This document shows, one piece after another, positions 1 through 64,000 of a stretch of DNA of 64,000 bases. The translations under genes and the position numbers were made by a program. The stretch is from the NCBI GenBank assembly GCA_964396185.1, contig CAYNEI010000013.1, positions 1,528 to 65,527 on the forward strand. Direction: 5' to 3'. The DNA comes from an uncultured Thermoplasmatales archaeon (GTDB lineage: Archaea > Thermoplasmatota > SW-10-69-26). Under the pieces are notes generated by a model. It was not told the origin of the DNA, did no database searches, and saw only the letters and a list, made by a program, of their open reading frames with translations. Numbering within the stretch: the first letter of the stretch is position 1; every line of letters starts with the position of its first letter.

Positions 1-489
1 GAGGCGGGTCTCGAGGTCACGCACATCGTGCTCACGCACAGCCACCGCGACCACATCGCTGCGCTCGGACCCACCCGTGAGCGCACCGAGGCCCAGCTCG
101 TCGCACACCCCAAGTCCCCGCTCTCCCCCGACATCCCTGCCGAGCACGGCGCGCCGATCGAGCTCGCCGGCGTCGAGATCACTCCCTACCATACGCCAGG
201 GCACGCCCCGGACCATGTCGCCTTCGTCATCGACGACGCCTACCTGCTCAGCGGTGACGCCTTGTTCATCGGGGAATGCGGGCGCGTGGACCTCCCCGGC
301 TCGGACGTCGAGGCCATGTGGCACACCCTCATGGAGGTGCTCCCCGCTCTGGCAGGCCACCTCGTGGTCTGCCCGGGCCACGACTACGGACCCGAGCCGA
401 CGCGAACGCTCTTCGAGGAGCTCGACGAGAACTACACCCTCGAGAAGCGCGACCTGGAGGCGTTCAAGCGGTTCATGGCCGAGCCTTGA
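1..489 (+). CDS. MBL-fold metallo-hydrolase (glyoxalase II / persulfide dioxygenase-like), 5' end outside window
   Basis: THSHRDH (HxHxDH) motif, TPGH, SGDALF, PGHDYG; frame is open from position 1. Confidence 0.85.
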   Translation, partial: EAGLEVTHIVLTHSHRDHIAALGPTRERTEAQLVAHPKSPLSPDIPAEHGAPIELAGVEITPYHTPGHAPDHVAFVIDDAYLLSGDALFIGECGRVDLPGSDVEAMWHTLMEVLPALAGHLVVCPGHDYGPEPTRTLFEELDENYTLEKRDLEAFKRFMAEP

Positions 490-659
490 CAACTCCCCCG
501 ACAACCCTGATCACGAAGGGCACGAAGGGGTCACCAAGGACGCGAAGACGTTCGGAACAGGAACCGAACAAGGGGACAGGGCACGGTTCCCTAGGTCTCC
601 TTGGTTCCCTTGGTGCCCTTTGAGCCCCTTCGTGTCCTTCGTGATCTAGGTCGTTGTCA
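487..659. repeat. Long imperfect hairpin filling the gap between two convergent genes
   Basis: gatcacgaagggcacgaagggg (509-530) pairs with ccccttcgtgtccttcgtgatc (625-646), one mismatch; outer tgacaac/gttgtca arms include both stop codons. Confidence 0.8.
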
Positions 660-1079
660 GAACGGCCCCTTCTCGGTGACCGGCGGCTCGCCTGCGCGCA
701 CGAACTCGTACCGCAACGGCACCTCGTGCTGGTGGCCCGAGCGGTACGGGCACCGGGAGCACCTTGTCCCCACCACCGTCTCCCCGCCGGTGAGCGTCCG
801 GTTCGCTACCCGGTCGAGCTCCTGCCCGCACACGGGGCAAGCCTCTCGGGCTGGCTCGTGGGTGGTCCCCGTGCGCACACGCACCTGCACGATCCCCTCC
901 TCGACGGCCAGCTTGCGCACCCGCTGTTCGCTCACCCGGACCTCATGCTCGCCGGTCTGCTGGAGCTGGGCCCGCACGAGCTGAGCCAGCCGGTGCTGAC
1001 TCTCCACGATGGGCTCTCGGGCCAGCACGGCCTGGAGGGCATCGATCACGTGGTCGTCGTCAGCGACCCGGTACGCCAC
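657..1079 (-). CDS. Hypothetical Zn-ribbon protein
   Basis: CPVC...CSRC pair; GTG at 1079 with AT-rich TATA-like cttaattaa about 25 nt upstream. Confidence 0.7.
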   Translation of the reverse strand: MAYRVADDDHVIDALQAVLAREPIVESQHRLAQLVRAQLQQTGEHEVRVSEQRVRKLAVEEGIVQVRVRTGTTHEPAREACPVCGQELDRVANRTLTGGETVVGTRCSRCPYRSGHQHEVPLRYEFVRAGEPPVTEKGPF

Positions 1080-1109
1080 ACTCGCGCGTAGCCCTGACAC
1101 ATCTTAATT

Positions 1110-1394
1110 AACCCTACTTGTGACGGATAGCGGAACCCGCGTCGCCCTGGGCGTGAAGCTCCGCAAGGAGGGAGAGGAAGGCAACCCCGGAGGGGTTGTC
1201 GACGGACCCCGACGCCGCGCGGCGAGCGCCCAGGGCGACCCGAAGGGCCGCGCAACAGGCGCCCGATGCCGCCCTCGACCCGGGCTGCGGCGCCGGATCC
1301 TCGAAAGGGCCTCCGGCCCTTCCTTGCGGTCCGGCTTCTTGCCTTCGAACGCCTGTCGCCCGGCGCGGGCCCGATATCCGCCACAAGTAGGGTT
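1110..1394 (-). ncRNA. Candidate structured ncRNA (unidentified; alternative reading is a MITE)
   Basis: 20-bp terminal helix 1110-1129/1375-1394 (G-U on minus strand), perfect 13-bp helix 1141-1153/1227-1239, UUCG/UCCG loops, crossing helices; intergenic. Confidence 0.6.
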
Positions 1395-1459
1395 GAAGGA
1401 CCACGGAAGATGTCGAGCCCAGGGAGGGGCTCATAAGGGGGAGCGCCCATCGAGCCGGC

Positions 1460-2002
1460 GTGCCGTCGTTCATCGTCCACGGGCTGATCCCGCTGCTCCT
1501 ACTCTTGGCGCTGCGGCTCACCTCGGTCAGGGTCGCTCTCCTGATGCTCCCGTTCACCTGGCTGGCTGACCTGGACTACTGGTTCGGGTTCCATAGGGCG
1601 ACGACGAGCAACATCTTCTGGCTCCTCCCGTTCCTGCTCGCCTGGTACCTCTGGCGCGAGCACCGGCCGACCTGGGCCCCGTACGCCGCGGTGGCCTCCT
1701 ACTACCTGGCCAGCCACATGATCCTGGACATCTTCGCCGGCGGCGTGGTGCTCTTCTGGCCGCTGTGGGACCAGACGTTCTTCTGGCAGATCCTGGTGCT
1801 CGTGAACACGCAGACCGGCGAGACCGACGTGGTCAACGACCCCGGCAGCTTCGAGGGCGTCCCCGAGGTCGCGGAAGTCTTCGCCTGGATCAGCCCCTTC
1901 GAGGCCGCCATGCTGGCGCTCACCGTGATCGTCGTGGGCGCCACGCTGCTATACCGCCACTGGCCTACGCGCACGGTCCCGGTGCTAGAGGAGATCGAGT
2001 AG
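1460..2002 (+). CDS. Membrane-bound metal-dependent hydrolase (YdjM/DUF457-like)
   Basis: N-terminal H, ADLD, HRATT and HMILD motifs with hydrophobic helices. Confidence 0.7.
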   Translation: MPSFIVHGLIPLLLLLALRLTSVRVALLMLPFTWLADLDYWFGFHRATTSNIFWLLPFLLAWYLWREHRPTWAPYAAVASYYLASHMILDIFAGGVVLFWPLWDQTFFWQILVLVNTQTGETDVVNDPGSFEGVPEVAEVFAWISPFEAAMLALTVIVVGATLLYRHWPTRTVPVLEEIE

Positions 2003-2058
2003 AGCGGACGGTGGCGGCTTCAACACGAAGGCCCTCGTGAACTTCGTGTTGAGGCAGG

Positions 2059-2619
2059 TTACACCGAGGCAGCCAGCGGGTCCTCGGTCAACCCCTCCCC
2101 GAACACCTCGTAGTAGTGCTCCAGGAAACTGTGCAGGGGCCGGCCGTGGTCCCAGCGCAGTACGTAGGTGCCCGAGTCGGTGGTGGGGAGCTGGGGGGTG
2201 CGGCGCGCGATGATGTTGGCCCGCCGGTCCAGCCCATCGATGGGAAGCGAGAAGACGCGCCAGGGGTCGGTCTTGCGGTGACCTTTGAGACGGAAGGCGT
2301 AGAGGGCCAGGGTGCCTGTGGCGCCAGCGATGTCAGCCAGCTCCTGGGCCTGCTCGTGGAGTGCGCCCGAGGATTCGCTGAAGTGCACCGTGTCTCGACC
2401 GGCGGCTTTGACCTCCACGATGAAGGCGAACCCACCCCGCATGGCCACGAGATCACCCGTCCCCAGCGAGCCCGCGGCTCGCACGACAAGGAACGGATCG
2501 GTCATAGGCTGGCGGTAGGCTCGCACCACACTGGGGGAGCCTGTGCGCGTCATCTTCTCGATGGTGCCCTGGTCGCCTGCGAGCACGCCGCGTAACTCAC
2601 GTTCGTATGCGTGTCCCAT
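2059..2619 (-). CDS. hjc: Archaeal Holliday junction resolvase
   Basis: G..YERELR, VRAAGS, GDLVA, IVEVK (PD-(D/E)xK nuclease). Confidence 0.8.
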   Translation of the reverse strand: MGHAYERELRGVLAGDQGTIEKMTRTGSPSVVRAYRQPMTDPFLVVRAAGSLGTGDLVAMRGGFAFIVEVKAAGRDTVHFSESSGALHEQAQELADIAGATGTLALYAFRLKGHRKTDPWRVFSLPIDGLDRRANIIARRTPQLPTTDSGTYVLRWDHGRPLHSFLEHYYEVFGEGLTEDPLAASV

Positions 2620-2771
2620 CCCGGTACGAGTCAGGGGGGGTCGGCGTATCTATCTAGCGGTTCCATCCACGGTCGAGGCCGAGATGAAACCGACAAAGGC
2701 TTTTAACCCCGGACAGTAAGGGTTCCTTGGATGCACTTGCCCGACCCAGGGGAAGCTCACTAGGTGGGAAG

Positions 2772-3422
2772 ATGGCACTCGGTCAGAAACTCAGATCAGG
2801 CAACAAGCGAGGGCTCTTCGGATGGCTCCGAAGCGCTTTCGGGAAAGAACAGGCCAAGGTGGGCATCTATGGCCCACCGAACGCCGGGAAGACCACGTTG
2901 GCCAACCGCATCGTGCGGGATTGGGCCGGCGACGTGATGGGGGCTGCCAGCGAGGTGCCGCACGAGACGCGGCGCGCGCGGCGCAAGTCCAACATCCAGA
3001 TGAGCCACAACGGCTCCGGGCTCACTCTGGATATCGTGGACACGCCAGGCATCGCCACCAAGATCGACTTCCACGAGTTCGTGGAGGACCACGGCTACGA
3101 GGAGGGCGATGCCCGCAAGCGGGCCAAGGAGGCCACGGAAGGCGTGGTCGAGGCGATCCGTTGGCTCGACGATGTGGACGGCATCATCCTCGTGATGGAC
3201 GCCACCCTGGACCCGTTCAACCAGGTCAACGTCACCATCCTTGGCAACCTCGAGGCCAGGCGCCTGCCGGTGGTCATCGCGGCCAACAAGATCGACCTCC
3301 CGGACTCCTCGCCGGCGACCCTCAAGAACGCGTTCCCGCAGCACCCGGTGGTCCCGATCTCGGCGATCACAGGCTACAACATCGATCAGCTCTACGACAC
3401 CATGGTGGAGACCTTCAGGTAG
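2772..3422 (+). CDS. oapA: Era-like GTP-binding protein OapA
   Basis: GPPNAGKTT, DTPG, NKID; first gene of the conserved archaeal GTPase-DUF2073-Zn-ribbon trio. Confidence 0.85.
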   Translation: MALGQKLRSGNKRGLFGWLRSAFGKEQAKVGIYGPPNAGKTTLANRIVRDWAGDVMGAASEVPHETRRARRKSNIQMSHNGSGLTLDIVDTPGIATKIDFHEFVEDHGYEEGDARKRAKEATEGVVEAIRWLDDVDGIILVMDATLDPFNQVNVTILGNLEARRLPVVIAANKIDLPDSSPATLKNAFPQHPVVPISAITGYNIDQLYDTMVETFR

Positions 3423-3432
3423 GTGGTTCGAG

Positions 3433-3846
3433 ATGGACACCCAAGAAAGCGACGGCGGCGTCCGGATCAACCTCGTCTCCAAGGCCAAGCTCGACAGCTT
3501 GAGCCTGCAAGAGAAGATCCGGTTCATCCTGGACGAGGTCAAGCGCGACGTGATCCTGGTCCTCGAAGAGGGCCTGGACCCGAACGAGGAAGCCAAGCTC
3601 ATCGAATCCACCATGGTCGAGATCGACCCGGACGGGTTCGTGGGCATCGAGCTGGAGAGCCAGCGCGACCTCTCGAACCCAGGCATCATCGGCAAGCTCT
3701 TCCGCCGCAGCCAGTTCGGCGGCAAAGCCACCATGACCGTGGTCGGCCCGGCCGACAAGCTGCGCACCGTCTACAAGGACGGCGACTCCATCGAGGCCAT
3801 GGTGCTCAGCCAGCCCACGCCGGAAGCCGCAGGATCGGCCGCGTGA
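3433..3846 (+). CDS. oapB: DUF2073 family protein OapB
   Basis: EKIRFILDEV, LVLEEGLDP.EEAKLIE.TM.EIDPD.F.GIE, TVVGPA. Confidence 0.85.
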   Translation: MDTQESDGGVRINLVSKAKLDSLSLQEKIRFILDEVKRDVILVLEEGLDPNEEAKLIESTMVEIDPDGFVGIELESQRDLSNPGIIGKLFRRSQFGGKATMTVVGPADKLRTVYKDGDSIEAMVLSQPTPEAAGSAA

Positions 3847-3856
3847 GGTTGCCTTC

Positions 3857-4483
3857 ATGCCTCACCAGTGCCTGAGTTGCGGTGAAGCCTTCGAGGACGG
3901 GTCCACGGACCTACTCAAGGGCTGCCCAGGCTGCGAGGGGACCCGGTTCTTCTTCGTCGAGGAGCCGTTGGAAGCCGACCAGCGCGAGGAGCTCAAAGAG
4001 CAGGCCGACCAGAACGTCCACGAGATGCTGCGCGAGATCCTCTCCGAGAAGGAGAAACCCGACATGGACCAGGACATCTGGAGCCGGAAGGCCTGGGAGG
4101 ACTGGATCCGGATGCGGGCCGACGAGGACCCTGAGAAACTCCTTGAGGAGCTCGAGGAGAAGGGGGTCACCTTCAAGGCGACCACGGACGAGCAGGGGGC
4201 CATCGAGCCCCAGTCCGTCCAGGTCCGCCTGGACGATGTCGAGGAGGCCAGCGCGCCAGACGAGGATGAGACCGTTGAAGCGCCGGACCCGTTGGAAGCG
4301 ATCCAGGCCGAGCAAGCCGCGGGCCGTGAAGTCCGACCATCCACCCTGAACATCGTTAACCCTGGCGAGTACGAGATCGATGTCGAGCGGTTGATGGAGG
4401 ACAGCCCGGTCATCGTCGAACGGGATGGCTCGTACGTGATCCATCTGCCGAGTGTTTTCGAGAAGGGCGCGCGTCGGCGCTGA
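3857..4483 (+). CDS. oapC: Zn-ribbon protein OapC (DUF2072) with acidic insert
   Basis: MPHQCLSCG...GCPGCEG..F; C-terminal PGEYEIDVERL...GSYVIHL. Confidence 0.85.
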   Translation: MPHQCLSCGEAFEDGSTDLLKGCPGCEGTRFFFVEEPLEADQREELKEQADQNVHEMLREILSEKEKPDMDQDIWSRKAWEDWIRMRADEDPEKLLEELEEKGVTFKATTDEQGAIEPQSVQVRLDDVEEASAPDEDETVEAPDPLEAIQAEQAAGREVRPSTLNIVNPGEYEIDVERLMEDSPVIVERDGSYVIHLPSVFEKGARRR

Positions 4484-4795
4484 GAAAGAGGGAGAGGACC
4501 GGGACGCGGTGCGTCCCGGCCCTGATGGTCTGTGGACTCGGGGGTGGATCGATCGTCAAGCGTTCGGTAGGCACCTCCGTGAGCGCGGCGTTCGCAACGT
4601 CGTCTCCCTCTTGGTTCCCACTGCGAGGCCATGACCGCAGCCAGGACGGAAAAGCTCCACCAGGGAGCCACTTGGCTGCGACGGTGATGGTTCCCGCGCG
4701 CTTGTCCCCCCTTGCCCGAACTTTCTCCTCCTGAAAGTAGAAGCATCGGGGGAACCCTTTATGAAGCCGCCTCGGGTTACCAGGCCGCGCTTACC

Positions 4796-5776
4796 ATGAT
4801 GTTCGTCGAGAAGGTCGGGGTCGTCGGAGCCGGGACCATGGGTGCTGCCATCGCCGAGGTCATGGCGCTCAACGGGCACGAGGTCGTGCTCAAGGACATC
4901 AACGAGGAGTTCACGAAACAAGGGATGCAGACGATCCGCGGCATCCTGGATGAGCTCGTGGACTACCACGCCTCCAAGGCGGACAAGGCGATCGAGGCCA
5001 CCGAGCGCGACCTTGGCATCTCGCTGACCGACGAGCAGAAAGAGCACATCCGGGAGAGCAAGGCGCCCACGTACGACGCCGAGCGCGCCGAGCGCGTCTT
5101 CGAGAAGATCACCCCGACCACCAGCTACGACGACTTCGAGGACGTGGACATCGTCATCGAGGCCGTCGTGGAGGACCTCGACATCAAGCAACAGGTGTTC
5201 GCGGATCTCGAGGAGGCCACCGAGCGCCACGTCCCCCTGTGCACGAACACCTCCGTGCTCTCGGTCACCCAGATCGCCAGCGGCACCACCGATCGGCGCC
5301 AGAAAGTGCTCGGCGTCCACTTCTTCAACCCGCCCTACACCATGCCGCTCATCGAGGTCGTGCCCGCCCTGGAGACGCACAAAAGCGTCACCGAGAACGT
5401 GGTCAACTTCCTCGAGGAGCTGCGCAACCACCGCTACCCCATGCAGCCCGTGGTCGTGCAAGAGGGCCCCGGCTTCGTGGTCAACCGGGTGCTCGGCCGC
5501 GCCATGGCCGAGGCCTTCCTCATCTACGAAGAGGACCTGGCCTCTCCCCGGGCCATCGACCAGGCCATCCGGCAAGGACTGGGTTGGCCCATGGGGCCCC
5601 TGGAGCTGGCCGACCAGGTGGGCATCGATGTCATCCACCACGTCATGCAAGGCATGAAGGAGATGGGTGCCACCGGCCACCAACGCGAACCCCAGATCAT
5701 CAAGAAGCTCGTCTCGCTCGGACGGCTCGGCAAGAAGAGCGGCCGAGGCTTCTACGACTACTCAACGGAGCAATGA
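4796..5776 (+). CDS. 3-hydroxyacyl-CoA dehydrogenase
   Basis: GVVGAGTMG Rossmann motif, IEAVVEDL, TNTS, HFFNP, PGFVVNR, PMGPLELADQVG, LGKKSGRGFY. Confidence 0.95.
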   Translation: MMFVEKVGVVGAGTMGAAIAEVMALNGHEVVLKDINEEFTKQGMQTIRGILDELVDYHASKADKAIEATERDLGISLTDEQKEHIRESKAPTYDAERAERVFEKITPTTSYDDFEDVDIVIEAVVEDLDIKQQVFADLEEATERHVPLCTNTSVLSVTQIASGTTDRRQKVLGVHFFNPPYTMPLIEVVPALETHKSVTENVVNFLEELRNHRYPMQPVVVQEGPGFVVNRVLGRAMAEAFLIYEEDLASPRAIDQAIRQGLGWPMGPLELADQVGIDVIHHVMQGMKEMGATGHQREPQIIKKLVSLGRLGKKSGRGFYDYSTEQ

Positions 5777-6561
5777 TCCACATGGCAGAACTCGTCCAGA
5801 CGAAGGTAGAGGACAACCTTGCGCTCGTGACCCTGAACAACCCGCCCGTCAACGCCCTCTCCAGCTCGCTTCTCAAGGAGCTCGACGGCGTGCTCGACAA
5901 CCTCGAGGCCGATGAGAACGTCCGCTGCGTCGTCATCACGGGCTCGGGCACCAACGCCTTCTGCGCCGGTGCCGACGTCCAGGAGATGAGCGGGATGAGC
6001 CCGGAGGATGCCGCCGGCCAGGTCAAGCTCGGCAACGATGTCTTCCAGAAGATCCACGAGTTCCCGCATCCCGTCATCGCCGCGGTCAACAACCTCTGCC
6101 TCGGCGGGGGCTTGGAGCTTGCCAGCGCGTGCGATCTGCGCTTCTCCAGCGACCGCGCGCGCTTCGGCACCCCCGAGACCACCCTCGGGCTCATCCCAGC
6201 ATGGGGTGGCGTGCTGCGCCTGCCCCGCCTGCTCGGCGAGGCCAAGGCCAAGGAGATCATCTACACGGGCCAGATGATCAACGCCCAGGAAGCTCAGCGC
6301 ATCGGCCTGGTCAACAAGGTCGTCCCTGACGGCGACGAAGTGCGCGCAGCCCAGGACATCGCCAAGCGCATCGCGGTGAAGTCCTCGCCGCTCGCGGTCA
6401 CGAAGGCCAAGAGCGTGATCAACAAGGCCAACGACCACTCCATCGAGGACGGCTTCGGCTACGTGCTGGAGGCCATGGCCGAACTCGCCGACTCCCACGA
6501 CCTCGAAGAGGGTCTCACAGCCTTCGCCGAGAAGCGCCAACCCGAGTTCACTGGGAAGTGA
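5773..6561 (+). CDS. Enoyl-CoA hydratase
   Basis: LNNPPVNAL, FCAGAD, GGGLELASACD, FGTPE..LGLIP (both catalytic Glu present). Confidence 0.95.
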   Translation: MIHMAELVQTKVEDNLALVTLNNPPVNALSSSLLKELDGVLDNLEADENVRCVVITGSGTNAFCAGADVQEMSGMSPEDAAGQVKLGNDVFQKIHEFPHPVIAAVNNLCLGGGLELASACDLRFSSDRARFGTPETTLGLIPAWGGVLRLPRLLGEAKAKEIIYTGQMINAQEAQRIGLVNKVVPDGDEVRAAQDIAKRIAVKSSPLAVTKAKSVINKANDHSIEDGFGYVLEAMAELADSHDLEEGLTAFAEKRQPEFTGK

Positions 6562-6818
6562 CCGGGCTGAGCGACCCATCACCATCGGATCTCAGCGAGG
6601 GGACCGGCGAGCCCGGGCCGATCAAAGGTCCAGTCAAGGTGGAGCAGACCTTCCGCATCGACGGGCGCAAGCTCACCGTGCTAGTCACCCTGCCCAGCCA
6701 GGTCGCTGACGAGATCGGCATGGAGGCCGCCGTGCTGGCGGCCAACCGGGCCATCGTGACCATCGAGTCCAAGAACCACGAGGTCAAGAAGGTCCGCCGC
6801 AGCGACGTTGCGCCCTAA
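6558..6818 (+). CDS. Small hypothetical protein
   Basis: GTGA overlap with upstream stop; genome-typical codon usage. Confidence 0.55.
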   Translation: MTGLSDPSPSDLSEGTGEPGPIKGPVKVEQTFRIDGRKLTVLVTLPSQVADEIGMEAAVLAANRAIVTIESKNHEVKKVRRSDVAP

Positions 6819-6820
6819 GC

Positions 6821-7570
6821 TCACGAGGGGTTCTTGAGCTTCTTGAGCGCGCGCACGAGCTTGCCGAGCTCATCCAGCTCCCCATCCTCTGCCAGGGTGC
6901 CTGTGACAACCATGCTGGCCCCGGCCTGCGCGGCCTCGATCGCCTGCTGGGTGGATCGGATGCCGCCGCCCACGATGGTAGGCACCCCCGTCTCTGCTGC
7001 AGCCCGGATCAGCGCAGGGGGGACCGGGTCAGGAGCCCCGCTGCCAGCCTCCAGGTAGAGGGCATCGAAGCGCAACACCTTGGCCAGGCTCCCGTACCGT
7101 TTGACGCGCAGGGCACCACCGTCGTCCCTGGGCACCAGGTTGGCCTGGGTCACCTCGCCCACGGTCATGCCGGGCTCCACGATGACATAAGCGGTCGTGA
7201 TGGCATCGATGCCCGCGTCCAGGGCGGGGGAGGCACCCAGAGCCTGCTCCTCGATGATGAGCTCCTGGCGCGTGGAGTTGAAAGTCACCGTGAACAGGAT
7301 CCCGTCGAGTCCACCGGCCAGTTGGGTGTGGCTGGAGGGGAACAGGAAGAGCGGTGCCTCGGTGACGTTGCGGATCGCGTCCACGGTGGCCTGGACGCCT
7401 TGCCCCGTAACACCGGTGGAGCCACCGACGAGCACCAGGTCCGTTCCGGCAGCTGTGGAGACCTCGGCGATCTTAGCTGCATCGCTCGGGGAGCTCGAGG
7501 CGGGGTCGATGAGCACGGCGTGCAGCGGCGCGTCACCGCTCCCGGCCATGAGCTCGGCCCAGCGGCTCAC
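6821..7570 (-). CDS. Geranylgeranylglyceryl phosphate synthase (PcrB family)
   Basis: LIDP, VLVGGSTG, LFPSS, YLEAGSGA, VGGGIR; coupled to DGGGP synthase. Confidence 0.9.
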   Translation of the reverse strand: MSRWAELMAGSGDAPLHAVLIDPASSSPSDAAKIAEVSTAAGTDLVLVGGSTGVTGQGVQATVDAIRNVTEAPLFLFPSSHTQLAGGLDGILFTVTFNSTRQELIIEEQALGASPALDAGIDAITTAYVIVEPGMTVGEVTQANLVPRDDGGALRVKRYGSLAKVLRFDALYLEAGSGAPDPVPPALIRAAAETGVPTIVGGGIRSTQQAIEAAQAGASMVVTGTLAEDGELDELGKLVRALKKLKNPS

Positions 7571-8412
7571 GCGATCGCCCCCACGGTGAAGGCCACCAGG
7601 GCAACGAGCATCCCGAGCTTGGACCGGGTCTGGGCTTGGCCCGGCGTGGGTGCGATCACGGCGGCCAGGAAGACGAGGTCGGCTGCGGCCACGAGCCCCA
7701 AGAACGGCCAGCCGCCGAAGCCCACGAGCAGTGGGAGCGGTGAGAGCACGATGGCGACGAGGGTTGCTGCCTGGCCGAAGCGCACGGCGGCCGGGTCGCC
7801 CCATCGCTGGGCGACGGTGCGCCGACCCACATCGTGCGGGGCGTCCTCGGTGTCCTTCCATGCCTCTCGGCCCACGTTCGCGAAGAAAGACGCCCCAGCT
7901 AAAAAGCCAACGGGCCAGGGCGTTGAACCGTGGGCGATGGCACCGGCCACGAACGTCAACGCCACGAGCCCTGCCACGAGGAGGTTGCCGGCCAGCCCAG
8001 AGGCCTTGAGCCAGGCCTCGTACGCGAGCAAGGCCGCCGTGGCCAGCAGGACCAGGCCGAGCAGAGCCCAGGAGACCAGCCAAGCAGCCACCATGGCCAG
8101 CGTGAACGCCCCGGCAGCCAGGCTGGCGGCGCGCGTGGGGGTCACTCGCCCGGAAGGAAGGGGCCGAGTAGGGTGCGCCTGGGCGTCGACGTGGCGGTCG
8201 GTGACGTCGTTCATGGCGTTCCCGCCGGCGGTGACCAAGCCCGTGGCCACCACAGCCAACAGCACGGCCTGGCTGGGCCCCGCAGCACCTGCCACGATGG
8301 CTCCGATGGCTGCACCGGCACCAGCCATGGCAACGTTGCCTGGCCGGGCGAGCTCGACGAGCGCGCGAAGGCGGATCCGGATCGCAGGCCTGGAGGTCGA
8401 TGGGGCCATCAA
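7567..8412 (-). CDS. Digeranylgeranylglyceryl phosphate synthase (UbiA family)
   Basis: ARPGN, GNAMNDVTDRHVD..AHPTRPLPSGR, REAWKDTEDA..D. Confidence 0.9.
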   Translation of the reverse strand: MMAPSTSRPAIRIRLRALVELARPGNVAMAGAGAAIGAIVAGAAGPSQAVLLAVVATGLVTAGGNAMNDVTDRHVDAQAHPTRPLPSGRVTPTRAASLAAGAFTLAMVAAWLVSWALLGLVLLATAALLAYEAWLKASGLAGNLLVAGLVALTFVAGAIAHGSTPWPVGFLAGASFFANVGREAWKDTEDAPHDVGRRTVAQRWGDPAAVRFGQAATLVAIVLSPLPLLVGFGGWPFLGLVAAADLVFLAAVIAPTPGQAQTRSKLGMLVALVAFTVGAIA

Positions 8413-8522
8413 CGCTGCCGGAGAGGAGACCTTGGGGATTAGCCTTGCTCCATGGTGGCCCCTGTCGGGGCCGAGCCCGCGAAACGGACCCTTTATCCCG
8501 GGGGAGCTGGCATCCTAGCAGG

Positions 8523-9686
8523 ATGGCTCCCTGGCCCACGGCTCGCGGCTGGCTCGTGCTGGTCATGGGGCTCCTGCTTGCCCCCGCCCTGGGCTCCGCG
8601 CTCGCTCAACCCGACGGGTCCCTTGCGCCCTCGGGCGGGGCCGATGGGCCCGGCTTCCCGTGGCACCAGATCGGCGAGGGCCCCGTGGACCCGGGGCTCG
8701 TGGCCGCCGCGGACGGCAAGCTGGCCTGGGGCATCCAAGGGAACGGTTCCCTGGCGCTCTACGTCGCCCAGGTGGCCGTCAACCAGACCGCTCCCATCGC
8801 GAACCTATCGGGAACCGGGGACCACGTAGCAGCCTTCACCTTCGACGGCCGCTGGATCGTCTGGTCCGACGACCGCCACGGCAACCTCGACCTCTTCGCC
8901 CTGGACACAGAGCAAGACAGCGCTCCGGTCCGCGTGACCGAGACGCCCGGCGACGACCTCCAGCCCACCGTCGACGACGGGCGTGTCGTATGGATGCATG
9001 AAGGGGATCTCTGGTCCAGAGTGCTCCCGGACGGGGACATCGAGCTGCTGCGCGCCGGCGTGGGAAGCCTCCCGGAGCCCTCGATCCACGACGGCCTGGT
9101 CGCGTGGTCCCAGGAGGGCCGCTCGGCCCCGTTCGTCGCCGTGATGACGTTGCAGCCCCGGGCCCTGGCCACGCTGCCAGCCAGCCAGGGTGCGGCCAGC
9201 TTCGGGCCCACGGTCCACGGGGACACGGTGGTCTGGACAACCCTCGTGCTGGGACCCAGCTCGGGGCCCAGCCCCACGGTGGAGGGTGCTGTGGTGGAGC
9301 TGGCGACCCTGACACGGACCGGTGGCGGCAACCTCACCATCGACCACCGCAACCTCACCGCTGAGCCCGGGCCCGTCAAGGATGCCACCGTCGCCGGCGA
9401 CTGGGTGGCCTGGCTCGAACTCGGAGAGGGCGGTGGCTCACTTCTCCGGGTGACCGACCACGCAGGGGCCACGGAGCTCACCGTGCCCGGACCCATCTCG
9501 CGCGGCCTGTTGACCGGGGACCACGTGATCGTCGTGGCTTCCCCCGACGGACCTGGCGAGGTCTTCGCCCGACCGATCCTCTTGGAGCCCGAGCCCGGCC
9601 CGCCGGTCGGCTGGTGGACCCTGGTGGCGCTCGGCGCCGTGCTCGTGGCCGCAGGCTTTCTCATGAGCCAGCGCGAGGACGGGTGA
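8523..9686 (+). CDS. Secreted TolB/beta-propeller-like protein with C-terminal membrane anchor
   Basis: Signal peptide, WSDDRHGNLDLF and P.VDDGRVVW repeats, hydrophobic C-terminal helix. Confidence 0.65.
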   Translation: MAPWPTARGWLVLVMGLLLAPALGSALAQPDGSLAPSGGADGPGFPWHQIGEGPVDPGLVAAADGKLAWGIQGNGSLALYVAQVAVNQTAPIANLSGTGDHVAAFTFDGRWIVWSDDRHGNLDLFALDTEQDSAPVRVTETPGDDLQPTVDDGRVVWMHEGDLWSRVLPDGDIELLRAGVGSLPEPSIHDGLVAWSQEGRSAPFVAVMTLQPRALATLPASQGAASFGPTVHGDTVVWTTLVLGPSSGPSPTVEGAVVELATLTRTGGGNLTIDHRNLTAEPGPVKDATVAGDWVAWLELGEGGGSLLRVTDHAGATELTVPGPISRGLLTGDHVIVVASPDGPGEVFARPILLEPEPGPPVGWWTLVALGAVLVAAGFLMSQREDG

Positions 9687-9754
9687 GCACGCATGAAGGC
9701 GTCCGGGGACCGGTGGGCCGGGAGGCTTATCCCAAGCTCCCCCATGGAGCCCCG

Positions 9755-11164
9755 ATGACCGGGCGCAGAGCTCCCTGGGCGCGCGCGCTCCCACCAGCGA
9801 TCCTGGCCGCCATCGTGAGCCTCACCGATCCCGCCAGCGCGCATGCTGGAGGCGCGGGCATCTCCACAGGGGCCTTCCAGTTGCCGGCCTGGGTCATCTG
9901 GGCGCTCGGGGGCGGCGTGGTGGCGATCTCGTTCGCCATGGTGGGGGCCTGGCTTAGCCACGAGGGACGCGGAGGCCAACGCTCGACCAAGCCCGTCACG
10001 CCTGGCGATGTGCGCGCGCTGCCCCAACGCTGGGTCGGCCTCGCGCGCCTGCTCAGCCTGGCCTTGCTCTTCCTCCTGCTCGCCCCGGTGCTCCAGCGCG
10101 GCTCCACGAGCGAGATGCCCGTGGCCATGGTCTGGGTGGCCACGTGGGGCCTGCTCCCCGTGGCAAGCTACCTGGTCGGCAACCTGTGGCTCGTGGTCAG
10201 CCCGTTCCGGGCCCTGGCCGGCCTGGCCGACAAGCTCCGCCGAGGCAAGCCACCGGCTCGCTACCCCAAGCGTTTGGGGGCTTGGCCCTCTGTGATCCTC
10301 CTGCTGAGCCTCATCGGCCTGGAGGTCACCACGGGCGCGGCCCAGGACCCTAGCGGGTTGGCCCGCATCGTGCTCGGGTACACGCTGTTCACCTTCCTGG
10401 GCATGGCCTTCTTCGGGGCCAAAGCGTGGTTGGGCCACGTGGAGGTCCTCGACCGAGTGTTCGCCTGGTGGTCGGCCTTCGCCCCTGCAGGCCTCGGACC
10501 CGATGGTGTGGCCTGGCGCAGGCCCGGGGGCGTGCTCCCAGCGCTGGAGGCACGCGGCTGGGCGGATGTCTGCTTCGCGGTGGCCCTGCTCTACGGCGTG
10601 AACTTCGACGCCTTCCTGGCCACCCGAGCTGCAGGGGCCCTGCGCGCGGGCCTCGAGAGCCTCGGCCCGACGGGATCGTTCGTCGCGGTGCTCGCCCTGG
10701 GCTACGCGATCTTCCTGGTGGCCTTCTTGGCCTGCGTGGTCGCCATCGGCTCCGTGGCAAGCACGCTCCAGCCAAGCTCGTCGTTGGCCCGGCGCTTCGC
10801 CGTGAGCCTGCTGCCCATCGCCATCGGCTACCACCTCGCCCACAACCTTCCCTACTTGCTCGCCGAGGCCCCGGGCTTGATCCGCGCGTTGAGCGACCCC
10901 TTGGGCCTGGGCTGGGATCCCCTCGGGCTCGCTGGCGTCAGCTGGCTGGCAGGACCCAGTTGGCTCTGGGCGACCCTCCAGATGGGCCTGATCATCGCTG
11001 GCCACGTGCTCGCCGTGGTGGCTGCCCACGGCGTCGCCTTCAACACCTTCCCCAGCCGCGTGCAAGCGGTGAAGAGCGAGCTGCCGCTCACCCTGGTCAT
11101 GGTGTTCTACACCGTCATCGGGCTCTGGATCGCAAGCCAAGGCCACGGGGTGGCGCTAGCATGA
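9755..11164 (+). CDS. Polytopic membrane protein of unknown function
   Basis: More than 10 hydrophobic segments; AYHLAHNLPYLL, DPLGLGWD, GHVLAV..AH, SELP. Confidence 0.75.
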   Translation: MTGRRAPWARALPPAILAAIVSLTDPASAHAGGAGISTGAFQLPAWVIWALGGGVVAISFAMVGAWLSHEGRGGQRSTKPVTPGDVRALPQRWVGLARLLSLALLFLLLAPVLQRGSTSEMPVAMVWVATWGLLPVASYLVGNLWLVVSPFRALAGLADKLRRGKPPARYPKRLGAWPSVILLLSLIGLEVTTGAAQDPSGLARIVLGYTLFTFLGMAFFGAKAWLGHVEVLDRVFAWWSAFAPAGLGPDGVAWRRPGGVLPALEARGWADVCFAVALLYGVNFDAFLATRAAGALRAGLESLGPTGSFVAVLALGYAIFLVAFLACVVAIGSVASTLQPSSSLARRFAVSLLPIAIGYHLAHNLPYLLAEAPGLIRALSDPLGLGWDPLGLAGVSWLAGPSWLWATLQMGLIIAGHVLAVVAAHGVAFNTFPSRVQAVKSELPLTLVMVFYTVIGLWIASQGHGVALA

Positions 11165-11511
11165 CCAGCGCCAGCCGAGCGCGCCCGCGTCCCTGTCGGA
11201 TCTGCCAGGAGGCCTTCCTGGAGCCTGCACACCTGGCCTTGCACCGCGGCCGCGCTCACCCTGACGAGCTCGAAGCCGGCGAGCAGGCCGCCTACGACGT
11301 GGCGCTGGCCGAGGAACAGGCCTGGCTCGACACGTTCCGCCGACACACGCGCGCGGCCCTGGCTGCCCTGCCGGTGCTCCTCCTGTACGGCTTGTTGATC
11401 GTGGCCGCCATCGAGTACGGCGTCAACCCGGCCATGGCGGCCCTCCCCGCCCCCGGCGCGTTCGTCTTCTTCGCGTTGATCTACTACCTGGCCTACACGC
11501 ACGAGCGGTGA
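11161..11511 (+). CDS. C2H2-type Zn-finger protein with two C-terminal TM helices
   Basis: CRIC...LALHRGRAH; ATGA overlap with upstream gene. Confidence 0.7.
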   Translation: MTSASRARPRPCRICQEAFLEPAHLALHRGRAHPDELEAGEQAAYDVALAEEQAWLDTFRRHTRAALAALPVLLLYGLLIVAAIEYGVNPAMAALPAPGAFVFFALIYYLAYTHER

Positions 11512-11589
11512 GCCCCCCGACACGACACCCCCGACACGATTCCGGGCTCCTTAAGTAACCCGTCCGACCATCTTGCGCCCGGGATTAGG

Positions 11590-11952
11590 ATGGGATTGTT
11601 CACACGCACGAAGCCTTCCAACAGCGGGTCTCTTGCAGACCAGGAGTTCATCGATCTGCGCGACCACCAGGCACCACTGGGTGGACCTGGCAGCACGAAC
11701 CTCCGCGTGGCCGAGATGCACCGGGTCGAGGATCTGAAATCACTCTCCGGGCTCGTCTACGACGGGGACATGCTGCTCATCGACTTCTCGCCGCTAGCCG
11801 GTGACGAGGTCGCGCTCAAACGCGTGACCAAGGAGTTCAAGAAGATCGCCGGCGACGTCGACGGCGACGTGGCAGGCGTGGGCGAGAACATGCTCATCGT
11901 CGCGCCCACCGGCGTCAAGGTCGACCGGCGCAAGGTGCGCGTCCAGAACTAG
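11590..11952 (+). CDS. sepF: Cell division protein SepF
   Basis: FIDL, VYDGDMLLIDF, LKRV...L..IAGDVDGDVAGVG..LIVAPTGVKVDRRK. Confidence 0.9.
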   Translation: MGLFTRTKPSNSGSLADQEFIDLRDHQAPLGGPGSTNLRVAEMHRVEDLKSLSGLVYDGDMLLIDFSPLAGDEVALKRVTKEFKKIAGDVDGDVAGVGENMLIVAPTGVKVDRRKVRVQN

Positions 11953-11988
11953 GCGGCGCCCCCGGGCGACGTTACGGGCGTCGCCATT

Positions 11989-12375
11989 CTAATCTGCGGG
12001 CCGCGCCCGCAGGACAACCGCGGTCCCAAGGGCCGCCAGAGTCACCCCAACCAGGCCTGGCCATAGCCACGTAGGCTGGTTGTCGGGCCCGACGAGCACC
12101 AGGGCCAACGCAGCTAGCAGGCAGCCCGCGGCGAGGCTTGCTGGGATCCAGAACCGGAAGAAGGCCGGCTCGAGGGCGAGCTTGGCTTTCCACGTGGAGG
12201 CCCAGATGCCACCCCAGTCCGTGGCGTACCCTTGCTTCTCCAGAGAGGCCAAGCCTGCCTCCACGACGGCTTCGTCGGCATCGAGCCGGCGAGCCAGGCC
12301 GGTCACGGTGGTGGGGGTCTCGTCCAGCGCTGGCAACAGGATCTCTGGCGCGATCTCGTCGGTCATCAGAACCAA
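11989..12375 (-). CDS. Small membrane protein with possible N-terminal winged-helix
   Basis: T.TGLARRL....V.AGLASLEKQG followed by two TM helices. Confidence 0.55.
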   Translation of the reverse strand: MVLMTDEIAPEILLPALDETPTTVTGLARRLDADEAVVEAGLASLEKQGYATDWGGIWASTWKAKLALEPAFFRFWIPASLAAGCLLAALALVLVGPDNQPTWLWPGLVGVTLAALGTAVVLRARPAD

Positions 12376-15300
12376 TCCTGGAGGGACGCTTGAGAGGGGC
12401 GACCGGCGAGCTCATCCTTGCTGACACCGAAATAGGCCAAGACCCGGTGGGCCGCTGGGATCACCTGGTTCTCGATGTAGTACTCGTCGTCGACGGCATC
12501 GTCCGGGTCGAGGAACTCGAGGAGCCGAGCCCGCTCGCTGATCAGATCGCTCTTGTCCTTCACGATCACGTACCCGATCTTGGACCCCACCGGAGCCTGG
12601 AAGCCCGGGTTGTTGGCTTGGGCGTGCTCGACGGCCACGGAGTGCGGTTGCTTGGCCTGGTAGTCCTCGGGAGCCATGGTCAGGGTCTTGTGGATGCTGA
12701 GCTCCTCGACCGGGACCTCGCCGTCCCGCAGGGCTTGGACGGCATCGATGCCGATGCGTTTGGCCTCTTCTGGATCGCGGCTCTCAAGCAGGGCATCGAT
12801 GACCTCCTGCTGGACCCGCTTGGCGTACGCGCACCAGTCGCCGCGGCGCACCTCGAGCCCGCGCACGATGGTCTCCCCCTCCCGGGTGCGGCCGGCGTAG
12901 CGCTTCTTAGCGCCCGTGAAGAAGAGCACCTCGAAGCGCGCCTCGACCTCCAGCTCCACAGGCAGCTCGCGGTTGACCTCATCGATGTAGGCCTGGATCT
13001 CCGGGGCATCGAGGATCATGACGCTGTCCGTGTTGTGCAGGAGGATCTGGCCACAGGCGTCCACGAACGTGTTCGTGCCCTCCACCTCCAAGTCGTAGAC
13101 GTAGCCCTCGTAGGGCTCCTCGCGGATGCGCGTCTCCAGGCTGTTGTTCGGCTTTGAGCTCGTCTTGAGCGTGTACGTCTCCTTCTCCTGGCGGTACTGG
13201 AGGCTGTAGTGGACGCCCAGCTGGCCCAGCATCAGGCAGAGACCAGAGATCAGTGGCAGGGACTTGGTCGTGTAGGAGAACTGCTCGTCGTGGTACGCGT
13301 CGGTGTAGCGTGGGTCGGGCCACGTGCTGCCGTCACCTTGCACCATCGTATCGAGCACGATGCGCTGGTATGCTTCCGGGATGTTGAAGACGAAAGCAGG
13401 GAGACGCTTGCCCTCGCTCGTTTGACCGCAGAGTTGGCGGAAGAAGACCGCGGCGAGCTGATTCATCATCTGGAGCTTCTGGGTCTTATCCTCGTAGGCG
13501 AGCACGGAGCCATCCTCCCGCTCAAGCTCCCGGATCCCCCGAGTGGAGCGGATAATCGAGCCCTTGGCGTTCTCGAAGAGGAGGTGGTAGTCAGCTTGCA
13601 GCTGCTCGAGCCAGGCCTGGTCGGCGGATGCGATGCTGGCACCCATCCTGGTGTCGGTCGTCTCCGGGGTGGACGCGCTGCCCTCTGCGACGTATGCGCC
13701 GACGAGCCGGCAGAGCGCCTCGAAGGCTTCCGACCCCATGTCCACGTAGCGGGGGATCGTGATGGGGTCGCGGCGGTTCTGCCAGCCGAAGGCGATGCGG
13801 TCACCAACGGGGTAGGCTCGCGCGTTGCGCGTCTTCCCCTTGACGTGGAGCTCGAACCCGTACGGTTCCAGGATCTCGAGGAGATCGATGCGATCGGGCG
13901 TGGGTCCGCGCTGGATCCCCTCCACGCGGAAGAGATCGCGCAGGCCCACATCCTCTGGACGTGTCCTGGCCAACCCTCCCTCGCCCAGGGTCATGAGCCC
14001 ATGATCCTCGGTCACGCGCGTCTCCCCGTGCTTCTGCCAGACGCGGTAGATCGGTTTCCCAGCCGCGTGGCGGATCACGCCCTGGATGGGCGACCAACAG
14101 GCCTCCTGGGTCTCGGGATCGACGGAGAGGGCCTGGTAGCCCTCTGGTCGAGCGACCTCTTTGCTTCCGTGCTGCTCGATGGCTCCCTGGCCGGCTCGCT
14201 CGAACAGGTCCTCGACGGTCATGGGCTGAACTGCCCCGCTGGGGTCACGCACGGTCACGAGGCGCTCAGCGGTGACGCTGTCGCCGTAGAGCACTTCGAG
14301 ATCGAGATCGCGGGCCATCTCAGCAGCCCGCTGGACGAAATGACGCCCCCAGGCCGTGGTGGCCTCAGCACACGGCACGGACTGCCAGCGCGCCCCACCC
14401 CACCCCATGTACCCGTAGAAGGCGTTGGTGAGCACCTTGATGGCTTGCTCCTCGACCTTGAGGGTCCGCCAACCCTGGCTGCCCCGTTCCTGGACAGCCA
14501 TCTCACCTTTGAGGTCCTGGCGCGTGGAGAGCAGCTCCTGGAGGATGCGCTTGAAGAACCCGTCCGGCTCGGTCCGGAACCGGTGGCCCACGTCCGGGGC
14601 CTCGTGCACCGGGCCATCCGGTGCTTGATCGGGGGGGAGGTAGGTGTCGGGGCTGACGTTGTAGGCCACCATGATGGACGGGTACATGGACGAGAAGTCC
14701 AGGTAGACCACGTCCTCGTGGATGCCTGCCGGCGGCTCGAGCACCACGCCCCCCTCGTACTGCTGGGAGCGAGCGAACCCGTCGCGCTTGTCCGGCGCGA
14801 TGATGCCGCGTCGGTGGGCTTCTGCGAGCAGGTACCAGTCGGCCTGGCGCCCGCGACCCATGCGTGAGCCGTCGCTCAAGTCCTGGTAGGTGCGCCGGCA
14901 GAGCCGGATCTGCAGGGGTAGGAGCTCCTCGCCGATGCCCAGGGCCGAGGTGGCGTCGTCGATGGCGTAGGCCAAGAGCTCCTCGCGCTGGTCGGCATCG
15001 TCCCAGATCTCAGCCATCTTGGCCGAGTCCAGGTCCGTGCGTCCCCCTTCGTCCACCACGCCCAGGTGCTCGGCGACTCGCTCGAGGGTCTTGACCTTGA
15101 CATCCGGGAGGTCGCGCTGGGCCATCTGGTAGCCGTCCACGTTGCCTCGGCCGGTGAGGGTGACCGCCTTGTCCCGGCCGGCTTGCCGGATGTTCGGTGG
15201 CGAGCCGTCACGACCCACGCGCACGTCGATGCCGTGGACCTGGGCGCGGTCGAGCAGGTAGGGCCAGTCGAAGTTGTCGCCGTTGTACGTGACGATCACG

Positions 15301-16010
15301 TCCGGGTCGAGATCCCGGATGCGCTTGGCCAGGGTCGCGATGAGCATCCGATCCGAGTCATCATCGGGCTTGGTGAGCGTCTCCTGGTGGCCTCGGTTGT
15401 CGGCCAGGGAGGCCACGATGATCGGGTCCTGGTCCGGGTTGGGCGTGACTTTCGGGTTGTAGACCTCCAGGTCGAAGGCGAGCACGTGTAGATCGAGATC
15501 GCGCTCTGCGTCCTGCTCAGCGTCCACGAGCTCCACGTGGTCCGGGCGCTGCTCGCTCTTCTTCGTCTCGACCCGCGTCCAGGTGAGTGGCACGAGGCCC
15601 TTGTCGATGAGGTAGCGGTTGGCGAAGAGGACGTCGTCCTCGCGCGTGGAGCCCACGGTCTCCAGGCCGCGGATCTTGCGCCGCAGCGCGGGCACGTCCT
15701 GGGGGTGCCTGGCAACCACGCGCACCACCCCGATGGGATCCAGACCCTCCTGGAGCGTGACGGTCTCGCAGCGATGGACCTCGGCATCCCCGGCTCGCGT
15801 GCCCTCGATCTCAGCCGCCGTGGCTTGCACGTCCGTGCCCAGGCTGGGAACGGCGTAGAAGTAGGGCTCGAAGGTGGGATCTAGCACCGGGGTGGCGCCC
15901 TGTTCACCCGCGATCCAGAGGCGGATCCAGGCGCGCTCGCCCACCGTGAGGTAGTCGGTGGTGAGCAGCACGCCCTCGATCGCGCCAGCCGGCGTCATCT
16001 GGGCCGGCAA
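12366..16010 (-). CDS. polB: Family B DNA polymerase, intein-containing
   Basis: Exo motifs FDLEVY, TYNGDNFDWPYL, YAIDD; polymerase motifs LDFSSMYPSI, KVLTNAFYGY, YGD/TDS. Confidence 0.97.
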   Translation of the reverse strand: MPAQMTPAGAIEGVLLTTDYLTVGERAWIRLWIAGEQGATPVLDPTFEPYFYAVPSLGTDVQATAAEIEGTRAGDAEVHRCETVTLQEGLDPIGVVRVVARHPQDVPALRRKIRGLETVGSTREDDVLFANRYLIDKGLVPLTWTRVETKKSEQRPDHVELVDAEQDAERDLDLHVLAFDLEVYNPKVTPNPDQDPIIVASLADNRGHQETLTKPDDDSDRMLIATLAKRIRDLDPDVIVTYNGDNFDWPYLLDRAQVHGIDVRVGRDGSPPNIRQAGRDKAVTLTGRGNVDGYQMAQRDLPDVKVKTLERVAEHLGVVDEGGRTDLDSAKMAEIWDDADQREELLAYAIDDATSALGIGEELLPLQIRLCRRTYQDLSDGSRMGRGRQADWYLLAEAHRRGIIAPDKRDGFARSQQYEGGVVLEPPAGIHEDVVYLDFSSMYPSIMVAYNVSPDTYLPPDQAPDGPVHEAPDVGHRFRTEPDGFFKRILQELLSTRQDLKGEMAVQERGSQGWRTLKVEEQAIKVLTNAFYGYMGWGGARWQSVPCAEATTAWGRHFVQRAAEMARDLDLEVLYGDSVTAERLVTVRDPSGAVQPMTVEDLFERAGQGAIEQHGSKEVARPEGYQALSVDPETQEACWSPIQGVIRHAAGKPIYRVWQKHGETRVTEDHGLMTLGEGGLARTRPEDVGLRDLFRVEGIQRGPTPDRIDLLEILEPYGFELHVKGKTRNARAYPVGDRIAFGWQNRRDPITIPRYVDMGSEAFEALCRLVGAYVAEGSASTPETTDTRMGASIASADQAWLEQLQADYHLLFENAKGSIIRSTRGIRELEREDGSVLAYEDKTQKLQMMNQLAAVFFRQLCGQTSEGKRLPAFVFNIPEAYQRIVLDTMVQGDGSTWPDPRYTDAYHDEQFSYTTKSLPLISGLCLMLGQLGVHYSLQYRQEKETYTLKTSSKPNNSLETRIREEPYEGYVYDLEVEGTNTFVDACGQILLHNTDSVMILDAPEIQAYIDEVNRELPVELEVEARFEVLFFTGAKKRYAGRTREGETIVRGLEVRRGDWCAYAKRVQQEVIDALLESRDPEEAKRIGIDAVQALRDGEVPVEELSIHKTLTMAPEDYQAKQPHSVAVEHAQANNPGFQAPVGSKIGYVIVKDKSDLISERARLLEFLDPDDAVDDEYYIENQVIPAAHRVLAYFGVSKDELAGRPSQASLQDWF
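13032..14279 (-). mobile_element. Intein (416 aa) with LAGLIDADG homing endonuclease in PolB motif C
   Basis: YGD|SVTAER...GQILLHN|TDS junctions; LVGAYVAEGS and LDTMVQGDGS blocks. Confidence 0.95.
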
Positions 16011-16098
16011 GCGGGCCAGGGATAAAGAGCCTGTGCGATGCCCTGAGGCTAGCCCGAGCCGTAACCCCTATCAACAGGGGAGTGGGTGGCCGCGGCCG

Positions 16099-17004
16099 AT
16101 GCGACCTCGGCACGTTCTCGTGGCCCTCGTGGCTCTCTGCCTGACCCTCCCGACCGCCGCCTTGGCTCAAGAGCCCCCGCAGGTGCTCCACGAGCTCACG
16201 GTCGACGGGGAAGCGCTCACCCCAGGCACCGAGCTCACCCCAGGCCAGACGATCTTCCTCCAGGGCAACGTCACGCCCCCCGATCAGGAGAACATGACAT
16301 GGCGTGTGTTCGTCAACGCGACCCTCGACGGCCAAGCTCCCGGGGGCAACGGGACCGGACCCCTGCTCTCCAACGGGGAGACCGTGGTGTTCGCCGAGCA
16401 GATCCAGGCACCCCACTCTACCGGTGCCCACGAGATCGCCTACACGATCACCGTCCAGTCCCGCAACGAGACCCCCGCCCAGGCCCCGCCACCAGACGGG
16501 AACGGGACCGGCAACGAGACCGGGAACGAGACCGACGGGAACGCCACGACCTCCGGCGGATTAGGGCCATGGCAGACCGCCGAGCTCGTCGAGGAGACCA
16601 TCAGCTTCCAGGTGGCCAACCTAGCCGCTCCTCCGAGCCCAGGGCTCCCCTGGGCGCTCATCCTGCTGGTGGGCGCCGTGGTCGTGGCTGGAGGAGCTGG
16701 AGCATACTGGTGGGTCAACCGGGACACCCAGATCCGCTCCCACAAGCCCAGAAGCCAGGCCATGGCGGACCTCGAGGGCTCGAAGTACAAGGGTCAGCCT
16801 GCAGCGCAGGCCGACCCCGAGGTCCATCCCCAGCTCAAGATCCTCGAGGCGCGAGCGGCTGACATCCGGCGCATGATCGAGCTGGCCAAGGACCGCCACG
16901 AGCGCGGGGATCTCACCGAGCATCAGTTCAACACGATCCGGGAGCGCAAGGAGGCCGAGCTCGAGGGGATCGAGCGCGAGATGAGCGAGTACCGCGAAGG
17001 CTGA
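16099..17004 (+). CDS. Membrane-anchored protein: exported Ig-like domain, TM helix, cytoplasmic SHOCT-like coiled tail
   Basis: Signal peptide, N-x-T sequons, TM helix, RGDLTEHQF..IR. Confidence 0.7.
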   Translation: MRPRHVLVALVALCLTLPTAALAQEPPQVLHELTVDGEALTPGTELTPGQTIFLQGNVTPPDQENMTWRVFVNATLDGQAPGGNGTGPLLSNGETVVFAEQIQAPHSTGAHEIAYTITVQSRNETPAQAPPPDGNGTGNETGNETDGNATTSGGLGPWQTAELVEETISFQVANLAAPPSPGLPWALILLVGAVVVAGGAGAYWWVNRDTQIRSHKPRSQAMADLEGSKYKGQPAAQADPEVHPQLKILEARAADIRRMIELAKDRHERGDLTEHQFNTIRERKEAELEGIEREMSEYREG

Positions 17005-17053
17005 GGAGCCCGTGGGTTATATATGCCGGCTCGGTATCGCTGCTCGTGGTCCC

Positions 17054-17320
17054 ATGAAGGCGTTCCGAATCTCCGGGGAGTTCCGGATGGGCCTGAAGCC
17101 CCAGCCGTTCACGCTTGAAACCCTGGCCGAGACCGAAGAGGAGGCCACCGAATGGGCCTACTCTGTGCTCGGCTCCAAACACCGTGCCAAGCGTCGCCAG
17201 ATCGACATCCAAGATGTCCACGCTGAGGATGCCTCGGAGATCGAGGATCCCAGCATCCAGTTCGCCCTCGAGCACGAGGACGAGTACAAGGAGCGCAAGT
17301 CCGAGGAGTTCCATGGCTGA
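17054..17320 (+). CDS. rpl18a: 50S ribosomal protein L18Ae (LX)
   Basis: MKAFRISGEF, YSVLGSKHRAKRRQIDI; synteny with pfdA-ftsY. Confidence 0.92.
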   Translation: MKAFRISGEFRMGLKPQPFTLETLAETEEEATEWAYSVLGSKHRAKRRQIDIQDVHAEDASEIEDPSIQFALEHEDEYKERKSEEFHG

Positions 17321-17780
17321 AGCCGACACGCAGCAGCAGATGGCCACCGCCGAGCAGCTCCAGAACCAGTTGAGCCAGCTCGAACAGCAACGCGAGCAAC
17401 TGCTTTCCTACGTGAGCGAGCTCGAGCAGACCAAGCAAGCCATCGAGACCATCGGCGAAGCCGATCAGGGTGAGGAGGTCCTCATCCCGCTCGGTGCTGG
17501 CGCGTTCGTCCATGCCACCCTGGCGAGAACGGACACCGTCGTCGGCTCCATCGGGTCCGGCGTGTTGGCCGAAGAGGCGCCCGCCAAGGCCGCCGAGCGC
17601 ATTCAGGCCCGCGTCGAGCAGGCCACGAAGGCGGCCGACAGCATCGAGGAGAACATGGAGCACCTGGAAGCCCAGCTCCAGGAGCTCGTGCAGGGCCTGC
17701 AGGCCCAGATGGCCGCCCAACAACAAGGAGGCGGCCCCGGTGGTCCTGGCGGAGCCCAAGGCCCGCTGGGTGCTGGGTGA
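17313..17780 (+). CDS. pfdA: Prefoldin alpha subunit
   Basis: Coiled coils flanking EVLIPLGAGAFV...VGSIGSGVLAE. Confidence 0.93.
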   Translation: MAEADTQQQMATAEQLQNQLSQLEQQREQLLSYVSELEQTKQAIETIGEADQGEEVLIPLGAGAFVHATLARTDTVVGSIGSGVLAEEAPAKAAERIQARVEQATKAADSIEENMEHLEAQLQELVQGLQAQMAAQQQGGGPGGPGGAQGPLGAG

Positions 17781-17784
17781 GACC

Positions 17785-19005
17785 ATGGGCATGTTCGACC
17801 GGCTCCGCGATCGCCTCAAGGAGGTCGAGCAGGAAGCCGAGGACGCCGCGGTGTCCATGGAGGACCTCCGCAAGAGCGACGACGAACTCCTCGCCGAGCT
17901 CGACGCCGAGCTGGGCGAGCTGGACGAGGAACAGGACACCGCGCCTGGTGGCGCTGTAGACGACGACGAGCCGGATGCGAGCGAGCAGCAGGCCGACGCA
18001 GGAACCGAGGCGCCGGAAGCTGCACCAGAGCCCAAGGCCGAGAGCGCCCCCGCCGCCCAAGAGACCCCTGCATCCGAACATTCCAAGCCCTCCCCGAGCG
18101 CCGGCCAAACCAGCGCTCCCGAGGCCAAAGCCCCCACGAAGAAAGCCAAGGGACGCTTCGCCATCGATCCAGAGCGCGTCGAGGATCTGCTCTGGGATCT
18201 CGAGCTCGTGCTGCTCGAATCCGATGTCGCCGTGGACGTCGCCCATGCCCTTCGCGACGAGATGGAGCAGCGTCTCCCCAAGATCCGGGTGGACCAGAAG
18301 AGCGAGGTCCCGGACGCCATCGAAGCCGCTCTGCGCGATGCCATCGTGCAGATGCTCGAGGGCAGCCGGTTCGACTTCGACGAGTGGGTGCTCACCAACA
18401 GCGGCGACAAGCCCCTGGTCGTCATGTTCGTAGGCGTCAACGGCACGGGCAAGACCACCACCATCGCCAGGGTCGCCCACCGCATGAAGGAGCTCGGCTT
18501 CGGCGTCGCGCTGGCCGCCGGCGACACCTTCCGCGCGGGTGCGATCGAGCAGCTCCAGAAGCACGGCGACAACCTGGGCGTGCGCGTGATCAAGCACACC
18601 GCCGGCAGCGACCCGGCAGCGGTGGCCTACGACGCCATCGAGCACGCCAAGGCCCGCAAGAAGAGCCTCGTGCTCGTGGACACGGCCGGCCGCATGCAAA
18701 CCAACTCCAACCTCATGGACGAGGTCAAGAAGATCGACCGGGTCGCCAACCCCGACCTGACCATCTTCGTGGGCGACTCCCTGGCCGGCAACGACGCCAT
18801 CGACCAAGCCCAGAAGTTCGACGAGGCCGTCGGCCTGGACGCCTGCGTGCTTACCAAGGTCGACACGGACGCCAAGGGGGGAGCCGCGCTCAGCATCGCG
18901 CGCGCCGTGGGCAAGCCCGTGGCCTACCTAGGCGTCGGGCAGGACTACGACGACCTGATCCCCTTCGACCCGAACTGGCTCGTCCAGCGCATCTTCGGGG
19001 ACTGA
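17785..19005 (+). CDS. ftsY: SRP receptor FtsY with acidic N-terminal region
   Basis: GVNGTGKTTT, DTFRAGAIEQL, DTAGR, TKVDTDAKGG, GVGQDYDDL. Confidence 0.97.
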   Translation: MGMFDRLRDRLKEVEQEAEDAAVSMEDLRKSDDELLAELDAELGELDEEQDTAPGGAVDDDEPDASEQQADAGTEAPEAAPEPKAESAPAAQETPASEHSKPSPSAGQTSAPEAKAPTKKAKGRFAIDPERVEDLLWDLELVLLESDVAVDVAHALRDEMEQRLPKIRVDQKSEVPDAIEAALRDAIVQMLEGSRFDFDEWVLTNSGDKPLVVMFVGVNGTGKTTTIARVAHRMKELGFGVALAAGDTFRAGAIEQLQKHGDNLGVRVIKHTAGSDPAAVAYDAIEHAKARKKSLVLVDTAGRMQTNSNLMDEVKKIDRVANPDLTIFVGDSLAGNDAIDQAQKFDEAVGLDACVLTKVDTDAKGGAALSIARAVGKPVAYLGVGQDYDDLIPFDPNWLVQRIFGD

Positions 19006-19074
19006 GCTGCACTCAAGGAGCTCCGGGCCTTCAGCCGCGATCAACGACGACGGGGGGTGATGGGCGAGAAAGTC

Positions 19075-19100
19075 ATGTATACATTCATACTTTCGTATAC
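19075..19100 (+). promoter_or_regulatory. Candidate vapBC operator (palindromes)
   Basis: atgtatacat palindrome at 19075-19084 and gtatac at 19095-19100 in an AT-rich stretch upstream of the RHH gene. Confidence 0.4.
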
Positions 19101-19143
19101 CTATTGAAAACAGCTAAATAAGAGCGTAAACAACGGTGGAAGC

Positions 19144-19392
19144 GTGTCCGATGTCGTGAGCTTCCGGCCGACGAGCGAAGACCTCGAACTCATCGAGGCG
19201 ACCCGGGTGCGCATGGGATTCGACTCTCGGGCCGAGGCGATCCGGTTCCTCTTGCGCGAGGCAGCACAGGCCGGGCGGTCCATGCGCGATGAGCCAGTGT
19301 TCCGGTTCCGCGTCCCTGAGGAACACCGAGGCGGCTCGGATGTCACGAGCCGTGGGATCGACCGCGCGCTTTACGGCTCCCGGGAGGCGTGA
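19144..19392 (+). CDS. Ribbon-helix-helix (CopG-like) antitoxin, VapB
   Basis: VVSFR beta-strand, SRAEAIRFLL helix; overlaps PIN gene. Confidence 0.8.
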   Translation: MSDVVSFRPTSEDLELIEATRVRMGFDSRAEAIRFLLREAAQAGRSMRDEPVFRFRVPEEHRGGSDVTSRGIDRALYGSREA

Positions 19393-19784
19393 TGCGGGCG
19401 ATCGCCTGGGATACCTGGGCTTTCGTCGAGGTGGCTCTGGCGCTGCCCCGGGGGAGCGAGGTTCAGGAACTCCTTGAGGAGGATCCAGTCGTGGTCACGA
19501 GCCGGGACGTGGTCGTCGAGACGTTCAACTTCCTGGTCGGTCGAACTGGGGGCGCGGACGTGGCTCTGGCGTGGTGGCAGGACCTGAGATCCAGCCGGGT
19601 ACGTGTGATCGACGCGCGCCTTGAGGATCTCCATAGGTTCGCTGCCGAGCACGGGGTTGGGACGTCGCTGAGCTTGGTTGATCTCTCGCTGGCCTTCGCG
19701 GCCTCAGAGGCTGGCGCCTCTGAGGTCGCTACGGAGGATGCTGCCTTCCGGCGCCTCGGTCTCGACCCGCTGTTCGCTCGGTGA
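19389..19784 (+). CDS. vapC: PIN-domain toxin VapC
   Basis: WDT..F, T..VVVE, SLVD, ATED acidic motifs. Confidence 0.8.
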   Translation: MMRAIAWDTWAFVEVALALPRGSEVQELLEEDPVVVTSRDVVVETFNFLVGRTGGADVALAWWQDLRSSRVRVIDARLEDLHRFAAEHGVGTSLSLVDLSLAFAASEAGASEVATEDAAFRRLGLDPLFAR

Positions 19785-19851
19785 TCCGGGCGCGCGCAAG
19801 CACATGTTCGGCCCCCGCGAGGCTGAAAACGCCTCGGATCCTGGCAACCAC

Positions 19852-20115
19852 ATGGCCCCCCAGATCGAGAAGGTCGAGACGGAAGACGAGTACATCCACG
19901 TACGCTTCCGGGACGCAAGCAACTACGATAAGATCCGCACGCCAGACTGGGCGCAGGATGTGGCCGAGAGCGTCTCTGAAGGCGCCGAGGTGCGAACAGG
20001 GAAGAAGAAGGGAAGCGACGACTGGGAGGTGCAAGCCGTGCTCATCAAGAAGAGCGTGGGCGAAGCGAAGGCCCAGGAGCAGGCCAGGAAGATCGTCGAG
20101 AAGATCGAATCCTGA
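19852..20115 (+). CDS. Small hypothetical protein resembling a haloarchaeal family
   Basis: IHVRFRD...IRTPDWA...SVSEGAEVR.G...DDW.VQAVL (family resemblance from memory). Confidence 0.7.
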   Translation: MAPQIEKVETEDEYIHVRFRDASNYDKIRTPDWAQDVAESVSEGAEVRTGKKKGSDDWEVQAVLIKKSVGEAKAQEQARKIVEKIES

Positions 20116-20162
20116 CTAGGAGGCGAACCATTGAAAGACCCCCTCTCGTTCCCAGCTACACC

Positions 20163-20666
20163 ATGACCGAGCTCCCGCTCAAAGGCCGGCATCCCATCAG
20201 CCCCAAGGAGACCACCCACGTCAACGACGCGATCGAGCAGGCGCTCGGGGTGCGCCCGCTTCTCGAGGAGAGCCTCGTGGAGAAGGCGAGAGCTGGTCCC
20301 TACGAGCTCCTGCTCAGCGATGGCAAGGCCTTCGTCGTCCTCGAGGGCCCAGAGCGCTCCGAGCCCACACCGACGCTTCGCGCATTGATCACGCACCGCC
20401 CCGAGCGCGGCTACGTCACCGTGGACATGGGGGCCGTCCCGTTCCTTCGCAACGGTGCCGATGTCATGAGCCCAGGCATCACCGAAGCCGACCCCGCCAT
20501 CGCCGAGGGCGATCTCGTGTGGGTGCGCGACGAGGAGCACGGGGTACCGCTCGGCATCGGGACCGCCCTGGTGGACGGAGAGGAGATGGTGTCAGCAGAC
20601 AAGGGCAAGGCCATCGCCATCTGGCACCACGTCGGCGACGAGCTCTGGAGCATCGGTGAGACCTGA
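20163..20666 (+). CDS. PUA-domain RNA-binding protein (MCT-1/Tma20-like)
   Basis: PTLRAL, VTVDMGAVPFLRNGADVMSPGI, KGKAI...HHVGDELW. Confidence 0.9.
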   Translation: MTELPLKGRHPISPKETTHVNDAIEQALGVRPLLEESLVEKARAGPYELLLSDGKAFVVLEGPERSEPTPTLRALITHRPERGYVTVDMGAVPFLRNGADVMSPGITEADPAIAEGDLVWVRDEEHGVPLGIGTALVDGEEMVSADKGKAIAIWHHVGDELWSIGET

Positions 20667-21017
20667 GGCCTCCCCCGGCTCGTCCGAGACGAAGGCGCTG
20701 AGTTCCGCCCAGATCCGCTCGACCTTGGACCACGCCCCTTGCGAGAACGCTGAGCGTACCTCGCCGTGGCTGCGCCGGGATGGCGCCGGCCAGTGCACCT
20801 CTCCTACGATGAACCGTTTCTCGCCAGCCACGCACACGCGCGCATCGCGCGCCCGCTCACCGATCTCCCAAGGGACGGGGAGCGAGCCGGTCAACCAAGG
20901 GTCCAAGAGCGCGTGCATGGCCTCAGACGCGTTGTGCGCCTCCACCGTGTTGACCCGGGCGTGATCCGGGGCATCGGATCGGTAGAGGTAGAAGGTCCGC
21001 TTGCCGGTCATGCCCAT
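20592..21017 (-). CDS. Hypothetical protein, paralog of 21157-21588
   Basis: Shares FY..SDAPD, VGEV.WP.P..R..GEVR..F and W..L motifs with neighbour. Confidence 0.65.
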   Translation of the reverse strand: MGMTGKRTFYLYRSDAPDHARVNTVEAHNASEAMHALLDPWLTGSLPVPWEIGERARDARVCVAGEKRFIVGEVHWPAPSRRSHGEVRSAFSQGAWSKVERIWAELSAFVSDEPGEASGLTDAPELVADVVPDGDGLALVC

Positions 21018-21156
21018 CGTGCCGGCGTTCACGTAGCCGTGGTGGTCAACGCTCGTGGCTCCCGCAGGTCCCATCCCGCTTGCTTCCATGGCGCCGGCAG
21101 AGGGGCCCGTCTCCTTCCCGCCATCGCCGAACCGTTCGACCCAACATCGGTCGAGC

Positions 21157-21588
21157 TTAAGCTTTGACCGTGGCGAGCTGGGCCCAGGCCGCCTCGAAGC
21201 CCGCCCATTCCACAGCATCGAACATGGCGCGCACCTCGCCATAGGTGCGCTCGACGGGCTCGGGCCAGTCCACCTCACCCACGAGCAGGCAGCGGCCGTC
21301 TCGGGTGCGGCAGACGCGCATCTCGGGGGCGTGCGGCAACACTGGCCCCGCATCATCCCACGGCGGGAAGGGGAGCGAGGACTGGAGCCTGGGAAGCAGC
21401 GCCTCCTCGCTGGCCGCCTCAGCATCGAAGGCTTCGATGGTCTCGATCCACGCTTCGTCCGGGGCATCTGCATCCAGGACGTAGAAGGCGCGCGCCTGGC
21501 GGCCTTCCACGAGCTCCCGGGGCCGAACGTAGACGCGGTCGCGCGTTCCGGCAGGTCCAGGGAACAGCGGGCGTCGTCGGGTCTCCAT
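21157..21588 (-). CDS. Hypothetical protein, paralog of 20592-21017
   Basis: FYVLDADAPD, VGEVDWPEPVERTYGEVR. Confidence 0.65.
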   Translation of the reverse strand: METRRRPLFPGPAGTRDRVYVRPRELVEGRQARAFYVLDADAPDEAWIETIEAFDAEAASEEALLPRLQSSLPFPPWDDAGPVLPHAPEMRVCRTRDGRCLLVGEVDWPEPVERTYGEVRAMFDAVEWAGFEAAWAQLATVKA

Positions 21589-21653
21589 GGTTCTGGATGG
21601 TCGCGCAGCCCCATCGAACCCTCGACGAACCGTTCGATTTCCCTTGGAACGTA

Positions 21654-22640
21654 TCAGTCTCGCCGGTCCCGGATCTGGGCATCCAGCGCGCGGGCCACCT
21701 CGGCCGGGTCCCCCACCAGCGCCCAGTCGGCCCGCTTGGTCATGGGGGCCTCAGCGTCCCGATGCACACTGACCACCCACTCAGCGCCCTGGATGGCCAG
21801 GGTGTGCTCGAAGGTGCCGAACACGCCGAAGCCGAGGTAGAGGCGGGGTTTGATGTAGGTCCCTTCGGCGTCGACCAAGCGGTCCTGGTCTGCCCGGCCA
21901 CCATGGACCGCACCGCGCGTGGCACCAAGGCTGCCACCGAGGGTCTCAGCCAGGGCCTCGAGCGCCTCCCAGTGCTCTGCGTGCATACCGCGCCCACCGA
22001 TGACCACGACCTCGGCCTGGTCCAGCGAGGGGGGCTGTCCTTCGGTGGTACCGGTCACCTCGGGCGCCTCCCCGAGCTCGAAGGGGATCGTGTCCACCGA
22101 GCCGAAGCGCATCTCGTCCGGGAAGCCCTCGCGGGCCGCCCCCGGACGCAGCGTGGCGATCTGGGGCCGCGCCTTCGGGATGACGACGGTCTCCTCGAGC
22201 TGGCCACCGTAGACGGGTCGCTTGGCCAAAAGGCGGCGCTCGCTGTAGTCGATGCGAAGATCGACGCACTCGTTGGCCGCACCTGTGTCGAGCCGGGCGC
22301 CGAGCATGGGGGCTAGGTCTCGGCCCATGTCGGTGGCAGAGAGGAGCACGATCTCGGGCTGCTTGTCCTGGACCAGGCGCATGAGGGGCTGGACCATGGG
22401 CCCTGCCTGGAACCCGTCGTGATCCCCTTGGGCGATGAGGACCTGGTCGGCGCCGTGATGTACGGCGGTCTCCGCCATCTCCTCGTCGTCGGTGCCCACG
22501 AGCAGGCAGGTGAGTCGTCCGCCGAGCTGGTCGGCCAGTTCGCGCGCCTTGGCCAAGAGCTCCAGCGTGCAGCGCCGGATCCGCCCGTCTGCGTTGAGCT
22601 CGCCCACGACGAGGATGCCGCGCCACTCGTCGTCGGTCAT
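21654..22640 (-). CDS. etfA: Electron transfer flavoprotein alpha subunit
   Basis: GRDLAP.LGARL.TG..N.C, RPVYGG, AEVVVIGGRG, GATR.AV, IKPRLY. Confidence 0.92.
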   Translation of the reverse strand: MTDDEWRGILVVGELNADGRIRRCTLELLAKARELADQLGGRLTCLLVGTDDEEMAETAVHHGADQVLIAQGDHDGFQAGPMVQPLMRLVQDKQPEIVLLSATDMGRDLAPMLGARLDTGAANECVDLRIDYSERRLLAKRPVYGGQLEETVVIPKARPQIATLRPGAAREGFPDEMRFGSVDTIPFELGEAPEVTGTTEGQPPSLDQAEVVVIGGRGMHAEHWEALEALAETLGGSLGATRGAVHGGRADQDRLVDAEGTYIKPRLYLGFGVFGTFEHTLAIQGAEWVVSVHRDAEAPMTKRADWALVGDPAEVARALDAQIRDRRD

Positions 22641-23437
22641 CGCAGAAGCCCCCTGGAGGCCATGCGGCGCACCAGGCTGGTGGCCACGTCCTCGCTCTCG
22701 CCTTCGAAGACCTCGGTGTCACGCTCCTTCTCGGCCACGGGCTCCACACCCTGGACCGTGGTGACCGCGGCCGAGGGTCCCACCTCGTGCTTGGAGAGGG
22801 ACAGATCGTCCAACGTCCAGGTCTCCACGCTCCCGCTGGTGAAGGCTGCGTGCACGCCCCAGCTGGTGGCATGCCGCGCCCGCGGGGCGGCGTTGCCAAC
22901 GCTGATCAGGCATGGGGTGGGCACCTCGAGCTGGGCGATCCGGCCATCGGTGAGGACCTTCTCGAAGGAGAGAGTGCCCCCGTCGAGATCCACCCTGCGG
23001 CCGTGGGTCGCGATGCTCCAGCCGAGCAGGGCGGCCATGGCTGGACCTACGTGCCCTGCGTAGCGGTCCGTCGTGCGGGCGCCGGTGATGACGATATCGA
23101 TGTCGGCGAGCTTCTCTACGGTGGCGGCCAGCGCTTTGGCCACGCCCAGGCTGTCGCTGTCGGTGATGAGCGGGTCGTTGAGCAGGATGGCGCGGTCAGC
23201 CCCCATGCCCAGGGCCTCACGAAGGGTCGAGGAGGCCGCCTCGGGGCCCAGGGAGAGGGCGAGGACCTCGCTGCCGGGGTCTTGTTGTTTGATCCGGAGG
23301 GCGGTCTCCAGGGCCTTCTTGCCCAGGGGGTTCATCACGCCTTCCTCCAGGTTGAACACGGGCTTGCCCGTGCGCTTGGAGACGGCGACCTTGCCCTTCT
23401 CGGGCACGTGTTTGACCGGGACCACGATCCTTACCAT
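22637..23437 (-). CDS. etfB: Electron transfer flavoprotein beta subunit
   Basis: VPVKHVP, MNP..KALE.AL, REALGMGADRAILL. Confidence 0.93.
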   Translation of the reverse strand: MVRIVVPVKHVPEKGKVAVSKRTGKPVFNLEEGVMNPLGKKALETALRIKQQDPGSEVLALSLGPEAASSTLREALGMGADRAILLNDPLITDSDSLGVAKALAATVEKLADIDIVITGARTTDRYAGHVGPAMAALLGWSIATHGRRVDLDGGTLSFEKVLTDGRIAQLEVPTPCLISVGNAAPRARHATSWGVHAAFTSGSVETWTLDDLSLSKHEVGPSAAVTTVQGVEPVAEKERDTEVFEGESEDVATSLVRRMASRGLLR

Positions 23438-24645
23438 TCGAAGTACCCCCTCTGCACGAGCTCGCGGCCGATGACGAGGCGCTGGATCTCGTTGGTGCCC
23501 TCGAAGATCTCCGCGATGGGTGCATCCCGCAGGCCCTTCTCGAGCCGGAAGCCCTCGGCCAGCCCGCGCGCGCCCATGATGTCGCAGGCCATGTCCGTGA
23601 CCTTGGCCGCGGTCTCGCTGGCAGCGATCTTCACCTGGGCCGAGCGCCTGCTCACCTTCTCACGGAAGGGCTTGGGCACGCGCTCGCCAGCCGCGACCCG
23701 CTCGTAGTACTCCTCGACGTACTCGAGGCAGTGGTAGGTGGCGTAGCGCACCATGGTGATGTCCGTGCTCATCTCAGCCAGCTTGAACTGGACGTCCTGG
23801 TGGTGGGCGATGGGTTGGCCGAACTGCTCGCGGGCCTTGGCGTACGTGAGCGCCATCTCCAAGCCCTCCAAGGCTCCACCCAGAGAGCCGGCGGCCAGGG
23901 TGGCACGCCCGCCGTCCAGGGCGGTCAGCGCCACCAGGAAGCCCTCGCCGACGTTGCCCAAGACGTTCTCGGCCGGGACCCGGAACTCGTCGAACTCGAT
24001 CTGGGCGGTCGTGGAGCGCCGGATCCCCATCTTGTCCTCCTTGCTGGAGACCCGGAACCCCTCGCCATCGGTCTCGACGATGAACGCGGTCACACCACCT
24101 CGGGCGCCCAGCGCTGGGTCTGTGACTGCGCTGACCATGATGATGTCGGCCACATCACCGTTGGAGACGTAGATCTTCGTGCCGTCGAGCACGTACTCGT
24201 CCCCGTCGCGCTGTGCCTGGGTCTTGATGTTGGCCGCATCCGAGCCAGCCTGGGATTCGGTGAGCGCGAAGGCGCCCAGCGCCTCGCCCCGGCACAGCGG
24301 TGGCAGGTACTCCTCCCGCTGCTCCTCGGTGCCGAACAGGTAGATGGGTGCTACGCAGATGCCGGTGTGGGCACCGCAGATCGTGGCCAACCCAGTGTCG
24401 ACCCGGGAGAGCTCCTCAAGCAGGATCCCGTAGCCCACCTCGCCGAGGCCCGCGCCGCCGTACTCTGGCGGGATGGGCACGCCGAAGAGGCCCTGCTCCT
24501 GCATCTTGCGCACGGGGTCCCACGGGAACTCCTCGGTCTCGTAGAAGGAAGGCTCGATGAGCGGCCGGATCTCGGCGTCCAGGAACTCCCTCAACGTTCG
24601 GCGGAAGAGCTCCTGCTCCGGTGTGAACTCGAACTCGAGGGCCAT
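23431..24645 (-). CDS. Acyl-CoA dehydrogenase
   Basis: FALTESQAGSDA, GTKIYVSNG, KMGIR.S.T, REQFGQPI, IFEGTNEIQR. Confidence 0.96.
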   Translation of the reverse strand: MALEFEFTPEQELFRRTLREFLDAEIRPLIEPSFYETEEFPWDPVRKMQEQGLFGVPIPPEYGGAGLGEVGYGILLEELSRVDTGLATICGAHTGICVAPIYLFGTEEQREEYLPPLCRGEALGAFALTESQAGSDAANIKTQAQRDGDEYVLDGTKIYVSNGDVADIIMVSAVTDPALGARGGVTAFIVETDGEGFRVSSKEDKMGIRRSTTAQIEFDEFRVPAENVLGNVGEGFLVALTALDGGRATLAAGSLGGALEGLEMALTYAKAREQFGQPIAHHQDVQFKLAEMSTDITMVRYATYHCLEYVEEYYERVAAGERVPKPFREKVSRRSAQVKIAASETAAKVTDMACDIMGARGLAEGFRLEKGLRDAPIAEIFEGTNEIQRLVIGRELVQRGYFEW

Positions 24646-24765
24646 GGGCTCGGCCGGGAAGCGCAAGCACCGGTAATAAACGGTTGCTCTTATCGACTAC
24701 CGAGCGGAGGAGAAAAGGCTCCCGCGGGCAGGGCAGCGGATGCGGGGAGACGCCTGCTTACGGCG

Positions 24766-25161
24766 TCACTCGCTTTCGGTCTCGAAGCCGCACGCAATCC
24801 AGTCCTTGTAGCCGCCAGCCATGTTGCGCACATCCTGGAAGCCCATCCTGCGCATGGTATCGGCCGCCAGGAGCGAACGCCCTCCGCTGGCGCAGTGGAC
24901 GACGATGGAGGCCTCGCGCTTGTCCACCAGGTCTTGCCGGGCCACTGGGCTCTGGGGGTCGATGAAGAACTCGAGCAACCCCCGGGGCGCGTGGACTGCG
25001 CCCGGGATGCGCCCCTCAGCCCACTCGTTGGGCTCACGCACGTCGAGCACGAGGTCGATCTCGCCTGCCTCGATGCCTTCCTTGGCCGCTTTCGCTGTGA
25101 TCTCCGGAACGCGCTCGCGGGCTTCGGCCATCATGTCTGCGACGGTGGTCTGGTCGGTCAT
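24766..25161 (-). CDS. Rhodanese-like sulfurtransferase
   Basis: LDVREPNEW..GRIPGA.H.PRG.LE, HCASGGRS, MAGG...W. Confidence 0.9.
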   Translation of the reverse strand: MTDQTTVADMMAEARERVPEITAKAAKEGIEAGEIDLVLDVREPNEWAEGRIPGAVHAPRGLLEFFIDPQSPVARQDLVDKREASIVVHCASGGRSLLAADTMRRMGFQDVRNMAGGYKDWIACGFETESE

Positions 25162-25286
25162 GATTCGGACTCTCCGGCCCGGTGATGGGCTTCTCAAGCT
25201 TGAAGCTGATGGCCCAGAACGTGCACACGAGCGGGAGAAGACGACCGCGGACCCCGGGAGCGCCCGGGGCCGCGAGTCGTCAGTGT

Positions 25287-25634
25287 TCAGAAGTCGCGAC
25301 GAGGCGGCTTGTGCTTGGAGAAGCAGTCCCGGCAATAGACGGGTTTGTCCCCGGTGGGCTTGAAGGGGACCTGGGCATCGGCACCACAATCATCGCACGT
25401 GATGTCATGCATCTCCCGGTTCCCGCCGCGTCCACCTCCGCCGCGTCCGCCACCACCACGGCCACCGCCGCGGCCGCTGCTTGAGCCGCGCTGCTTCTGG
25501 AAGCAGTCGTTGCAGTAGACAGGTCGTCCTTCGCTCGGTTTGAAGGGGACCTCGGTGTCGGTCCCACAGTCGCTGCACGTCGCTGGGTGCATCTCGCGGG
25601 GGCCACTCTGGCCACCGCCTCTTCCTTGGTTCAC
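25287..25634 (-). CDS. CxxC-x17-CxxC domain protein (two repeats, RGG linker)
   Basis: REMH..TC.DCG...EVPFKP...RPVYC.DCF twice, separated by GRGG repeats. Confidence 0.9.
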   Translation of the reverse strand: MNQGRGGGQSGPREMHPATCSDCGTDTEVPFKPSEGRPVYCNDCFQKQRGSSSGRGGGRGGGGRGGGGRGGNREMHDITCDDCGADAQVPFKPTGDKPVYCRDCFSKHKPPRRDF

Positions 25635-25852
25635 GATATCGCTTCCTGCCGGGAGGGGATCGCATCCAAGGATCGAAGATCCACCGGAACGACACCGTCT
25701 CGACGGGGTCAAGGAGATCCAGGGAGTATATCTAGTATTGCCTTGGGGGGTGTGCAGATGGGAGCTCTCAGCAGCTTGCGGCCGCGTCATCGCGGTCGGC
25801 GGCAAGGGGCGGCCGGTGGCTGGGGCCTGCGCAGAGTGCTCGCCTTGGGCGA

Positions 25853-26002
25853 TCACTTGCTCCGGGCTGGCGGCGTCTCCCGTGGCGGCCTCGGCGAGAC
25901 AGGTGCTTCGTTGACGCCCCCCTTCCGGAGATTCGTGCGCTGCTTCTTACGGCCTCGCTTCTGTCCGGCTTCCGTTGTGTCTTCCCCGGTAGGCATCATC
26001 AT
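25853..26002 (-). CDS. Possible 49-aa basic peptide
   Basis: GGAGG RBS and tttaag box upstream; MMMPTGEDTTEAGQKRGRKKQRTNLRKG...; below ORF-track cutoff. Confidence 0.35.
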   Translation of the reverse strand: MMMPTGEDTTEAGQKRGRKKQRTNLRKGGVNEAPVSPRPPRETPPARSK

Positions 26003-26144
26003 CTATCCCTCCCTCCGGGGCCTTAAATGTTCTCCATCGATCACGGCTTCCTCGATCCCGATCGTAAGGTCCTCCGGTGATCTTCGGAGGTACAGGCCAG
26101 GAACCTGGTAGAGTTGGTTCCAGCGATGGCTAGACACGCCGGCC

Positions 26145-27080
26145 TCAGTGGTCGTAGACTTCGTCCAACGACACACTCGGGCGAGGGCCCCAGTCGATGG
26201 TCACATCGAAACCGGTGTAGTGGACCGCAGCGGTGTGGCCGCGCGCACCTGGCAGGGGATCGTGGTGGTGGGTGCCGGTGTGCTCGAAGTAGCCTTGGCC
26301 GCGGGCGACGAGGTGCTCGCCGGGTGTCGTGGTCAGGTCGAGCGCGATGGGCGGGCGGGTGTCGTTGCCTGCGTGGCCTTGGGCCCACAGGCGGGTGAGA
26401 TCGGCAGGCCGGTCACCCAGGGGCTGAACGGGATAGGTCGAGCGGTAGGCCCCGTTCCCGTCGGTGGCCATCCGGATGTCCACCAGGTCCTGCTCGACCA
26501 CCAGTTCAGCCGACATGCCCATGGCCGGGATGCCGACGGCCTGCAGGCGCTCGAGCAGCTCCTCTTCGTTCGTGGCGAGAACCGTGACGAGGTACTCGTC
26601 GTCAGCGCGCGTGGTCGCGAAGCTGGGTGTCTCGACCTTGGGGCCGACGAAGCCGAGCATCAGCTCGCTTCGCTCCTCTCCGTCCAGGGTCCACTGCTCG
26701 CAGGTGAGCGTTGCATGGTAGTGGCCCCAGGTCTCCCCCTCCTCCGGGACGGGGTGCATGGGATCCGGGATCTCGCTGTACGTCACCTGTGGCCCCGTGT
26801 CCTCGAGCACGTCGGCCACCTGCCAGGGCTCTGGCACGACGTCAGCCAGCTCGAAGAGGCCTGCCACCTCGCGTGGGTGGACGCTATGACCACCGCCCTG
26901 GGTGCAGGTGGTGCCAGTGAGGGAGAGGGATGGTGGGATGCTGGATGGATCGGTGGCCGGGCCGCTGGCTGCATCGACTGGCTGGATGGCTTCCTCGTCT
27001 CCGGGCTCGTCGGTGGCCAGGCAGCCGGCCAGCGCGGGAGCGGTGAGCAGGAGGAGGGCTAGGCCGGCGGTGGCTCGCAT
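26145..27080 (-). CDS. Secreted lipoprotein, unknown function
   Basis: MRATAGLALLLLTAPALAGCL lipobox-like signal. Confidence 0.75.
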   Translation of the reverse strand: MRATAGLALLLLTAPALAGCLATDEPGDEEAIQPVDAASGPATDPSSIPPSLSLTGTTCTQGGGHSVHPREVAGLFELADVVPEPWQVADVLEDTGPQVTYSEIPDPMHPVPEEGETWGHYHATLTCEQWTLDGEERSELMLGFVGPKVETPSFATTRADDEYLVTVLATNEEELLERLQAVGIPAMGMSAELVVEQDLVDIRMATDGNGAYRSTYPVQPLGDRPADLTRLWAQGHAGNDTRPPIALDLTTTPGEHLVARGQGYFEHTGTHHHDPLPGARGHTAAVHYTGFDVTIDWGPRPSVSLDEVYDH

Positions 27081-27239
27081 CGACGGATGAGTGGATCGCC
27101 CTCTTAAGCAGGTTGTGGCGGGGGTGTTGAAGGGATCGACAGGCGGTCTAGACGATCGCGCCTGTCGAGGAGGAGACGCATGGGCCGGGGCCGGGCTCCC
27201 TACCGGGTCGAGCTCAGCCCATCCCATCCATAGACGAAT

Positions 27240-27644
27240 TTAGAGCGCATCCAAGCCGGCTTGGTAGATGCCCTCGATGAGTTCTACGGCCTCAGCATCG
27301 CTGATCCCTGCAGGCTCGAAGGTCCCCTCCCACTCCACCACGCTGCCATCACCGTCGGCGCGGACCTGGAACGTCGCGCGGTAGTCCTTCACAGGGAGAG
27401 GTGACTCCTCGAAACGGTACGAGTAGGAACGTTCGTTCCGCTCCAGAAGCTTCTCGACGATGACGGCGCCGTCGCCCAGGGTCAGCGTCCTGACCGAACC
27501 GTCCTCGGATACATCCGTGGACTTGACCGCGGGATGCCACTCGTGGATCGACCCCCAGCCGCCTACGCGACCCCAAAGGTCGTCGGCTGACCGTTCGAAC
27601 TTCCTTGAACGCTTCGCTTGACTCAACTGTATCACTTCATCCAT
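27240..27644 (-). CDS. SRPBCC / polyketide cyclase-like protein
   Basis: LW..VGGW..IHEWHPAV, VRTLTLGDG..IVEKL, SPLPVKDY.ATF.V. Confidence 0.85.
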   Translation of the reverse strand: MDEVIQLSQAKRSRKFERSADDLWGRVGGWGSIHEWHPAVKSTDVSEDGSVRTLTLGDGAVIVEKLLERNERSYSYRFEESPLPVKDYRATFQVRADGDGSVVEWEGTFEPAGISDAEAVELIEGIYQAGLDAL

Positions 27645-27728
27645 GGGGAGCGGCTTGCCATCCCGGTCGCCCACCGTGAGATAGGTCGGACGAGTATATC
27701 TCGCTGACTGGTCATCGAACTTCGTTCG

Positions 27729-28208
27729 TCACGGGTTTTCGGACCGGTGTCGACGACCAACGTCCCAGGCGGCAGTCGCGCAGGCGGCGACCATGAGTAC
27801 GTTGCCCGGTTGCCACCACCACGCCCCGAGGTCGGCGTACACCCAGATCAGGCTCGCGAACCCCGCCAGGGCGAGGCCCCATCGCTGCGGCAGCACCGAG
27901 CCCCGCCAGGCGCCTCCAGCGGCCACCACAGCTCCTGTGGCGAAGAGCAACCCCGCGACGTTGTAAACGCTGGACCACAGGTCACCACGGTAGAACATGG
28001 CGATGCCAACCGCCACTGCGAGCAAGCCCACGGGGATGAGAGCGGTCCGTTCACTGTGCTCGCCGCGTGCCGAGACCGAGAAGCCGATCACGATCACCGC
28101 CAAACTCAAGACGGTCCAACCGTCCGGGACACCGGCGACCACCGCTACGATCCAGAGCAAGGCTGCGACCGCTGCAAGACCGAGCCCCAAAACGTAGCGT
28201 GAACGCAT
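27729..28208 (-). CDS. Membrane protein (about 6 TM helices)
   Basis: Hydrophobic throughout; promoter-like motif shared with the 27080 gene. Confidence 0.65.
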   Translation of the reverse strand: MRSRYVLGLGLAAVAALLWIVAVVAGVPDGWTVLSLAVIVIGFSVSARGEHSERTALIPVGLLAVAVGIAMFYRGDLWSSVYNVAGLLFATGAVVAAGGAWRGSVLPQRWGLALAGFASLIWVYADLGAWWWQPGNVLMVAACATAAWDVGRRHRSENP

Positions 28209-28378
28209 GGCCCACACGAGGGACGGTGGGATAAGCAGGTTGTGGATGGCTCCTTGAAATGAACGGGGGTTCTGGCTTGAAGACGCGCAACGCCATCGTC
28301 ATCTCCGGAGGGCCGGGCGAACACGTTGTAGCATCGCGTTGATGGTCCGGTGGATGAGCAGGTCGAGCCGGGTCGATG

Positions 28379-29674
28379 TTATGGGAGCATGCCCGACGCA
28401 GACCACCCGACAGCGATCTTCGGTTCGCCGCTCCTGGGATCGCTCATCGCCCACCAGACCTTGCCGTCCGCACCCACGGCGATGCCACCGTACTCGTCGC
28501 CAGCTCCCGTGCCGCGCGGCGGAGGCTGGTCGACGGGCCCGGCGAGCTGGATCGTTCGGATCGTCCCGTTGGTCGCCAAGGTGACGAGCTCGGCCCCCCA
28601 CACCGCGTCGCCCTCAGCGCGCCCATACGTCGCAAGCACGTGCAGCGCGCCGTCCGGTCCTTGGGTTGCAACGTTCCACACATAGGAGCCTTCGGGTGCT
28701 CCATCCGTGAGCGTCTCGGGCGCGCTCCATGAGGCCCCGGCGTCGGTGCTTTTTGCACGAAGAAGTCCGGAAGCCGGGAATGCCGCCAGATCCAGACGCG
28801 ATCCGTCACCGCCCAGGGCGCTCATGTCCCCGATCCACGCGCCGCCGCCGGGGAAGACCATGTGCCCAGACTCGAAGGTCGTCCCCGCGTCGCGGCTGAC
28901 AACCGCGTGCAAACCGGACGAGCTCTTCGCCGTGATGACGACGACCCCGTCTGGGTAGGCCGCGACCCGGGGCCAGAACGTTCGGTATTCGCCCAGGAAC
29001 GCGTTCAGCGGCAGCGGTGCCGACCACGTTGCGCCCTCGCCATCGCTGGTCCAGAACCACAAACCGCCGCCCTGCAGGGGGCCCGCCCCGGCCACGACAA
29101 AAAGCGCTCCTGTGTCGGGCGCGACGGCGAGGTCCATCGCATCCCAGGTCAGCACGCCCAAGTTGTGCGGGATCTGGGTGAGCGTCCACGTCGCGCCGGC
29201 GTTGGAGCTGCGGACCACGAGGATGTTGGACTCTGTGGGGAACCGCGTCTCGCCGAAGAGGACGAGTGCGTCCCCGTTGGGCGCGAAGGCGGCGATCGGG
29301 TCGAAATGCCATGAGCCTGCGGCGAGGTCCTTGGAATTCGTCTTTTGCCAGGTCTGACCGGCGTCCGTGGTAACCGCGAGCCACACGGTCCACGCTCCGG
29401 GGACGTTCTCGATCCACGCAACCAGGGCCGTATCTGGGTCCGTCGGATGGGTCGCGAGCGAAACCTCGCGATCAGGATGCTCGCCTGCGTTGAGGATCAT
29501 GGCGCACGGACGGGTCGATTCGGGCTGCTCGGCGTTCGATCGGGTGCATACGCTGGCCCTCGCATCTGTTTCGACCCTGGGGGCTCCACCCTTATCATCT
29601 GATGCAGCCTGGTCCCCGAGGCAGCCAGAGAAGCCGACGGTCACGAGCAAGAGCACAAGCGCCACGCCTTTCAC
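28379..29674 (-). CDS. Lipoprotein with BNR/Asp-box beta-propeller (sialidase-like fold)
   Basis: GFSGCL lipobox; Asp-boxes TTDAGQTW, SSNAGATW, SDGEGATW, SRDAGTTF, STDAGASW. Confidence 0.85.
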   Translation of the reverse strand: MKGVALVLLLVTVGFSGCLGDQAASDDKGGAPRVETDARASVCTRSNAEQPESTRPCAMILNAGEHPDREVSLATHPTDPDTALVAWIENVPGAWTVWLAVTTDAGQTWQKTNSKDLAAGSWHFDPIAAFAPNGDALVLFGETRFPTESNILVVRSSNAGATWTLTQIPHNLGVLTWDAMDLAVAPDTGALFVVAGAGPLQGGGLWFWTSDGEGATWSAPLPLNAFLGEYRTFWPRVAAYPDGVVVITAKSSSGLHAVVSRDAGTTFESGHMVFPGGGAWIGDMSALGGDGSRLDLAAFPASGLLRAKSTDAGASWSAPETLTDGAPEGSYVWNVATQGPDGALHVLATYGRAEGDAVWGAELVTLATNGTIRTIQLAGPVDQPPPRGTGAGDEYGGIAVGADGKVWWAMSDPRSGEPKIAVGWSASGMLP

Positions 29675-29838
29675 GACATCTCCGCCACTCGCCTTCGGAC
29701 CGCGAATCGTACTGCCTCCGACCCTCCATATGTGTTGCCCCATCGATGAATCATGCTCCTTCTCCGCATCCACTGGCCGAGGCGGCGGAACGCCCGGCCG
29801 TCCGGCGGTGGGGGCAGGGGCACGTGTGGATTACCACC

Positions 29839-30924
29839 TCAGAACCCATGCCGGTCCATCCACTCCAGGACAGCACGATGCACTTCCCGGTGATTGAGGT
29901 GGTGGAACACGGCGTGCCCCGTGTCCGGGAGCAGGAGGAGTTCGAAGTCCGCGTTCGGGTAGTGTTCCCCTTGTTGGTGCTGGTCCTCGCCCTCGTAATA
30001 GAAGTCCTCATCACCGAGGATGTTGAGAACAGGCACGTCGATCCGGGTGGTCACCTGGTTGTCGGGCCTCAACGACGCGGGCCGCGCGTCGTCCAAGGGC
30101 CGAAGCTCGTACACCCAACATCCCGCACACGCCGTCCAAACACCGAAGCTGGCGCCGACTGTGAAAGGCATGGGTGAGCCGTCGTACTCTTCCTCCCAGG
30201 CGTCGATCACGGCGGGGTCCACATTATCGAAGTGCAGCATCCACACCTGCCAGTCTTCCGGGCAATCGTCCGTCGTGTAACTCCAGCAACGATCCGCTTC
30301 ATCGGAGAAACGGCCATGGGACCAAGCCGTGGGAACGATCCCGTCGAAGGATGCGAACAGGCCCTGGGTCATGTCCGTGAGAAGACCGCCCATGGAGATG
30401 CCGGAACCCACCACGGTGTCGTGGGCGCGGGCGTCGGCCGCGGGACCGGTGACGTAGTCTCCGCTGCGCAGAGCATCCGCGACTTGGTCGATGACGAACG
30501 CGTAGTCCTCCAAACCGACAAGCCCGTCCATGCCGGGCGTGTCGCCGTACCCAGGAAGGTCGATGGCGACCGCGGTACGGCCGCTCGTGGTGAGCATGTG
30601 GGCAACAGAGTAGCCGGGGGCGGTGAGGGGTCCGAAGAGCCCCATCCTCCCGCCACCAGAGCCGTGGATCAGAAGCACCACCGCGTCCGCATCCCGGGCC
30701 TCCCACATCGCGCCCGCCACGTCCACCTCGCCGCCAGCGCGCGTCTGGACCCGGAACGTCGCTTGCACGTGGGGAGCGGACTCGTCCACGTCGTCGAGGA
30801 GCCCTGCCGGATCTGCGGGGTCTTCCGTCTCGAGCGCGTCGGGGGTGAGACAGCCTGCGAGGGCAGGAATGATGAGTAGGGCTACGATGATTCCAGCATT
30901 CTTCAAGACCACGACCTCCTCCAT
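29839..30924 (-). CDS. Lipoprotein alpha/beta hydrolase
   Basis: LAGCL lipobox, LIHGSGG, IDLPGYG, GISMG nucleophile elbow, GDED, TGH. Confidence 0.85.
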   Translation of the reverse strand: MEEVVVLKNAGIIVALLIIPALAGCLTPDALETEDPADPAGLLDDVDESAPHVQATFRVQTRAGGEVDVAGAMWEARDADAVVLLIHGSGGGRMGLFGPLTAPGYSVAHMLTTSGRTAVAIDLPGYGDTPGMDGLVGLEDYAFVIDQVADALRSGDYVTGPAADARAHDTVVGSGISMGGLLTDMTQGLFASFDGIVPTAWSHGRFSDEADRCWSYTTDDCPEDWQVWMLHFDNVDPAVIDAWEEEYDGSPMPFTVGASFGVWTACAGCWVYELRPLDDARPASLRPDNQVTTRIDVPVLNILGDEDFYYEGEDQHQQGEHYPNADFELLLLPDTGHAVFHHLNHREVHRAVLEWMDRHGF

Positions 30925-31081
30925 TTCGAGGGCGACCCAAGCCAAGGCGCCGTCGATCCGTGCAGGGATAGGTAGCCCAACAACTATTTCTTGGTTTGGG
31001 TGCTCGAATCGACTGCGGGGCCCGTTCCTGGGACCGGCCTGTCGCCGGTCGCATCATAGAAGTCGATCGCATGGCGTGATG

Positions 31082-31139
31082 GGATAACGGCAGAGGTCAG
31101 CCGCTGCCGAAGGCGGTCGGCCGGACCGAGATGTTCTAC
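31082..31139 (-). mobile_element. Integron attC-like site (58 bp)
   Basis: Minus strand GTAGAAC-5nt-GGTCCGGC...GCTGACC-6nt-GTTATCC; extrahelical G and T in canonical positions. Confidence 0.75.
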
Positions 31140-31290
31140 TGAGGGGCAGTGCACACCTGGGTAGATTCTCCCATTGTCCACGCAAGCTGGTGAAGGCCGT
31201 CGCGACGAGAAGAAAGGAGATGAGAAGGAGGTCGAAGTCCGCGTTCGGGTGCTGAGGAATGTCCTTCGCGCTTTCGATTCGTTCATACTC

Positions 31291-32943
31291 CTATCGGCCT
31301 GCGTCCCCGATGAGCGGCAGCACCGTCCGCCACGCCCCCTCCCAGTCGGTCCCGCCCATGAGCCGGAGGGCCTCCGCGACCTCGGAGGCGTCTGCGTGAC
31401 CGGCATGCACAGCCTGCTGCACGGCATGGCCGGCACGGTTGCGGGCGAAGTTCGTTTGGTCCGCGACGCCGAAGTCGATGGTGCGCTCCAGCGTCTGGTA
31501 TCCCATGGTGCTCCAGGTGCTGGAGAAGGTCAAGGAGAACTGCGGGTACCAGAGCCACTCGGGGTCGTCGTAGGGCTCGAGGTACGCATGAGGATGAGCC
31601 AGGCCGAGAAGATGCCCTGTCTCGTGGCTGAGGAGCATGTTGGCGTAGTCATAGGCGCCTCGGGAAGCGTCCCGGTCCTCGAAGCGGTGCAGGTCTGTGA
31701 TCTGGCTGAAGCTTACGCGCCGGTCCGCGTTGACGTCATAGTACGCGTACCCGGTCGAGGTGCGGCTGTCCGCGGCGTCGCCGAAGAGAATGAAACTCAC
31801 GTACGCTTCGCAGCCTGCGTGTTCCACCCAATAGCGCTCCCAGTTGGCGTCCATCCACTCCCGGTAGACGTCGCCGTGGCCCTCCATGTGGAGGCCGCCC
31901 ATCAGGAGCAGCGTGTGCGAGTTGGAACGGGAGACGGCGTCCAAGCCGGGGTCGTCCAAGGGGAGATCGAGTAAGACGGCGTCCACGCGCACGTCCCCTC
32001 TCGTGGCGTTCACAAGGGTGGCCCGCAGCCGCTCGGCGTCCACAAGGTCGGCCGCCCTCGGCGTGCCGGGAGCGATCTCGGATGCGCTCGTGGATCGCAC
32101 GCCCACGACGAGCGTGACGGCGTGGCACGGCGCCGTCGAGACCGGGAACGTGGGCCCTTGGAGGAGGCGGTAGTTGGCGGCTTCCCGCGTCGCCTCCACG
32201 ACGGCGGCCACAGTGGACTCGCCGCCGGGTCCCAGGGGCTCGTCGTGGGCGCGGGTCTCCAAGTCCCACGATTCGGTCGTGTCGTGGACCCATGGGTCCT
32301 CGCGTGCGGATATGTCGAGCACGAGCACGGGATGGCGCTCACCGAAGACGCGCACGGGCTCGAGCCACCCGTTCGCGTACTTGTAGCGGAAGGCGTGGGA
32401 TCCCCAGTCCCCATCCGGGTCTCCATGCACGAGGACGAGGGCCGGCGCGCCGGGATCGACAGGCACGCCAAGGACGGGGAGGGTGTCGGCGAACCAGTCC
32501 TCGATGGCGTTCGCGTCGTACGTTTGGCCCGCGTCCGTGACGGATGCGTCGAGGGCGTGGCGGTAGGCGTCGACCACGTCGGGCCCCGCCTCGTGGACCA
32601 CGAAGCGAGCGGTGGGTACAACAGACGGGGGAATCACGGTCCCGTAGGTTTCAGGGTCGTCCGGCAGCCCGATCTTGCCGGACGTGAGGGCCACGTGAGT
32701 GATCTTCTCGTCGTTGAGCCGCTCGTCGACCTCATCCGCGACGCCCTCGTCGAAGCCGATGAGGACGACTTGCACGTCCACGTCCACTGCAACGGCACCG
32801 TCGTCGAGGAGTTGGGCGGCGGGGTCTCCGTCCTGCGACGCCGACGGCTCGGTGTCCCCCGCGTTCAGGCACCCGGCGAGGACGGTGATGAGGAGGACCA
32901 CGGCGATCGCCGACGCGAGACCCGGCGGGCGTCCCCGTCGCAC
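31291..32943 (-). CDS. Lipoprotein zinc metalloprotease (metzincin)
   Basis: LAGCL lipobox; HETGHLLGLAH (HExxHxxGxxH); STMGY Met-turn. Confidence 0.8.
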   Translation of the reverse strand: MRRGRPPGLASAIAVVLLITVLAGCLNAGDTEPSASQDGDPAAQLLDDGAVAVDVDVQVVLIGFDEGVADEVDERLNDEKITHVALTSGKIGLPDDPETYGTVIPPSVVPTARFVVHEAGPDVVDAYRHALDASVTDAGQTYDANAIEDWFADTLPVLGVPVDPGAPALVLVHGDPDGDWGSHAFRYKYANGWLEPVRVFGERHPVLVLDISAREDPWVHDTTESWDLETRAHDEPLGPGGESTVAAVVEATREAANYRLLQGPTFPVSTAPCHAVTLVVGVRSTSASEIAPGTPRAADLVDAERLRATLVNATRGDVRVDAVLLDLPLDDPGLDAVSRSNSHTLLLMGGLHMEGHGDVYREWMDANWERYWVEHAGCEAYVSFILFGDAADSRTSTGYAYYDVNADRRVSFSQITDLHRFEDRDASRGAYDYANMLLSHETGHLLGLAHPHAYLEPYDDPEWLWYPQFSLTFSSTWSTMGYQTLERTIDFGVADQTNFARNRAGHAVQQAVHAGHADASEVAEALRLMGGTDWEGAWRTVLPLIGDAGR

Positions 32944-33191
32944 CTTCCCAATCGGTCGCGCCCGTGATATGTAGAGCTCGTTCCATCCCTGGGGTGGCCG
33001 TGGGCCATGCCGTGAAGACTGGATGCACGGCGTTCCCGGCGCAGAAGAAGCCCCGTGCCACCACCCGGCTCCCCACGTCACAATTCGCAGGTGACGAGCT
33101 ACTTGTTATATGTTTCCCGTGTTCGCGTTGGAATTGGCGTTCTCTGGCGGTTTCGTTCCATCGCGTCGAAGGATGCCACCATGGCACCTTC

Positions 33192-33251
33192 GTATAACGG
33201 TCAAGCTCAGCGGACGGCCGAAGGCCATTCAGCGGGGTCGACATGTGCGGT
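33192..33251 (-). mobile_element. Degenerate attC-like site (60 bp)
   Basis: Plus strand GTATAAC-6nt-GCTCAGC-gg-acggcc gaa ggcc; other arm has the right spacing but many substitutions; 16 bp from stop of upstream gene. Confidence 0.5.
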
Positions 33252-33266
33252 GGGAGAATTCGATGA

Positions 33267-34538
33267 TCAGGCCACCGTGGCCATTTTCTCCATTATTTGC
33301 TCTTCGATCTGGTTTGCGTGGCCTGGGCCCAAACCCAGAACCTTCTGGAGACGCAGTAGCGCACGACGTTCCTTTACACTGATCTGGCCATCCGCGGCTA
33401 AACTCTCCACCTGTGCCCGATAGATCGTTGCCCGGCGCTCAACACGGTAGGCGTGGGAGTCTTGTACGTTGGGCATGGCACGCTCACTGATTCGTTGGGC
33501 GAGGCTCTGTAGGGGTGCGATGGCGAAAACGAGAGCGCCGGCGGCGAGGATGCCGACATACTGCGACCCGAGGGTCTCGCCGAAGAACTGCTGCGCAGCC
33601 TCGCTCGCCACGAAGAAGACTGCAATGAAGACGGCTGCCATTGTGCCCCGATTGATTGTCCATTTAAGTTTGAGGTCCAAGTCGATGAGGTTGTAACGAG
33701 CCACAGCATAGAGGATCAGGAAGACGAAGACATAATCCACATAGTAATGTACGATTCCCGTCCCCGTGCGATCGAGGACCTGAAGGAGAGTGAGTGGTAG
33801 CAGGTAGAGACTCACGAAGGCGAGCGCCCGCTCGTCCGGCGTGGGGTTGCCTCTGATGACGCGAGCCATCGCGATACCCACGAGGACCAAGGCCGTCAAC
33901 ATCGCGAGGAAGGATGTAGCCAACACCGCCTGGTAGGGGGGGTCTGTATAGACCCGGGTCCAGTGCCAATGGAGGGCGAAGAGGTGGGGATAAACAACAT
34001 CGAAGAGCCCGTGATGGAGATTCACGAAGATGAATGGGAGAAGACCCCATGCGATCTGTATGCGATGGGGCCCGGGGGGACTATTTAGCCAGCGGGCGCC
34101 AAGAAAGACCAGGACAAGTAGGAACATCAGGCTGCTTGTGAGGAAAAATGTGGCCCACCAGATGGATGTAGCCTCTCCCTCTTGGAAAAAGAGCCCCGGG
34201 CTAGATAGCACGAACCCGAGGAGGATCGCAACGGCCGCCCCGGTCGAGCCGAGCATGATGATGTGCCAGCGTTCCAGGATCACACGGGGATAAACGATCC
34301 CGAAGGCCAAAGCGGCTCCTGAATGGAGTACGGCCATAAGGAGCGCTGCTATATGGGCAAAACCGGGATCGACACCAGGGAACTTGTCAGACATCAGAAG
34401 TAGGAACATCATTCCATAGAACAACACCGCGAGGCCAAGGAAGAGCCCCCCAAGTGTCCGTCGTGCGAGCCAGATCAGTACAACGCCGGCTAAAATGACG
34501 AGTATCGTGAGGACAGCGAAGAGGATCCACATCGCCAT
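33267..34538 (-). CDS. Polytopic membrane protein with TerB-like C-terminal domain; lower GC
   Basis: About 9 hydrophobic helices; C-terminal YRAQVESLAADGQISVKERRALLRLQKVLGL; more A/T at third codon positions than neighbours. Confidence 0.75.
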   Translation of the reverse strand: MAMWILFAVLTILVILAGVVLIWLARRTLGGLFLGLAVLFYGMMFLLLMSDKFPGVDPGFAHIAALLMAVLHSGAALAFGIVYPRVILERWHIIMLGSTGAAVAILLGFVLSSPGLFFQEGEATSIWWATFFLTSSLMFLLVLVFLGARWLNSPPGPHRIQIAWGLLPFIFVNLHHGLFDVVYPHLFALHWHWTRVYTDPPYQAVLATSFLAMLTALVLVGIAMARVIRGNPTPDERALAFVSLYLLPLTLLQVLDRTGTGIVHYYVDYVFVFLILYAVARYNLIDLDLKLKWTINRGTMAAVFIAVFFVASEAAQQFFGETLGSQYVGILAAGALVFAIAPLQSLAQRISERAMPNVQDSHAYRVERRATIYRAQVESLAADGQISVKERRALLRLQKVLGLGPGHANQIEEQIMEKMATVA

Positions 34539-34764
34539 GGCAGCGCACCCCGTTCACCGCACACGGGCGTCCGGCACCCTCCGCGACACCATGCACCTAA
34601 ATAAAGGCATATGTTGTCCCTCGGTCTCTTATTCAAGACGTACGGTTCCTCAACCATGCGAACCGGGTGTCCGTCGTTCCCGTACTACCGACTACCCTGA
34701 CTTGGTCCAGATGCGATCCGATTGCGATTCCTCAATACTTGACACCTCCATCATCCATCTTGTC

Positions 34765-34820
34765 GCCGAACGTTGGAGCTCAGCGGCGCGCAGCGCGTCT
34801 GCTGGAGCGAGTTGTCCGGC
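34765..34820 (-). mobile_element. Integron attC-like site (56 bp)
   Basis: Minus strand GCCGGAC-AACTC-GCTCCAGC...GCTGAGC-TCCAAC-GTTCGGC; 7/5/8...7/6/7 architecture with extrahelical G and T. Confidence 0.8.
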
Positions 34821-34882
34821 GTCCCGGGGTCAGCGACGGCCATGTTACCTTGCTGGAGCCCTGTGCGCTCCCGATCGGGGAG

Positions 34883-35665
34883 TCAGTTCGGTGGTTGGTA
34901 TGCGGCTGACCAGCCAAAGCGTGGAACGGCGATGCCCAGGCTGGTCGTCGCTTCGCCAGCGATCTCATCGGCAAGCGTGCCAGAATCCCATGTGGCTTGC
35001 ACGCTTCCGGCTTGCACATCCGCAGTCACGTCATAGTCAAACCAGGATGGCCCCTGCGGGGTGATGTGCCAGAAGCGGCTTAAGCCCTCCAAGCTACTTG
35101 GCGCCAAACCCACAACCTCCAGACTGTACTCCTGCACATCTGTTCGAACGTCGCTGGCCATCGGTACGCCTGCAGCGACGGCCACATCGCCCGCGATCGT
35201 ATTCCAACCATCAGCAATCAGCATATCGAGTTCAGGACCTGCGGGCAGGACCAGTTGTGCCAGATAGTAATGGGCATCTACCGGAGCGTTGTCTAGTTCG
35301 GGGTCCTCAACGAGGATGTTGATCTCAGCCCCGACGAAAGTGCCGTTGGTGGCCACATGCTCGTCGCACGCGTACGCAGTTAGCAGAGCCGCTCCTTCTC
35401 CGACTGGGGCGGGCGCACCCAGAAGCCCCGCGGCATCAGCCGGCCTGAAGCCGTCAGGCAAGAACGTCTCTAAGTGGTTGAAAGGAACAACGAAAGCACC
35501 TACAGCAAGGCTACAACCGGTGGCACCCCAGTCCACGGACTCCTGCAGCGTGCGATCTTCGGAGGTCCTCTCGGAAGATGGATCATGATCCTCCGCGCCT
35601 CGATCGGAGTGCAGGCAACCCGCCAACAACAACATCGTCACCAGAGCCACCGACACCCACTTCAT
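34883..35665 (-). CDS. Secreted lipoprotein, unknown function
   Basis: MKWVSVALVTMLLLAGCL lipobox. Confidence 0.75.
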   Translation of the reverse strand: MKWVSVALVTMLLLAGCLHSDRGAEDHDPSSERTSEDRTLQESVDWGATGCSLAVGAFVVPFNHLETFLPDGFRPADAAGLLGAPAPVGEGAALLTAYACDEHVATNGTFVGAEINILVEDPELDNAPVDAHYYLAQLVLPAGPELDMLIADGWNTIAGDVAVAAGVPMASDVRTDVQEYSLEVVGLAPSSLEGLSRFWHITPQGPSWFDYDVTADVQAGSVQATWDSGTLADEIAGEATTSLGIAVPRFGWSAAYQPPN

Positions 35666-36029
35666 GGACTCTAGATTAGGGCGGTGTACTTCAAATGTCT
35701 CTCACCAGCATACCAGATGAACAGAACACCACCATCGGCCGGTGCCAGCTGGCTTCGGCAGATATCCAACCTTGCCTTCCACGGGAGGTAGAACCCTTGA
35801 CGCCGAACTTGTCCGTCACCGGTGTTCCGGGTATCCTGACGCCGCCATGATCCTCGGCGTGACCCATGTGCGGGACTGAACCCTCTCCTGCCAGCCGTCT
35901 AGGTGCCGTTTCGAGCACTCTCAACCACCCACCCCGGGAACTGATCCTGCCGCACCCCAACCAGGCCGTCCATATTCTCCCGCGACTGGCCAGCCCAGTT
36001 CAAGGCCTCCTTGGCCACCCGCAGGAGCG

Positions 36030-36460
36030 TAGATCCTATCTCCCGTTCGCAATCAGTTCAGCGATCTTGCCGAACCTCCACACAGTTGGCGCGGTTCGGC
36101 CGCTCGCGGACTCGATCCTACGCCCTCTGCGAGATCACGTCCGCGATCTGCCCGAACATCCGCGTGGTTGGCGCGTTCGGACGCTCGCGAGCCTGATCCT
36201 ACGCTCTTTGCGCGATCAGGCTCGCGATATCCCCGGGGAAATCCGCCACCTCCACGCCGGCCGGAGTGACTGGAGACTTGCCGCAGCGTGCGTGGCGCTG
36301 CGGCCAGTCTCCAGATACGGACGCACCACCGCTTCGTTGGGGCGGCGGCGCGTCCTATCCGCAAGGCGGGCGCTCCGCATCGCGGATTTCCCTTCAGTAG
36401 CGGAACTGATCCTATGCACGCTGTGCGATCAGTTCCGCGATGTCGCCAGGGAAGTCCGCG
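36030..36460 (-). repeat. Array of diverged copies of the sucD 3' end, each folded into a hairpin
   Basis: Units at about 36032, 36114, 36195 and 36408; minus-strand translations ...[37 protein letters not shown], and native IAELIAQRA*. Confidence 0.75.
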
Positions 36461-37281
36461 ACCTCCACGCCCGCCTTGCGGAACGCCTCGATCTTGGACT
36501 CCGCCGTGCCCTTGCCTCGGCTCACGATGGCTCCGGCATGCCCCATCTGCTTGCCCGTGGGCGCGGATCGGCCGGCGATGTAGCCGTAGACCGGCTTGTC
36601 CACGTGCTCCTGGATGAAGGCGGCTGCCTCCTCCTCGGCGGTGCCGCCGATCTCGCCGACGACCACGATGTGCTCGGTCTCGTCGTCGGCCTGAAAGAGC
36701 TCGAGGGCGTCCACGAACGTGGTACCGGGGCACGGGTCGCCGCCGATGCCGATGCAGGTGGATTGGCCGATGTCGTTCTCCGTGAGCGCACCGACGAGCT
36801 CGTACGTGAGGGTGCCTGAGCGGGAGACGATGCCCACGTTGCCCGGAGCGAAGATACGGTTGGGCAGGATGCCGAGCTTGGTCTGCTCGGTGGGCGAGCA
36901 GACGCCGGGGCAGTTGGGCCCGAGCACACGAGCACCCTTGTAGGTCGCGTAGTGGCTGAAGATCACCGCATCGTGCGGGGGGATGTGCTCCGTGATGACG
37001 TTGACCAGCTCGATGCCTGCGTCCAGCGCCTCCAAGGCTGCGTCCCTGGCGAAGCGAGCGGGCACGAAGACGACGCTGGCGTTGGCGTCGGTCTCGTCCA
37101 CGGCTTGCTGGACGGCGTCGAAGACGGGCAGGTCGTTGACCACTTGACCCCCCTTGCCTGGCGTGACGCCTCCGACGACGTTGGTGCCGAAGTCCATCAT
37201 GGACTGGCTGTGGAACTGGCCTTGGTACCCGGTGATGCCTTGCACGATCACGCGGGTGTCCTTGCCGACCATGACGGCCAT
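36412..37281 (-). CDS. sucD: Succinyl-CoA synthetase alpha subunit
   Basis: [44 protein letters not shown]. Confidence 0.97.
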
Positions 37282-38423
37282 CACGCACCACCTCCGTTGG
37301 TGCCGGCTGCTTCGTTCCTGAGCTTCACGGCGAGCTGGGCGGCCTCCTTGGGGTCCTGGGTGGCTTCGACACCTGCGGCCTCGAGGATCTCGCGCGCCTT
37401 CTCCTCGTTGACCCCACGGATGCGGGTGACCAGAGGCACATCCAGGCCTTCTTCCTCGAGGACCTGGACGACGCCCTTGGCCACCGTGTCAGCCTTGGTG
37501 ATGCCGCCGAAGAGGTTGAGGAAGACGACCGACGGGTTGGCCTTCTTCATGAGCCGGAAGCAGGTCATGACCTTCTCGGGCGAGTCCGTGCCGCCGAGGT
37601 CCAGGAAGACGCCACCGTTGCCGCCGTAGTGCTCGAGCGCGTCGAGGGTGGCCATGGTGAGCCCGGCGCCGTTGGCGATCACACCGATATCGCCGTCGAG
37701 CTGGACGAAGGCGATGCCCTTCTCCTGGGCCTCCTTCTCCAAGGCGGTCAGGTCCTCCTCGCCGCCCTCGATGTCCGGGTGGCGGAAGGTGGCTGCGTCG
37801 TTGATGCTGACCTTGGCATCCGCGGCGACGACCTTGCCCTCGCCGGTGATGGCCAAGGGGTTGATCTCCACGAGATCCGCGTCGCTTTCGAGGTAGGTGG
37901 TGTAGAGCTTGGAGAGGATGCTGGTGACCTGCTTGGCCTGATCCTTGTCCAGGCCAAGGTTGCCCACCAGGTGGCGGGCGTGGTAGGAGGAGAACCCGGT
38001 GAAGGGGTGGACGGTCATCTTGTGGATCTTGTCGTCCGGCACCGACTCGATGTCCACGCCGCCCTCCGCGCTGATCATGACCATGGGGAGCCTGCTGGAG
38101 CGGTCCAGCAGGACCGAGGCGTAGAGCTCCTGGGCGAAGTCGAGCATCTCGACCAAGAACACCTTCTCCACCGTGAGGCCCTTGATCTCCATGCCCAGGA
38201 TGTTGTCCAGGTGCTCACGGGCCTCATCCGCGTTGTCAGCGAACTTGACGCCGCCGGCCTTGCCGCGCCCGCCGGTGAGGACCTGGGCCTTGACCACGAC
38301 CGGGTAGGGGAGATCGTCCTTGACGGCCTCGAACTCCTCGACCGACGAGACCACAACACCCTCCGGGGCCGGGATCCCGAACCGCGTGAAGAGATCGCGC
38401 CCCTGGTACTCGTAGAGCTTCAT
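37281..38423 (-). CDS. sucC: Succinyl-CoA synthetase beta subunit
   Basis: [46 protein letters not shown]. Confidence 0.97.
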
Positions 38424-38621
38424 AGCAGCGCCCATGGGCCTGCCGTTGAAAAGGGTTGCGTGGAGACACGTCCAGGGGGGTGGGCGTCGAAGCACGGGAC
38501 TTGTTCCGGTCCCCGATAGATGGGTGAGCCGGTGTCGAGAGGTTGAACGTTTCTAGCAAACGCTGAGCAGCGCCCCAAACCATTAAATCCCCACCTACAG
38601 ATTGTTCGTCCTTGGTGCATC

Positions 38622-41516
38622 GTGCTGGCAAAACTGTTCCCTCGGAAAATCATGCTTGTGGCCGTCGTCGCTGCGATGTTGCTCGCCCCGGCGACTGCGA
38701 CCATCTCGCCGATCGTGGTTGCTGACGGACCGACTGCCGACGCAACCGCACTGGGCACCGACGAGGCGCGACGGGATGACCAGATGGACCTTGTCCGCCA
38801 CGTTCTGCAGGTTCTGGACAACGACGGGGAAGGGAGAGCCAGCCAACAGGCGATGTTCCAGGCCGCCCGGCTCGCGGTCGACCATCGTCAGACCCTGGTC
38901 GGCGGCCTCCTTCCTGAAGCCGCCGGGCCAGCTCTGGCTCAACTACACAGCAACCTGGACAGCGCCGAGGACCTGCTGGCCATCGCCGACACCGACCACG
39001 AGGACGACCTCGAACGAGCGGTCGCACTGGCCAAGGAAAGCACCCGGTGGCAGGCCGAAACCCTGGGCCTGCACTGGACGAACACCGTGCCACTGCATGC
39101 TCACCGATCCCCGAGCGAAGCGCTTGGCGAACTGGCCGAGCGCCAGGGCGTATCGCCCAGCGCCGAAGAGCGGGCCCGGATGAAGAGTCTCGACGTACTC
39201 CCCGAAGACCTACAGGACGCCTTGGTGCGGTTCGTGGACGCGTTCTTGGCCCTGGACACGGCCACACACCTTGCATATCAGAACGCCGACACCGCACGAT
39301 TGGAATCCCTCGCGGGAGAACATGGACGGCTGTGGGCGCAGCAAGGCCCCCTGGTCGAGCAGTACATGACCTTGAGCCTCAGCCTGGACATGAACCCAGA
39401 GGAGAGCCTTGCCCACCTGGAAGACGATGGCTGGTGGCCGGAGATCGCCCCGGTGGCCGACCTGCTCGGCGAGGCGGGCGTGGACTTCACCCCGGTCTTC
39501 CCGATCCGCAACCAGTTGCTTGACGCCGTACTCGGACTGGACCAGGCGCTCACCCTGCACCCGACGGCCGCATCCGCTTCCTGCGACTCCTTGCAACTTC
39601 CACCCGTCTTCAGCATCGACCTGGGCCAATGCGACAACGTCTACGCGCAGGACTTCGCACTCGTATTGGACGCCGGCGGCAACGACGTGTACAACAACAA
39701 CGCCGGAGGGAGCAATCTCGGTGGGCCGGACAACTGTCCCGCCGAGCTGAGCGAGGCAGGGACCTACTCGGCGGCCGCGCTCGTGGACCTGGGGACCGGA
39801 AGCGACCGGTTCGGCGACCCGCAAGCGCCCCGCGGATGCGGCGCGAACGGCGGCGGGAGCGTCGGCGTAGGGTTCCTGTTGACCGGGGGTGGAGACAACG
39901 AATACCATGCAGATGCCCACGGTACGAACGGTGGCGGCGGTCTCGCCGCCGCCGGGTTCCTGTTGGATGCATCGGGTAACGACACCTTCAACGCCGCGGG
40001 AGACGGCACGAACGGCGGCGGCAGCCTCGGCGTGGGGACGCTCATAAACGGCGGCGGGCACAACGAGTACAACGCGGGGAACTGGGGCACGAACGGCGGC
40101 GGCAGCATCGGCGTGGGTACCCTGATCGACGGCGGCTGGGGCAGCAAGTTCGACGCCGGGCTGGAGGGCACGAACGGGGGCGGGTTCTTCGGCGGCACCG
40201 GGTTGCTCTTCCATGGCCTTGGGGGAGGCACGTACAACGCCAGCGATTTCGGGACGAACGGCGGCGGCGGCCTCGGCGGCTCGGGTTTCCTGCTCAGCGG
40301 AGACCGAGACAGCACGTACAACTCCGCCGAGTACGGCACGAACGGAGGCGCAGGGATCGGCGTCGGTTTCCTCATGGACCTCGGCGGCGACACCGACTAC
40401 AGGTCCATCGCCATCAGCACCAACGGTGGATCGGGCAACGGAGCCGGTTTCCTGTTGGATGGCGGCGGGGACGACACGTTCACCACCGGCACCGCTGCTA
40501 CGAACGGCGGCGGTGCCGTCGGCGCGGGGTTCCTGCTGGACGCAGCGGGCAACGACACCTACATCGCCCCCGGCTCGGTCACCAACGGAGCCGCGGTCGG
40601 GTTGGGGCTTCTACTCGATGCTGGCGGCACCGACTACTATGAGGACCCCGCGATCCCAGGTGGCTTCTGCCTGGACTGCACGGTCGTCCCCAAAGGACCC
40701 CTCGGCATGCACGTCGACAGCGACGACATCTCGCTCAACCTACCGATCTGCATCCTGCACCCGACGATCTTGATCACGGAAGAGGTAGGCACACAAGGAT
40801 TCGTGCTTGACCAGGAGGACCCCACAACGGGACGGCCCCTCTACCGACCCGGAAGCGGTGTCACCAGCGGGTCCGGCACCGCGGAGGATCCGTACGTCAT
40901 CGAGGATTGGTGCATCCCCGGCGGGGCGGCGACCGGAACCCCCCGGATCGGGATCCAGGGCACGGACAGTCACGTCGTGATCCGCAACAACACCCTTGCG
41001 CACGCGGAGGGGGTGAACCAGCAGTGGCTGGATCACGGAGTCCTGCTCGACTCGGCACACAACGTGACGATGGAGGACAACCGGATCGGGAACGTCTTCC
41101 ACTCCGGCGTAGCCGTCCTCGGCTCGAGCAACACCGAGATCCGCGGCAACACGATCGACGGCCTCGGGAGCGGCATCTTCCTGGATGGATCGCAAGAGAC
41201 CGTGATCCGCGCGAACACGATCGAAACCTTCCCCAATCGAGGGCCGAGTATACGGATCCTGGATTCCGAAGGGACCGCGATCCATGACAACGACCTTTCA
41301 GGTGGTACGGACGTGGCCTTGCAGGCGGTGGGTGTCGAGACGCCGATCCTGGCCACGAACAATTGGTGGGGGCACGACTCGGGACCCGGCGGCGGTGTCG
41401 AGGATGCATGCACGGGCGCGGTGGCAGAAGGCGACGGGTACGGCATCGAGCTTGAGGATGCTTCCATCTGCTTCGACCCATGGCGGTCACAGCCCAACGC
41501 GGAAGCCGGAGCTTAG
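38622..41516 (+). CDS. Large secreted protein with 10 Gly/Asn/Asp-rich 27-28 aa repeats and a C-terminal right-handed beta-helix (NosD/CASH-like)
   Basis: Signal peptide; TNGGG..G.G.L.D.GG.D.Y repeats; N.I.GN.I repeats; NNWWG. Confidence 0.8.
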   Translation: MLAKLFPRKIMLVAVVAAMLLAPATATISPIVVADGPTADATALGTDEARRDDQMDLVRHVLQVLDNDGEGRASQQAMFQAARLAVDHRQTLVGGLLPEAAGPALAQLHSNLDSAEDLLAIADTDHEDDLERAVALAKESTRWQAETLGLHWTNTVPLHAHRSPSEALGELAERQGVSPSAEERARMKSLDVLPEDLQDALVRFVDAFLALDTATHLAYQNADTARLESLAGEHGRLWAQQGPLVEQYMTLSLSLDMNPEESLAHLEDDGWWPEIAPVADLLGEAGVDFTPVFPIRNQLLDAVLGLDQALTLHPTAASASCDSLQLPPVFSIDLGQCDNVYAQDFALVLDAGGNDVYNNNAGGSNLGGPDNCPAELSEAGTYSAAALVDLGTGSDRFGDPQAPRGCGANGGGSVGVGFLLTGGGDNEYHADAHGTNGGGGLAAAGFLLDASGNDTFNAAGDGTNGGGSLGVGTLINGGGHNEYNAGNWGTNGGGSIGVGTLIDGGWGSKFDAGLEGTNGGGFFGGTGLLFHGLGGGTYNASDFGTNGGGGLGGSGFLLSGDRDSTYNSAEYGTNGGAGIGVGFLMDLGGDTDYRSIAISTNGGSGNGAGFLLDGGGDDTFTTGTAATNGGGAVGAGFLLDAAGNDTYIAPGSVTNGAAVGLGLLLDAGGTDYYEDPAIPGGFCLDCTVVPKGPLGMHVDSDDISLNLPICILHPTILITEEVGTQGFVLDQEDPTTGRPLYRPGSGVTSGSGTAEDPYVIEDWCIPGGAATGTPRIGIQGTDSHVVIRNNTLAHAEGVNQQWLDHGVLLDSAHNVTMEDNRIGNVFHSGVAVLGSSNTEIRGNTIDGLGSGIFLDGSQETVIRANTIETFPNRGPSIRILDSEGTAIHDNDLSGGTDVALQAVGVETPILATNNWWGHDSGPGGGVEDACTGAVAEGDGYGIELEDASICFDPWRSQPNAEAGA

Positions 41517-41683
41517 AACAAGCGCAACACGGACCCGCCCCCTGTCCCAATCGCCAAATCCCAGATCGTCTTAGGCACACCGTTCGGAAGGTGGTCGACG
41601 TCGGCCGCCGTGGGTGAGCCGAGTGATGATCCGGCGGGAAGCTGGCGCCGGCGGGTGAGCCCGAGCTGGGTCGAGAATGGATG

Positions 41684-41943
41684 AGCCGCCAGAAGTTCGG
41701 CGGCGTGTGAAGGTCAACCGCCCGGCCGACCCTGCGGCAAGGGTACCGGGCGTCGCATCCGGTCTTTCGACCTCCGGGTTCTACCCCGGCCATCCCGGTT
41801 GTCCCCTCAGGAAGCAAGCCGAAGCTTGTTCCCCTCCGGGTGTGTTCTCCATCCCCGCGAACGGGTGTAGGAGTGGACGCGAGTATGCCGCGCGTCTCTC
41901 CGAGATGCGGATGGTCCACGACGCAAGCGCCGTGTGCAACCCT
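41684..41943 (-). ncRNA. Unidentified structured RNA, copy 1
   Basis: Aligns end to end with 43188-43448 with compensatory changes; UUCG, GAAA and CUUG loops on the minus strand. Confidence 0.8.
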
Positions 41944-42120
41944 CCATGGGTGCCGCTTGCGTATCTAGTTGTCGGGGGCCCTTCCGCTGGAGCCGGTGGG
42001 GCGCATCCAGCCGTGCGCCTCGACGGTTCACGACCCAGGCGACGCTGCACGCGCCGGTACCTTCGCCGACCCCCGAGGGCATCCTTGACATGCCTCCGGT
42101 CCCCATGCGCATGTGAGCCC

Positions 42121-43134
42121 ATGATCGACGACCGCCGCCATCCGCTGCTCTCGAAGGCTGAACCCGTGGGTCAGATCGAACTCGGCCAGGGCTCGAGCCG
42201 CAAGCAGCGCCTCGGCCAGCGCCAGGTCCAGGAGGTCACGGCCAGCCAGGCGCTCAGCGACTTCACCATGGGCGGCAAGGCCAGTGGCGTGGCCTGGAGC
42301 CTCAACCCGTACGCTGGATGCCACCACGCCTGCACGTACTGCTACGTGCCCAACACGATCCACGCCGATCGGCGCCGCTGGGGCAACTACGTGTTGGTCA
42401 AGCGCAACCTCCTGGCTCTCCTGCGCAAGGAGCTCGATCGCAAGGATGTGCGCACGGTCTACCTGTCCACCGCCACCGACCCCTACCAACCCATCGAGGC
42501 CGAGCGCGAGCTCACCCGCAAGGCGCTCAAGCTCTTGGCCCGCCACGACTGGCCAGTCGAGATCCTCACGCGCAGCCCATTGATCCTGCGGGACCTCGAC
42601 GTGCTCGATCGGTTCACGAACCTGCGCGTGGGCCTGAGCGTGCCCACCCTGGACGACGAGCTGCGCGCCATCCTCGAGCCTGGGGCACCAGCCATCCGTG
42701 CCAGGCTGGACACCCTCCAACGCCTCTCCCAGGCCGGGCTCACGGCGTTCGCCAACTACGCACCGGCCTACCCGCTCACCGGTGAGACCACCGTGGAGGA
42801 CATCGCCGAGGCCTTCGCTGAGGCCGGGGTCCAGTGGGTCAACACCTCCTTCTGGCGACGCCGCGGGAGCATCGTGGTCCCCATCTGGGACCTGCTCAAG
42901 GGCACCGAGCATGAGGACCTGGCCAGCTTCATCGCCAACCGCCCTCCACAACACGAGCTGCGCGAAGAGCTCACGGAGGCCATGGACCGGGTGGGCCTAC
43001 CCCTGCACACGGCGTTCTACAACCCACCCTTCCAGATCGCAGGTTTCCGCTCCCGGTACAAGCAGCTCAAGCTAGGACAAGTGCCGATCGAAGCGCCAAG
43101 GCAAACCCAGCACCGCCCAAGCTTGGAGCGCTGA
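42121..43134 (+). CDS. Radical SAM protein, spore photoproduct lyase (SplB)-like family
   Basis: SLNPYAGCHHACTYCY (CxxxCxxC), STATDPYQP.E, LTRSPLILRDLD, VGLSV. Confidence 0.9.
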   Translation: MIDDRRHPLLSKAEPVGQIELGQGSSRKQRLGQRQVQEVTASQALSDFTMGGKASGVAWSLNPYAGCHHACTYCYVPNTIHADRRRWGNYVLVKRNLLALLRKELDRKDVRTVYLSTATDPYQPIEAERELTRKALKLLARHDWPVEILTRSPLILRDLDVLDRFTNLRVGLSVPTLDDELRAILEPGAPAIRARLDTLQRLSQAGLTAFANYAPAYPLTGETTVEDIAEAFAEAGVQWVNTSFWRRRGSIVVPIWDLLKGTEHEDLASFIANRPPQHELREELTEAMDRVGLPLHTAFYNPPFQIAGFRSRYKQLKLGQVPIEAPRQTQHRPSLER

Positions 43135-43187
43135 ACATCGCCCAGGGCCCAAGCCAGAAGGTACCGCAGGCTAGCCGATGAGGGATC

Positions 43188-43448
43188 AGCCGCCAGAAAG
43201 ATGGCGGTGTGTGAAGGTCAGACAGCCCGGTTCACCGTGCGGCATCGGTCCCGGGCGTCGCATCCGGCCTTTCGGCCTCCGACCTCTCAGCCGGCCGTCC
43301 CGGTTGTCCCCTCAGGAAGCGTGGCGAACCACGTTCCCCTCCGGTTCAGTTCCCCATCCCGTCGAGCGGGTGTGGGGTTGGGCGCGAGTATGCCGCGCGC
43401 CTCTCCGAGATGCGGATGGTCCACGACGCAAGCGCCGTGTGCAACCCT
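43188..43448 (-). ncRNA. Unidentified structured RNA, copy 2
   Basis: As copy 1; TATA-like ttata on the minus strand at about 43465-43469. Confidence 0.8.
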
Positions 43449-43579
43449 ACGTGGGTCTCGGCGGTATAAGTAACCTTGCAGTGCACCCTCGGGGCAGCCG
43501 CTGGGTTCGGTGGACGCCGTCTGCAACCGGGGGCTACTTTGAAATACCCCTCCCAGGTTCGCTAGCCAAGGTGCGAGAC

Positions 43580-44404
43580 GTGTCAACGAGTTTCTCGGAG
43601 GGCGACATCGTCCTCGTGGATTTCGAAGCCTGGACCGACGACGGTGACCTCTTCGACACGACCCGCGAAGCGGTGGCCAAGGACGCTGGCTGGGATCTCG
43701 AGGAGCAGTCCTTCGACCCCCTGCCTGTCGTGCTCGGGGCCCAGCGCGTGGTCCCCGGCTTCGAGGCGGCCCTGCTCGCCGCGGGCTTGGATGAGGAGAA
43801 GGAGGTCGAGGTCCCCCCGGGCGAGGCCTTCGGGGAGCACAACCCCGACCGCGTCAGGGTGTTCCCCCGCCGGGACTTCGAGAAGAAGGAGATCGACCCC
43901 TACCCAGGCACGCGCGTCGAGATGGGCGGCAAGCGCGGCACCGTGGTCCAAGCGACGGCGAGCCGGGTGCGCGTGGATTTCAACCATCCGTTCGCGGGCA
44001 AGACCCTCACGTACAAGTTCAAGATCGTCGAGCGGGTCGAGGACGATGAGGAGCGGCTCCGGTCCCTGCTCAAGCTCGACTACGGGGTCAAGAAGGCCGA
44101 GGACCTGGAGGTCGAGGTGGACGGCACGACGGCCACGATCCGGCTCCCGGAGAGCGCCATGTTCGACACGGAGTGGTTCATGGCCAAGCACCGGCTCGGG
44201 CACAGCGTCTTCGAACACACGGAGCTGGAAACCGTGGAGCTCGTCGAGGCGCTCACGCGGGAGGACTTCGAGGCCCACGACCACGGCCATGGCGACGCGC
44301 ACCCGGCCGTGGAGGACGCCGTCGAGGAGGCTGGCGACGAAGCGGCCGGGGAGACGGACGCTGAGACGTCCGACGAGGACGCAGAGGACAAGGAAGAGGC
44401 CTAA
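43580..44404 (+). CDS. slyD: FKBP-type peptidyl-prolyl isomerase with insert-in-flap domain and His/acidic tail
   Basis: G..FDTT, VVPGFEAAL, PPGEAFG, VDFNHPFAGKTL, HDHGHGDAH tail. Confidence 0.92.
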   Translation: MSTSFSEGDIVLVDFEAWTDDGDLFDTTREAVAKDAGWDLEEQSFDPLPVVLGAQRVVPGFEAALLAAGLDEEKEVEVPPGEAFGEHNPDRVRVFPRRDFEKKEIDPYPGTRVEMGGKRGTVVQATASRVRVDFNHPFAGKTLTYKFKIVERVEDDEERLRSLLKLDYGVKKAEDLEVEVDGTTATIRLPESAMFDTEWFMAKHRLGHSVFEHTELETVELVEALTREDFEAHDHGHGDAHPAVEDAVEEAGDEAAGETDAETSDEDAEDKEEA

Positions 44405-44441
44405 TTCGACCGCTCCCCCGGACGCGTGCGGATCGCGACCC

Positions 44442-44798
44442 TCAGCGCTCGGTGAGATCCTCGCGGATCCGGAGGTACTCGTCGCGCTCGATCTCGCCTG
44501 AAGCGTAGCGCTGCTCCAGGGTGGAGAGGGCACCTGAGCCTCCCCGCTCGCCACCGGACCGGTTGTTCGTCGGCTTCTTCTCGCGGTCCCGCTCGATGAG
44601 CCAGTAGGCCACCAAGCCGATGAGGATGAACGGCAGCAGGGACCACAGCCAGCCGATCATGAGCCAGGGGCCGAAGTTGAAGAACATCTCCATGCCCTCG
44701 TGGCCGAACCCCCACCCGAAGCTGGCCGCGCTCATGCTCATGGTGGCCAACAGGAGGAAAACAAGGAACCCAGCGACGAGCCAACCGAGCGCTCTCAA
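44442..44798 (-). CDS. SHOCT-domain membrane protein
   Basis: Two TM helices then ALSTLEQRYASGEIERDEY. Confidence 0.85.
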   Translation of the reverse strand: MRALGWLVAGFLVFLLLATMSMSAASFGWGFGHEGMEMFFNFGPWLMIGWLWSLLPFILIGLVAYWLIERDREKKPTNNRSGGERGGSGALSTLEQRYASGEIERDEYLRIREDLTER

Positions 44799-44893
44799 CC
44801 GATCACCACGCTTGGATGGCGGCAGAGGGATGTGAAGGTTGTGGCCAGAACGCGAACCGCCGGGTTTACGCTACCAACCACACCTGCCCTGTT

Positions 44894-45559
44894 ATGGCTC
44901 AGCACGACGCCGGTCTCGACGCGGACCTGTTCACGGATCCCGGCGAGTTCATCTCCGCCTTCGGGGATGAGATCCTGACGCTGCTTGTCCTGATGGCGGG
45001 GATCCTGATCTACACGCTGATCGTGAACGAGTTCTACCAGCGTCTGTCCAAGCGCGTCATGTTCGCCAAGGAGGACGAGCAAGGGCGGGTGCGCTCCAGC
45101 TTCTGGGGCTGGCTCCGCTATATCTTCCTGTTCCCTGTGGTCTCCTTCGCGTTCTTCCTCCTGCTCTCCCTGGCGCTGCTCTTCCTTTCAGATGAGGGCC
45201 AGGCCCCGCTAGAGGTCTACATGCTCTCCATGGCGATCCTGGCCGCTGTCCGGGTTGCAGCCTACTTCAGCGAGGCTGCCAGCCACGACCTAGCCAAGCT
45301 CTTGCCCCTGGGCCTGTTGGGCGTCTTCCTGGTCCGCTTCGAGTACGCTGGCCTGGCCGCGACAGCCAAGCGGTTGCTGGACGCGGTCGAGAACCTCGAC
45401 CTGCTGATCGCCTTCTTCGTCGTGGTGCTCGCGCTGGAGTACTCGCTCCGGCTGCTCCGGGCGATCTTCGTTGCGCTCGGCGGCGGTGACGACGATGAAG
45501 GGGGGGGCGGTACCCCCGCGAAGCGAGAGCCGGAGGGTGGGACCTTCGAGAAGGCGTGA
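44894..45559 (+). CDS. Membrane protein, unknown function
   Basis: About 5 TM helices; SHDLAKLLPL. Confidence 0.7.
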   Translation: MAQHDAGLDADLFTDPGEFISAFGDEILTLLVLMAGILIYTLIVNEFYQRLSKRVMFAKEDEQGRVRSSFWGWLRYIFLFPVVSFAFFLLLSLALLFLSDEGQAPLEVYMLSMAILAAVRVAAYFSEAASHDLAKLLPLGLLGVFLVRFEYAGLAATAKRLLDAVENLDLLIAFFVVVLALEYSLRLLRAIFVALGGGDDDEGGGGTPAKREPEGGTFEKA

Positions 45560-45597
45560 GACGCGGGCCGTCTGGGCCCCTCGTCATCGAGGGGTCG

Positions 45598-46002
45598 TCA
45601 CGACGTGACGGGCCCGAACTTGTACCCGTAGTGGATGACACCGCTCTGGCTGGCCTCGCCCAGCTTCCTGAAGCGTGCCTCGAGCTCGAGCCCGAACCCG
45701 AGCTCCTCCGGGTCCAGATCCACGATCTGGGCGGTGAGTCGGGGCCCGTCCTCGAGCTCGACGATGCCGAGCACGTACGGCGTCTCCATCTCTCGCCCCT
45801 CGCTGCCCTGGTGGACGATGGTCCACGTTTCCAGGGTGCCCCGGCCGGTCAGCTTCAGGTCCTCCATCTTGCCTGCCGAGCGGTGCCGGCACTCTGGACA
45901 GAGGGTTCGCCGGGGGAAGACCCGGTGGCCGCAGGCACCGCACTCGCTGCCGATCAGGTTGTAGCGCTCGTTCTGCTCGCGCCAGTAGCGGGGGACCTGC
46001 AT
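45598..46002 (-). CDS. DUF35 Zn-ribbon/OB-fold protein (thiolase-HMG-CoA synthase scaffold)
   Basis: PRYWRE, CGACG..FPRR..CPEC, PYVLGIVEL, YGYKF. Confidence 0.92.
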   Translation of the reverse strand: MQVPRYWREQNERYNLIGSECGACGHRVFPRRTLCPECRHRSAGKMEDLKLTGRGTLETWTIVHQGSEGREMETPYVLGIVELEDGPRLTAQIVDLDPEELGFGLELEARFRKLGEASQSGVIHYGYKFGPVTS

Positions 46003-47180
46003 CAGGCACCACCCCCATCGTTGGTGAGGAGGTGGACGATGCTCGTCCCGCCCGTCCCGGCCACGGCGTGGGTGAGCCCCCACGTCGCGCCGTCCACCTG
46101 GCGTTCTCCGGCGGTGGCACGGAGCTGGCGGGTGATCTCGGCGGCTTGGGCCAGCCCGGTGGCGCCCAGCGCGTGTCCACGGGCCTTGAGCCCGCCGCTG
46201 GGGTTCACGACGGCGTCGCCTCCGAAGGTGGTGCGGCCCTTCTCCGTGGCGCCGGCAGCCTGGCCCTGCTCGTAGAGCCCCAAGGACTCCAGGGAGAGCA
46301 GCTCGGCGATGGTGAACACGTCGTGCACCTCGGCGACATCCAGGTCCTCGGGATCGATACCGGCTTGCTGGAAGGCGTCCTGGGCAGCCACCTCCGTGGA
46401 GCGTAGCGTGGTGATCGAGTCGCGTCGGTGGAGGGCCAGGGCGTCGCTTGCCTGGGCGCTGGCCGCGATGCGGATGCGTGGCCCCTCGAGCTGCTCGGCG
46501 GCGGCCTCGCTGGCGAGCACGATGGCGGCTGCACCGTCCACCGGGGAGGCGCAGTCGAAGACCCGCAGGGGGCTGGAGACCATGGGGCTGGCCTTGACCT
46601 TGTCCACCGTGGTGGGGAACGGGTAGGCCGCCTCGGGGTTCTTGGCCCCATGCGCGTGGTTCTTGACGGCCACGTGGGCGAGCTGGTCGCGGGTGGTGCC
46701 GTGCTCGGCCTTGTGGGCTCGCGCCATCATGGCGTAGAGGGCTGGCAGCGTGGCACCGAAGAAGCCCTCCCACTCCATGTCCGCGCTCGAGACGAGGGCG
46801 GCTGTCGCGTCCCCCTCAAGCACGTCGGTCATCTTCTCGACGCCGCCGGCGACGACGACGTCGTGGGCGCCGGAAGCGATGGCATGCGCGGCAGAGCGCA
46901 GGGCAGCAGCGCCCGAAGCATCCCCGGCCTCGATGCGGGTGGCGGGGATGTGGGTGTTGGCCAGCCCGGCCTCGTCCAAAGCGAGCACGCCCAGCTGCTG
47001 CTGGCCGAGCAGGCGTCCAGCTGAGGTGCTGGCGACGTACATGGCATCGATCTCGGGCCCAGAGATCCCCGCATCGGCCACGGCGGCCAAGCCGGCATCG
47101 GTGATGAGCTGGCGCAAGGAGTGCTCCCAGAGCTCCCCGAACTTGGTCGTCCCGACGCCGACGACGAAGACATCACGCAT
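46002..47180 (-). CDS. Archaeal thiolase-family protein lacking canonical catalytic cysteines
   Basis: GVG.TKFGE, EKM, KNH, DGAAA, NPSGGLKARGH..GATG; EAGDASG and HDVF replace EAACASG and HDCF. Confidence 0.9.
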   Translation of the reverse strand: MRDVFVVGVGTTKFGELWEHSLRQLITDAGLAAVADAGISGPEIDAMYVASTSAGRLLGQQQLGVLALDEAGLANTHIPATRIEAGDASGAAALRSAAHAIASGAHDVVVAGGVEKMTDVLEGDATAALVSSADMEWEGFFGATLPALYAMMARAHKAEHGTTRDQLAHVAVKNHAHGAKNPEAAYPFPTTVDKVKASPMVSSPLRVFDCASPVDGAAAIVLASEAAAEQLEGPRIRIAASAQASDALALHRRDSITTLRSTEVAAQDAFQQAGIDPEDLDVAEVHDVFTIAELLSLESLGLYEQGQAAGATEKGRTTFGGDAVVNPSGGLKARGHALGATGLAQAAEITRQLRATAGERQVDGATWGLTHAVAGTGGTSIVHLLTNDGGGA

Positions 47181-47264
47181 GCCTATCCCTCCCTTGACCC
47201 GTCAGCCACGATCCATCGCGGCCGCAAGCCGTGACCCCGCAGAGCGGACCGGTCGGCGATCGTG

Positions 47265-48317
47265 TCATGCGGTCACCTCCCCGGAGTGGATCTTGCCCCG
47301 GAACTTGGCGTACATGGCGTAGTCGATCTCGACGCGGTCGTCGATGAGCTCCTGGACCGTCGGGCTGGTCTTGGCGTAGGAGGCGATCTCATCGGTGACG
47401 GTCAGATCGAAGGCGTCCGAGCCCGCGCCGGAGCCGTAGCCGCATACGAAGATGCGGTTGCCGGGACGGGCGACGTCCAGGATGGCAGCCAGGCCGATGA
47501 GCACGGCGCCTGAGTACGTGTTGCCGATGACGGGTGCGAGCAGCCCGGTCTCGGTCTGCTTGTCGTTGAAGCCGAGCTTGCGCGCAGCGCGTGCCGGGAA
47601 CTTCCCGTTAGGCTGGTGGAAGACGGCGTAGTCGTAGTCCTCCGGGTCGGTGCCGGCGGTCTCGAGCAGGGATCGGGAGCACGAGAGCGTGTGGCGGTAG
47701 TAGGCGGGCTCGCCGGTGAACCGGGCGGCATGGGTGGGGTACTTCTCCCCTTCGCGGCGCCAAAAGTCCGGTGTGTCCGTTGTGAAGCTGACGGTCTCGT
47801 TGATCTCGGCGATGACGTCCTCGCGCCCGATCTGGAAGGCCGCGGCGCCGGCCGAGGCTGCGTACTCGAGCGCATCCCCCGGCGCGCCTTGGCTCGTATC
47901 AGCCCCGATGGCCATGGCCGTATCGACGAGGTGGCTGGAGACCAGGCCGAGGCTGGCTTGGATCGCAGCGGTGCCGGCCTTGCAGGCGAACTCGAAGTCG
48001 GCTGCGGTCATGTTGGGTGAGGCACCGATGGCTGCGGAGACGATGGTGGCTGTGGGCTTGACCGCGTAGACGTGGCTCTCGGACCCGATGTAGATGGCGC
48101 CCAGGCTCTCCGGGCCGTGGGGGGAGCGGTCCAGGGCTTGGCGTGCGGCCTCGACGGAGAGCGTGGTGGTGTCCTCGTCCGGGCCGGGCACGCTCTTCTC
48201 GATGACGTTGAGGCCTTTGCCAAGCGTGTTGCCGTCCTTGCCCCAGACGCGCGCGATCTCCTCGGTGGTGATGCGGTAGCGGGGGATCCAGGCTCCGTAG
48301 CTCGTGATGCCGACCAT
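47265..48317 (-). CDS. Hydroxymethylglutaryl-CoA synthase, archaeal type
   Basis: [47 protein letters not shown]. Confidence 0.96.
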
Positions 48318-48333
48318 GGGTCTCGTCTCCTTG

Positions 48334-49023
48334 CTAGATGTCTCTCAACGTCTCGATCAGACGGTCGAGGGGGGTGGTGGTCTTGACCAGGGGGATCCCC
48401 TCCATGCGGGCCAGCTTGATGGCCAGGTCGTCCACGCTCTTCGGCTGGTGGTAGATGACCATGGCTGGCTTCATGGGGTGCACGCGCACGGCGACCATGG
48501 GGCTGCGCCCGTACTGGATGCCGGTGAAGATCAGCGCGCGCTCGCTCGACCAGCCGTACATCTTGAGGTAGTCGAACGAGGAGAGCTGGGTGATCGCCTT
48601 GAGCGAATCGACGACGGTGTAGCCCTTGAGCTCCCGGGAAAGAGCGTCCTTGCCCGCCAAGACCTCGCCGTCCAACGCCTTGACGAGCACCTCCGCGGCC
48701 ACCGGCTCGTAGAGCTCCCGGATGTCCAGGATCGCGTCCGGGGTGTCCAGCATGGAGGAGTACCGGCGCAGCACCGTGCCCCCGGCGGCTTCGTCGATGT
48801 CGAGCAGGGCATCGACCAGGCGCCGCACCGTCTGGGTCCCGGGGCTCTTGCGGCGTCCCGACTCGTAGTCGGAGATGACACTAGGGGAGACGTCGAGCTC
48901 GGCGGCCAGGTCGGTCTGGCTCACCGCGAACGTGTCCCGCCATTTCTTGATCGTCTGGCCAGGGTTCTCCGAGAGCGTGATCTCCCCGGCCATCTTCTCT
49001 GCGAGCACCGAGCGTGTCTGCAT
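48334..49023 (-). CDS. Conserved archaeal XRE-family HTH regulator (COG1709-like)
   Basis: [46 protein letters not shown]...KP. Confidence 0.88.
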
Positions 49024-49196
49024 CCGCCCTTGAAGAACCCCACGACCCTTCTTAAGCGTTGTCGATTCAGGGTTCGCGGTTCGTCGATGGGGTGCCAGGG
49101 GGGGACCCAAGAGTGGCGCCCCCTGCGCGGCGCTCGACGGGCGTGCGTGGTTGAAGCGCCGCGGGGGTTTCGTAGGAGCAGCGGGATGGGTAGCTC

Positions 49197-49637
49197 GTGC
49201 GGTTCACATCGAGGGGCTATGCGACACCGGGGCTTGCATCGGATGCAGTGCTCACGCACGGCGGCGAGGTCCTGCTCATCCAGAGGGGTCGGGATCCAGG
49301 CCAGGGGCAGTGGGCCATGCCCGGGGGCTTCGTGGAGGTGGGTGAGCGCGTCGAGGAGGCCTGCCTGCGCGAGCTTCGGGAGGAGACCGGTGTCGAGGCG
49401 CGCATCCTGGGCCTGGTAGGTGTCTATAGCGACCCGGACCGCGACCCGCGCGGGCACGTGGTCAGTGTGACCTACCTCTGCCAGCCGACAGCCCCGTCCC
49501 GCTGCGAGCCCGAGGCCGGCGACGATGCCGCCCGTGCCCGGTGGTTCGCGTGGGAGGAGCTGCCGGAGACGTGCTTCGACCACGCCAGGATCTTGGCCGA
49601 CGCCCGATCGTTGCTCGACCAACACGCGCCAGGATAG
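49197..49637 (+). CDS. Nudix hydrolase
   Basis: PGGFVEVGERVEEACLRELREETG Nudix box; YSDPDRDPRGH, GDDA, FDH. Confidence 0.92.
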   Translation: MRFTSRGYATPGLASDAVLTHGGEVLLIQRGRDPGQGQWAMPGGFVEVGERVEEACLRELREETGVEARILGLVGVYSDPDRDPRGHVVSVTYLCQPTAPSRCEPEAGDDAARARWFAWEELPETCFDHARILADARSLLDQHAPG

Positions 49638-49722
49638 CGCAGGCCCGGAAGGACTCCCTTGGTGGCCCGGAATAGGAACGGACTACGCTCTTATACGAGA
49701 AGTGCGATGGGCCGCCCCCTCA

Positions 49723-49797
49723 GGGCGAGTAGCTTAGCTTGGCTGGAGCACCCGGCTGATAACCGGGAGGTCGCCGGTTCAAATCCGGTCTCGCCCA
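49723..49797 (+). tRNA. tRNA-Ile (GAU)
   Basis: gggcgag/ctcgccc acceptor stem, cccgg-ctGATaa-ccggg anticodon arm, ttcaaat T-loop; ttata at 49691. Confidence 0.95.
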
Positions 49798-50165
49798 CTG
49801 GCGCGCCAGCGACAGAAGGAGAGGTGCCCACCAGGGCACCCCCTCACGGGATGGTTCTTGCAAACCGCGTCCAAGGTTCCGATGGACCGGATTTGAACGC
49901 CGGGCCATCAGGCCCGGGAGCTGCGCTCGTCAGAGCGCAATACGCTGGTCCTCCCCAACGGCGTCTCAACTTCGCCGCGCCGTTCGTACGAAGCTGGAGG
50001 TCCGGCGACACCGTGAAGCGGACCTCCAGGCATGAGCGAAGCGGGCTCGCCCACTGGCGCGCCAGCGACAGAAGGAGAGGTGCCCACCAGGGCACCCCCT
50101 CACGGGATGGTTCTTGCAAACCGCGTCCAAGGTTCCCATGGACCGGATTCGACCGCCGGGCCATC
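49790..50165 (+). repeat. 120-bp direct repeat (49790-49909 and 50046-50165) starting at the tRNA-Ile 3' end
   Basis: 117/120 identical, 256-bp offset; first 8 nt are ctcgccca. Confidence 0.9.
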
Positions 50166-50346
50166 CAGAACCAGGAGCCGCGCTCACCTGGTGAGCCACA
50201 ACGTTTAAGTCCCCTCTATGGAGCCTTGGGGATGCCGAACCCGCCAGCGCCGAGCCACGCTCGAGCCTACACCGCGCCAGCGCAAGCGCTCGCTGCCGCA
50301 CGCGGGACGGAGGTCCCCCATGCACGCCCCGGGCCGAGTCCATGCG

Positions 50347-53079
50347 ATGCAGCCACCTGTCCAGCCCGGCTGCCCGCTGGCGGCCCCGTTTCTCGCCACG
50401 CTGCTCTCCACCCTGCTGGCTCTGGCCCTCGTCGTGAGCCTGGCTCCCAGTGTGCCCGCTCAGTCCGCTCCCATCGTCGATCCCGCGAGCCTGGAGCTGA
50501 CCCCGATCTTCCTCCACCCCGGCGATCCCCCCGCCACGCTCACCCTGCTCGGCGAGACAACGCCACAGCGCAGCCTCCACGAGCTCCGGCTCACCGCACC
50601 GGCGGGGCTACCGATCGAGTGCCCGTCCACAGGGACGGACCGGGTATGCCAGGCCGACGAGCAGGCCGCCACAGGCCAGCACGAGATCCGGGTGACCTTC
50701 ACACCCCCCGTCCAGGGCGCCTTCCAGGTGCACGTCCCCACGGGGGACCCGGCTGCCCCGTTCAACGCCACGAGCCCGGACCAGCACGACCGGGTTGACG
50801 AGTGGGCGCTGCGGCTCACGAGCCCACCGGTCGATGAGGCGCCCTCCGGCACCAACCCCCTGGGCCAGCGGGTCCAGCAGGCCACCCTGGAGACCACCGT
50901 GGACCTGGAGCCACCGACCACGACCGTGGAGATCCTCGACGATGGATCCGCGTACAGCCAGGCCAACCGAACGGTCGAGTTGAACGCAACCGACCCTGGG
51001 GCAGGGCCTGCATGGCTCTACGTTACCACGGATGGGACGGACCCGACACGGTCGAACAACACGAACCGCACGATCCATCCGGCCGACGAGGGCCCCATCC
51101 TGGTCAACCTGACCGAGGAGGGCGAGCATGTGGTGACATGGGCTGCCGAGGATAGGCTTGGCAACCTGGCAGCCCCAGCCAACCGCACGATCACCATCGA
51201 CCGCACCCCGCCTCGGCTCACCGTAACGGATCCAGCCCCTGGCCAGGTGCAGCCCACTCGGTCGGCCGAGGTGGGCTTCGCGGTCACCGACGCGCTTGCC
51301 GGACCCGCCCAACTAGAGCTGGACTGCCGCCTCGAACCTGGGAGCTGGGCGCCCTGCCAGAGCAGCCAGGACCACACGTTCGAGCTCACCGCAGACGGGA
51401 CCGCGACGGTGCACCTACGCGCCACGGACCCCGCCGGCAACCAGGTCGAGGAGAGCCTCTTGGTCCACGTGGACACCGCCCGCCCCGAGCTCGCGCTCGG
51501 CACTCTGGGCCCCACGCACCCGACGGACAGCGTGCGGCTCAACGTCACCGTCGAGGACCTCCACCTGGATCACCCGGGCTTCGAGCTGGCGTGCCGTCTG
51601 GCTGGCGCGAGCTGGGGGGCCTGTGATACCTCGACGTACCACTGGTTCCGGTCGCTCCCGGACGGTGACCACGTGCTCGAGGTCCGCGCCACGGACCCGG
51701 CCGGCCACACCACCACCGCCACGCGAGCGCTCACCGTGGACACCCAGCCCCCCGAGCTCACCCTGTTTGCGCCCGTGGACGGTGCGGCCGTCAAACCCGG
51801 GACCCAAGCCACCTTCGACATCCAAGATCCGGACCCAGGTGCTGGTATCGAGGAGGTGGCTTGCCAGCTGGATGACCAGCCCCCCGAGCCCTGCACCTCC
51901 CACGGCCACCACCCCCTCACTGATCTCGAGCCGGGCGTGCACACCCTCACGCTGCTCGCCCAGGACCGGGCAGGACACATCACTCAAGCGAGCACGACGT
52001 TCACCATCGACGATGTGGGGCCGACCGTCGAGATCCTGGACCCGGCTCCAGGCGGCCACGTCTCGCCCAACGCGAGCACCATGCGCTTCCACGTGGACGA
52101 CCCGACCACCCCCACCGAGGAGATCACCCTGATCTGCTGGGCCGACGACGAGGTGCCTGTACCGTGCGAGAGCACGATCAGCCACGCCTTCGAGCTCACA
52201 GACGCCGGTGCCCACAGCTTCCATGTGCGCGCCACCGACCCCGCCGGCCACACGAACACGACGAGCATCCCCGTCCACCTGGATATCGGCCTCCCCACCG
52301 TCCGGATCGAGCCCTCCGAAGCTCCGTGGCGAGCCACCGAGCCCAACCAGATCACCGCTCACGCCGAGGATCCTGATGGATTGGCCAGCATCACCTGGTC
52401 CAGCAGCGGGCGGACCCTCACCACGGATGACGCTCAGGGGTCCAGCACGTTCAACAGCACGCTCACGCACCTGTTCCGCCACAGTGGCATGTACACCATC
52501 GCTGTGACGGTGGTGGATGCCGCTGGCAACACCGTCACCGAGGAGGCCCAGGTCGAGGTCGATGTTCCTCCCGAGCGCATCGAGCGTGTCGGGTCGGGCA
52601 GCTCGGGAAGCGATGACCGCGAGCAGGCCGGGACCAGCCTCCAGGACGATGCAACCGAAACCAGCACCTCCACGGATGTGGACGCGCAACAAGATGCCGA
52701 GACGGAAGACGCGGCGGAAGACGAGGATGGAGACGAGGCGGCGCCTGGGGAGGATGAGCTTCCCATCGCGCCCGTGCCCGACCACCTGGTCGCGGATGCC
52801 TCGGAGCAGCCCGGCGAGGGGGCAGATGGGACCGATGTTGCGGGGATCGACGGGACCGATGATGACGCTCTCGTGCCTGGTGGATCCAAGGATCTCGAAG
52901 AGGAGGCCGAACCGCTCCTCCAGGCAGGGGCGGACGACGCTGGATCCGGTCAGCCTGCAAGCATGCTTCAAGGCGTAGGTTGGGGCGCCTGGCTGTTCAT
53001 CGTGCTCGGCATCGGGGTGAGCCTGGGTGCGGTGGCGGTGGCTTGGCAGGCACGATCCGTGACACGGGCGCGTGGGTGA
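50347..53079 (+). CDS. Cell-surface protein with tandem Ig-like repeats, acidic stalk and C-terminal TM anchor (start uncertain)
   Basis: D..PP...VRATDPAG(N/H) repeats with paired Cys; hydrophobic C-terminus followed by basic residues. Confidence 0.8.
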   Translation: MQPPVQPGCPLAAPFLATLLSTLLALALVVSLAPSVPAQSAPIVDPASLELTPIFLHPGDPPATLTLLGETTPQRSLHELRLTAPAGLPIECPSTGTDRVCQADEQAATGQHEIRVTFTPPVQGAFQVHVPTGDPAAPFNATSPDQHDRVDEWALRLTSPPVDEAPSGTNPLGQRVQQATLETTVDLEPPTTTVEILDDGSAYSQANRTVELNATDPGAGPAWLYVTTDGTDPTRSNNTNRTIHPADEGPILVNLTEEGEHVVTWAAEDRLGNLAAPANRTITIDRTPPRLTVTDPAPGQVQPTRSAEVGFAVTDALAGPAQLELDCRLEPGSWAPCQSSQDHTFELTADGTATVHLRATDPAGNQVEESLLVHVDTARPELALGTLGPTHPTDSVRLNVTVEDLHLDHPGFELACRLAGASWGACDTSTYHWFRSLPDGDHVLEVRATDPAGHTTTATRALTVDTQPPELTLFAPVDGAAVKPGTQATFDIQDPDPGAGIEEVACQLDDQPPEPCTSHGHHPLTDLEPGVHTLTLLAQDRAGHITQASTTFTIDDVGPTVEILDPAPGGHVSPNASTMRFHVDDPTTPTEEITLICWADDEVPVPCESTISHAFELTDAGAHSFHVRATDPAGHTNTTSIPVHLDIGLPTVRIEPSEAPWRATEPNQITAHAEDPDGLASITWSSSGRTLTTDDAQGSSTFNSTLTHLFRHSGMYTIAVTVVDAAGNTVTEEAQVEVDVPPERIERVGSGSSGSDDREQAGTSLQDDATETSTSTDVDAQQDAETEDAAEDEDGDEAAPGEDELPIAPVPDHLVADASEQPGEGADGTDVAGIDGTDDDALVPGGSKDLEEEAEPLLQAGADDAGSGQPASMLQGVGWGAWLFIVLGIGVSLGAVAVAWQARSVTRARG

Positions 53080-53280
53080 GTGCGAACCAGTGGGCAAGGG
53101 GGTGGTTTCGCCGATTCGGGTCAGCGCAGGGGAGGTTGGGCGCCCTCCGCCACTGAGGGTCGGGCGCCCTACCTCCAGAGTCACCCGAACGCTCCGGCCT
53201 GATCGCGTAGTTGGGCGGGCCGGAACGTTCGGGTTTTCCTGCCCTCCGCGCTCAGCTTGCGCTGTTGGAGAGAAGCTGAG

Positions 53281-53365
53281 TGCGGAGGGCAGGATTCGAA
53301 CCTGCGAACCCCTATGAGACAGCGCCCTCAACGCTGCGCCGTTGGCCAGGCTTGGCAACCTCCGC
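53281..53365 (-). tRNA. tRNA-Leu (GAG)
   Basis: gcggagg/cctccgc stem, cagcg-ttGAGgg-cgctg arm, long variable arm, gttcgaatc. Confidence 0.95.
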
Positions 53366-53483
53366 ACGGTGGGTCGTGCCTGGTGGCGGCGCAAAGGGGT
53401 TGCCCTATTTCAACGTGACGGGCCGCGTCTCGACCGGCCCGATAATCCTCGGTTGTATGATAGGCTTATATCCAGGGCGTGGC

Positions 53484-55043
53484 ATGGCCTCGGCCGTCAT
53501 GGTCACCGCCGGCATCGTGCTCACCATCACCGCGGTCACGCTCGCCGTGTTCACCGTGCTGGGGATCTGGTACACCCGCGGGCGCGTTGGGTCCGTGGAC
53601 GATCTGCTCACCGCCCGCGGGACCGCCGGGGCTGGAGTCACCGGGGCGACGTTGATCGCCTCGGGGATGGGCGCCTGGATCCTCTTCAGCCCCGCCGAGG
53701 CCGGCGCAGCCTTCGGCGGGATCTCCTCGGTTCTCGGCTACGCCCTGGGCAGTGCGCTGCCCATGCTCGCCTTCCTGCTGCTCGCACCCCGTATCCGCGA
53801 GTTGCTCCCGCGCGGACAGAGCATCACCGGCTACGCGGGCGCCCGCTACGGCGCCACCATGCACGCCTACGTGCTCGTCGTCTCGGTCTTCTACATGTTC
53901 ATCTTCCTGGCCGCCGAGATGACCGGCATCGCTGGAGCCCTGGCGCTCGTGGCTGGCGTGCCGGCCTGGCAGACCGCCGCGCTTGTAGGTGGCTTCGTGC
54001 TCCTCTACACGGGCTACGGGGGCTTGCTGGCAAGCCTCTTCACCGACACGATCCAGACCCTGCTCATCCTGCCGCTCATCGTCATCGGGTTCGCAGGCGC
54101 CGTGCTCGCCCTGGGCGGGCCCGGAGCTGTTCACGCGGGCGTGCTCGAGGCCAGCCCAGCCAGCCTGGATCCTGGGTTCGGGCCCGGCCTCCAGTTCGGG
54201 GTGTTCGTCATGGTCGCCATCCTTGGCGCAGAGATGCTCAACCAAGCCTGGTGGCAGCGCATCTATGCAGCCAAGGACACCCACGTGCTCCGCCGCGGCT
54301 TCACCATGGCGGCTGTCGCCATCGTGCCCATGATCCTGCTCGCAGGGCTCTTCGGCCTGGCCGCCACCGGACTGGGCCTCGTGCAAGCCCCAGCAGATGC
54401 CAGCATCTCGTTCTTCCTCGTGCTCGACCACGCCTTCCCAACCTGGGTCACCCTCGGCGTCGTCCTCCTGGCTGTGCTCTTGGTGATGAGCACGGCCGAC
54501 ACGTTGTTCAGCGCCATCTCAAGCTTGGTCACCACGGATGCCGCCCAGCTCACCGGGACCCGCTCGGACGCCCTGTTGCAGACGATCGCCCGGGTCACCA
54601 CAGCCATCGTGGCCCTCGGTGCCGTGGTCATCGGGGCCCAAGGCTGGAGCGTGCTCACGCTCTTCTTGGTGGCCGACCTGCTTGCCGCGGCCACGTTCAT
54701 CCCCCTGCTCGCCGGCTTGTACAGCCGACGCCTCGGCGGCGGCTCAGCTCTGACCGCTTGCCTGGCTGGTCTGGCCGGTGGGCTGGTCTACTTCCCCACC
54801 CTTCGAGCCCCGCTCGAGGCGATCCCAGGCGTGGCTGGTTTGCTCCCGGCCCCATCGTTCCTCTACGCGTTCCTGGTGGCTGCCGGCCTCTCCGGATCGC
54901 TGGCGTGGCTGCTCTCACGCATCCGCTCAGCCGACGTGGATCTCGGCGGGTTGCAGGCCAGCCTGGATGCCCGGTCAGGCCGGCCAGGACCACCGGCACA
55001 ACCCACCGATGCCGCTGCCACCGAGCTCGGAGGTGAGGCGTGA
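53484..55043 (+). CDS. Sodium:solute symporter (SSS) family transporter
   Basis: About 13 TM helices; ASGMGAWILFSPAE, YTGYGGL.AS..TD..Q, WWQRIYAA, MSTAD. Confidence 0.9.
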   Translation: MASAVMVTAGIVLTITAVTLAVFTVLGIWYTRGRVGSVDDLLTARGTAGAGVTGATLIASGMGAWILFSPAEAGAAFGGISSVLGYALGSALPMLAFLLLAPRIRELLPRGQSITGYAGARYGATMHAYVLVVSVFYMFIFLAAEMTGIAGALALVAGVPAWQTAALVGGFVLLYTGYGGLLASLFTDTIQTLLILPLIVIGFAGAVLALGGPGAVHAGVLEASPASLDPGFGPGLQFGVFVMVAILGAEMLNQAWWQRIYAAKDTHVLRRGFTMAAVAIVPMILLAGLFGLAATGLGLVQAPADASISFFLVLDHAFPTWVTLGVVLLAVLLVMSTADTLFSAISSLVTTDAAQLTGTRSDALLQTIARVTTAIVALGAVVIGAQGWSVLTLFLVADLLAAATFIPLLAGLYSRRLGGGSALTACLAGLAGGLVYFPTLRAPLEAIPGVAGLLPAPSFLYAFLVAAGLSGSLAWLLSRIRSADVDLGGLQASLDARSGRPGPPAQPTDAAATELGGEA

Positions 55044-55177
55044 TGGCGCCCGTGGGCGAGACCACGTTCGCCGTGCTCGTCTGGAGCGCCATCGCCCTCG
55101 TAGCCACGGTATTCGCCTACGAGGTGGCCATCGTGCTCCGGGAGCTCCGCGAGAGCCGTGGTAAGGACCAGGCGTAA
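55043..55177 (+). CDS. 44-aa single-TM peptide coupled to the SSS gene
   Basis: TGATG overlap; MAPVGETTFAVLVWSAIALVATVFAYEVAIVLRELRESRGKDQA. Confidence 0.65.
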   Translation: MAPVGETTFAVLVWSAIALVATVFAYEVAIVLRELRESRGKDQA

Positions 55178-55209
55178 GCCTGATGCCCAGCTAGCCTCCT
55201 TGCCCCGCC

Positions 55210-55626
55210 ATGGCCCCGAGCGCGATGTCCGGCTCCTTCCATCCTGCTGACCGGATCGTCATCCCAGTGGAGGGCACGGATCGAGAGTACGTGGTCCAGC
55301 AGTGGGCCGCCGAGCTGGCCGCTGCCTTGGGCGTTCCGGTCCACGGGCTTCACGTCACCTCGGGGGACGAGGAGGAGATCCACGACGAGCATTTCTCCTT
55401 CCTGCAGACCGCGTGCGAGAAGTGGGGCGTCGAGCTCACGCACCGCGTGGCCAGCAGGGACAACGTCGCAGCTGAGATCCTCGACGAGCTCGGCACGCGA
55501 GACCTCGTCGTCATCGGAACGCGCCAACTCGGCGGCAGCCAGGACTACCACGTGGGCAGCGTGGCCGCCGAGCTCGTGCGCAACGCGCCCTGCCCCGTAC
55601 AGATCGTACGCCTCGAGGGCCCCTGA
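55210..55626 (+). CDS. Universal stress protein (UspA family)
   Basis: IVIPVEG, GLHV, DLVVIGTR, GSVAAELVRNAPCPV. Confidence 0.88.
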   Translation: MAPSAMSGSFHPADRIVIPVEGTDREYVVQQWAAELAAALGVPVHGLHVTSGDEEEIHDEHFSFLQTACEKWGVELTHRVASRDNVAAEILDELGTRDLVVIGTRQLGGSQDYHVGSVAAELVRNAPCPVQIVRLEGP

Positions 55627-55690
55627 CTCCAGAGGGTCCACCGGAAGGCCACGGGGAAGCGTGAAGAGCCCCGGGCCACCATGCACGCCT

Positions 55691-56182
55691 ATGGGGCTGC
55701 TCTCCGACAAGACGATCCAGGCGCTCGTCGATGCCGACGAGATCGGTATCGAGCCGTACGAACGGGCCAACCTGACGCCCAACGGGATCGATCTGCGCGT
55801 TGGCGAGGTTGTCGTGCCGGAGCTCGACGAGCCGCTTGAGGTCACCGAAGGCGTTGCGACCATCCCAGGCCGTGAGCGCTTCCTCGTGAGCACCACCGAG
55901 GTCGTCACGTTCCCCGCTGCCCTCTCTGGCCAGCTCTGGATCCGCTCCACCTATGCACGAAAGGGCGTGCTCGCCTCCTTCGGCAAGGTCGAAGCCGGCT
56001 TCAGCGGGACGCTCACCATCGGCGCCTACAACGCCTCCAAAGAGCCCCTGGAGCTACCCATCGGGGAACGGTTCTGCCAGCTCGCCTTCGAGACCCTCAC
56101 CGAGGACGCCGAGGCCCTCTACAGCGAGCGCTCCGGCACCTACCAAGGCCAACGCGGCGTCACGCTGGCGCCTGACTCCTGA
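55691..56182 (+). CDS. dcd: dCTP deaminase / trimeric dUTPase family
   Basis: LLSD..I, PNGIDLR, RSTYARKG, GFSGTLT, GERFCQL.F, YQGQRGVT. Confidence 0.88.
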   Translation: MGLLSDKTIQALVDADEIGIEPYERANLTPNGIDLRVGEVVVPELDEPLEVTEGVATIPGRERFLVSTTEVVTFPAALSGQLWIRSTYARKGVLASFGKVEAGFSGTLTIGAYNASKEPLELPIGERFCQLAFETLTEDAEALYSERSGTYQGQRGVTLAPDS

Positions 56183-56258
56183 CCCCTCGTGCCACAACCC
56201 CTGTGCAACCGCTGTCTGGCACAGGAGGGCTTTAATCCCACCAACCCGATGGCCAGGC

Positions 56259-57470
56259 ATGGAAGGCAGGCTTGCACGGAGGCACGGCATCGTCTGGATC
56301 GCGACCATCTCGCTCTTGCTCGTGGGCATGGGACCGCTCACGGCCTCCGCTGGCACCACGGTGCACACCGTGGCTCCAGGGGAGAGCATCCAGGACGCCT
56401 TGGACGCCGCCCAGCCCGGTGATACCGTCCAGTTGCTTGCAGGCGTGCATCAGCCGAGCAACGGTCTGCTCATCGACACCCCCGACATCACGCTGGAGGG
56501 CATCGACCGGGACGGCACCGTGCTCGACGGGGACAACCTCCACCCGCAGGCACCCCAGAAGCACGCCATCGAGATCGTGGCCAACGATGTGACCGTCCGG
56601 TCGCTCACGATCCAGCACTTCACGGGTCACGGCGTCTTCTACCACGACGTCACCGGCTTCCTCGTTGAGGAGGTCACCGCCATCGCCAACGGCCCCTACG
56701 GCATCTACGCCATCCGCTCCGAGCTCGGCACCTTCCGGGACTCCTATGCCGCGGGCCACGCGGACAGCGGCTTCTACCTCGGCGAGGTCGGCGCCTGCGA
56801 GTGCGTCATCGAGAACGTGATCGCCGAAGACAACCTCATCGGCTACTCCGGCACCGGTGCCAGCCACATCATCATCCGGGACAGCCTCTTCCAGAACAAC
56901 GCCGCAGGCGTCGTGCCCAACGTGCTCCCCAACGAGCCCGAGGCCCAGACCAACCTCATGATCACGGACAACGTCGTCCGGGACAACAACAACCAGACCG
57001 CCTCGGACAAGTGGCACTTCAGCCAGGGCGTCCACGTCCCCAGCGGGCTCGGCATCGTCATCGCCGGCGGCATCGACGACCTCGTCCGCCACAACGTGGT
57101 GACCGGCCACGAGCGCGCTGGTGTGGCCATCTCCTTCCTGTTCACCGAGCCCAGCCTCAACCGGGTCCTGGACAACACGTTGGACAACCCCGGCGACGAC
57201 ATCCTCTGGGACGGCGGCGGGGTCAACAACTGCTTCGAGGGCAACACGCGCCTGGACGGCTCGCCCGCCACCTTCGATGCAGGCACCCTCTGGAACACCG
57301 TGGGCGAGCTGCCCGACTGCTCGACCCCCAACGCTGGAGCCCCGGACCCGGGCATGATGACGCGGCTCGTCTCGCTGTTGATCTTCAACTGCGAGCCCTG
57401 GGAACAGCCCGGTGCTCCCTGCCATTCCAGCCATCTCGCTGGCGGCGGGTACGGCTCGCTGCTCCCCTAG
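56259..57470 (+). CDS. Secreted right-handed parallel beta-helix protein
   Basis: Signal peptide; PGESIQDALDAAQPGD.V, GPYGIY, GHADSGFY.G, NN.AG repeats. Confidence 0.8.
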   Translation: MEGRLARRHGIVWIATISLLLVGMGPLTASAGTTVHTVAPGESIQDALDAAQPGDTVQLLAGVHQPSNGLLIDTPDITLEGIDRDGTVLDGDNLHPQAPQKHAIEIVANDVTVRSLTIQHFTGHGVFYHDVTGFLVEEVTAIANGPYGIYAIRSELGTFRDSYAAGHADSGFYLGEVGACECVIENVIAEDNLIGYSGTGASHIIIRDSLFQNNAAGVVPNVLPNEPEAQTNLMITDNVVRDNNNQTASDKWHFSQGVHVPSGLGIVIAGGIDDLVRHNVVTGHERAGVAISFLFTEPSLNRVLDNTLDNPGDDILWDGGGVNNCFEGNTRLDGSPATFDAGTLWNTVGELPDCSTPNAGAPDPGMMTRLVSLLIFNCEPWEQPGAPCHSSHLAGGGYGSLLP

Positions 57471-57509
57471 GACATCGAGACATGCGGCCCGCGGCACCCC
57501 CGCGGGCCG

Positions 57510-58304
57510 CTAGCGGATCGCGCCGGCTGCAAGCGCTCCGGTGGCCGAGGTATCGAGCTGGTCGAAGAGCTCATCCACCGGGCCCACGTCGCGAACCACC
57601 TCGTACCCGCCCTGACCATCCAGGGTGAGCCGAGCCACGCTCTCACCCAGCTCGTCGTTCGCCGCGGTCACCAGCAGCTCTCCGCTGGCACCGCCCGGGA
57701 GCGAGGGACGAAGCGCGTACTGGCCGTCACCGAGCTCCTGGGCGTGGTGGTCGAGGGGCTGCCCGTCGAGGGTCACCTGGAAGGTGGCATCCGTGATGGG
57801 TTCACCCAGTCGGTCGAGATCGAGCCGGAGGGCGTCGAGCTCGCCAGCCACCTGGACGCGCAGGGGGTAGACCCGCAGGAGCCCGAACATGCCCGCCTCG
57901 AAGTGCGTGTCCACATGGCAGTGGTAGAGCCAGTCACCATCGTGGCCCTCCTCGAGCCCGGCCGTGACGTTGAACACGTGGGTCTCGCCGGGCAGCAGCA
58001 GCTTGGTGTCGATGAAACCCCCGAAGCTGGGATCGTGCCAGGGGTGACCGTGGACGTGGAACGTGTGGGCCTCAGCGTAGGCGGGGACGTGCACGATGAA
58101 CTGGAGGCGCTCGCCCACGTAGGCCTCGAGCAGGGGTGTGTCTGGCCACTGCTCACCGTTGAACTGGTTGCCTTCCATGACCAGCGCGAACGCGCGGTGG
58201 CCGACCACGATGTCGGGGGCGTCGTCATGGTGGCCGATGGCGCCGGTGATCCCGGCGGGGGTCAGCGCGAGGCTGAGGGCCACAGCCATGAGCAGGCGGC
58301 TCAC
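57510..58304 (-). CDS. Multicopper oxidase subunit B: small-laccase domain 2 plus C-terminal extension
   Basis: HTFHVHGH and WLYHCHVDTHFEAGM (complete T1 site); own signal peptide; GTGA overlap. Confidence 0.85.
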   Translation of the reverse strand: MSRLLMAVALSLALTPAGITGAIGHHDDAPDIVVGHRAFALVMEGNQFNGEQWPDTPLLEAYVGERLQFIVHVPAYAEAHTFHVHGHPWHDPSFGGFIDTKLLLPGETHVFNVTAGLEEGHDGDWLYHCHVDTHFEAGMFGLLRVYPLRVQVAGELDALRLDLDRLGEPITDATFQVTLDGQPLDHHAQELGDGQYALRPSLPGGASGELLVTAANDELGESVARLTLDGQGGYEVVRDVGPVDELFDQLDTSATGALAAGAIR

Positions 58305-59176
58305 GAGACCACCACCTCTCCCGTGTACTCGCCCAGGAACGGGTGGAAGGCACGCCAGGCGTATGCGCCAGGCTCCGGGTTCTCGACGACGAAGCTGCGC
58401 GAGACACCGGGCCCGATGCGTACCTCGCCCACCTCCTCCCCGCTCGGCGCGTCCAATGTCACCGTGAACCACCAGTCGCCCAGCCCGGAGACGGCCAGCT
58501 CGAAAGCCTCGCCTGCGGGGTGCTCGACGTCGAGGCCGAGCCCTCCGTTGGCCCCGGCGTTGCTCATGTGCAGGCCGTAGATCTCGTGGGCCGGTTGGCC
58601 TGGGGCGAGCACCACCATGGTCCCGAACAAGCCGCGCTCCTGGCCATGCACGCCACCGGGGCCCATGACGTGGTCGTGGTAGTGCCAGGAGCCCCGCCAG
58701 GGCACCGTGAACGTGTACGTGAACGAGCCCCCTGGCAGCGCCAAGCTGTCCTCTAGCTGGGTAGCTGGGATCGCCCGGATCCCATCTGAGCTGGCAGGCC
58801 CGGAGACGCCGTGGCGATGCAGGCTGGCCGGCGCCTGGCTGAGCTCGGCTTCGAGCTCCGGGTCCACGTCCAGCCCAGCCACGGTCTCGGGGATCCGGTT
58901 CTCCAGCGTGATCCGCACGGTATCGTGCTCCTCGAAGACCAGGGTCGGCCCTGGAACTTGGCCGTCGTAGGCCAGGCAGACGTCGTCCTCGTGTTCGTTG
59001 TCGAAGCCCGGCGGGCAGGCGATGGCCTCCACGGTTATGGTCAGCGCGTGGTCGGGGCCGTCGTGGGACTGCACCGACACGGGCGATTCGTCGGTGGACC
59101 CGGTGGGGCCCATCGCGATGGCACCCGCGGCCACCAGACCCGCGGCGACCAGCAGCCAAGCGTGCGCGCGGACCAT
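58301..59176 (-). CDS. Multicopper oxidase subunit A: small-laccase domain 1 plus ligand-less second domain
   Basis: VPGPTL, SLHRHG, WHYHDH, GLFG; own signal peptide. Confidence 0.85.
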   Translation of the reverse strand: MVRAHAWLLVAAGLVAAGAIAMGPTGSTDESPVSVQSHDGPDHALTITVEAIACPPGFDNEHEDDVCLAYDGQVPGPTLVFEEHDTVRITLENRIPETVAGLDVDPELEAELSQAPASLHRHGVSGPASSDGIRAIPATQLEDSLALPGGSFTYTFTVPWRGSWHYHDHVMGPGGVHGQERGLFGTMVVLAPGQPAHEIYGLHMSNAGANGGLGLDVEHPAGEAFELAVSGLGDWWFTVTLDAPSGEEVGEVRIGPGVSRSFVVENPEPGAYAWRAFHPFLGEYTGEVVVS

Positions 59177-59181
59177 GTGGC

Positions 59182-59778
59182 TCAGAGCTCCAGGGTGATA
59201 ACGAGCTGGCCCCGCTGGAGGCCCGGGTGGACGGTGCAGATATAGTGGAGCACGAAGGACCCATCAGCCTGCCCGACCGCCTCAGGGCACGGCGTCCAAA
59301 CCACGACCTCTCGCTCCTCCCCCTGGTCGTCCTCAACGATCTTGATGCTGCGCGATTCCAAGGTCCCGTTGGCCAGCCGGAAGGTCCCGGTGGCCGGCGC
59401 GTTCGGCGCCAGACCCTTGTTGAGACAGCTCCCGGTGGCTGGGGTGTCGTAGTCCGGGTCGGTGCTGGTGACCGTGTGGAAGCCGCCGTCGTCGCTGGTC
59501 CAGGTGACCGTCGTGTTGGCCTCCACGATGGTGGTGGGGCTCATGAAGCGGAACGCGCTGGCGCCGATCTCGCACGACGGGATGCACAACCCCTCCTCGT
59601 GGCTGGGTGGATCCTCTGCCGGTTCATCGCCTGGTGGCTCCGCGTCGTGTCCAGCTGCTTCTGGATCCTCTGAGAACCCCTGGCCTTCGAGTTGGCCTGG
59701 GGGATCGCTTGCCAGCGCCCACGCGCCCAGCCCGGTGGGCACGAGCAGCGCGAACGCTACCAACAGCGCGCCTCGCAT
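59182..59778 (-). CDS. Secreted cupredoxin (plastocyanin/halocyanin-like)
   Basis: TVTWT...HTVT and YICTVHPGLQRG. Confidence 0.75.
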   Translation of the reverse strand: MRGALLVAFALLVPTGLGAWALASDPPGQLEGQGFSEDPEAAGHDAEPPGDEPAEDPPSHEEGLCIPSCEIGASAFRFMSPTTIVEANTTVTWTSDDGGFHTVTSTDPDYDTPATGSCLNKGLAPNAPATGTFRLANGTLESRSIKIVEDDQGEEREVVVWTPCPEAVGQADGSFVLHYICTVHPGLQRGQLVITLEL

Positions 59779-59915
59779 GGAGGGTGCATGGGCTTGGAAG
59801 CGTAAGGGCTTCGTTGGTCACCGGGAGGGGCTGCGCTCGGTTCGCTTAGGAGGAACGCTCTTCCTTTTTGTACCGGGCGGGCCTTGGCCACGTGATCGAC
59901 CCGGCAGGTGGATGG

Positions 59916-60863
59916 ATGGCGGCCAACGACGAGCTCGAACCGATCTTCCTCATCGGCGCCCCCCGGTCCGGCACCGGGATCCTCCAGAACGTGCTCCGCC
60001 TCCACCCCGAGGTGGCCTGGGTCACACCGGCCAGCAACGCCATGACCGGGTTCGTGGCCCAACGCGGGCTCCCCTTGGCTCCCGCCTTCCTGGCCGCTCG
60101 CGTCCTGGACCCCATCTCCACCTGGATCCCTGACGACTACCTCCCGCGCTTCCTCCAGGGCCCCTTCGATGGATCCATCACCGACGATCCCTACCCCGTG
60201 GCCGTGGAGGGCTCGCGGATCTGGTGCTGGCACTTCCCGGACCGGGACCACGACCGGGTCACCGCCGAGGACGTGACCGAGGAGGCGCGCGCGTTCTACA
60301 GGGCGGTGGTCCAGCGCCACACGGACCGCTTCGATGGAGCCGAGCGGTTCCTGGAAAAGCGGCCCCAGAACAGCCTACGCATCCCGTACATCGAGGAGAT
60401 CTTCCCCCGGGCCACGTTCATCCACCTCATCCGGGACGGCCGGGCCGTGACCAGCTCCATGCTCAAGCGCCGCCAAGCCAACCCGGACGATGAGTGGTTC
60501 GGCGTCAAGCCCCCGGGCTGGCGAGCCACCCTTGATTCGCCCGTGGTGGCCCAGTGCGCCTGGGAGTGGGCGACCTCGCTGGAGATCATCCTCCAGGACC
60601 TGGCGGCCTCCACGAGCCAGCGCACCATCGAGGTCCGCTACGAGGAGCTCACAGAGGACGCCCACGGCACCGTCGAGCGCGTGATCGATGCTCTCGGCTT
60701 GACCACCGGGGCAGTGGGCGCATCCGTGGAGCCCTACCTCGACCAGCTGGAGAACCGCAACCACAAGTGGCGCGACCAGCTGGACGACAAGCAGCGCGCC
60801 CAGCTCCAGGACGCTGCGGGCGCCATGCTCGACCGGCTCGGCTACGAGCCCGCGAGCCCGTGA
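59916..60863 (+). CDS. Sulfotransferase family protein
   Basis: PIFLIGAPRSGT (5'-PSB), EKRP.N, IHLIRDGRAV.SS (3'-PB), VRYEEL. Confidence 0.88.
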   Translation: MAANDELEPIFLIGAPRSGTGILQNVLRLHPEVAWVTPASNAMTGFVAQRGLPLAPAFLAARVLDPISTWIPDDYLPRFLQGPFDGSITDDPYPVAVEGSRIWCWHFPDRDHDRVTAEDVTEEARAFYRAVVQRHTDRFDGAERFLEKRPQNSLRIPYIEEIFPRATFIHLIRDGRAVTSSMLKRRQANPDDEWFGVKPPGWRATLDSPVVAQCAWEWATSLEIILQDLAASTSQRTIEVRYEELTEDAHGTVERVIDALGLTTGAVGASVEPYLDQLENRNHKWRDQLDDKQRAQLQDAAGAMLDRLGYEPASP

Positions 60864-62521
60864 GGGTCGCCCTCCCCTTCCACATCCGGGACCCCCTCCC
60901 CCTCGTCGAGACCGAGCAAGGCGCCTGGGTTCATGATGCCCTGAGGGTCCAGGGACGCCTTGGCCGCGCGCAAGGCGTCGAGGAACCGCGCACTGGTCTC
61001 CGCCTCGTACCACGCTCGGTGGGTGCGGCCCACGGCGTGGTGGTGGGTGACCGTGCCCCCGTGCGCGGCCAGGGTGTCCAGGGCTGCTTGCTTGATGGCG
61101 CGCCACTGATCGAGCTCCCGGCCCCGCTCACCTGGCGCGATGAACGTGTAGTAGGGCGCGGGCCCATCTGGGTAGACATGGGTGAACCGCGTGGAGAGCC
61201 AACCCATGCCGCACGCCTCGTCCATGGCCGCGCGCACCTCCCGCTGGAGGGCTGCATGCAGGGTGGGGAAGCGCTCCCAGGTGGTGCAGGTCTCGAAGGT
61301 GTCCACCACCACGCCCATGGAGACCAGCGCGTTGAACAGGTAGGGAGCATCCAGGAAGGCGCGGCGCCACCGGGACCCCCCATCCTCGCCACCAGCCTGG
61401 CTCGTCTGCTGGCTCGAACGGTCCTCGTGGCTGGCACCCTCTGGGCACCGGCCGCCGTGGCCAGCGGCGAGCTCCAGTGCGGTCTCCATGGCCTGGGAGC
61501 AGGAGCCCGCGAGCCCCTCGAAACCGATCATCAGGACGGGTTCGCCTCCGAAGCTGACCTGGTTGAGCATGGCTTCATCCCCATCGAGCAACCGGAGGTT
61601 GGCTGGGGAGAGCCCCGCTTGGGCGATGGCGCGAACAGCCTCGACGGCCCCGTCCCAAGCATCGAAGTGCACCGTGGCACGGGAGCGGTGCGGGGGCCGA
61701 GGTTGGACGCGCATCCAGGCCTCGGTGATGACACCAATGGCCCCCTCGCTGCCGAGCACGAGGCGCTTCGGGTCGGGCCCGGCCCCGCTGGCTGGGAAGC
61801 GGCCCGTCTCGAGCACGCCGCCCGGTGCGACCATGCGCACGCTGTGCGTGAGATCGTCGATGTGGGTGTAGACCGTAGCGAAGTGGCCACCGGCTCGGGT
61901 GGCGATCCACCCGCCCAGCGTGGAGAACTCGTAGGACTGGGGGTAGTGCCTGAGCTGGAGGCCGTGCTCGGAGAGCGCATCGTTGAGCGCCGGGCCTCGG
62001 ATGCCTGCCTGGGCGCGAGCCAAGCGGCTGGCCTCGTCGACCTCGAGCAGCTCATCGAGCTCGCCCAGATCCAGGGTGAGCGTGCCAGCGAAGGGGGATG
62101 GAACGTCGGCCTCGACACCAGCGACGACGCTCGTACCGCCACCGTACGGGACGACCGCCACGCGCTGCCGGCTCGCCCAGGCAAGGGCCTGTTCGATCTC
62201 CTGCTCGCTCGTAGGAGCAGCGACCACATCGGGAGGGTGCTCGAAGCGGCCCTCGAACCCACGCAGCAGGTCCGGGAACGCGCGCCCGTACGAGCGTCGG
62301 ATGCGCGCCTCGCGATCCGAGGAAGCGAACGTGGCAAGCTCGCTGGGGACCTCGATGCGGGGCTTGGCAAGTGCGACGTCCTCCAGGCGTGGTGGGTCGC
62401 GCAGCTCGAGCTCCGGGAAGCCCAGCATCCCCCCGAGGAGCTCCTTGAGCCGCCCGCGCTCCTTGTCCGAGGGGAAGCGGTCGGCTCGACCCCAGCCCCA
62501 GAAGCTCAGCTCCTCAGCCAT
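60842..62521 (-). CDS. FAD-linked oxidase, alkyl-DHAP synthase (AgpS)-like
   Basis: VPYGGGTSV..G, HYPQSYEFSTLGGWIATRAGGH, GSEG..GVITE, THVY..G.APY, HHHAVG, MNPG. Confidence 0.88.
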   Translation of the reverse strand: MAEELSFWGWGRADRFPSDKERGRLKELLGGMLGFPELELRDPPRLEDVALAKPRIEVPSELATFASSDREARIRRSYGRAFPDLLRGFEGRFEHPPDVVAAPTSEQEIEQALAWASRQRVAVVPYGGGTSVVAGVEADVPSPFAGTLTLDLGELDELLEVDEASRLARAQAGIRGPALNDALSEHGLQLRHYPQSYEFSTLGGWIATRAGGHFATVYTHIDDLTHSVRMVAPGGVLETGRFPASGAGPDPKRLVLGSEGAIGVITEAWMRVQPRPPHRSRATVHFDAWDGAVEAVRAIAQAGLSPANLRLLDGDEAMLNQVSFGGEPVLMIGFEGLAGSCSQAMETALELAAGHGGRCPEGASHEDRSSQQTSQAGGEDGGSRWRRAFLDAPYLFNALVSMGVVVDTFETCTTWERFPTLHAALQREVRAAMDEACGMGWLSTRFTHVYPDGPAPYYTFIAPGERGRELDQWRAIKQAALDTLAAHGGTVTHHHAVGRTHRAWYEAETSARFLDALRAAKASLDPQGIMNPGALLGLDEGEGVPDVEGEGDPHGLAGS

Positions 62522-62663
62522 CTGGGCCAGTCAAGCGGGACCCAAGGGATGAGGCTTGCGACCTCAGGGTCCACGGCGAGCGCGCCGCGGGCCGTGAAGC
62601 TCAAATAGGGGCCCGCGATTGCCCGGGTGCACCCCGAACAGACGTCCGGGGCGCTCCCCTACT

Positions 62664-62736
62664 AGCCCGGTAGTGTAGTGGCCAATCATACGAGGTTCTG
62701 GTCCTCGTTACCCAGGTTCGAATCCTGGCCGGGCTA
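62664..62736 (+). tRNA. tRNA-Gln (CUG)
   Basis: agcccgg/ccgggct stem, cgagg-ttCTGgt-cctcg arm, gttcgaatc. Confidence 0.95.
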
Positions 62737-62756
62737 CTTTTCCAACTGCGCCAGGC

Positions 62757-62964
62757 AGCCCGGCCAGGATTCGAACGGGGTTCGATCGTGGACCTCGGGC
62801 TTCCACCGCGCAACCGAGGTCCACGAGAGCCCGCGCACAGCGACTGCCCTAGGCGCGGGTGAAGTCCTGGCCGGGCTATCCTCAACGTTTACCCCAGGGG
62901 ATCGGCCGGCAGGATGCGGCCGGCTGGGCCAACGCAGACGAGCCGGCCAGAATCCTGGCCGGGC
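62757..62964. repeat. Inverted and direct copies of the tRNA-Gln 3' end plus hairpins
   Basis: 62757-62776 is the perfect reverse complement of 62716-62735; direct copies at 62865-62878 (14 nt) and 62950-62964 (15 nt). Confidence 0.85.
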
Positions 62965-63098
62965 GATCCTTAACCTCCCCTGACATCACCACCGAGGTCC
63001 AGCCGTCGGCACCCAGAACCGGGCGTTGAGGTTGACGGGACTGGACGAGGTGTACCTCACCCGAGACGGCCTCGACCCGATCAGTTCAGGCGTGCGCC

Positions 63099-63860
63099 TC
63101 ATCCCGGAGGCTGGTCCCTCGTCATGGAGTGCAGCCGGTAGGTGCCGTCCATGGAGACAGTGACCTCCACCGGGAGCAGGCCCTCGTTGCGCCACAGGAG
63201 GCTGTAGACCTGGGTGTCCGGTGCGGTGAAGTTGCCCTCCAGCTCGGTGCCTGTGTGCTCGATGGGTCGCGCTGTCTCGCCGTCGGCGTGGTAGTGGAGG
63301 TTGAAGTAGAGCTCGCCGTCGCTCTGCCACGAGAAGGTGAAGCCGTTGCCGGGGACCATGTTGAGGTTGATCTCGGCGAACTCCTGGGGCTGCACGGTGT
63401 AGGTGCGCTCGATGGAGCCGAAGGGCTCGCCCTTGCGGACCTCGATCACGAGCGTGTAGTGGACATCGGCGCCCTGTTGGGCGGTCACCTCGGCGGCCCA
63501 CGTCCCCGGGGGTGGGGGATCGGTGGTGGTCACGTAGCGGTGCGAGTCGCTCTCCCCCCACCCATCGGCAGCGATGTCGCCTGCTGGGTTGAGTAGCTGG
63601 AAATCCAGAGCCCCGCCAGGGATGCTCCATGTCAAGAGCCCCATGACCTCCGTGGTCCCGTTGGGGACCTCGAAGGCGTAGGTCTGTGGGTCGTCCACGC
63701 CGCCTGCCACGAACCCGCCATCGAAGGTGTAAGACGCCGGCTCGAAGGGCGACTCGGTGGCCGGGGCGTCGGCTGCGTCGCTGCTCTGCTCGGGCGCGGT
63801 GCTCAGACAGCCAGCCGCGACGAACAGGGTGGCCAGCGCGATGGGGATCCAGCCTCGCAT
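63099..63860 (-). CDS. Secreted lipoprotein with two beta-sandwich domains
   Basis: VAAGCL lipobox; LDFQLLNP.G...PG.W; FNLHYH...YSLLW.N. Confidence 0.75.
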   Translation of the reverse strand: MRGWIPIALATLFVAAGCLSTAPEQSSDAADAPATESPFEPASYTFDGGFVAGGVDDPQTYAFEVPNGTTEVMGLLTWSIPGGALDFQLLNPAGDIAADGWGESDSHRYVTTTDPPPPGTWAAEVTAQQGADVHYTLVIEVRKGEPFGSIERTYTVQPQEFAEINLNMVPGNGFTFSWQSDGELYFNLHYHADGETARPIEHTGTELEGNFTAPDTQVYSLLWRNEGLLPVEVTVSMDGTYRLHSMTRDQPPG

Positions 63861-64000
63861 AGGTCGCCGCTCGAGAGAGTGCTTTGGACTACATAACTCC
63901 CGTCGAGCGTTGTTGCACACAGATTGGCAAGAAAGAGAAAGTCGTCCCCCCGGGCACGGGCCCGAGGGGAGCGGTTGACACCGTCGCCATCCCATCCCGT

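Follow-up and report, generated by a model that had tools for sequence, protein, structure and literature searches.

The Correia elements of Neisseria (CREE or NEMIS) are gene-less bacterial elements of 100–155 bp, with terminal inverted repeats and an interior IHF site. They duplicate a TA dinucleotide, reside in a host without a transposase, occur in a long and a short version distinguished by an internal segment, give strongly folded transcripts and are inserted next to promoters. The ERIC (or IRU) repeats of enterobacteria are imperfect palindromes of ~127 bp, of which longer variants exist by insertions at fixed internal sites; we know of no transposase linked to ERIC and of no TA flanks. 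Among archaea, the SM1-type MITEs of Sulfolobus are related to the IS630-family element ISC1048, are essentially internal-deletion derivatives and insert at TA. This relationship to ISC1048 is said to have been described by Redder, She and Garrett in 2001.

The element studied here comes from an uncultured Thermoplasmatales archaeon and lies near the beginning of the 64,000-nt stretch of contig CAYNEI010000013.1 that we analysed (hereafter the window). It is very probably one copy of a family of non-autonomous mobile elements (MITEs). The family is similar to the Correia elements in being small and gene-less, in its terminal inverted repeats, TA flanks, strong fold and position near promoters, in its length forms created by internal segments and in a host genome where no transposase was found; it differs from them in size (285–460 nt), in its two opposed hairpin modules and in its core, and shows no sequence similarity to them. 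Like the SM1-type MITEs, it is archaeal and non-autonomous, the ends of one of its subfamilies (B) match an IS630-family insertion sequence, and TA is the probable insertion site; unlike them, it occurs in another phylum, has no sequence relation to them and has an interior that is not derived from the insertion sequence we found. With the Stowaway-like MITEs it has in common terminal repeats and hairpin potential, together with a putative TA duplication and a probable dependence on a DD(E/D) transposase of the IS630-Tc1-mariner group that acts in trans, but those are eukaryotic and are not known to have a conserved structured cargo common to families. Finally, the imperfect palindrome with a conserved centre and insertion-lengthened variants recalls ERIC/IRU, although ERIC is unrelated in sequence. 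MITEs are a kind of element already known, of which this family is, as far as we checked, undescribed: no description of the family or of its core was found in the literature by sequence words or by topic.

Including its flanking dinucleotides, the element occupies positions 1109–1395 (287 bp), of which the inverted-repeat span 1110–1394 makes up 285 nt. The first-pass annotation had described it as an orphan RNA-like element, closed by a terminal stem and pseudoknotted. The terminal stem is indeed present, as a 24-nt inverted repeat that is 92% complementary (1110–1133/1371–1394). Its left arm is the plus-strand A-type repeat ACCCTACTTGTGACGGATAGCGG (1111–1133), also encountered at C16, C104/C41, C25 and C10, and its right arm is a minus-strand repeat recognised by complementarity to the left one (1371–1393). 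On the left, a TA without strand (1109–1110) precedes the repeat here and in nearly all copies and is a putative target-site duplication. The right flank (1394–1395, likewise strandless) is TG where other copies have TA, and may represent a decayed duplication; a duplication is thus not demonstrable for the window copy, and, TA being palindromic, the dinucleotide may equally be an extension of the repeat. Next to the terminal repeats comes an inner closing helix, whose 5' strand CCCGCG (1136–1141, plus strand) pairs with 1364–1369 in the MFE folds; comparison of the copies revealed that this GCCCGCG/CGCGGGC helix is kept in those of types A, B and C.

The interior is made of two hairpin modules. 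Module 1 (1141–1239, plus strand) is a long hairpin closed by a perfect 13-bp helix, GTCGCCCTGGGCG/CGCCCAGGGCGAC (1141–1153/1227–1239), and carries the type I core hairpin, ..GCAAGGAG..GAGGAAGG-CAACCCC-GGA-GGGGTTG-TCGACGGA..GACGCC.. (1150–1232, plus strand), which is supported by covariation and matches the R1 covariance model with 65.9 bits (E = 1e-21). A mini-hairpin, CCC-GAA-GGG (1239–1247, plus strand), separates the modules and is present in all copies with different loops (GAA, UCU, CGU or ACG). Module 2, or 3' domain (1248–1364, plus strand), consists of the stems ACAGGCG/CGCCTGT and GCCGGATC/GGTCCGGC and of the hairpin AAGGGCC/GGCCCTT. The 13-bp helix and the ACAGGCG/CGCCTGT helix, the latter inside the detected inverted repeat I2, had both been correctly recognised in the annotation. 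With filters off, R1 also matches a diverged second core on the strand opposite to the first (1270–1355, minus strand; 18.1 bits, E = 1e-5), and the same plus/minus arrangement recurs in copy C9b, in the better assembled genome of a sister genus (G002, locus L182) and in elements of Phycisphaerae. The window element contains no transposase gene, and its ORFs are only of the spurious overlapping kind typical of high-G+C DNA.

The predicted fold is very stable on both strands, with an MFE of -175.4 kcal/mol (z = -7.1) for the plus strand and of -188.8 kcal/mol (z = -8.0) for the minus strand; for neither was any of 200 dinucleotide shuffles as stable. This strong RNA-like fold follows from the inverted terminal repeats, the two opposed and related hairpin modules and optional hairpin insertions. 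The preference for the minus strand that had been read from a G-U pair in the terminal stem fails across 11 copies, where MFE differences between the strands run both ways and neither strand folds consistently better. As to the crossing pairings between the two domains, the complementarities 1161–1172/1318–1329 and 1177–1184/1339–1346 are real, but they are not kept between copies and so give no support to a pseudoknot. For example, in C16, the copy closest to that of the window, the TTGCCTTC partner reads CGCCCTTC and is displaced by a ~75-nt insertion, and C9a lacks the 5' partner of the crossing pairing and reads CCAGG in place of CAAGG, without any compensating substitution. The crossing complementarities exist because two related core motifs sit in opposite orientation, R1 matching on both the plus and the minus strand; the 'pseudoknot' pairings are a by-product of these two hairpin modules. 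The view that the element matches no known RNA family was correct. Rfam 15 at gathering threshold, run over the whole window, gave no match at the element, a permissive scan (E <= 10) of positions 1000–1500 returned a chance miRNA match and nothing else, and eight core-bearing bacterial loci had no match at E <= 1. Readings of the core as a K-turn, a loop E or an SRP helix 8 were rejected on inspection by eye.

The element is not an orphan. A census of its own genome (an assembly of 3.17 Mb in 181 contigs, 89.5% complete, ~68% G+C), performed with BLAST and an iterated nhmmer profile, identified 15 places with family sequence. They comprise at least 11 full copies of 285–461 nt with defined ends, all with arms of 25–35 bp, a copy split across two contig ends (C104 and C41), further copies cut by contig ends (C137 and C90) and short left-end remnants (C10 and C25); R1 has 16 matches in this genome. 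Despite the ~68% G+C, TA is found at both ends of C16, C9a, C18, C120, C22, C2 and C3, that is, TA...TA in most other copies as against TA...TG in the window copy. Every copy is intergenic, next to unrelated housekeeping or surface-protein genes, and no recurrent partner gene (reverse transcriptase, TnpB or nuclease) was seen among the neighbours of all copies. Two independent Logan assemblies, from other samples, begin within the element at window position 1351, as expected of a repeat.

C16 shares 96–97% identity with the window copy over their common terminal parts and is longer by 160 nt, owing to three hairpin-sized insertions; by their similarity the two appear to be recent copies, and hairpin-sized indels generally distinguish copies from each other. 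The helices change in a compensatory manner. The 13-bp helix covaries in C9a, C9b and C137; across the copies it reads GTCGCCCTGGGCG, GTCGGCGTGGGCG, GGCGGCGTGAGCG or GTGGCCCGTGAAC, each with a matching partner, and the module 2 hairpin changes between subfamilies from AGGGCC/GGCCCT to GTAGCC/GGCTAC or GTACGC/GCGTAC. The consensus obtained by RNAalifold on a MAFFT alignment of the 3' domain was partly wrong, because the subfamilies differ in helix register. Textbook MITE families show the opposite of the pattern seen here, in which the interior is conserved and the ends vary, and true compensatory changes in the interior helices imply selection on a folded single strand, either RNA or DNA; transposase binding alone is insufficient to explain them.

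The window copy lies between a 147-aa gene (657–1100, minus strand) and a gene for a 180-aa membrane protein (1460–2002, plus strand). In each of the five other genomes of the same family, which represent three genera, these two genes and hjc are in synteny. The search for homologs at this locus, proposed in the first-pass annotation, found no element at the syntenic site in any of the five: the divergent starts are 69–98 bp apart, with no family member in between, as against 359 bp in the window, which corresponds to a spacer of ~72 bp plus the 287-bp element. Since the syntenic spacers are empty, the window copy is a lineage-specific insertion. Moreover, when two species of one genus are compared, their copies have no flanks in common and agree in the core only; together with the empty sites, this indicates that the element comes and goes and is not a conserved gene at the locus.

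The insertion point is abutted by TTAATTAA (1103–1110, minus strand), which probably serves the divergent 147-aa gene as a TATA-like box and to which we assign a promoter role by inference. The spacer of the relatives keeps TTAAG, at the place equivalent to TTAATTAA, and CTCATAA, which probably represent the two TATA-like boxes. The element lies between the two box positions, directly against TTAATTAA; its insertion would have placed it between the core promoters of two divergent genes, beside an AT-rich TATA-like box. For the 147-aa gene itself, the in-frame GTG at 1079, ~24 nt from TTAATTAA in a leaderless layout, is the probable start, and not the GTG at 1100; alignments of the relatives to its protein begin at residues 4–8.

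Several subfamilies could be distinguished by unrelated terminal repeats, namely A (ACCCTACTTGTG...), B (GACTKCCGGAC...), C (TGMCTCCYGGAKG...) and others. The B-type ends, TAGACTGCCGGAC, match a 1,132-bp IS630-family transposon of the sister genus, and in G002 the B-type end occurs 76 times, versus 11 for a control pattern. The complete transposon, at G002:C32:89545–90676 (546–1677 of locus L202), has B-type ends and is bounded by TA on both sides, with GACTGCCGGAC after the left TA and GGCAGTC before the right one; the left end can also be read as GACTGCCGGACAGAATGTGCGTAAC. Its orfA encodes HTH_33 and HTH_32 domains (E = 1.5e-20 for HTH_33) and is followed by an A7 slippery site, GAAAAAAACC, and by orfB in the -1 frame, which encodes a DDE_3 domain (E = 9.5e-23). 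The ends of the B-type MITEs in the window's genome agree with those of this transposon at 22–29 of 40 positions, versus 8–11 of 40 for the window copy. This resemblance of the ends ties the B subfamily to an IS630-type transposase. R1 has no match in L202, the transposon being without the core. Other G002 contigs start or end near similar ends (TAGACTGCCGGTC), and three such starts that we examined are without transposase.

We thus propose that a family member consists of two terminal inverted repeats of ~25–35 bp that would bracket one or two structured hairpin modules and no gene, and that it is most likely mobilised in trans by a DDE transposase of the IS630/Tc1-mariner type. The enzyme would bind the terminal repeats, excise the element and reinsert it at a TA, which becomes duplicated, and the interior core hairpin would be a conserved cargo, dispensable for transposition. 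For the window copy in particular, an IS630-type enzyme probably did the moving, a claim we make with less assurance than that of membership in a MITE family; it is suggested by the interior shared with the B subfamily and by the TA flanks. An autonomous element with A-type ends was not found in the window's genome, and a scan of metagenome contigs with the A-type end gave 14 matches, about the chance level and mostly on low-G+C contigs, among which there was neither a family member nor a transposase. A DDE_3 profile search of the window's 89.5%-complete assembly had no match, nor did the G002 element and its transposase when used there as blastn and tblastn queries. Because no transposase was found there, its copies are either stranded or served by an insertion sequence lost in assembly or binning.

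The core is the only part of these elements that is conserved between genera and between domains of life. Its consensus spans ~80 nt, ..CAAGGAG-nnn-CGAWGCAGG-CAACCC-loop-GGGTTG-TCGAWGCAG-nnn-GACGC... Genomes, one per species, were scanned with the pattern GGCAACCCN{3,5}GGGTTGTCGA; ~70% of the loci among the matches listed are chance matches in coding DNA, and at least 31–38 loci among the matches listed carry the extended core, at the tip of hairpin elements of 160–275 nt with perfect arms. Their hosts are Planctomycetota, Phycisphaerae, Chlamydiae and unclassified bacterial MAGs. Within a sample of the archaeal phylum, R1 was positive in 15 of 301 genomes, with at least 15 copies in G002 and 1–3 in a few others, and eleven bacterial genomes contain 1–19 copies each. 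Twenty cores of the archaeon and of these bacteria were aligned; the alignment supports a defined hairpin of irregular form, with 76.6% of the cells paired versus 63% in shuffles. The covariation score is 0.332, as compared with 0.129 in shuffles (none of 500 reach it) and 0.10–0.15 when the partners are slid. Within the 'internal loop', one pair is closed in every core, as AU (9 cores), UA (7), CG (2) or GC (2); the core also has one invariant G-U pair and two conserved bulged A residues. When this single invariant pair is set aside, G-U and A-C occur at similar frequencies in the core helices (22 vs 19). When elements are oriented by the one neighbouring gene transcribed into them, with genes crudely taken from ORFs, the orientation is sense in 8 cases and antisense in 9. 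Neither the orientation nor the wobble counts gave any sign of the core acting on a particular strand of host transcripts. Many elements carry the core in both orientations, so that a sense copy is present whichever way they are transcribed.

The bacterial carriers have terminal arms unrelated to those of the window family. Those of Planctomycetota and Phycisphaerae are TA-flanked like the archaeal ones, some with two opposed cores; in the Planctomycetota copies, the bases adjoining the bounding TA...TA differ. The carriers in one Parachlamydia MAG have CAGCAG...CTGCTG ends and 9-bp target duplications (ATGAACAGG and TCAAACAA, each found twice, besides several others that have 1–2 mismatches); they represent a different kind of transposition. 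In this MAG, Parachlamydia bin.582, two 72-nt derivatives of a 160-nt element (L237 and L238; G301:C313:9558–9630 and C252:4874–4945) lost the core by deletion between short direct repeats and stand at separate sites, each with its own target duplication, and G002 contains an 82-nt core-less element with B-type ends. Since core-less derivatives still transposed, the core is dispensable for movement and would be cargo. Searching for an autonomous element with the Parachlamydia ends gave the 160-nt and 72-nt forms only.

Some of the bacterial loci deserve mention on their own. L240 and L241 (G302:C233 and G307:C89, from Planctomycetota-type MAGs) are 272-nt TA-flanked elements with two opposed cores, the first of which has a different apical hairpin, GACCC/GGGTC; the genome of L121 is labelled Phycisphaerales. 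In a Chlamydiales MAG (L074, DATIJO010000166), a core-bearing element at 438–790 interrupts a second copy of the 5S rRNA gene, just after an intact one (274–388). At L094 and L163 in Parachlamydia bin.582, ORFs of 651 and 428 aa run straight through the inserted element, which could reflect either an in-frame insertion into genes, as for the Rickettsia palindromic elements, or a chance open frame.

Other explanations have to be weighed against that of a MITE family. If the copies were instead members of a multi-copy family of structured ncRNA genes, each encoding an RNA of ~290–450 nt closed by the terminal stem, this would account for the very stable fold, the compensatory changes in local helices between paralogues, the conservation of the interior under a variable closing stem, the invariant G-U pair and bulged A residues of the core, and the failure of any known family to match. 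This is nevertheless improbable, given that the element is absent at the syntenic locus in five related genomes, that copies in two species of one genus have no common flanks, that truncated remnants are present, that there is no strand preference and that two cores face opposite ways within one element; in addition, the flanks are TA, and the terminal repeats of one subfamily match IS630 ends. The ncRNA or conformational switch favoured in the first-pass annotation was right about the structure, which is real and whose local helices covary, but is not supported as an account of its nature: the element is dispersed in multiple copies, mostly bounded by TA, with no strand-specific wobble signal. 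It was the other reading offered there, that of a MITE, that was borne out by the dispersed copies, the terminal inverted repeats and the TA at both ends of most copies. A foldback palindromic repeat of the REPIN kind, moved by a Y1 (RAYT or IS200-like) transposase or by replication slippage and not by a DDE enzyme, appears more improbable still. The window's genome has no match to Y1_Tnp (PF01797), a related subfamily matches an IS630 element, and elements of 285–460 nt with terminal repeats of 25–35 bp and TA flanks are ten times as long as REPs, which are palindromes of 20–40 nt; against this stands the CTAC...GTAG contained in the A-type ends, reminiscent of the GTAG-tagged REPs of PMC3733652.

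Within the MITE reading, the question is whether the core is functional, that is, a folded single-strand module (an RNA, or a DNA hairpin to which a host factor binds) kept by selection for the benefit of the element or of the host. We regard this as rather unlikely, though a real possibility. In that case the window copy, besides being mobile DNA, would bear a new structured motif. In its favour, the core is conserved across the archaeal family, Planctomycetota, Phycisphaerae and Chlamydiae, on arms that are unrelated; it covaries far beyond its shuffles, with one pair found in all four Watson-Crick forms and never open; it rides on TA-flanked elements as well as on those with 9-bp duplications; and it is all that copies within one genus have in common. 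However, derivatives deprived of it still transposed, it has no orientation bias relative to genes and no excess of G-U over A-C beyond the one invariant pair, and a young module that had spread horizontally could give the appearance of conservation. Tentatively, then, the ~80-nt core may be an undescribed structured nucleic-acid motif, a cargo under selection that is carried, in Archaea, Planctomycetota and Chlamydiota, by MITEs with at least two types of transposition; it might act as an RNA that binds protein or processes itself, or as a signal in the form of a DNA hairpin.

For annotation, the MITE reading removes a false "novel archaeal ncRNA" and defines a repeat family that breaks the assemblies of this lineage, as the contigs C104, C41, C137 and C90 and two from Logan all terminate within copies. 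It also connects MITEs of archaea with an IS630-family element that has a programmed frameshift and comes from a sister genus. The hairpin module stays conserved while the ends of its carriers, their target duplications and their hosts change, and a covarying cargo common to bacterial MITEs of two transposition types is unusual. If functional, the module would exemplify a structured cargo that is under selection on MITEs and has moved from one domain to another; if not, it would mark a recent transfer of mobile DNA between phyla.

The window contains other repeats of a similar appearance. Between two convergent genes, the gap at 489–660 is taken up by a long palindrome whose arms have an 8-nt period and are of the CACGAAGG type (GATCACGAAGGGCACGAAGGGGTCACCAAGG ... 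CCTTCGTGTCCTTCGTGATC); it belongs to a different hairpin-repeat family. Further along, at 41684–43448 (minus strand), two near-identical structured repeats of ~260 nt bracket a radical-SAM gene; neither the family HMM nor R1 matches them, and they represent another family.

Follow-up and report, generated by a model that had tools for sequence, protein, structure and literature searches.

A candidate integron cassette cluster without its own integrase in an archaeal chromosome

Genes and attC sites at the locus

On the minus strand of the window (the whole 64-kb stretch of DNA analysed), genes and attC-type sites alternate in the order lipoprotein gene, site 3, membrane-protein gene, half-decayed site 2, metzincin-like lipoprotein gene, site 1. 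The three sites, at 34765..34820 (site 3), 33192..33251 (site 2) and 31082..31139 (site 1), all lie on the minus strand in a common orientation, which can be read directly off the sequence as the original prediction had it. Its statement that each site lies just downstream of a minus-strand gene was borne out by the measured gaps: 62 nt separate the stop codon of the lipoprotein gene from site 3 and 15 nt that of the membrane-protein gene from site 2, and site 1 begins 151 nt past the stop of the metzincin-like gene.

Site 3 is intact and reads, on the minus strand, GCCGGAC-AACTC-GCTCCAGC-AGACGCGCTGCGCGCC-GCTGAGC-TCCAAC-GTTCGGC. Its layout is R'' (GCCGGAC, 7 nt), a 5-nt spacer, L'' (GCTCCAGC, 8 nt with one bulged base), a loop, L' (GCTGAGC, 7 nt), a 6-nt spacer and R' (GTTCGGC, 7 nt); two positions further in there is another bulged A, which reads T on the opposite strand, the recombining one. 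Site 1, also intact, has the same layout (GTAGAAC-ATCTC-GGTCCGGC-...-GCTGACC-TCTGCC-GTTATCC, with R'' GTAGAAC, L'' GGTCCGGC, L' GCTGACC and R' GTTATCC). In the model alignment, both sites carry the unpaired 5-/6-nt central spacer and the extrahelical bases, with the predicted extrahelical G and inward T at their canonical positions. The claim of an exact attC layout thus holds for sites 3 and 1; in site 2 only the 3' half (33192-33211, GCTGAGC-TTGACC-GTTATAC) is intact and consensus-like, and the 5' half lacks the extrahelical bases and spacer. Site 2 had been called degenerate, aptly: its R'' is ACCGCAC (R' GTTATAC), its 5' half is not complementary and the full model fails on it. The R''/R' boxes of site 1 (GTAGAAC/GTTATCC) and site 3 (GCCGGAC/GTTCGGC) were scored as conforming to the core-site consensus (R'' RYYYAAC, R' GTTRRRY). 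In site 3 the R' keeps GTT, but the last three letters of the R'' are GAC and differ from AAC by one change; on the bottom strand, the conserved triplet thereby has an A·C mismatch, which may lower the activity of the site.

The three cargo genes were characterized from their translations. Gene A (P0003, 34883..35665, minus strand) encodes a 260-aa lipoprotein with the lipobox LLAGC. Gene B (P0002, 33267..34538, minus strand) encodes a multi-pass membrane protein of 423 aa whose C-terminal domain (~150 aa) is conserved; the earlier description of this domain as a TerB tail is weak, as all Pfam matches are sub-threshold (DUF533 at E 0.11). A putative TATA-like box made of A and T only (CCTTTATTTAGG, 34596..34607, minus strand) lies ~60 nt upstream of its start codon. 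Gene C (P0001, 31291..33081, minus strand) encodes a lipoprotein of 550-596 aa; its label as a metzincin, likewise weak, draws on the zinc motif HETGHLLGLAH and on Matrixin and M7 matches located there, which are sub-threshold in Pfam. Third-position GC content (GC3) is 0.64 in gene A, compared with ~0.9 in core genes, 0.69 in gene B and a host-like 0.85 in gene C. Only 1-2% of windows across the genome are as GC-poor as genes A and B, and these two of the three cargo genes are compositionally foreign. Weak homologues of gene A were found in the same archaeal class only; its one close homologue (61% identity) is on a metagenome contig without attC. The gene B family, confined to the class, is expanded to as many as 29 copies in a genome, and the paralogues and homologues of gene C (36-44% identity) are likewise confined to the class. 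The archaeal look of the cargo noted earlier is thereby upheld: all three proteins come from families restricted to the class, a distribution that marks the cargo as archaeal. No attC lay next to homologues of the three proteins at the relatives' loci or on the metagenome contig.

Statistical tests of the sites and extent of the cluster

The sites were scored with a covariance model (R1) whose seed comprised 35 bacterial attCs adjoining intI genes and nothing else; the bulged A is conserved at at least 90% across the seed alignment. This model, independent of the window, gave the check proposed for the sites a clear result, with 61.4 bits for site 3 (E 1.3e-13 in the window, 6.3e-12 genome-wide) and 39 bits for site 1 (E 8e-8 in the window, 3.9e-6 genome-wide). 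Genome-wide it matched only four sites, namely sites 3 and 1 and two on contig C54. Of 41 related archaeal genomes, 34 gave no match at E ≤ 1e-3. Site 2 was not matched at E ≤ 10. Its 3' half scored 23.8 bits with a half-site matrix, rank 1 of 6.33 million genome positions (20-mers), and because its L'-spacer-R' half is the genome's best 20-mer, we take site 2, by sequence, to be an attC with a decayed 5' half. A strict layout scanner returned only five matches on both strands of the 3.17-Mb genome, sites 3 and 1 among them and site 3 as joint top match. At 80 bacterial intI loci, used as a control, this scanner gave ~100 matches per Mb where attCs are expected by side and strand, and 7.5 per Mb in the rest of these loci.

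Covariation was assessed in 22 attCs of the archaeal class. In these, 89.8% of cells are paired and compensatory changes occur at 13 of 20 pairs; none of 500 shuffles reached the observed covariation. The single-strand folding energies of the three sites were not better than those of shuffled sequence (z –2.3 to +1.2), a measure that is uninformative here because attCs are imperfect hairpins. No fitting family was found in Rfam, where gathering and E-value searches gave tRNAs and noise only, and metagenome contigs scanned for the exact pattern of the attC3 type gave no match. We conclude from these comparisons of sequence and pairing that sites 1 and 3 are genuine integron attC sites. Several other candidates were set aside. 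A first, loose version of the layout scanner gave hundreds of matches and was dropped in favor of the stricter version validated at intI loci; the remaining strict-scanner matches (on contigs C8, C19 and C90) and a paralogue array on contig C39 are not attCs under the covariance model.

A CALIN (a cluster of attCs lacking its own integrase) has been defined as a minimum of two attCs <4 kb apart without intI nearby (PMC9668308). The distance between attC3 and attC1 is 3,626 bp, with the half site in between, and no tyrosine recombinase was found in the 64-kb window by tblastn at E ≤ 1, as had been claimed. The window locus is a CALIN by this definition, so the proposed attC/CALIN interpretation has both this operational definition and an independent covariance model behind it. 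A complete integron (intI, attI and array) is not present in the window; one is found at the end of contig C12 as extended by contigs L091 and L092 (see below). At the upstream side, a candidate junction, G|TTCGGC at 35802..35808 (minus strand), has the R' box of site 3 and is cognate to the R'' of site 3. No other 8-mer in 35600-36120 resembles an R box; this one scores 6.8 bits and hints at the upstream boundary of the first cassette. Downstream of site 1 lies P0004 (29839..30945, minus strand), an alpha/beta-hydrolase-like lipoprotein with a weak Hydrolase_4 match; neither R1 nor the half-site matrix detected an attC after this gene, nor did either find a match in 27000-31000.

Chromosomal context and the resident integron

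The last core gene syntenic with relatives before the locus is sucD (succinate--CoA ligase alpha subunit, 36412..37284, minus strand; NCBIfam NF004230, 421 bits). Looking up the exact sucD sequence gave no match, probably owing to a differently placed start codon. Between sucD and the array, at 35936..36460 (no strand assigned), degenerate sucD 3'-end copies are stacked and fold as hairpins; they are not part of the attC system. The region just downstream of sucCD is variable over ~27.3-36.4 kb, more than the CALIN occupies; this variable locus holds ~9 kb in the window and ~2 kb of other genes in relatives, and no integrase or other mobility gene was found at 27-36 kb. The contigs of two relatives end within the sucD 3' end. 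Both flanks are syntenic with archaea of the same family, the sites lie >30 kb from either end of the 65.6-kb contig, and GGGP synthase in the window together with ribosomal protein L31e in the genome identify the genome as archaeal. Three independent assemblies are 100% identical over the sucD-cassette junction. The variation in cassette order that had been proposed as a test did not appear: no rearrangement, deletion or other order of cassettes was seen in these assemblies. The IntI contig and the CALIN contig are both present in runs SRR12687321 and SRR12687281.

A search of the genome for intI, also proposed earlier, found a full integrase on contig C12. It scores 403.8 bits against TIGR02249 (cut-off 265), which none of 14 control genomes passes, and aligns full-length to VchIntIA (PDB 2A3V, E 3.6e-74); the alignment takes in the additional segment near patch III that is specific to IntI (LPAALERKYANAATEWPWFWAFPA). 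By these matches the C12 enzyme classifies as a true integron integrase, IntI. The IntI contig carries an aRF1 gene. Contig C12 ends without k-mer overlap with any other contig of the genome. Contigs L091 and L092 of other assemblies extend it by an attI-like site, a toxin-antitoxin cassette and an attC; the genome bin lacks the next cassette seen in L092. The attI-like simple site reads GAATAAC-AA-GTTATCC with three GTTATC repeats, and the first cassette is an inverted RHH-PIN toxin-antitoxin pair, followed by an attC that scores 58.7 bits and has an R'' (GGATAAC) cognate to the box at the junction, GTTATCC. The R' boxes of window sites 1 and 2 (GTTATCC and GTTATAC) match the type of this resident integron, and in site 1 the R' box and the junction box at this attI are the same. 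Contig C54 begins with a second small cluster of attCs, and attC arrays occur in five other genomes of the class. In a tree of IntIs, the integrase groups with two from genome G012 (support 99), its place among bacterial IntIs being unsettled; its closest relatives outside the class are all bacterial, with ~50-55% identity. With IntI, attI-like site and first cassette in the same genome, the integrase appears to be available in trans, and service of the CALIN from C12 is possible. Of the two alternatives offered earlier, a relic or a remotely served array, the full IntI on C12 allows the latter.

Proposed mechanism, rival explanations and known systems

We hold, with considerable confidence, that 31082-35808 of the window is an integron cassette cluster without its own integrase in an archaeal chromosome, with IntI supplied in trans. 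The bottom strand (the window's plus strand), when single-stranded, would fold into an imperfect hairpin as bacterial attCs do, and IntI would recognize the R and L boxes, the unpaired central spacer and the two extrahelical bases (G and T). It would cut the R' box (G|TT, top strand), and strand exchange would follow, with another attC, an attI or some secondary site in the genome as partner; the integrase from contig C12 would act in trans on the window's sites. With the 5' half of attC2 gone, the genes for the membrane protein and the metzincin now make up one fused unit of ~3.6 kb between attC3 and attC1. The array may have arrived by IntI-mediated insertion, either as a block or into a secondary site of attG-like type, and IntI may still be active on it. 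Each cassette gene is probably driven by its own archaeal promoter, because no Pc promoter is nearby. Weighed against this reading were the failure of site 2 under the full model, the GAC triplet of attC3, the weak upstream junction, the location of IntI on a separate contig of a metagenome-assembled genome, the three assemblies without structural variation, the cargo homologues never being attC-linked, and a cassette spacing of 1.5-2.1 kb, compared with 0.5-1.5 kb in a related genome's array.

The sites could be genuine attCs that were never served by the resident IntI. The 9-kb segment would then be a genomic island, or its remnant, repeatedly integrated at the sucD 3' end by another recombinase, and its attCs fossils of a donor's integron. 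Such passive arrival would fit the displaced sucD 3'-end copies stacked at the junction, the extent of the variable region beyond the CALIN, the breaks of two relatives' contigs in the sucD 3' end, the decay of site 2 with the mutated R'' triplet of attC3, and the unvarying structure of the three assemblies. However, the segment contains neither an integrase nor any other mobility gene, in sites 1 and 2 the R' box fits the resident GTTATNC type and not the general GTTAGGC consensus, and two sites are still near-consensus, which is unexpected in old fossils; taken together, we regard this history as unlikely.

Bacterial DNA misbinned or chimerically assembled into the archaeal genome is suggested by the overwhelmingly bacterial distribution of integrons and by the bacterial IntIs nearest to this one outside the class. 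It is highly improbable, and effectively refuted, given sites deep inside a contig that carries GGGP synthase and archaeal synteny on both sides, a junction spanned by three independent assemblies, cargo families confined to the archaeal class, and aRF1 on the IntI contig. An even smaller chance attaches to GC-rich hairpins or transcription terminators that resemble attC by accident. The folding energies no better than shuffled sequence and the position of the sites just past stop codons, where a terminator is expected, would suit such structures, but the E-values of 1e-13 and 8e-8 come from a model trained on bacterial attCs alone, the genome holds four matches in all and most of the related high-GC genomes none, and both the bulged bases and the unpaired spacer of 5/6 nt sit where attCs canonically have them. 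This reading, too, is effectively refuted.

The cargo families normally occur in tandem paralogue arrays and, in relatives, are never attC-linked. A further idea is that the locus shows cassettes in Archaea at the moment of their birth or capture, with attCs joined to class-native surface and membrane protein genes that would keep their own promoters; as an account of this locus we consider it quite improbable. If true, the resident integron could shuffle native surface-protein genes, and the origin of integron cassettes would be testable in this lineage. Capture of native archaeal genes by the integron, as originally suggested, is compatible with the data. The class-native cargo is a lead on cassette origin and no more than a lead.

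Archaeal integrons and CALINs were first described in 2022 (Ghaly et al., 2022, Sci Adv, PMC9668308), and the locus is a good new example of these rather than a new kind of element. That survey covered 75 metagenome-assembled genomes with six integrases only; few of its loci, in ~7% of its genomes, were on a contig with archaeal marker genes (PMC9668308). Features shared with the survey are attC clusters in archaeal metagenome-assembled genomes, for the most part with no intI beside them, an attC fold like that of bacteria, an IntI bearing the IntI-specific segment in a few genomes, and, in some genomes, an intI on a different contig from the attC clusters. The signal-peptide cargo also agrees with the enrichment of such proteins in the archaeal cassettes of the survey (PMC9668308). 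In contrast, both the CALIN and the IntI contigs carry archaeal markers and syntenic core genes here, and the cargo consists of large genes that come from class-native paralogue families and seemingly have their own promoters. The genome is thus a well-anchored case, with a full IntI, an attI-like site and first cassette, a second attC cluster, and a CALIN amid syntenic core genes, and its lineage is suited to the study of archaeal integron function and of cassette movement between or within domains.

Small bacterial CALINs have been proposed to stem from cassette insertion at 5'-GWT-3' genomic sites (bioRxiv 10.1101/2022.09.11.507474). The window locus resembles these attG-derived clusters as a small attC cluster far from intI, without a transposon or intI pseudogene and possibly using IntI in trans; the bacterial work is experimental, whereas the present case is read from sequence and its junction (35802-35808) is a weak candidate. 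Unlike sedentary chromosomal integrons, the window locus lacks an integrase, an attI and a Pc promoter, comprises three cassettes only, and its attCs are not near-identical repeats. The genome as a whole is closer to them: its integrase matches that of the Vibrio cholerae superintegron, VchIntIA. Inverted toxin-antitoxin cassettes are common in large chromosomal arrays, and such a pair is the first cassette at the genome's attI.

Three attC-like sites downstream of sucCD

In minus-strand reading order, the region starts with sucC and sucD (38495-36412, minus) and a stack of degenerate sucD 3'-end copies (about 36460-35936). These are followed, all on the minus strand, by the gene of a 260-aa lipoprotein (P0003, 35665-34883), site 3 (34820-34765), the gene of a 423-aa membrane protein (P0002, 34538-33267), site 2 (33251-33192), the gene of a 550-596 aa lipoprotein with a HETGHLLGLAH zinc motif (P0001, 33081-31291), site 1 (31139-31082) and an alpha/beta-hydrolase-like lipoprotein gene (30945-29839). 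The attC layout claimed for sites 3 and 1 matches the sequence exactly, site 3 reading GCCGGAC / AACTC / GCT[C]CAGC / AG[A]CGCGC-TGC-GCGCC / GCTGAGC / TCCAAC / GTTCGGC. Site 2, described as degenerate in the original prediction, indeed keeps only its 3' half (GCTGAGC / TTGACC / GTTATAC), the pairing with the 5' half being lost.

Rfam holds no attC family and single-strand folding energies of the sites were uninformative, so we built our own tests. A strict layout scanner gave five matches at or above threshold on both strands of the 3.17-Mb genome, two of them sites 3 and 1. On a validation set of 80 bacterial loci, each with a gene for a relative of the genome's integron integrase, the scanner gave 101 hits per Mb on the expected cassette-array side and strand, versus 7.5 per Mb elsewhere. 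A covariance model (R1) was then made from 35 aligned bacterial sites of these loci, with the variable loop trimmed and no window sequence used; their consensus is the textbook attC, GCCnAAC...GTTAGGC. In the window, R1 matched site 3 (61.4 bits, E 1.3e-13) and site 1 (39 bits, E 8e-8), so the covariance-model check proposed earlier came out in favor of these two; site 2 was unmatched and everything else was no better than E 0.4. Across the whole genome R1 found only four matches, of which two are these sites and the others lie at the start of contig C54. High GC was ruled out as a source of false positives, since 34 of 41 related archaeal genomes had no match at E <= 1e-3. When 6.33 million positions were ranked with a position matrix of the L'-spacer-R' half-site, the 3' half of site 2 came first, followed directly by site 3 and then the two C54 sites, with site 1 in sixth place. 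By the R1 scores and this ranking, all three window sites are attC-derived, two intact and one with a decayed 5' half.

At 33092-33111 (minus), 80 nt past the R' of site 2, ATATAAC-AAGTA-GCTCGTCA looks like the 5' half of an attC, with a non-significant score of 12.9 bits. The cognate of its R'' would be GTTATAT, and the sequence overlaps the TATA-like patch that precedes the metzincin-like gene.

The integron integrase of the genome

As originally predicted, no tyrosine recombinase is encoded within the window. The genome-wide search for intI, however, which had been proposed as a check, found an integron integrase (IntI), a 400-aa open frame at the right end of contig C12 of the same genome bin. 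It scored 403.8 bits against the NCBI integron-integrase model (cut-off 265, passed by 0 of 14 control genomes) and aligned over the whole core, IntI-specific segment included, with VchIntIA (PDB 2A3V, E 3.6e-74). A tblastn search of the whole bin with IntI and two Xer-like recombinases of relatives found no other tyrosine recombinase. C12 ends about 200 bp past the IntI gene start, and two contigs of other assemblies with an identical protein (L091 and L092) extend further; they also carry an archaeal-type release factor gene (aRF1; eRF1 domains). The extensions contain three GTTATC repeats and a simple site, GAATAAC-AA-GTTATCC, followed by an inverted RHH-PIN toxin-antitoxin pair and an attC of 58.7 bits. 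The R'' of this attC (GGATAAC) exactly complements the GTTATCC of the attI junction, which is what insertion of a cassette at attI would produce. IntI, repeats, simple site, RHH-PIN cassette and attC make up a complete integron head (C12:65483-66893, L001 1495-2908, extended by L091 and L092), whose next cassette is absent from the genome bin. Window sites 1 and 2 have R' boxes (GTTATCC and GTTATAC) that share this local form, GTTATNC, and differ from the general GTTAGGC, which suggests that the two sites belong to the same system as the C12 integron.

In an IntI tree (L001, L002, L005, L003, L011-L090), the IntIs of this genome and of the related genome G012 formed one clade (support 99), about 50-55% identical to bacterial IntIs. 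The IntI of G039, another genome of the phylum, was only 38% identical and lay elsewhere on a long branch; more than one acquisition may therefore lie behind the archaeal IntIs.

Cargo, host locus and predicted recombination

The genome is archaeal: it contains ribosomal protein L31e, which among the controls matched only the four archaeal ones, and the window encodes a GGGP synthase above the equivalog cut-off. The attC sites lie >30 kb from both contig ends. Three separate sequencing runs yielded contigs that match the window across the junctions at 100% identity, which rules out a chimeric assembly. Two genomes of the same family have about 2 kb of unrelated genes after sucCD, and beyond these lie homologues of the window genes at 21.6-27.2 kb. 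The segment at 27.3-36.4 kb is thus a variable region between syntenic archaeal flanks; the relatives' locus downstream of sucCD has no attC. The sucD-end stack (35936-36460) repeats the final ~60 nt of sucD in 4-5 degenerate copies, and every copy ends in TAG and an inverted repeat. Contigs of two relatives (G001:C22 and G003:C321) end within the sucD 3' end, so the stack may be shared. It includes a perfect inverted repeat at 36069-36100 (GCCGAAC-18 nt-GTTCGGC) with the R-box letters of attC3 and no L boxes (12 bits, E 0.7).

The archaeal look of the cargo was borne out, homologues of all three proteins being confined to the same archaeal class and absent from about 40 other genomes of the phylum. 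The labels "metzincin" and "TerB-like tail" are tentative, being drawn from a motif and from sub-threshold Pfam matches. The P0002 family is class-restricted, with a conserved C-terminal ~150 aa and up to 29 copies per genome (29 in G012), often in tandem arrays; members occur in the same genome (C39:14717-21102, C28, C58, C155) and in relatives (G007:C15, G004:C55, G012). P0003-like lipoprotein genes adjoin them in two other genomes as well as on C39. All homologous cargo loci lack an attC, including that of the only close P0003 homologue (61% identity, metagenome contig). GC3 is 0.64 in the lipoprotein gene and 0.69 in the membrane-protein gene versus about 0.9 in sucCD, and only 1-2% of the genome is as GC-poor; a lower-GC member of the class is therefore the probable source of these two genes. 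With a GC3 of 0.85, the metzincin-like gene is near host composition. The case for native archaeal genes being made into cassettes here is circumstantial.

Judged by sequence, the window sites appear to be ordinary attC sites. The folding, recombining strand would be the window plus strand, which bears the extrahelical G and T, and IntI would cut at G|TT of the R' box. Recombination of attC3 with attC1 would excise a circle of about 3.6 kb that holds both the membrane-protein and the metzincin-like gene, their joint release following from the crippled attC2. The first cassette would require an upstream partner site; the sole candidate, G|TTCGGC at 35808-35802, is weak. The array has two most likely origins: either IntI placed it at a secondary genomic site, a route demonstrated in bacteria (bioRxiv 10.1101/2022.09.11.507474), or it came as a block with the variable region. 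The R'' triplet GAC of attC3 gives an A·C mismatch on the bottom strand. This mismatch, the decayed site 2 and the absence of cassette rearrangement in the three assemblies compared with the window together suggest that current activity is low or none.

Related attC arrays

The locus meets the definition of a CALIN (cluster of attC sites lacking an integrase), so that the array was correctly recognized and its reading as an archaeal cassette array is supported. Archaeal integrons and CALINs are already published: Ghaly et al. 2022 (PMC9668308) described integrons, most of them CALINs, from 75 archaeal genomes, along with six integrases and attCs of bacterial fold that IntI1 recombined in E. 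coli. The present locus fits their description and is a further example.

A second small cluster lies at the start of contig C54 (C54:375-1336, L123; 28.3 and 36.2 bits under R1). Its cassettes encode an AbiEii-like fragment, a DUF5677 protein and a RibD_C protein, the two attCs separating the latter two genes, and core genes come next. Possibly the C12 array ends in this cluster; no sequence link between the two contigs was found. R1 also detected arrays in five other genomes of the class (G008, G010, G011, G012 and G015), hence in 6 of 21 with the window's own, versus one single hit in 20 other genomes of the phylum. In G008, which has no IntI, the array (C50:53349-58362, L117 9350-14363) comprises six to seven sites of one orientation within 5 kb of a single contig. 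Among 22 attCs of the class, 13 of 20 pairs showed compensatory changes and 0 of 500 shuffles reached the observed covariation; the attC structure is kept by compensatory changes across the class. The R''/R' helix was paired in 76% versus 96% for the inner helix, as expected because R' boxes in an array are hybrids of neighboring cassettes.

Follow-up and report, generated by a model that had tools for sequence, protein, structure and literature searches.

Displaced and synonymously diverged copies of the sucD 3' end form a stack of hairpin modules at an island junction in an uncultured Thermoplasmatales archaeon

Introduction

The accretion of ICEs and CIMEs consists of serial site-specific integration at the 3' ends of genes. 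REP and BIME sequences are palindromic units situated just past stop codons, in alternating orientation and with two types of spacer that alternate, and they are associated with RAYT transposases. The attC sites of integrons have the layout R''-L''-loop-L'-R', span 57-141 nt and contain unpaired spacers and extrahelical bases, and the consensus of the integron boxes is RYYYAAC / GTTRRRY.

The tRNA-linked repeats (TLRs) of E. coli, as described in PMC8144298 (citing Egan & Landy 1978, Rudd 1999), each terminate in 18-19 nt that exactly repeat the 3' end of the gene in front of them. In that description one to five of these repeats are present per locus and their origin is unexplained. Repeats of gene 3' ends have in fact been known since 1978 from these TLRs and were never explained.

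Here we describe a stack of repeats behind the archaeal gene sucD, which is the first protein-coding example of such gene-end repeats that we were able to find. The stack is similar to the TLRs, in the form in which PMC8144298 presents these, in that it consists of short downstream repeats that end in the 3' end of the upstream gene. The fact that the target encodes a protein makes it possible to use codon positions both as a clock and as a test.

Results

Structure of the stack

The window, i.e. the whole stretch of DNA that was analysed, comprises 64,000 nt (CAYNEI010000013.1, positions 1,528-65,527 of the forward strand) of an uncultured Thermoplasmatales archaeon (assembly GCA_964396185.1); all positions given below are positions in the window. 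The genome that holds it, here called G000, is 89.5% complete. The gene sucD, which encodes the alpha subunit of succinyl-CoA synthetase, is located on the minus strand at 36412-37284 according to the list of open reading frames (stop codon at 36412-36414), with sucC upstream of it at 37281-38495. Its reading frame is intact. Orthologues are found in 40 of 41 relatives, and the protein matches database entries annotated as succinate--CoA ligase subunit alpha, with PF02629/PF00549. The exact SucD sequence, taken with three alternative start codons, matched no other contig, and a single scan of metagenomes yielded relatives only, at 56-57% identity.

Behind sucD lie, also on the minus strand, the units of the stack: four that are anchored by the motif TAGGATC, the first of them being the gene end itself, and the fragment of a fifth. 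On both strands of the 64-kb window this motif occurs only four times, always inside the stack and always on the same strand. The unit stops are positioned at 36414, 36201, 36120 and 36038, and successive units are spaced by 213, 81 and 82 nt. Each intact unit consists of a sucD tail followed by its reverse complement, and the stop codon therefore lies inside a 15-nt loop. The tail copy comprises 8-21 codons plus the stop per module, and the modules are linked by the connector hairpins E, H2 and H3. The predicted RNA fold of 36020-36490 has a free energy of -280.9 kcal/mol versus -209.5 +/- 7.3 kcal/mol for shuffled sequences (z = -9.78), and none of 100 shuffles was as good.

The live gene end forms the first unit, U1. 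The arms of its inner hairpin (36400-36438) pair 36400-36411 with 36427-36438 at 12 of 12 positions and enclose the stop codon in the loop, just as the earlier note had described this native end (a 12-15-12 hairpin). That note had missed that the hairpin forms the centre of a larger imperfect palindrome of 125 nt (36358-36482, minus strand), which was evident from the fold and from inverted repeats matching at 12/12, 13/14 and 15/15 positions (arms of 12, 14 and 15 bp). The palindrome is composed of the live tail in sense direction (36412-36482), the 15-nt loop with its TAG, and a 54-nt antisense stretch, AS (36358-36411). It is followed by connector hairpin H2 (36319-36355, minus strand), of about 14 bp according to the fold and alignment A1; the related genome G003 carries a different hairpin at this position. 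Then comes connector hairpin H3 (36270-36314, minus strand), which had been reported as a separate hairpin and is real, with folded 19-nt arms that are 95% complementary and a 7-nt loop.

The displaced long unit U2 (36185-36261, minus strand) holds 63 nt of coding sequence (36199-36261), after which comes its antisense arm (36185-36198). The arms 36185-36198 and 36214-36227 match at 14 of 14 positions and form a perfect 14-15-14 hairpin. The copy itself (reported at 36187-36225) and the perfection of its arms had been recognized before, and only the arm length, put at 12 bp, had to be corrected. The possibility that U2 represents an independent small ORF was rejected, its start codon not being conserved among G000, G003 and G005.

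Connector E1 (36143-36188, minus strand; GCGAGCGTCCGAAC-N17-GTTCGGGCAGATCGC) separates U2 from U3 (36102-36156, minus strand), a short unit with an antisense arm that reads ...IADVISQRA* and has its stop at 36118-36120. The hairpin of U3 is imperfect, with 13 Watson-Crick pairs, one G-U pair and two mismatches out of 16. Connector E2 (36061-36107, minus strand; GCGAGCGGCCGAAC-N18-GTTCGGCAAGATCGC), which has a copy with 80% identity downstream of the uS7 gene (contig C44 of G000), precedes the short unit U4 (36036-36074, minus strand; ...IAELIANGR*, stop at 36036-36038). The hairpin of U4 has been lost: the hairpin scan detected none with at least 9 pairs in this unit. U3 and U4 are the further copies that had been noticed earlier, together with their period of 81-82 bp. 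Behind U4 lies a terminal hairpin (35977-36027, minus strand), whose 16-nt arms form 13 Watson-Crick and two G-U pairs. The remnant U5 (35937-35956, minus strand), likewise announced as a partial copy near 35936, corresponds to the stop of U1 and the start of its antisense arm. Positions 35937-35948 match the 'AGGATCAGTTCC' of U1 at 12 of 12 nucleotides (16 of 19 when extended), and CAG has taken the place of the stop. The earlier statement that an outer arm fits the next unit better than its own gene is weakly founded, the difference (11/11 versus 10/11) being a single nucleotide.

The hairpins decay outward, from 12/12 in U1 and 14/14 in U2 to imperfect in U3, absent in U4 and a mere fragment in U5; the stack is ordered, with the freshest hairpins adjoining the gene. 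Elsewhere in the G000 genome only one partial copy of the stack sequence was found. The contig extends beyond the stack, and the sequence on either side of it is unique.

Codon-level signature of the displaced copies

The most informative new element is the codon-level evidence. U1 and U2 differ at 14 of 60 nt, distributed over the first, second and third codon positions as 2, 1 and 11. These differences affect ten codons synonymously and one non-synonymously (Glu to Ser), which bears out the earlier claim that the changes are mostly synonymous. When 14 changes were placed at random, a result of at most one amino-acid change was never reached in 100,000 placements (P < 1e-5). In addition, the antisense arm of U2 compensates the changed codon, and according to the hairpin scan each unit keeps its own compensated hairpin, except for U4 and U5, where the pairing has been lost.

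The same signature was observed in other genomes and at another gene. In G003, the live end U1 and the displaced long copy Ub show six differences, five of which are at third positions. The two sucD tails A and B of G016 (~170 nt) differ by 24 synonymous versus 3 non-synonymous codons, with 3, 2 and 25 changes at the three positions and one frameshift. The stacks behind a hemolysin-III-like gene in G003 and G005 contain eight units that all read AGYVVT*, and among these units the third positions are variable in 6 of 6 cases and the first and second positions in 0 of 12. Switches between codon families of Arg and Leu (CGN/AGR, CTC/TTG) recur among the copies.

Considering that the differences are almost exclusively synonymous, the copies must once have been real gene ends, or have been renewed from them, and do not represent slippage debris. 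Judged by their codons, the displaced copies of the stack are true ends of sucD that were shaped by selection on coding. Two simple accounts of this pattern were discarded. Fossils that decay neutrally in situ are predicted to have changed mostly at first and second positions, whereas the observed distributions are [2,1,11], [0,1,5], [3,2,25] and 0/12 versus 6/6. Rapid turnover of the array, with all units under selection, is quantitatively awkward, as turnover that frequent should presumably homogenise the units, yet they differ by 20-35%.

The stack in related genomes

A sucD 3' end with such repeats is present in at least seven related genomes. The repeat is 32 nt long and 100% identical in G002, 68 nt and 98.5% identical in G014, and about 170 nt in G016, i.e. 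its length varies between 32 and about 170 nt across genomes. G003 has four units behind sucD and G005 has tandem long modules, while a closer relative represented in NCBI/ENA (sucD 88.6% identical) has U1, one connector and one short unit only. In the assemblies of many relatives contigs end at the sucD 3' end.

Alignment A1 revealed that the order U1-AS-hairpin-H3-U2-connector-U3 is homologous between G000 and G003/G005 (genus g4). H3 itself is homologous in G003 and G005 and contains three fully compensatory pair changes, with the stems read from the same alignment and from the sequences of G003 and G005. The differences between the genomes are modular: in G003 one short module has been inserted after U1, and G000 has H2 and U4 in addition. 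Homology of the architecture across genera implies that the stack is old and modular and not the product of a recent run of element integrations. The earlier note had held that the same array, fixed in all relatives, would speak against integration; half of this was found, in that the architecture is homologous in genus g4.

Between G000 and G003 the identity of the sucD genes is 87% in the first 675 nt and 83% in the last 174 nt, and U1 itself looks vertically inherited by this comparison. The long copy starts at a similar codon (K-A-G, about -63 to -68) in G000, G003 and G014. Displaced tails tend to share a lineage-specific last residue (A, V or T) with the live tail of the same genome, and a local origin of the tails therefore fits better than import. 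A donor allele for the tail of U2 was not found, as no sampled functional sucD ends in ...ASLIAQRA.

Finally, the genome of G016 provides a view on variants of the locus. Its contig C58 carries tail A, 110 nt and the diverged tail B, whereas on contig C44 there is only one tail, a hybrid of A and B that has the flank of B. This hybrid is the product expected of a crossover in the tail homology, and an in/out polymorphism thus exists in this relative.

A family of gene-end modules

Comparison with other loci indicates that the stack belongs, as one of its loci, to a family of hairpin modules at gene ends that is restricted to this archaeal family. Modules are situated behind roughly one in three tRNAs and some ten other protein genes, and occur at ~20 loci. 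More specifically, a scan of 2231 crude ORF ends for stop-spanning hairpins (arms of at least 10 bp, loops of 12-22 nt) yielded 12 perfect hairpins, as compared to 2 in every internal control. With only 12 such cases among the 2231 ORF ends, the idea that stop-spanning hairpins are a habit of the whole genome was rejected. At most of the top loci the hairpin is followed by further hairpins and then by a diverged direct copy of the tail with its own compensated arm. Of the 43 tRNAs, 8 are followed within about 600 nt by a forward copy of their terminal 18 nt, and in 8 cases an antisense copy is present at +18 to +30. The tRNA-Leu version of the module was found in family f1 only. The long perfect hairpins of the genome are enriched for loops of 12-19 nt and form classes whose loops are conserved and whose stems vary. 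Loops of the C(UUCG)G type occur in related hairpins elsewhere in the genome.

The connector GCGAGCG-(G/T)(C/A)CGAAC-N17-GTTCG(G/T)(C/A)-CAGATCGC recurs at other loci. Beyond sucD, connector E was found at the uS7 gene (G000), at the hemolysin-III-like gene (G003 and G005) and at a tRNA (G003), and among 201 genomes of the phylum the exact motif is present in G000, G003 and G005 only. Past the sequence '...ATCGC' each connector-headed unit runs into the tail of the local gene. All units of the sucD stack end with the sucD tail and stop, and the same holds in parallel for the tRNAs and the hemolysin-III-like gene. The 'FGQIA' of U3 and U4 also heads the hemolysin-III-like units, by which it is recognizable as in part shared module sequence; it may originally derive from the FPGDIA of sucD. 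At the ATCGC microhomology the module seems to have passed to the hemolysin-III-like gene.

The island behind the stack

The region between the stack and the conserved neighbours (27230-35936, no strand assigned) was delimited as an island on basis of GC content, the relatives and a Pfam scan. Its GC content is 0.585-0.60 versus ~0.67 elsewhere, with a low-GC stretch at 33-36 kb, and it contains a cassette array with attC sites at about 31082-34830. The conserved neighbours (an acyl-CoA dehydrogenase and others, window 23400-27000) are 9-10 kb from sucD here and only ~2 kb in G002, G003 and G004, which places the stack at an island junction. The island, of ~9 kb, is absent from the relatives and begins directly behind the stack. 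The Pfam scan of its eight ORFs detected no recombinase or integrase, and at the far end (27150-28450) neither a hairpin module nor a tail copy was found. Only two tyrosine recombinases (PF00589) were identified in the genome, both outside the island: the first is IntI, at the end of contig C12, and the second is encoded on C16, adjoining a tRNA-Val.

Discussion

The reading that we tentatively prefer, and that may well be correct, is that of a modular array of sucD tail modules that is renewed by recombination in the tail homology, at a hotspot for the exchange of islands. Modules would be gained beside the gene and pushed outward, to decay there. Their gain and loss would take place by recombination inside the 25-170 nt of tail homology, either as single-crossover insertion and excision or as unequal exchange, and the partners would be the live gene and the module arrays of the own or related lineages. 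The sucD end would thereby become a hotspot for exchange of the downstream island. This reading is based on the coding-type divergence of the displaced tails, the compensated hairpins of the units, the decay gradient, the architecture shared with G003 and G005, the in/out polymorphism in G016, the family context, the absence of a dedicated enzyme nearby and the island junction; the recombination itself is proposed. It counts against it that, if the architecture is as old as the genus split, decay of the displaced tails at all codon positions would be expected and is not seen. Repeated renewal from live tails would then be required, and no donor for it was found among the sampled functional sucD genes.

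Homologous or unequal recombination alone explains neither the origin of the antisense arms nor their perfect match to each tail. The arms possibly came about by template switching that perfects quasi-palindromes, and they could have been kept perfect by the same process or by selection on the hairpin, as RNA or as DNA. The hairpins may have a function, for instance in the protection of RNA 3' ends. Further points against the preferred reading are the lineage-specific last residue that displaced tails tend to share with their own live tail, and the fact that the units of a genome have their final codon, stop and adjoining bases in common (TAGGATC here), in a way that resembles a site-specific core.

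The observations would also allow for a bolder proposal, which is conceivable and on balance doubtful. The modules would then be an as yet undescribed type of self-propagating structured DNA that copies the last codons of its host gene forwards and backwards, and that spreads between genes at short microhomologies (from sucD to the hemolysin-III-like gene, at ATCGC) and between lineages via the homology of gene tails. The stack would be a dated record of past gene ends and, at the same time, a landing pad that seeds islands.

The explanation put forward in the earlier note was repeated site-specific integration. Elements that carry an integrase would have integrated serially at the sucD 3' end and replaced the C-terminus, and the hairpins would be their att sites. 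Such a model further needs the later deletion of the elements, with only att remnants left behind. We consider this unlikely, even if part of it stands, namely that the stack consists of ordered and genuine sucD ends and is found at an island junction. Integration would account for direct repeats of the gene end (U1-U5) with coding-type divergence, for the polar order of the units and for the TAGGATC core that all of them have in common, and equally for a long copy that starts at about the same codon in G000, G003 and G014. The island directly behind the stack and the contig breaks at the sucD end in many assemblies are in line with it, and the outward displacement of older elements has been documented for tycheposons (bioRxiv 10.1101/2020.12.28.424599). 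However, no integrase is encoded in the island or close to any of the units, the two tyrosine recombinases of the genome being encoded elsewhere, and no element is found between the units: the gaps consist of 81-213 nt of hairpins that are conserved in G003 and G005, and not of decayed element DNA. Moreover, the architecture is homologous across genera, the length of the repeat is variable (32 to about 170 nt), and the hairpins are matched within units, which leaves no place for a crossover in the loop core. Related modules at ~20 genes would require one recombinase per target or a recombinase that is independent of sequence. The virus with a sucD tail that had been envisaged was not found either, as a degenerate pattern for 11 residues of the tail detected no viral contig with it. 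A casposon-type duplication of a 15-bp target was rejected as well, since the loop is much shorter than the repeated unit and the copies have diverged.

It is distinctly improbable that the stack serves primarily as a structured and functional 3' trailer on the sucCD transcript, in which the hairpins stabilise or terminate the transcript or give rise to small RNAs, the units arose by local tandem duplication, and their conservation reflects structural selection. The very strong predicted fold (z = -9.8), the compensatory changes that H3 and the stems of the units show between genera, and the C(UUCG)G-type loops in related hairpins of the genome would all agree with such a trailer. The TLRs of E. 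coli are comparable in layout and, according to the account in PMC8144298, three of them are processed small RNAs. Nevertheless, structural selection has no codon periodicity and cannot explain the third-position bias or the Arg and Leu switches. In addition, the outer units U4 and U5 are without pairing, and the number and order of modules differ among close relatives.

A relation to the integron, either as an attI- or attG-like docking site for the cassette array or as ORF-less mini-cassettes inserted by the IntI of the genome, is very improbable. The attI side of the cassettes (31082-34830) does face the stack, the GCCGAAC ... GTTCGGC of the connector is one mismatch from the box consensus and one local attC has the same GCCGAAC, and IntI is able to insert cassettes outside att sites (bioRxiv 10.1101/2022.09.11.507474). 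The earlier note had placed the stack where attI and intI would be expected. This does not hold: intI, with adjoining GTTATC repeats, and attI are on contig C12 (C12:65486-66415 for intI), such repeats are absent from the stack, and there is no GTTAT in 34830-36500. Furthermore, the connector boxes are 17 nt apart, which leaves no room for L boxes, while an attC takes at least about 57 nt. An attC-like context was encountered only in this window (list of CGTTAT motifs), as opposed to modules at ~20 loci, and the sucD loci of relatives have modules without cassettes.

That the stack is an assembly artefact, in which the assembler collapsed or joined variants of the sucD end from different strains, is hardly credible, given that like stacks are present in the independent assemblies G002, G003, G005, G014, G016 and the NCBI/ENA pair, that a compensated antisense arm per unit with separating connectors cannot be created by concatenation of alleles, and that the contig runs through the stack to unique sequence on both sides, although the genome is metagenome-assembled, sucD ends at contig breaks in several relatives and G016 has two variants on two contigs.

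The locus is probably a hotspot of recombination, and an island that carries archaeal integron cassettes starts from it. Should the modules be mobile, gene ends could be targeted in a new manner that needs no dedicated integrase, and the modules would in addition be a natural record of past alleles. If they are RNA elements, they would form an unusual class of 3' trailers that are built from coding sequence.

A comparison with the described systems shows similarities to several of them. The tycheposon arrays at tRNA genes (bioRxiv 10.1101/2020.12.28.424599) share with the stack the repeated partial 3' ends of the target, the outward push and the seeding of islands; they differ in that integrases and cargo are present between the repeats, whereas the stack has hairpins of 81-213 nt only. 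Integron sites, including the archaeal ones (PMC9668308), are likewise variable-sequence hairpins in polar arrays, and a cassette array is in the neighbourhood of the stack. Unlike these sites, the stack is without an adjacent intI, a GTTATC core and the layout of R and L boxes. In fact, the hairpins of the units are, judged by eye, uninterrupted stems of 12-16 bp without extrahelical bases, in contrast to the attC layout. REP and BIME sequences resemble the stack in having alternating palindromes after stop codons and two types of spacer. However, REP units follow one genome-wide consensus, whereas the palindromes of the stack are built from the tail of each gene itself. A Y1 (HUH)/RAYT transposase (PF01797) is absent from G000, a genome that is 89.5% complete. 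The TLRs, in the description of PMC8144298, are linked to tRNA and rRNA genes only, and the description mentions no antisense copies or stop-spanning hairpins. Compared to these repeats, the sucD stack combines a protein-encoding gene as target, a matched inverted arm for each copy and a divergence that is synonymous.

Hairpin stacks behind other genes

A parallel to the stack of hairpin-forming sucD tails is found behind a hemolysin-III-like membrane gene in two related genomes, G003 (L050, contig C160, approximately 4000-4400) and G005 (L059/L049, contigs C309 and C51). The C-terminal end of this gene (...HYVFIAGYVVT*) is followed by 3-5 units, each of which encodes IAGYVVT* and carries a compensated antisense arm, the reverse complement of the tail that pairs with it; the differences between the units are synonymous only. 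Moreover, two variant blocks occur in all four possible combinations among the four G005 units, which is a recombination signature.

Modules of this type are also found behind other protein genes of G000, the genome that holds the window. Stop-spanning hairpins, with arms of 11-18 bp and loops of 12-22 nt, occur at gene ends on contigs C5 (end 78608), C27 (9372), C62 (10342), C36 (15286), C44 (11131) and C7 (43994; all oriented coordinates), and the genes involved include cytochrome-oxidase-like, aminoacyl-tRNA synthetase, HtpX and ETF-QO-like genes, among others. Downstream lie connector hairpins and diverged copies of each gene's own tail. In addition, nearly the same hairpin trails all four G000 tRNA-Leu genes whose acceptor end is CCTCCGCAC (window 53240-53292; C5:33551-33605, C21:8217-8271 and C181:1433-1486). 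It is composed of the last nucleotides of the tRNA, 7 trailer bases, a conserved loop (approximately GCGCTATGGGGGAGA) and an antisense copy.

Variation at the sucD end

Two versions of the sucD end are present within the G016 bin. In L044 (contig C58) the end is duplicated, with tail A, 110 nt and a diverged tail B that carries a frameshift, whereas L022 (contig C44) has a single A/B hybrid tail. The two versions are a polymorphism between strains, at the hotspot where the sucD stack also lies. In G001, G003, G008, G011, G016, G030 and the NCBI/ENA assemblies of a closer relative, a contig end either truncates the sucD 3' end or falls no more than approximately 300 nt from it, as is consistent with a repeat-rich or strain-variable junction.

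The outermost stack fragment, U5, is overlapped by a minus-strand ORF of 89 aa with a TTG start (window 35691-35960), which has no Pfam match and may not be a real gene. Separately, the bacterial-type SucD protein P0011 (335 aa, ENA) contains an internal duplication of approximately 45 residues, the stretch ending ...GGKGTA being present twice; this could be a genuine tandem duplication or an assembly error.

Integron integrase and tyrosine recombinase

The integron integrase gene of G000 and its flank (L039, C12:65486-66893) lie at the extreme end of contig C12, and this contig end truncates the cassette array. Four GTTATC motifs are found in the approximately 480 nt past the gene, a putative attI. 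The only other tyrosine recombinase of G000 (C16:44705-45214, minus strand) is encoded directly downstream of the adjoining tRNA-Val(cac) gene (44504-44578), and could belong to a classical integrated element or be XerA.

Follow-up and report, generated by a model that had tools for sequence, protein, structure and literature searches.

Known large structured RNAs and the present locus

Few large RNAs combine a complex fold with conserved tertiary contacts, and those that do have historically proved to be ribozymes, riboswitches or the cores of ribonucleoproteins (RNPs). To our knowledge, almost all orphan structured RNA classes are bacterial and very few are archaeal. The biochemical function of raiA (RF03072), OLE (RF01071), ROOL (RF03087) and GOLLD (RF01998) was unknown when they were discovered. 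Cryo-EM has since revealed that OLE, ROOL and GOLLD are homo-oligomers held together partly by kissing loops (PMC12286853). We describe here an RNA encoded twice in the window, by which we mean the whole 64,000-nt stretch of Thermoplasmatales DNA analysed. Like raiA, OLE, ROOL and GOLLD, it appears to be free-standing, with an ornate covarying fold and a conserved junction, but it has no sequence or structure homology to them (no Rfam match). It is also smaller (about 250 nt), is preceded by an archaeal BRE/TATA-type promoter, is found in Thermoplasmatota only and is multi-copy in some genomes.

Several other known RNAs share some of these traits. RNase P and SRP RNAs are of comparable size and, as seems to hold for the present RNA, are stable, have their own promoters and contain multi-helix junctions and long-range loop-loop pairs. 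However, their covariance models do not match the element. The window's genome (G000) has its own archaeal RNase P RNA (RF00373; G000:C29:10136-10480, 135.8 bits) and SRP RNA (RF01857; G000:C18:34850-35164, 184.3 bits), and RNase P RNA was also found in 8 of 9 relatives tested. Unlike these two, the present RNA is not universal, since it is patchy across the phylum. The cobalamin (RF00174) and lysine (RF00168) aptamers combine a multi-way junction, invariant purine-rich joining strands, a distant loop-loop clamp and a GNRA loop, as seen here, but in the window the present RNA does not form a 5′ UTR, has a 3′ hairpin of its own and is followed by self-promoted genes. Its junction words also loosely recall glycine (RF00504) and ykkC (RF00442). 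HEARO/omega RNA (IscB), reRNA (TnpB) and MITEs are likewise multi-copy, structured, about 150-300 nt long, often pseudoknotted and patchy. In contrast to these, the present RNA has no IscB or TnpB gene or transposase nearby, no variable guide and no terminal inverted repeats; each of its ends is either conserved or folded into a covarying hairpin, and it occupies a fixed syntenic locus in one family (f30).

A search of the whole window against Rfam 15 (4227 models) at the gathering threshold returned only two tRNAs. With the cutoff relaxed to E <= 10, the region 41500-43700 gave only a sub-threshold Pyrobac-1 alignment and a chance match to HIV-1 DIS, and 12 diverse homologous loci gave no match on the RNA at E <= 5. 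Pyrobac-1 (RF01722), the sole Rfam alignment on the RNA element, stays far under threshold (23.8 bits against a gathering score of 40; 43216-43307, copy 2 only; E = 0.2 for the 2.2-kb search). It needs a 44-nt insertion and pairs residues that covariation places in other helices, and we judged it to be a chance match. Searches of open-access full texts turned up no earlier description of the RNA family. The first-pass annotation had proposed a new large structured RNA class distinct from RNase P, SRP and riboswitch RNAs, to be checked against Rfam. With no family at or above the gathering threshold and strong covariation in the homologues, that proposal stands, and the searches support the view that the RNA class is new and outside Rfam 15.

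Two gene copies and their covarying fold

The two copies are direct repeats on the minus strand. Window positions 41672-41951 and 43176-43456 are 84% identical, and the homology ends at the element edges. At its maximal extent, copy 1 (41679..41945) runs from G1 of the motif GGAGGGTTGC through a 3′ hairpin and tail. Its covariance-model core (41702-41945) scores 261.6 bits with model R1, over all 245 positions, and 140.5 bits with the core model R2 (41753-41916). Copy 2 (43183..43450; core 43206-43450) scores 254.9 bits with R1 and 144.7 bits with R2 (43258-43421). Both belong to type A. G000 contains at least four copies, three full and one truncated by a contig end; those outside the window are on contigs C34 and C25, and the C34 copy is 98% identical to copy 1. 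The minus strand folds better than the plus strand (z = -3.2 versus -1.2), and folding of the plus strand is no better than that of shuffles. The better folding and the conserved G-U pairs indicate that the minus strand is the RNA strand. Copies 1 and 2, at 84% identity and with different promoter types, appear to be old paralogues. Two covarying ncRNA copies bracketing a radical SAM gene had been noticed in the first reading of the DNA, and the covariation is now confirmed both between the copies and across homologues.

ORFs 41677-43134 and 43178-44404 on the plus strand run in frame through the repeats (the open frame is 491 aa), so that the repeats could be read as coding for N-terminal extensions shared by the radical SAM protein and the FKBP protein. 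This protein-coding reading is extremely unlikely. Substitutions are distributed 17/13/11 over the three codon positions, without codon bias, a 1-nt indel separates the copies, and at other loci no homologue is fused to an ORF. In translation, the extensions are of low complexity and rich in Arg and Pro, as expected of spurious frames in DNA of 67% G+C, and the strong base-pair covariation also opposes coding.

Six helices show compensatory changes between copies 1 and 2 and covary across homologues. These are P5 (gacgcg/cgcgtc), P6 (ctcc/ggag), P8 (acaagc-UUCG-gcttgc), P9 (ccggg/cccgg), the GNRA-capped hairpin P10 (ggtc-GAAA-gacc) and P12 (accc/gggt), all read on the minus strand. While all six had been drawn correctly by the first-pass annotation, its long-range helix cgcatc-t-cgg/ccg-gatgcg proved to be mis-registered, pairing in 57.5% of cells family-wide, and is replaced by two other long-range helices, P3, in which 97% of cells pair, and P4, in which 95% do. 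Its description of the P9 loop as T-loop-like also had to be dropped, because the loop sequence is not conserved among homologues.

RNAalifold predicted 71 pairs from eight copies, 20 of them compensatory. When 12 type-A copies were aligned with MAFFT, without regard to structure, 92.5% of cells were found to pair, compared with 34-46% for the slid controls, and 26 pairs contain double changes, which was matched by none of 500 shuffles. Among 24 homologues from both clades, 93.1% of cells pair (slid controls, 35-43%) and double changes occur in 59 of 74 pairs, in an alignment that was fitted to the model and so favours the structure, the MAFFT control covering type A only. An unbiased helix scan of 34 members recovered P2, P3, P4, P5, P8, P9, P11 and the pseudoknot described below; P1 is absent from its output, and RNAduplex comparison of the 5′ regions with the 3′ tails gave z of about 0. 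P1 is tentatively regarded as a weak closing helix. Conserved structure with compensatory changes beyond the controls, as expected of a structured ncRNA, was thus found.

The predicted fold consists of about 12 helices, with a multi-way junction (P5, P6, P7/P8) lying inside P3 and P4. It is rounded out by a separate arm, P11/P12, and by P10, and the peripheral P6, P8 and P9 vary freely between clades. The loops of P5 and P12 form a kissing pseudoknot of 5-6 bp supported by covariation. Loop L5 (CGGCA; 41886..41890 in copy 1 and 43391-43395 in copy 2) pairs with loop L12 (UGCCG; 41735..41739 and 43240-43244), and the five pairs are 96.7-98.3% paired, with double changes present. The sole long inverted repeat of copy 2 is this kissing-loop pair (43236-43245 / 43390-43399). 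The GCGGCA/UGCCGC complementarity of the loops, noticed from the two copies at the outset, is therefore real: the pseudoknot covaries in at least four lineages, as GCGACA/UGUCGC in L093b, L078 and L032+L055 and as GCGGCU/AGCCGC in L033.

The multi-helix junction is lined in copy 1 by GAGGGGACAA (41799..41808; 43304-43313 in copy 2), AGAG (41897-41899) and GAACNNACCGGAGG. GAGGGGACAA occupies invariant alignment columns, and its conserved counterpart in the second clade is GGGGAAAAACC. The joining strands AGAG, GAACYGAACCGGAGG and GGGGAMAACC are nearly invariant. The purine-rich strand gaggggacaa, already singled out as unchanged between the two copies, is likewise nearly invariant across homologues, as GAGGGGAMAA.

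Both copies have a TATA-like box on the RNA strand, which, as first described, is clear for copy 2 and weaker for copy 1. The box of copy 2 (CTTATAC, 43464..43470) follows a purine-rich BRE-like stretch, and boxes of the CTTATAC type stand at equal distance upstream of the C34, G004 and L076 copies; TATAAA/TATAT boxes precede the G011 and L093 copies. The copy 1 box (TAGATAC, 41961..41967), like that of copy 2, was read directly. Its upstream sequence type is common to the G005:C261 copy, which points to a promoter variant of long standing, as opposed to an insertion lacking a promoter. A conserved motif, GTAGGGTTGC in copy 2 (43441..43450), lies 13-18 nt past the TATA box in both clades; its counterpart in copy 1 is GGAGGGTTGC (41936..41945), with a probable start near 41937. 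Leaderless genes in these genomes have their TATA box 22-24 nt before the ATG, and such a fixed spacing is typical of leaderless archaeal mRNAs. Transcription probably starts within the motif, at about G9 (43442 in copy 2). The TATA spacing would put the start about 8 nt inside GTAGGGTTGC, and P1 would then be lost; alternatively, GTAGGGTTGC may be the 5′ strand of P1. At the other end, all type-A copies have a terminal hairpin with a covarying stem and a U-rich loop, GCCGCC-GAACUUCU-GGCGGC (41685..41704 in copy 1 and 43190-43207 in copy 2), which is a probable terminator or 3′-end protector. From its sequence, the RNA is predicted to be independently transcribed, and its abundance and both ends are predictions of the same kind.

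Distribution and gene context

A covariance-model search had been suggested as a check, and all pattern matches that passed the model were in Thermoplasmatota records. The phylum was sampled with about 400 genomes, and the second core model, R2, gave no further clade in 401 genomes. Weak matches in family f8 had many broken pairs and were rejected, and viral contigs, phage records and plasmids contained no match to the RNA. In the window's class, the RNA has a patchy distribution, with 5 of 21 genomes carrying it, and occurs in multiple copies. Where copies form tandem arrays, each has a separate promoter. In f30 it is near-universal, being found in 28 of 32 genomes and in 10 of 11 genera, with two more found via the second model, and it is mostly single-copy and syntenic across 10 genera. 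The RNA family appears to be confined to a few Thermoplasmatota lineages.

The SplB-like radical SAM gene (42121..43134, plus strand; Pfam Radical_SAM, 5.5e-19) is a neighbour outside the element and is convergent with copy 2. The first-pass annotation had offered two explanations of this arrangement, that the RNA is the partner or substrate of the enzyme, or that a duplicated element captured the gene. It is very unlikely that the RNA is a partner, substrate or regulator of the enzyme. The convergent adjacency is seen in G000, in G003:C321 and on contig L076, but these are close relatives, and adjacency that recurs only there indicates local synteny. Orthologues of the enzyme occur in 16 of the 21 class genomes regardless of the RNA, which occurs in 5; G002 has an orthologue at 75% identity and no RNA. 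In G004, G005 and f30, no close orthologue lies near the RNA, and the C34 and C25 copies and all f30 copies are in unrelated contexts. The neighbours of the RNA copies include radical SAM, FKBP26, beta-helix, STAND ATPase, DUF1761, DnaJ and SnoaL genes. The capture scenario did not hold up either, as there are no terminal inverted repeats and no transposase nearby, and the copies are old paralogues with differing promoters.

In f30, a SnoaL_2 gene is present in the same 19 of 19 sampled genomes as the RNA, and in 17 of the 19 it shares the strand of the RNA at a downstream distance of 28 nt to 3.7 kb, a link that is confounded by common ancestry. In this family, where nearly every genome has the RNA as a single-copy gene, the clade-specific SnoaL/NTF2-like protein consistently encoded downstream can be inferred as its first candidate partner. 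No SnoaL homologue was found in G000 by tblastn or HMM search, and no downstream protein common to both clades was found. There is only a weak BNR-like similarity between the protein downstream of the C25 copy and an upstream ORF in L038.

Possible roles of the RNA

We consider it likely that copies 1 and 2 are paralogous genes of an undescribed family, encoding a stable, independently transcribed and highly structured ncRNA of about 250 nt that acts in trans. It would do so as a compact globular RNA, with the invariant junction as its functional site. The junction would most likely bind a protein partner, the RNA serving as an RNP scaffold or regulator, and would less likely be a small-molecule pocket or catalytic centre. 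The copies in G000 may be kept alike by gene conversion and would probably serve dosage. A bolder proposal, which we hold to be unlikely, places the RNA at the core of an archaeal RNP or RNA machine of a new kind. It would be a ribozyme, sense a ligand, or self-assemble through L5/L12 kissing between molecules, as OLE, ROOL and GOLLD do. In one family it would be a housekeeping-grade, single-copy gene working with the family-specific NTF2/SnoaL-like protein encoded downstream, and it would have spread in multiple copies into a second, probably halophilic, class.

Could the RNA instead act in cis, as a riboswitch or leader in which a large aptamer governs the next gene on its strand by ending transcription early, at the U-rich 3′ end? 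The junction, the kissing loop and the invariant joining strands recall large aptamers such as the cobalamin and lysine riboswitches, same-strand genes follow the C34 and C25 copies, and in f30 the RNA is always upstream of and co-oriented with a SnoaL_2 or secreted-protein gene, sometimes only 25-30 nt away. However, both window copies face convergent genes, so that, as the first-pass annotation had stated, neither is the 5′ UTR of a same-strand gene, let alone one without an intervening promoter. Every copy in the tandem arrays has its own promoter, genes downstream are preceded by a separate TATA box, 22-24 nt ahead of the start codon, the SnoaL gene is missing from type-A genomes, and no riboswitch model matches at E <= 10. 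A cis-acting leader is therefore improbable as a general explanation; the constant co-orientation with the SnoaL gene leaves room for cis effects in f30. We attach similarly little probability to a new class of ribozyme, whose active site would be the invariant junction, held in a clamp by the kissing loop. Such an RNA would be expected to show what is seen here, namely a junction extremely conserved in two deeply diverged clades while P6, P8 and P9 are free to vary, a tertiary fold backed by covariation, and near-universal single-copy presence in f30. Yet the conservation pattern suits protein or ligand binding equally, neither a substrate nor a cleavage site is evident, and known ribozyme models do not match.

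The distribution in the window's class raises the question of mobility, that is, whether the RNA belongs to a selfish element such as a MITE/SINE-like repeat, is a transposon guide (omega) RNA or is cargo of integrative islands. The copies are multiple and dispersed, at 98% identity, contigs break within copies, and only 5 of 21 genomes have them. Arrays lie directly downstream of tRNA-Leu genes, those in G011 follow three att-like repeats of a tRNA 3′ end and sit beside accessory genes, and the orthologous site in G003 lacks copy 1 and the adjoining beta-helix gene. On the other hand, neither copy with its flanks has terminal inverted repeats, inspection by eye showed no direct repeats in the flanks, and no transposase, TnpB/IscB, integrase or reverse transcriptase adjoins any copy. 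The 3′ region is a covarying hairpin and not a variable guide, viral contigs, phage records and plasmids are unmatched, the two promoter types are old and common to several genera, and the RNA is single-copy and syntenic across 10 f30 genera. A mobile origin thus seems quite improbable, and a trans-acting RNA encoded by paralogous genes remains our preferred reading.

Gene callers would absorb both copies into the radical SAM and FKBP genes as spurious N-terminal extensions, and annotating the RNA family therefore also mends these protein models. The comparative support is unusually clean, with 59 covarying pairs and a covarying pseudoknot. The phyletic pattern is clear, since one family has the RNA as a core gene and another has it as an accessory gene in multiple copies, and a concrete candidate protein partner exists in one clade. 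For these reasons, the RNA can be tested directly without a cultured host.

Two copies of a new structured RNA

A ~275-bp element found in the window belongs to a new structured RNA family that is non-coding, lies outside any Rfam family, carries promoter-like signals and does not depend on the radical SAM gene beside it. Its two direct copies, at 41672-41951 (copy 1) and 43176-43456 (copy 2), share 84% identity, and homology is lost sharply at either edge. As the first-pass annotation had described, they bracket an SplB-like radical SAM gene. It lies at 42121-43134 on the plus strand and matches Pfam Radical_SAM (5.5e-19). The neighbouring plus-strand genes encode a beta-helix/NosD-like protein of 964 aa (38622-41516, with an internal 81-84-nt periodic repeat at 39818-40570) and an FKBP26-type prolyl isomerase (starting at 43580). 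Two further copies exist in the genome assembly (3.17 Mb, 181 contigs, 66.8% G+C): one on contig C34, 98% identical to copy 1 and flanked by genes for a STAND-type ATPase and a small secreted protein, and one on contig C25, truncated by the contig end and upstream of a BNR-like lipoprotein gene.

The RNA strand is the minus strand, because the conserved G-U pairs would read A-C on the opposite one. The minus-strand fold of copy 1 has an energy of -134.7 kcal/mol (z = -3.2 against shuffled sequence), whereas the plus strand folds no better than its shuffles (z = -1.2). Long plus-strand ORFs run in frame through copy 1 into the radical SAM gene (41677-43134) and through copy 2 into the FKBP26 gene (43178-44404). 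Substitutions between the copies are even across codon positions (17/13/11), the copies differ by a 1-nt indel and the translations are Arg/Pro-rich junk; these features rule out coding extensions, and we reject a coding reading of the repeats on this comparison. The real starts of the two genes lie near 42121 and 43580, and gene callers will probably add false N-terminal extensions of ~130-150 aa to both.

In the Rfam comparison that the first-pass annotation had proposed, Rfam 15 at gathering thresholds returned two tRNAs and nothing else over the window, and 12 diverse homologues gave no match. A permissive scan of the element region yielded Pyrobac-1 alone (23.8 bits against a threshold of 40, E = 0.2), in an alignment that needs a 44-nt insertion and matches one of the two copies. 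RNase P and SRP RNAs, to which no resemblance had been seen at first pass either, are ruled out, since this genome encodes both elsewhere (contigs C29 and C18, respectively). No prior description of the RNA was found in the open-access literature searched.

Secondary structure and pseudoknot

Numbered after copy 1 (G1 = window 41945), the structure contains two long-range helices, P3 (33-38/185-190) and P4 (39-46/148-155), together with P2 (12-18/23-29), P5 (50-55/65-70, loop CGGCAUACU), P6 (73-76/96-99, with a variable tip), P8 (112-115/134-137 and 118-122/127-131, UUCG loop), P9 (157-161/168-172), P10 (174-177/182-185, GAAA loop), P11 (195-200/221-226) and P12 (202-205/214-217, loop UUGCCGCA). 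P7 (107-108/140-141) is invariant and thus not open to covariation support. A pseudoknot joins the loops of P5 and P12 (L5 and L12; 56-60/207-211).

RNAalifold on eight copies predicted 71 pairs and detected compensatory changes at 20. In a structure-blind MAFFT alignment of 12 type-A copies (those of the window's class), paired cells make up 92.5%, whereas shifting the partners by 1-3 columns lowers this share to 34-46%, and double changes affect 26 pairs (2-8 in these controls); none of 500 shuffles reached the observed values. The corresponding count for 24 members of both clades, the window's class and family f30 of a different class, uses an alignment fitted to the model, in which 93.1% of cells pair (35-43% in controls), double changes occur in 59 of 74 pairs and covariation scores 0.586 (0.06-0.10 in controls). 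An unbiased scan of 34 members, set to report every helix with 4 or more columns and 80% or more pairing, found P2, P3, P4, P5, P8, P9, P11 and the pseudoknot, and no other helix.

The kissing loop suggested in the first-pass annotation is thereby recovered, and double changes bear it out: G58-C209 becomes A-U in L093b, L078 and L032+L055 (G-C is retained in L093a, the tandem neighbour of L093b), and A60-U207 becomes U-A in L033. Two other early proposals fail. Whereas P3 and P4 are paired in 97% and 95% of cells, respectively, the figure is 57.5% for the long-range helix first put forward (cgcatc-t-cgg/ccg-gatgcg). The P9 loop, taken to resemble a T-loop, is not conserved and is therefore no T-loop. 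Near-invariant across both clades are the joining strands AGAG, GAACYGAACCGGAGG and GGGGAMAACC and the L5, L12 and GNRA loops; P6, P8 and P9 differ between members in both sequence and length, and the f30 form has one additional 5' hairpin.

Distribution and promoter-like signals

BLAST and two covariance models, R1 (245 positions) and R2 (a 163-position core), home-built and with rough E-values, confine the RNA to Thermoplasmatota, a phylum covered by a sample of genomes. In the window's class it occurs in 5 of 21 genomes (G000, the window's own, with G003, G004 and G005 in family f1, and G011 in f2), in 1-4 copies, many at contig ends. In f30, 28 of the 32 genomes have it, mostly as a single copy, as do 10 of the 11 genera, and R2 recovers it in two of the four f30 genomes otherwise lacking a match. 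The remaining ~350 sampled genomes gave no credible match; weak matches in family f8 were dismissed for their many broken pairs. A pattern search across 185,579 species genomes gave 45 loci, and those passing the model are labelled Thermoplasmatota except for one unclassified MAG and one probably mis-binned 4.3-kb contig. The latter, L076 (CAYREV010000088.1, 4340 bp), is binned as 'uncultured Balneolaceae bacterium', has RNA copies at both ends and a radical SAM orthologue (75% identity), and is probably a Thermoplasmatota contig. A scan of metagenomes turned up seven contigs, each of which passes the model; viral contigs, phage records and plasmids gave no match.

Every copy has an A/T-rich box on the RNA strand (CTTATAC, TAGATAC, TATAAA or TATATC), preceded by a purine-rich stretch and followed 13-18 nt further on by a conserved GTAGGGTTGC motif. 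Because the TATA box lies 22-24 nt from the ATG of leaderless genes in the same genomes, transcription probably starts ~8 nt inside this motif, near 41937 and 43442. The 5' side of P1 (1-9/230-239), a weak G-U-rich closing helix, would then stay untranscribed. Within type A, P1 pairing reaches 88%, mostly via conservation, and the unbiased scan does not recover it family-wide; for both reasons we keep P1 and the exact 5' end tentative. The predicted 3' end is formed by a hairpin that covaries and has a loop rich in U. Many tRNA genes of the window's genome have GGTTGCC/GATTGCC ~11 nt after the TATA box (for example, upstream of tRNA-Gln at 62664), which looks like a promoter-proximal element; the new RNA genes have a similar GGGTTGC behind their TATA box, at a spacing unlike that of the tRNA genes.

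Genomic context and possible role

The convergent RNA/radical SAM arrangement recurs in G003 and on L076. Orthologues of the enzyme are, however, encoded in 16 of the 21 genomes of the class, compared with 5 of 21 for the RNA, and G002 has an orthologue (75% identity) without the RNA. We therefore reject the partnership with the radical SAM enzyme proposed at first pass.

A mobile-element origin of the type-A copies is a minority possibility. G011 and metagenome contig L093 have three and two tandem copies, respectively, after a tRNA-Leu gene, each copy with a separate predicted promoter. In G011, the 3' end of tRNA-Leu(UAA) is directly repeated three times before the array (L015, 1082-1350), which looks like att-type scars. 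Each repeat has an antisense T-arm copy, and a nuclease/NTPase-like accessory gene also follows the repeats. On the other hand, the 98% identity of copy 1 and the C34 copy is limited to the predicted transcript, the two have different promoter types and either type is also found in other genera, a pattern better matched by gene conversion among old paralogues than by recent insertion. At the orthologous site in G003, both the beta-helix gene and copy 1 are missing, and the radical SAM gene directly follows a homologue of 38001-38456. Elsewhere in the window, a 124-nt direct repeat (49786-49909 and 50042-50165, 97% identity) starts within the 3' end of tRNA-Ile (49723-49798).

The f30 neighbourhood is conserved. 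Upstream there is often a divergent gene (dnaJ or DUF1761, for example), and downstream, in the orientation of the RNA, comes a gene for a SnoaL_2 (NTF2-like) protein of ~115 aa (for example, L028 1826-2173), sometimes after a secreted-protein gene. A cis-leader role in f30 is a minority possibility; the SnoaL_2 gene has its own TATA box with leaderless spacing. In both clades a protein-folding gene diverges from the RNA gene at ~130-155 bp (FKBP26 in the window, 43580-44404 +; dnaJ in several f30 genera, L028 212-1345 -), which may be coincidence.

The RNA would be stable, trans-acting and compactly folded, its kissing and GNRA loops holding the fold round an invariant junction that may be the functional site. 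As a hypothesis for its function, we prefer binding of a protein in an RNP, ahead of ligand binding or catalysis; transcription itself is read from sequence signals. The SnoaL_2/NTF2-like family occurs in 19 of 401 sampled genomes, exactly the 19 sampled f30 genomes, and in 17 of these the gene shares a contig with the RNA and follows it at a distance of 28 nt to 3.7 kb. An HMM search found no SnoaL_2-like protein in the window's genome. In f30, the SnoaL-like protein is a candidate partner of the RNA.
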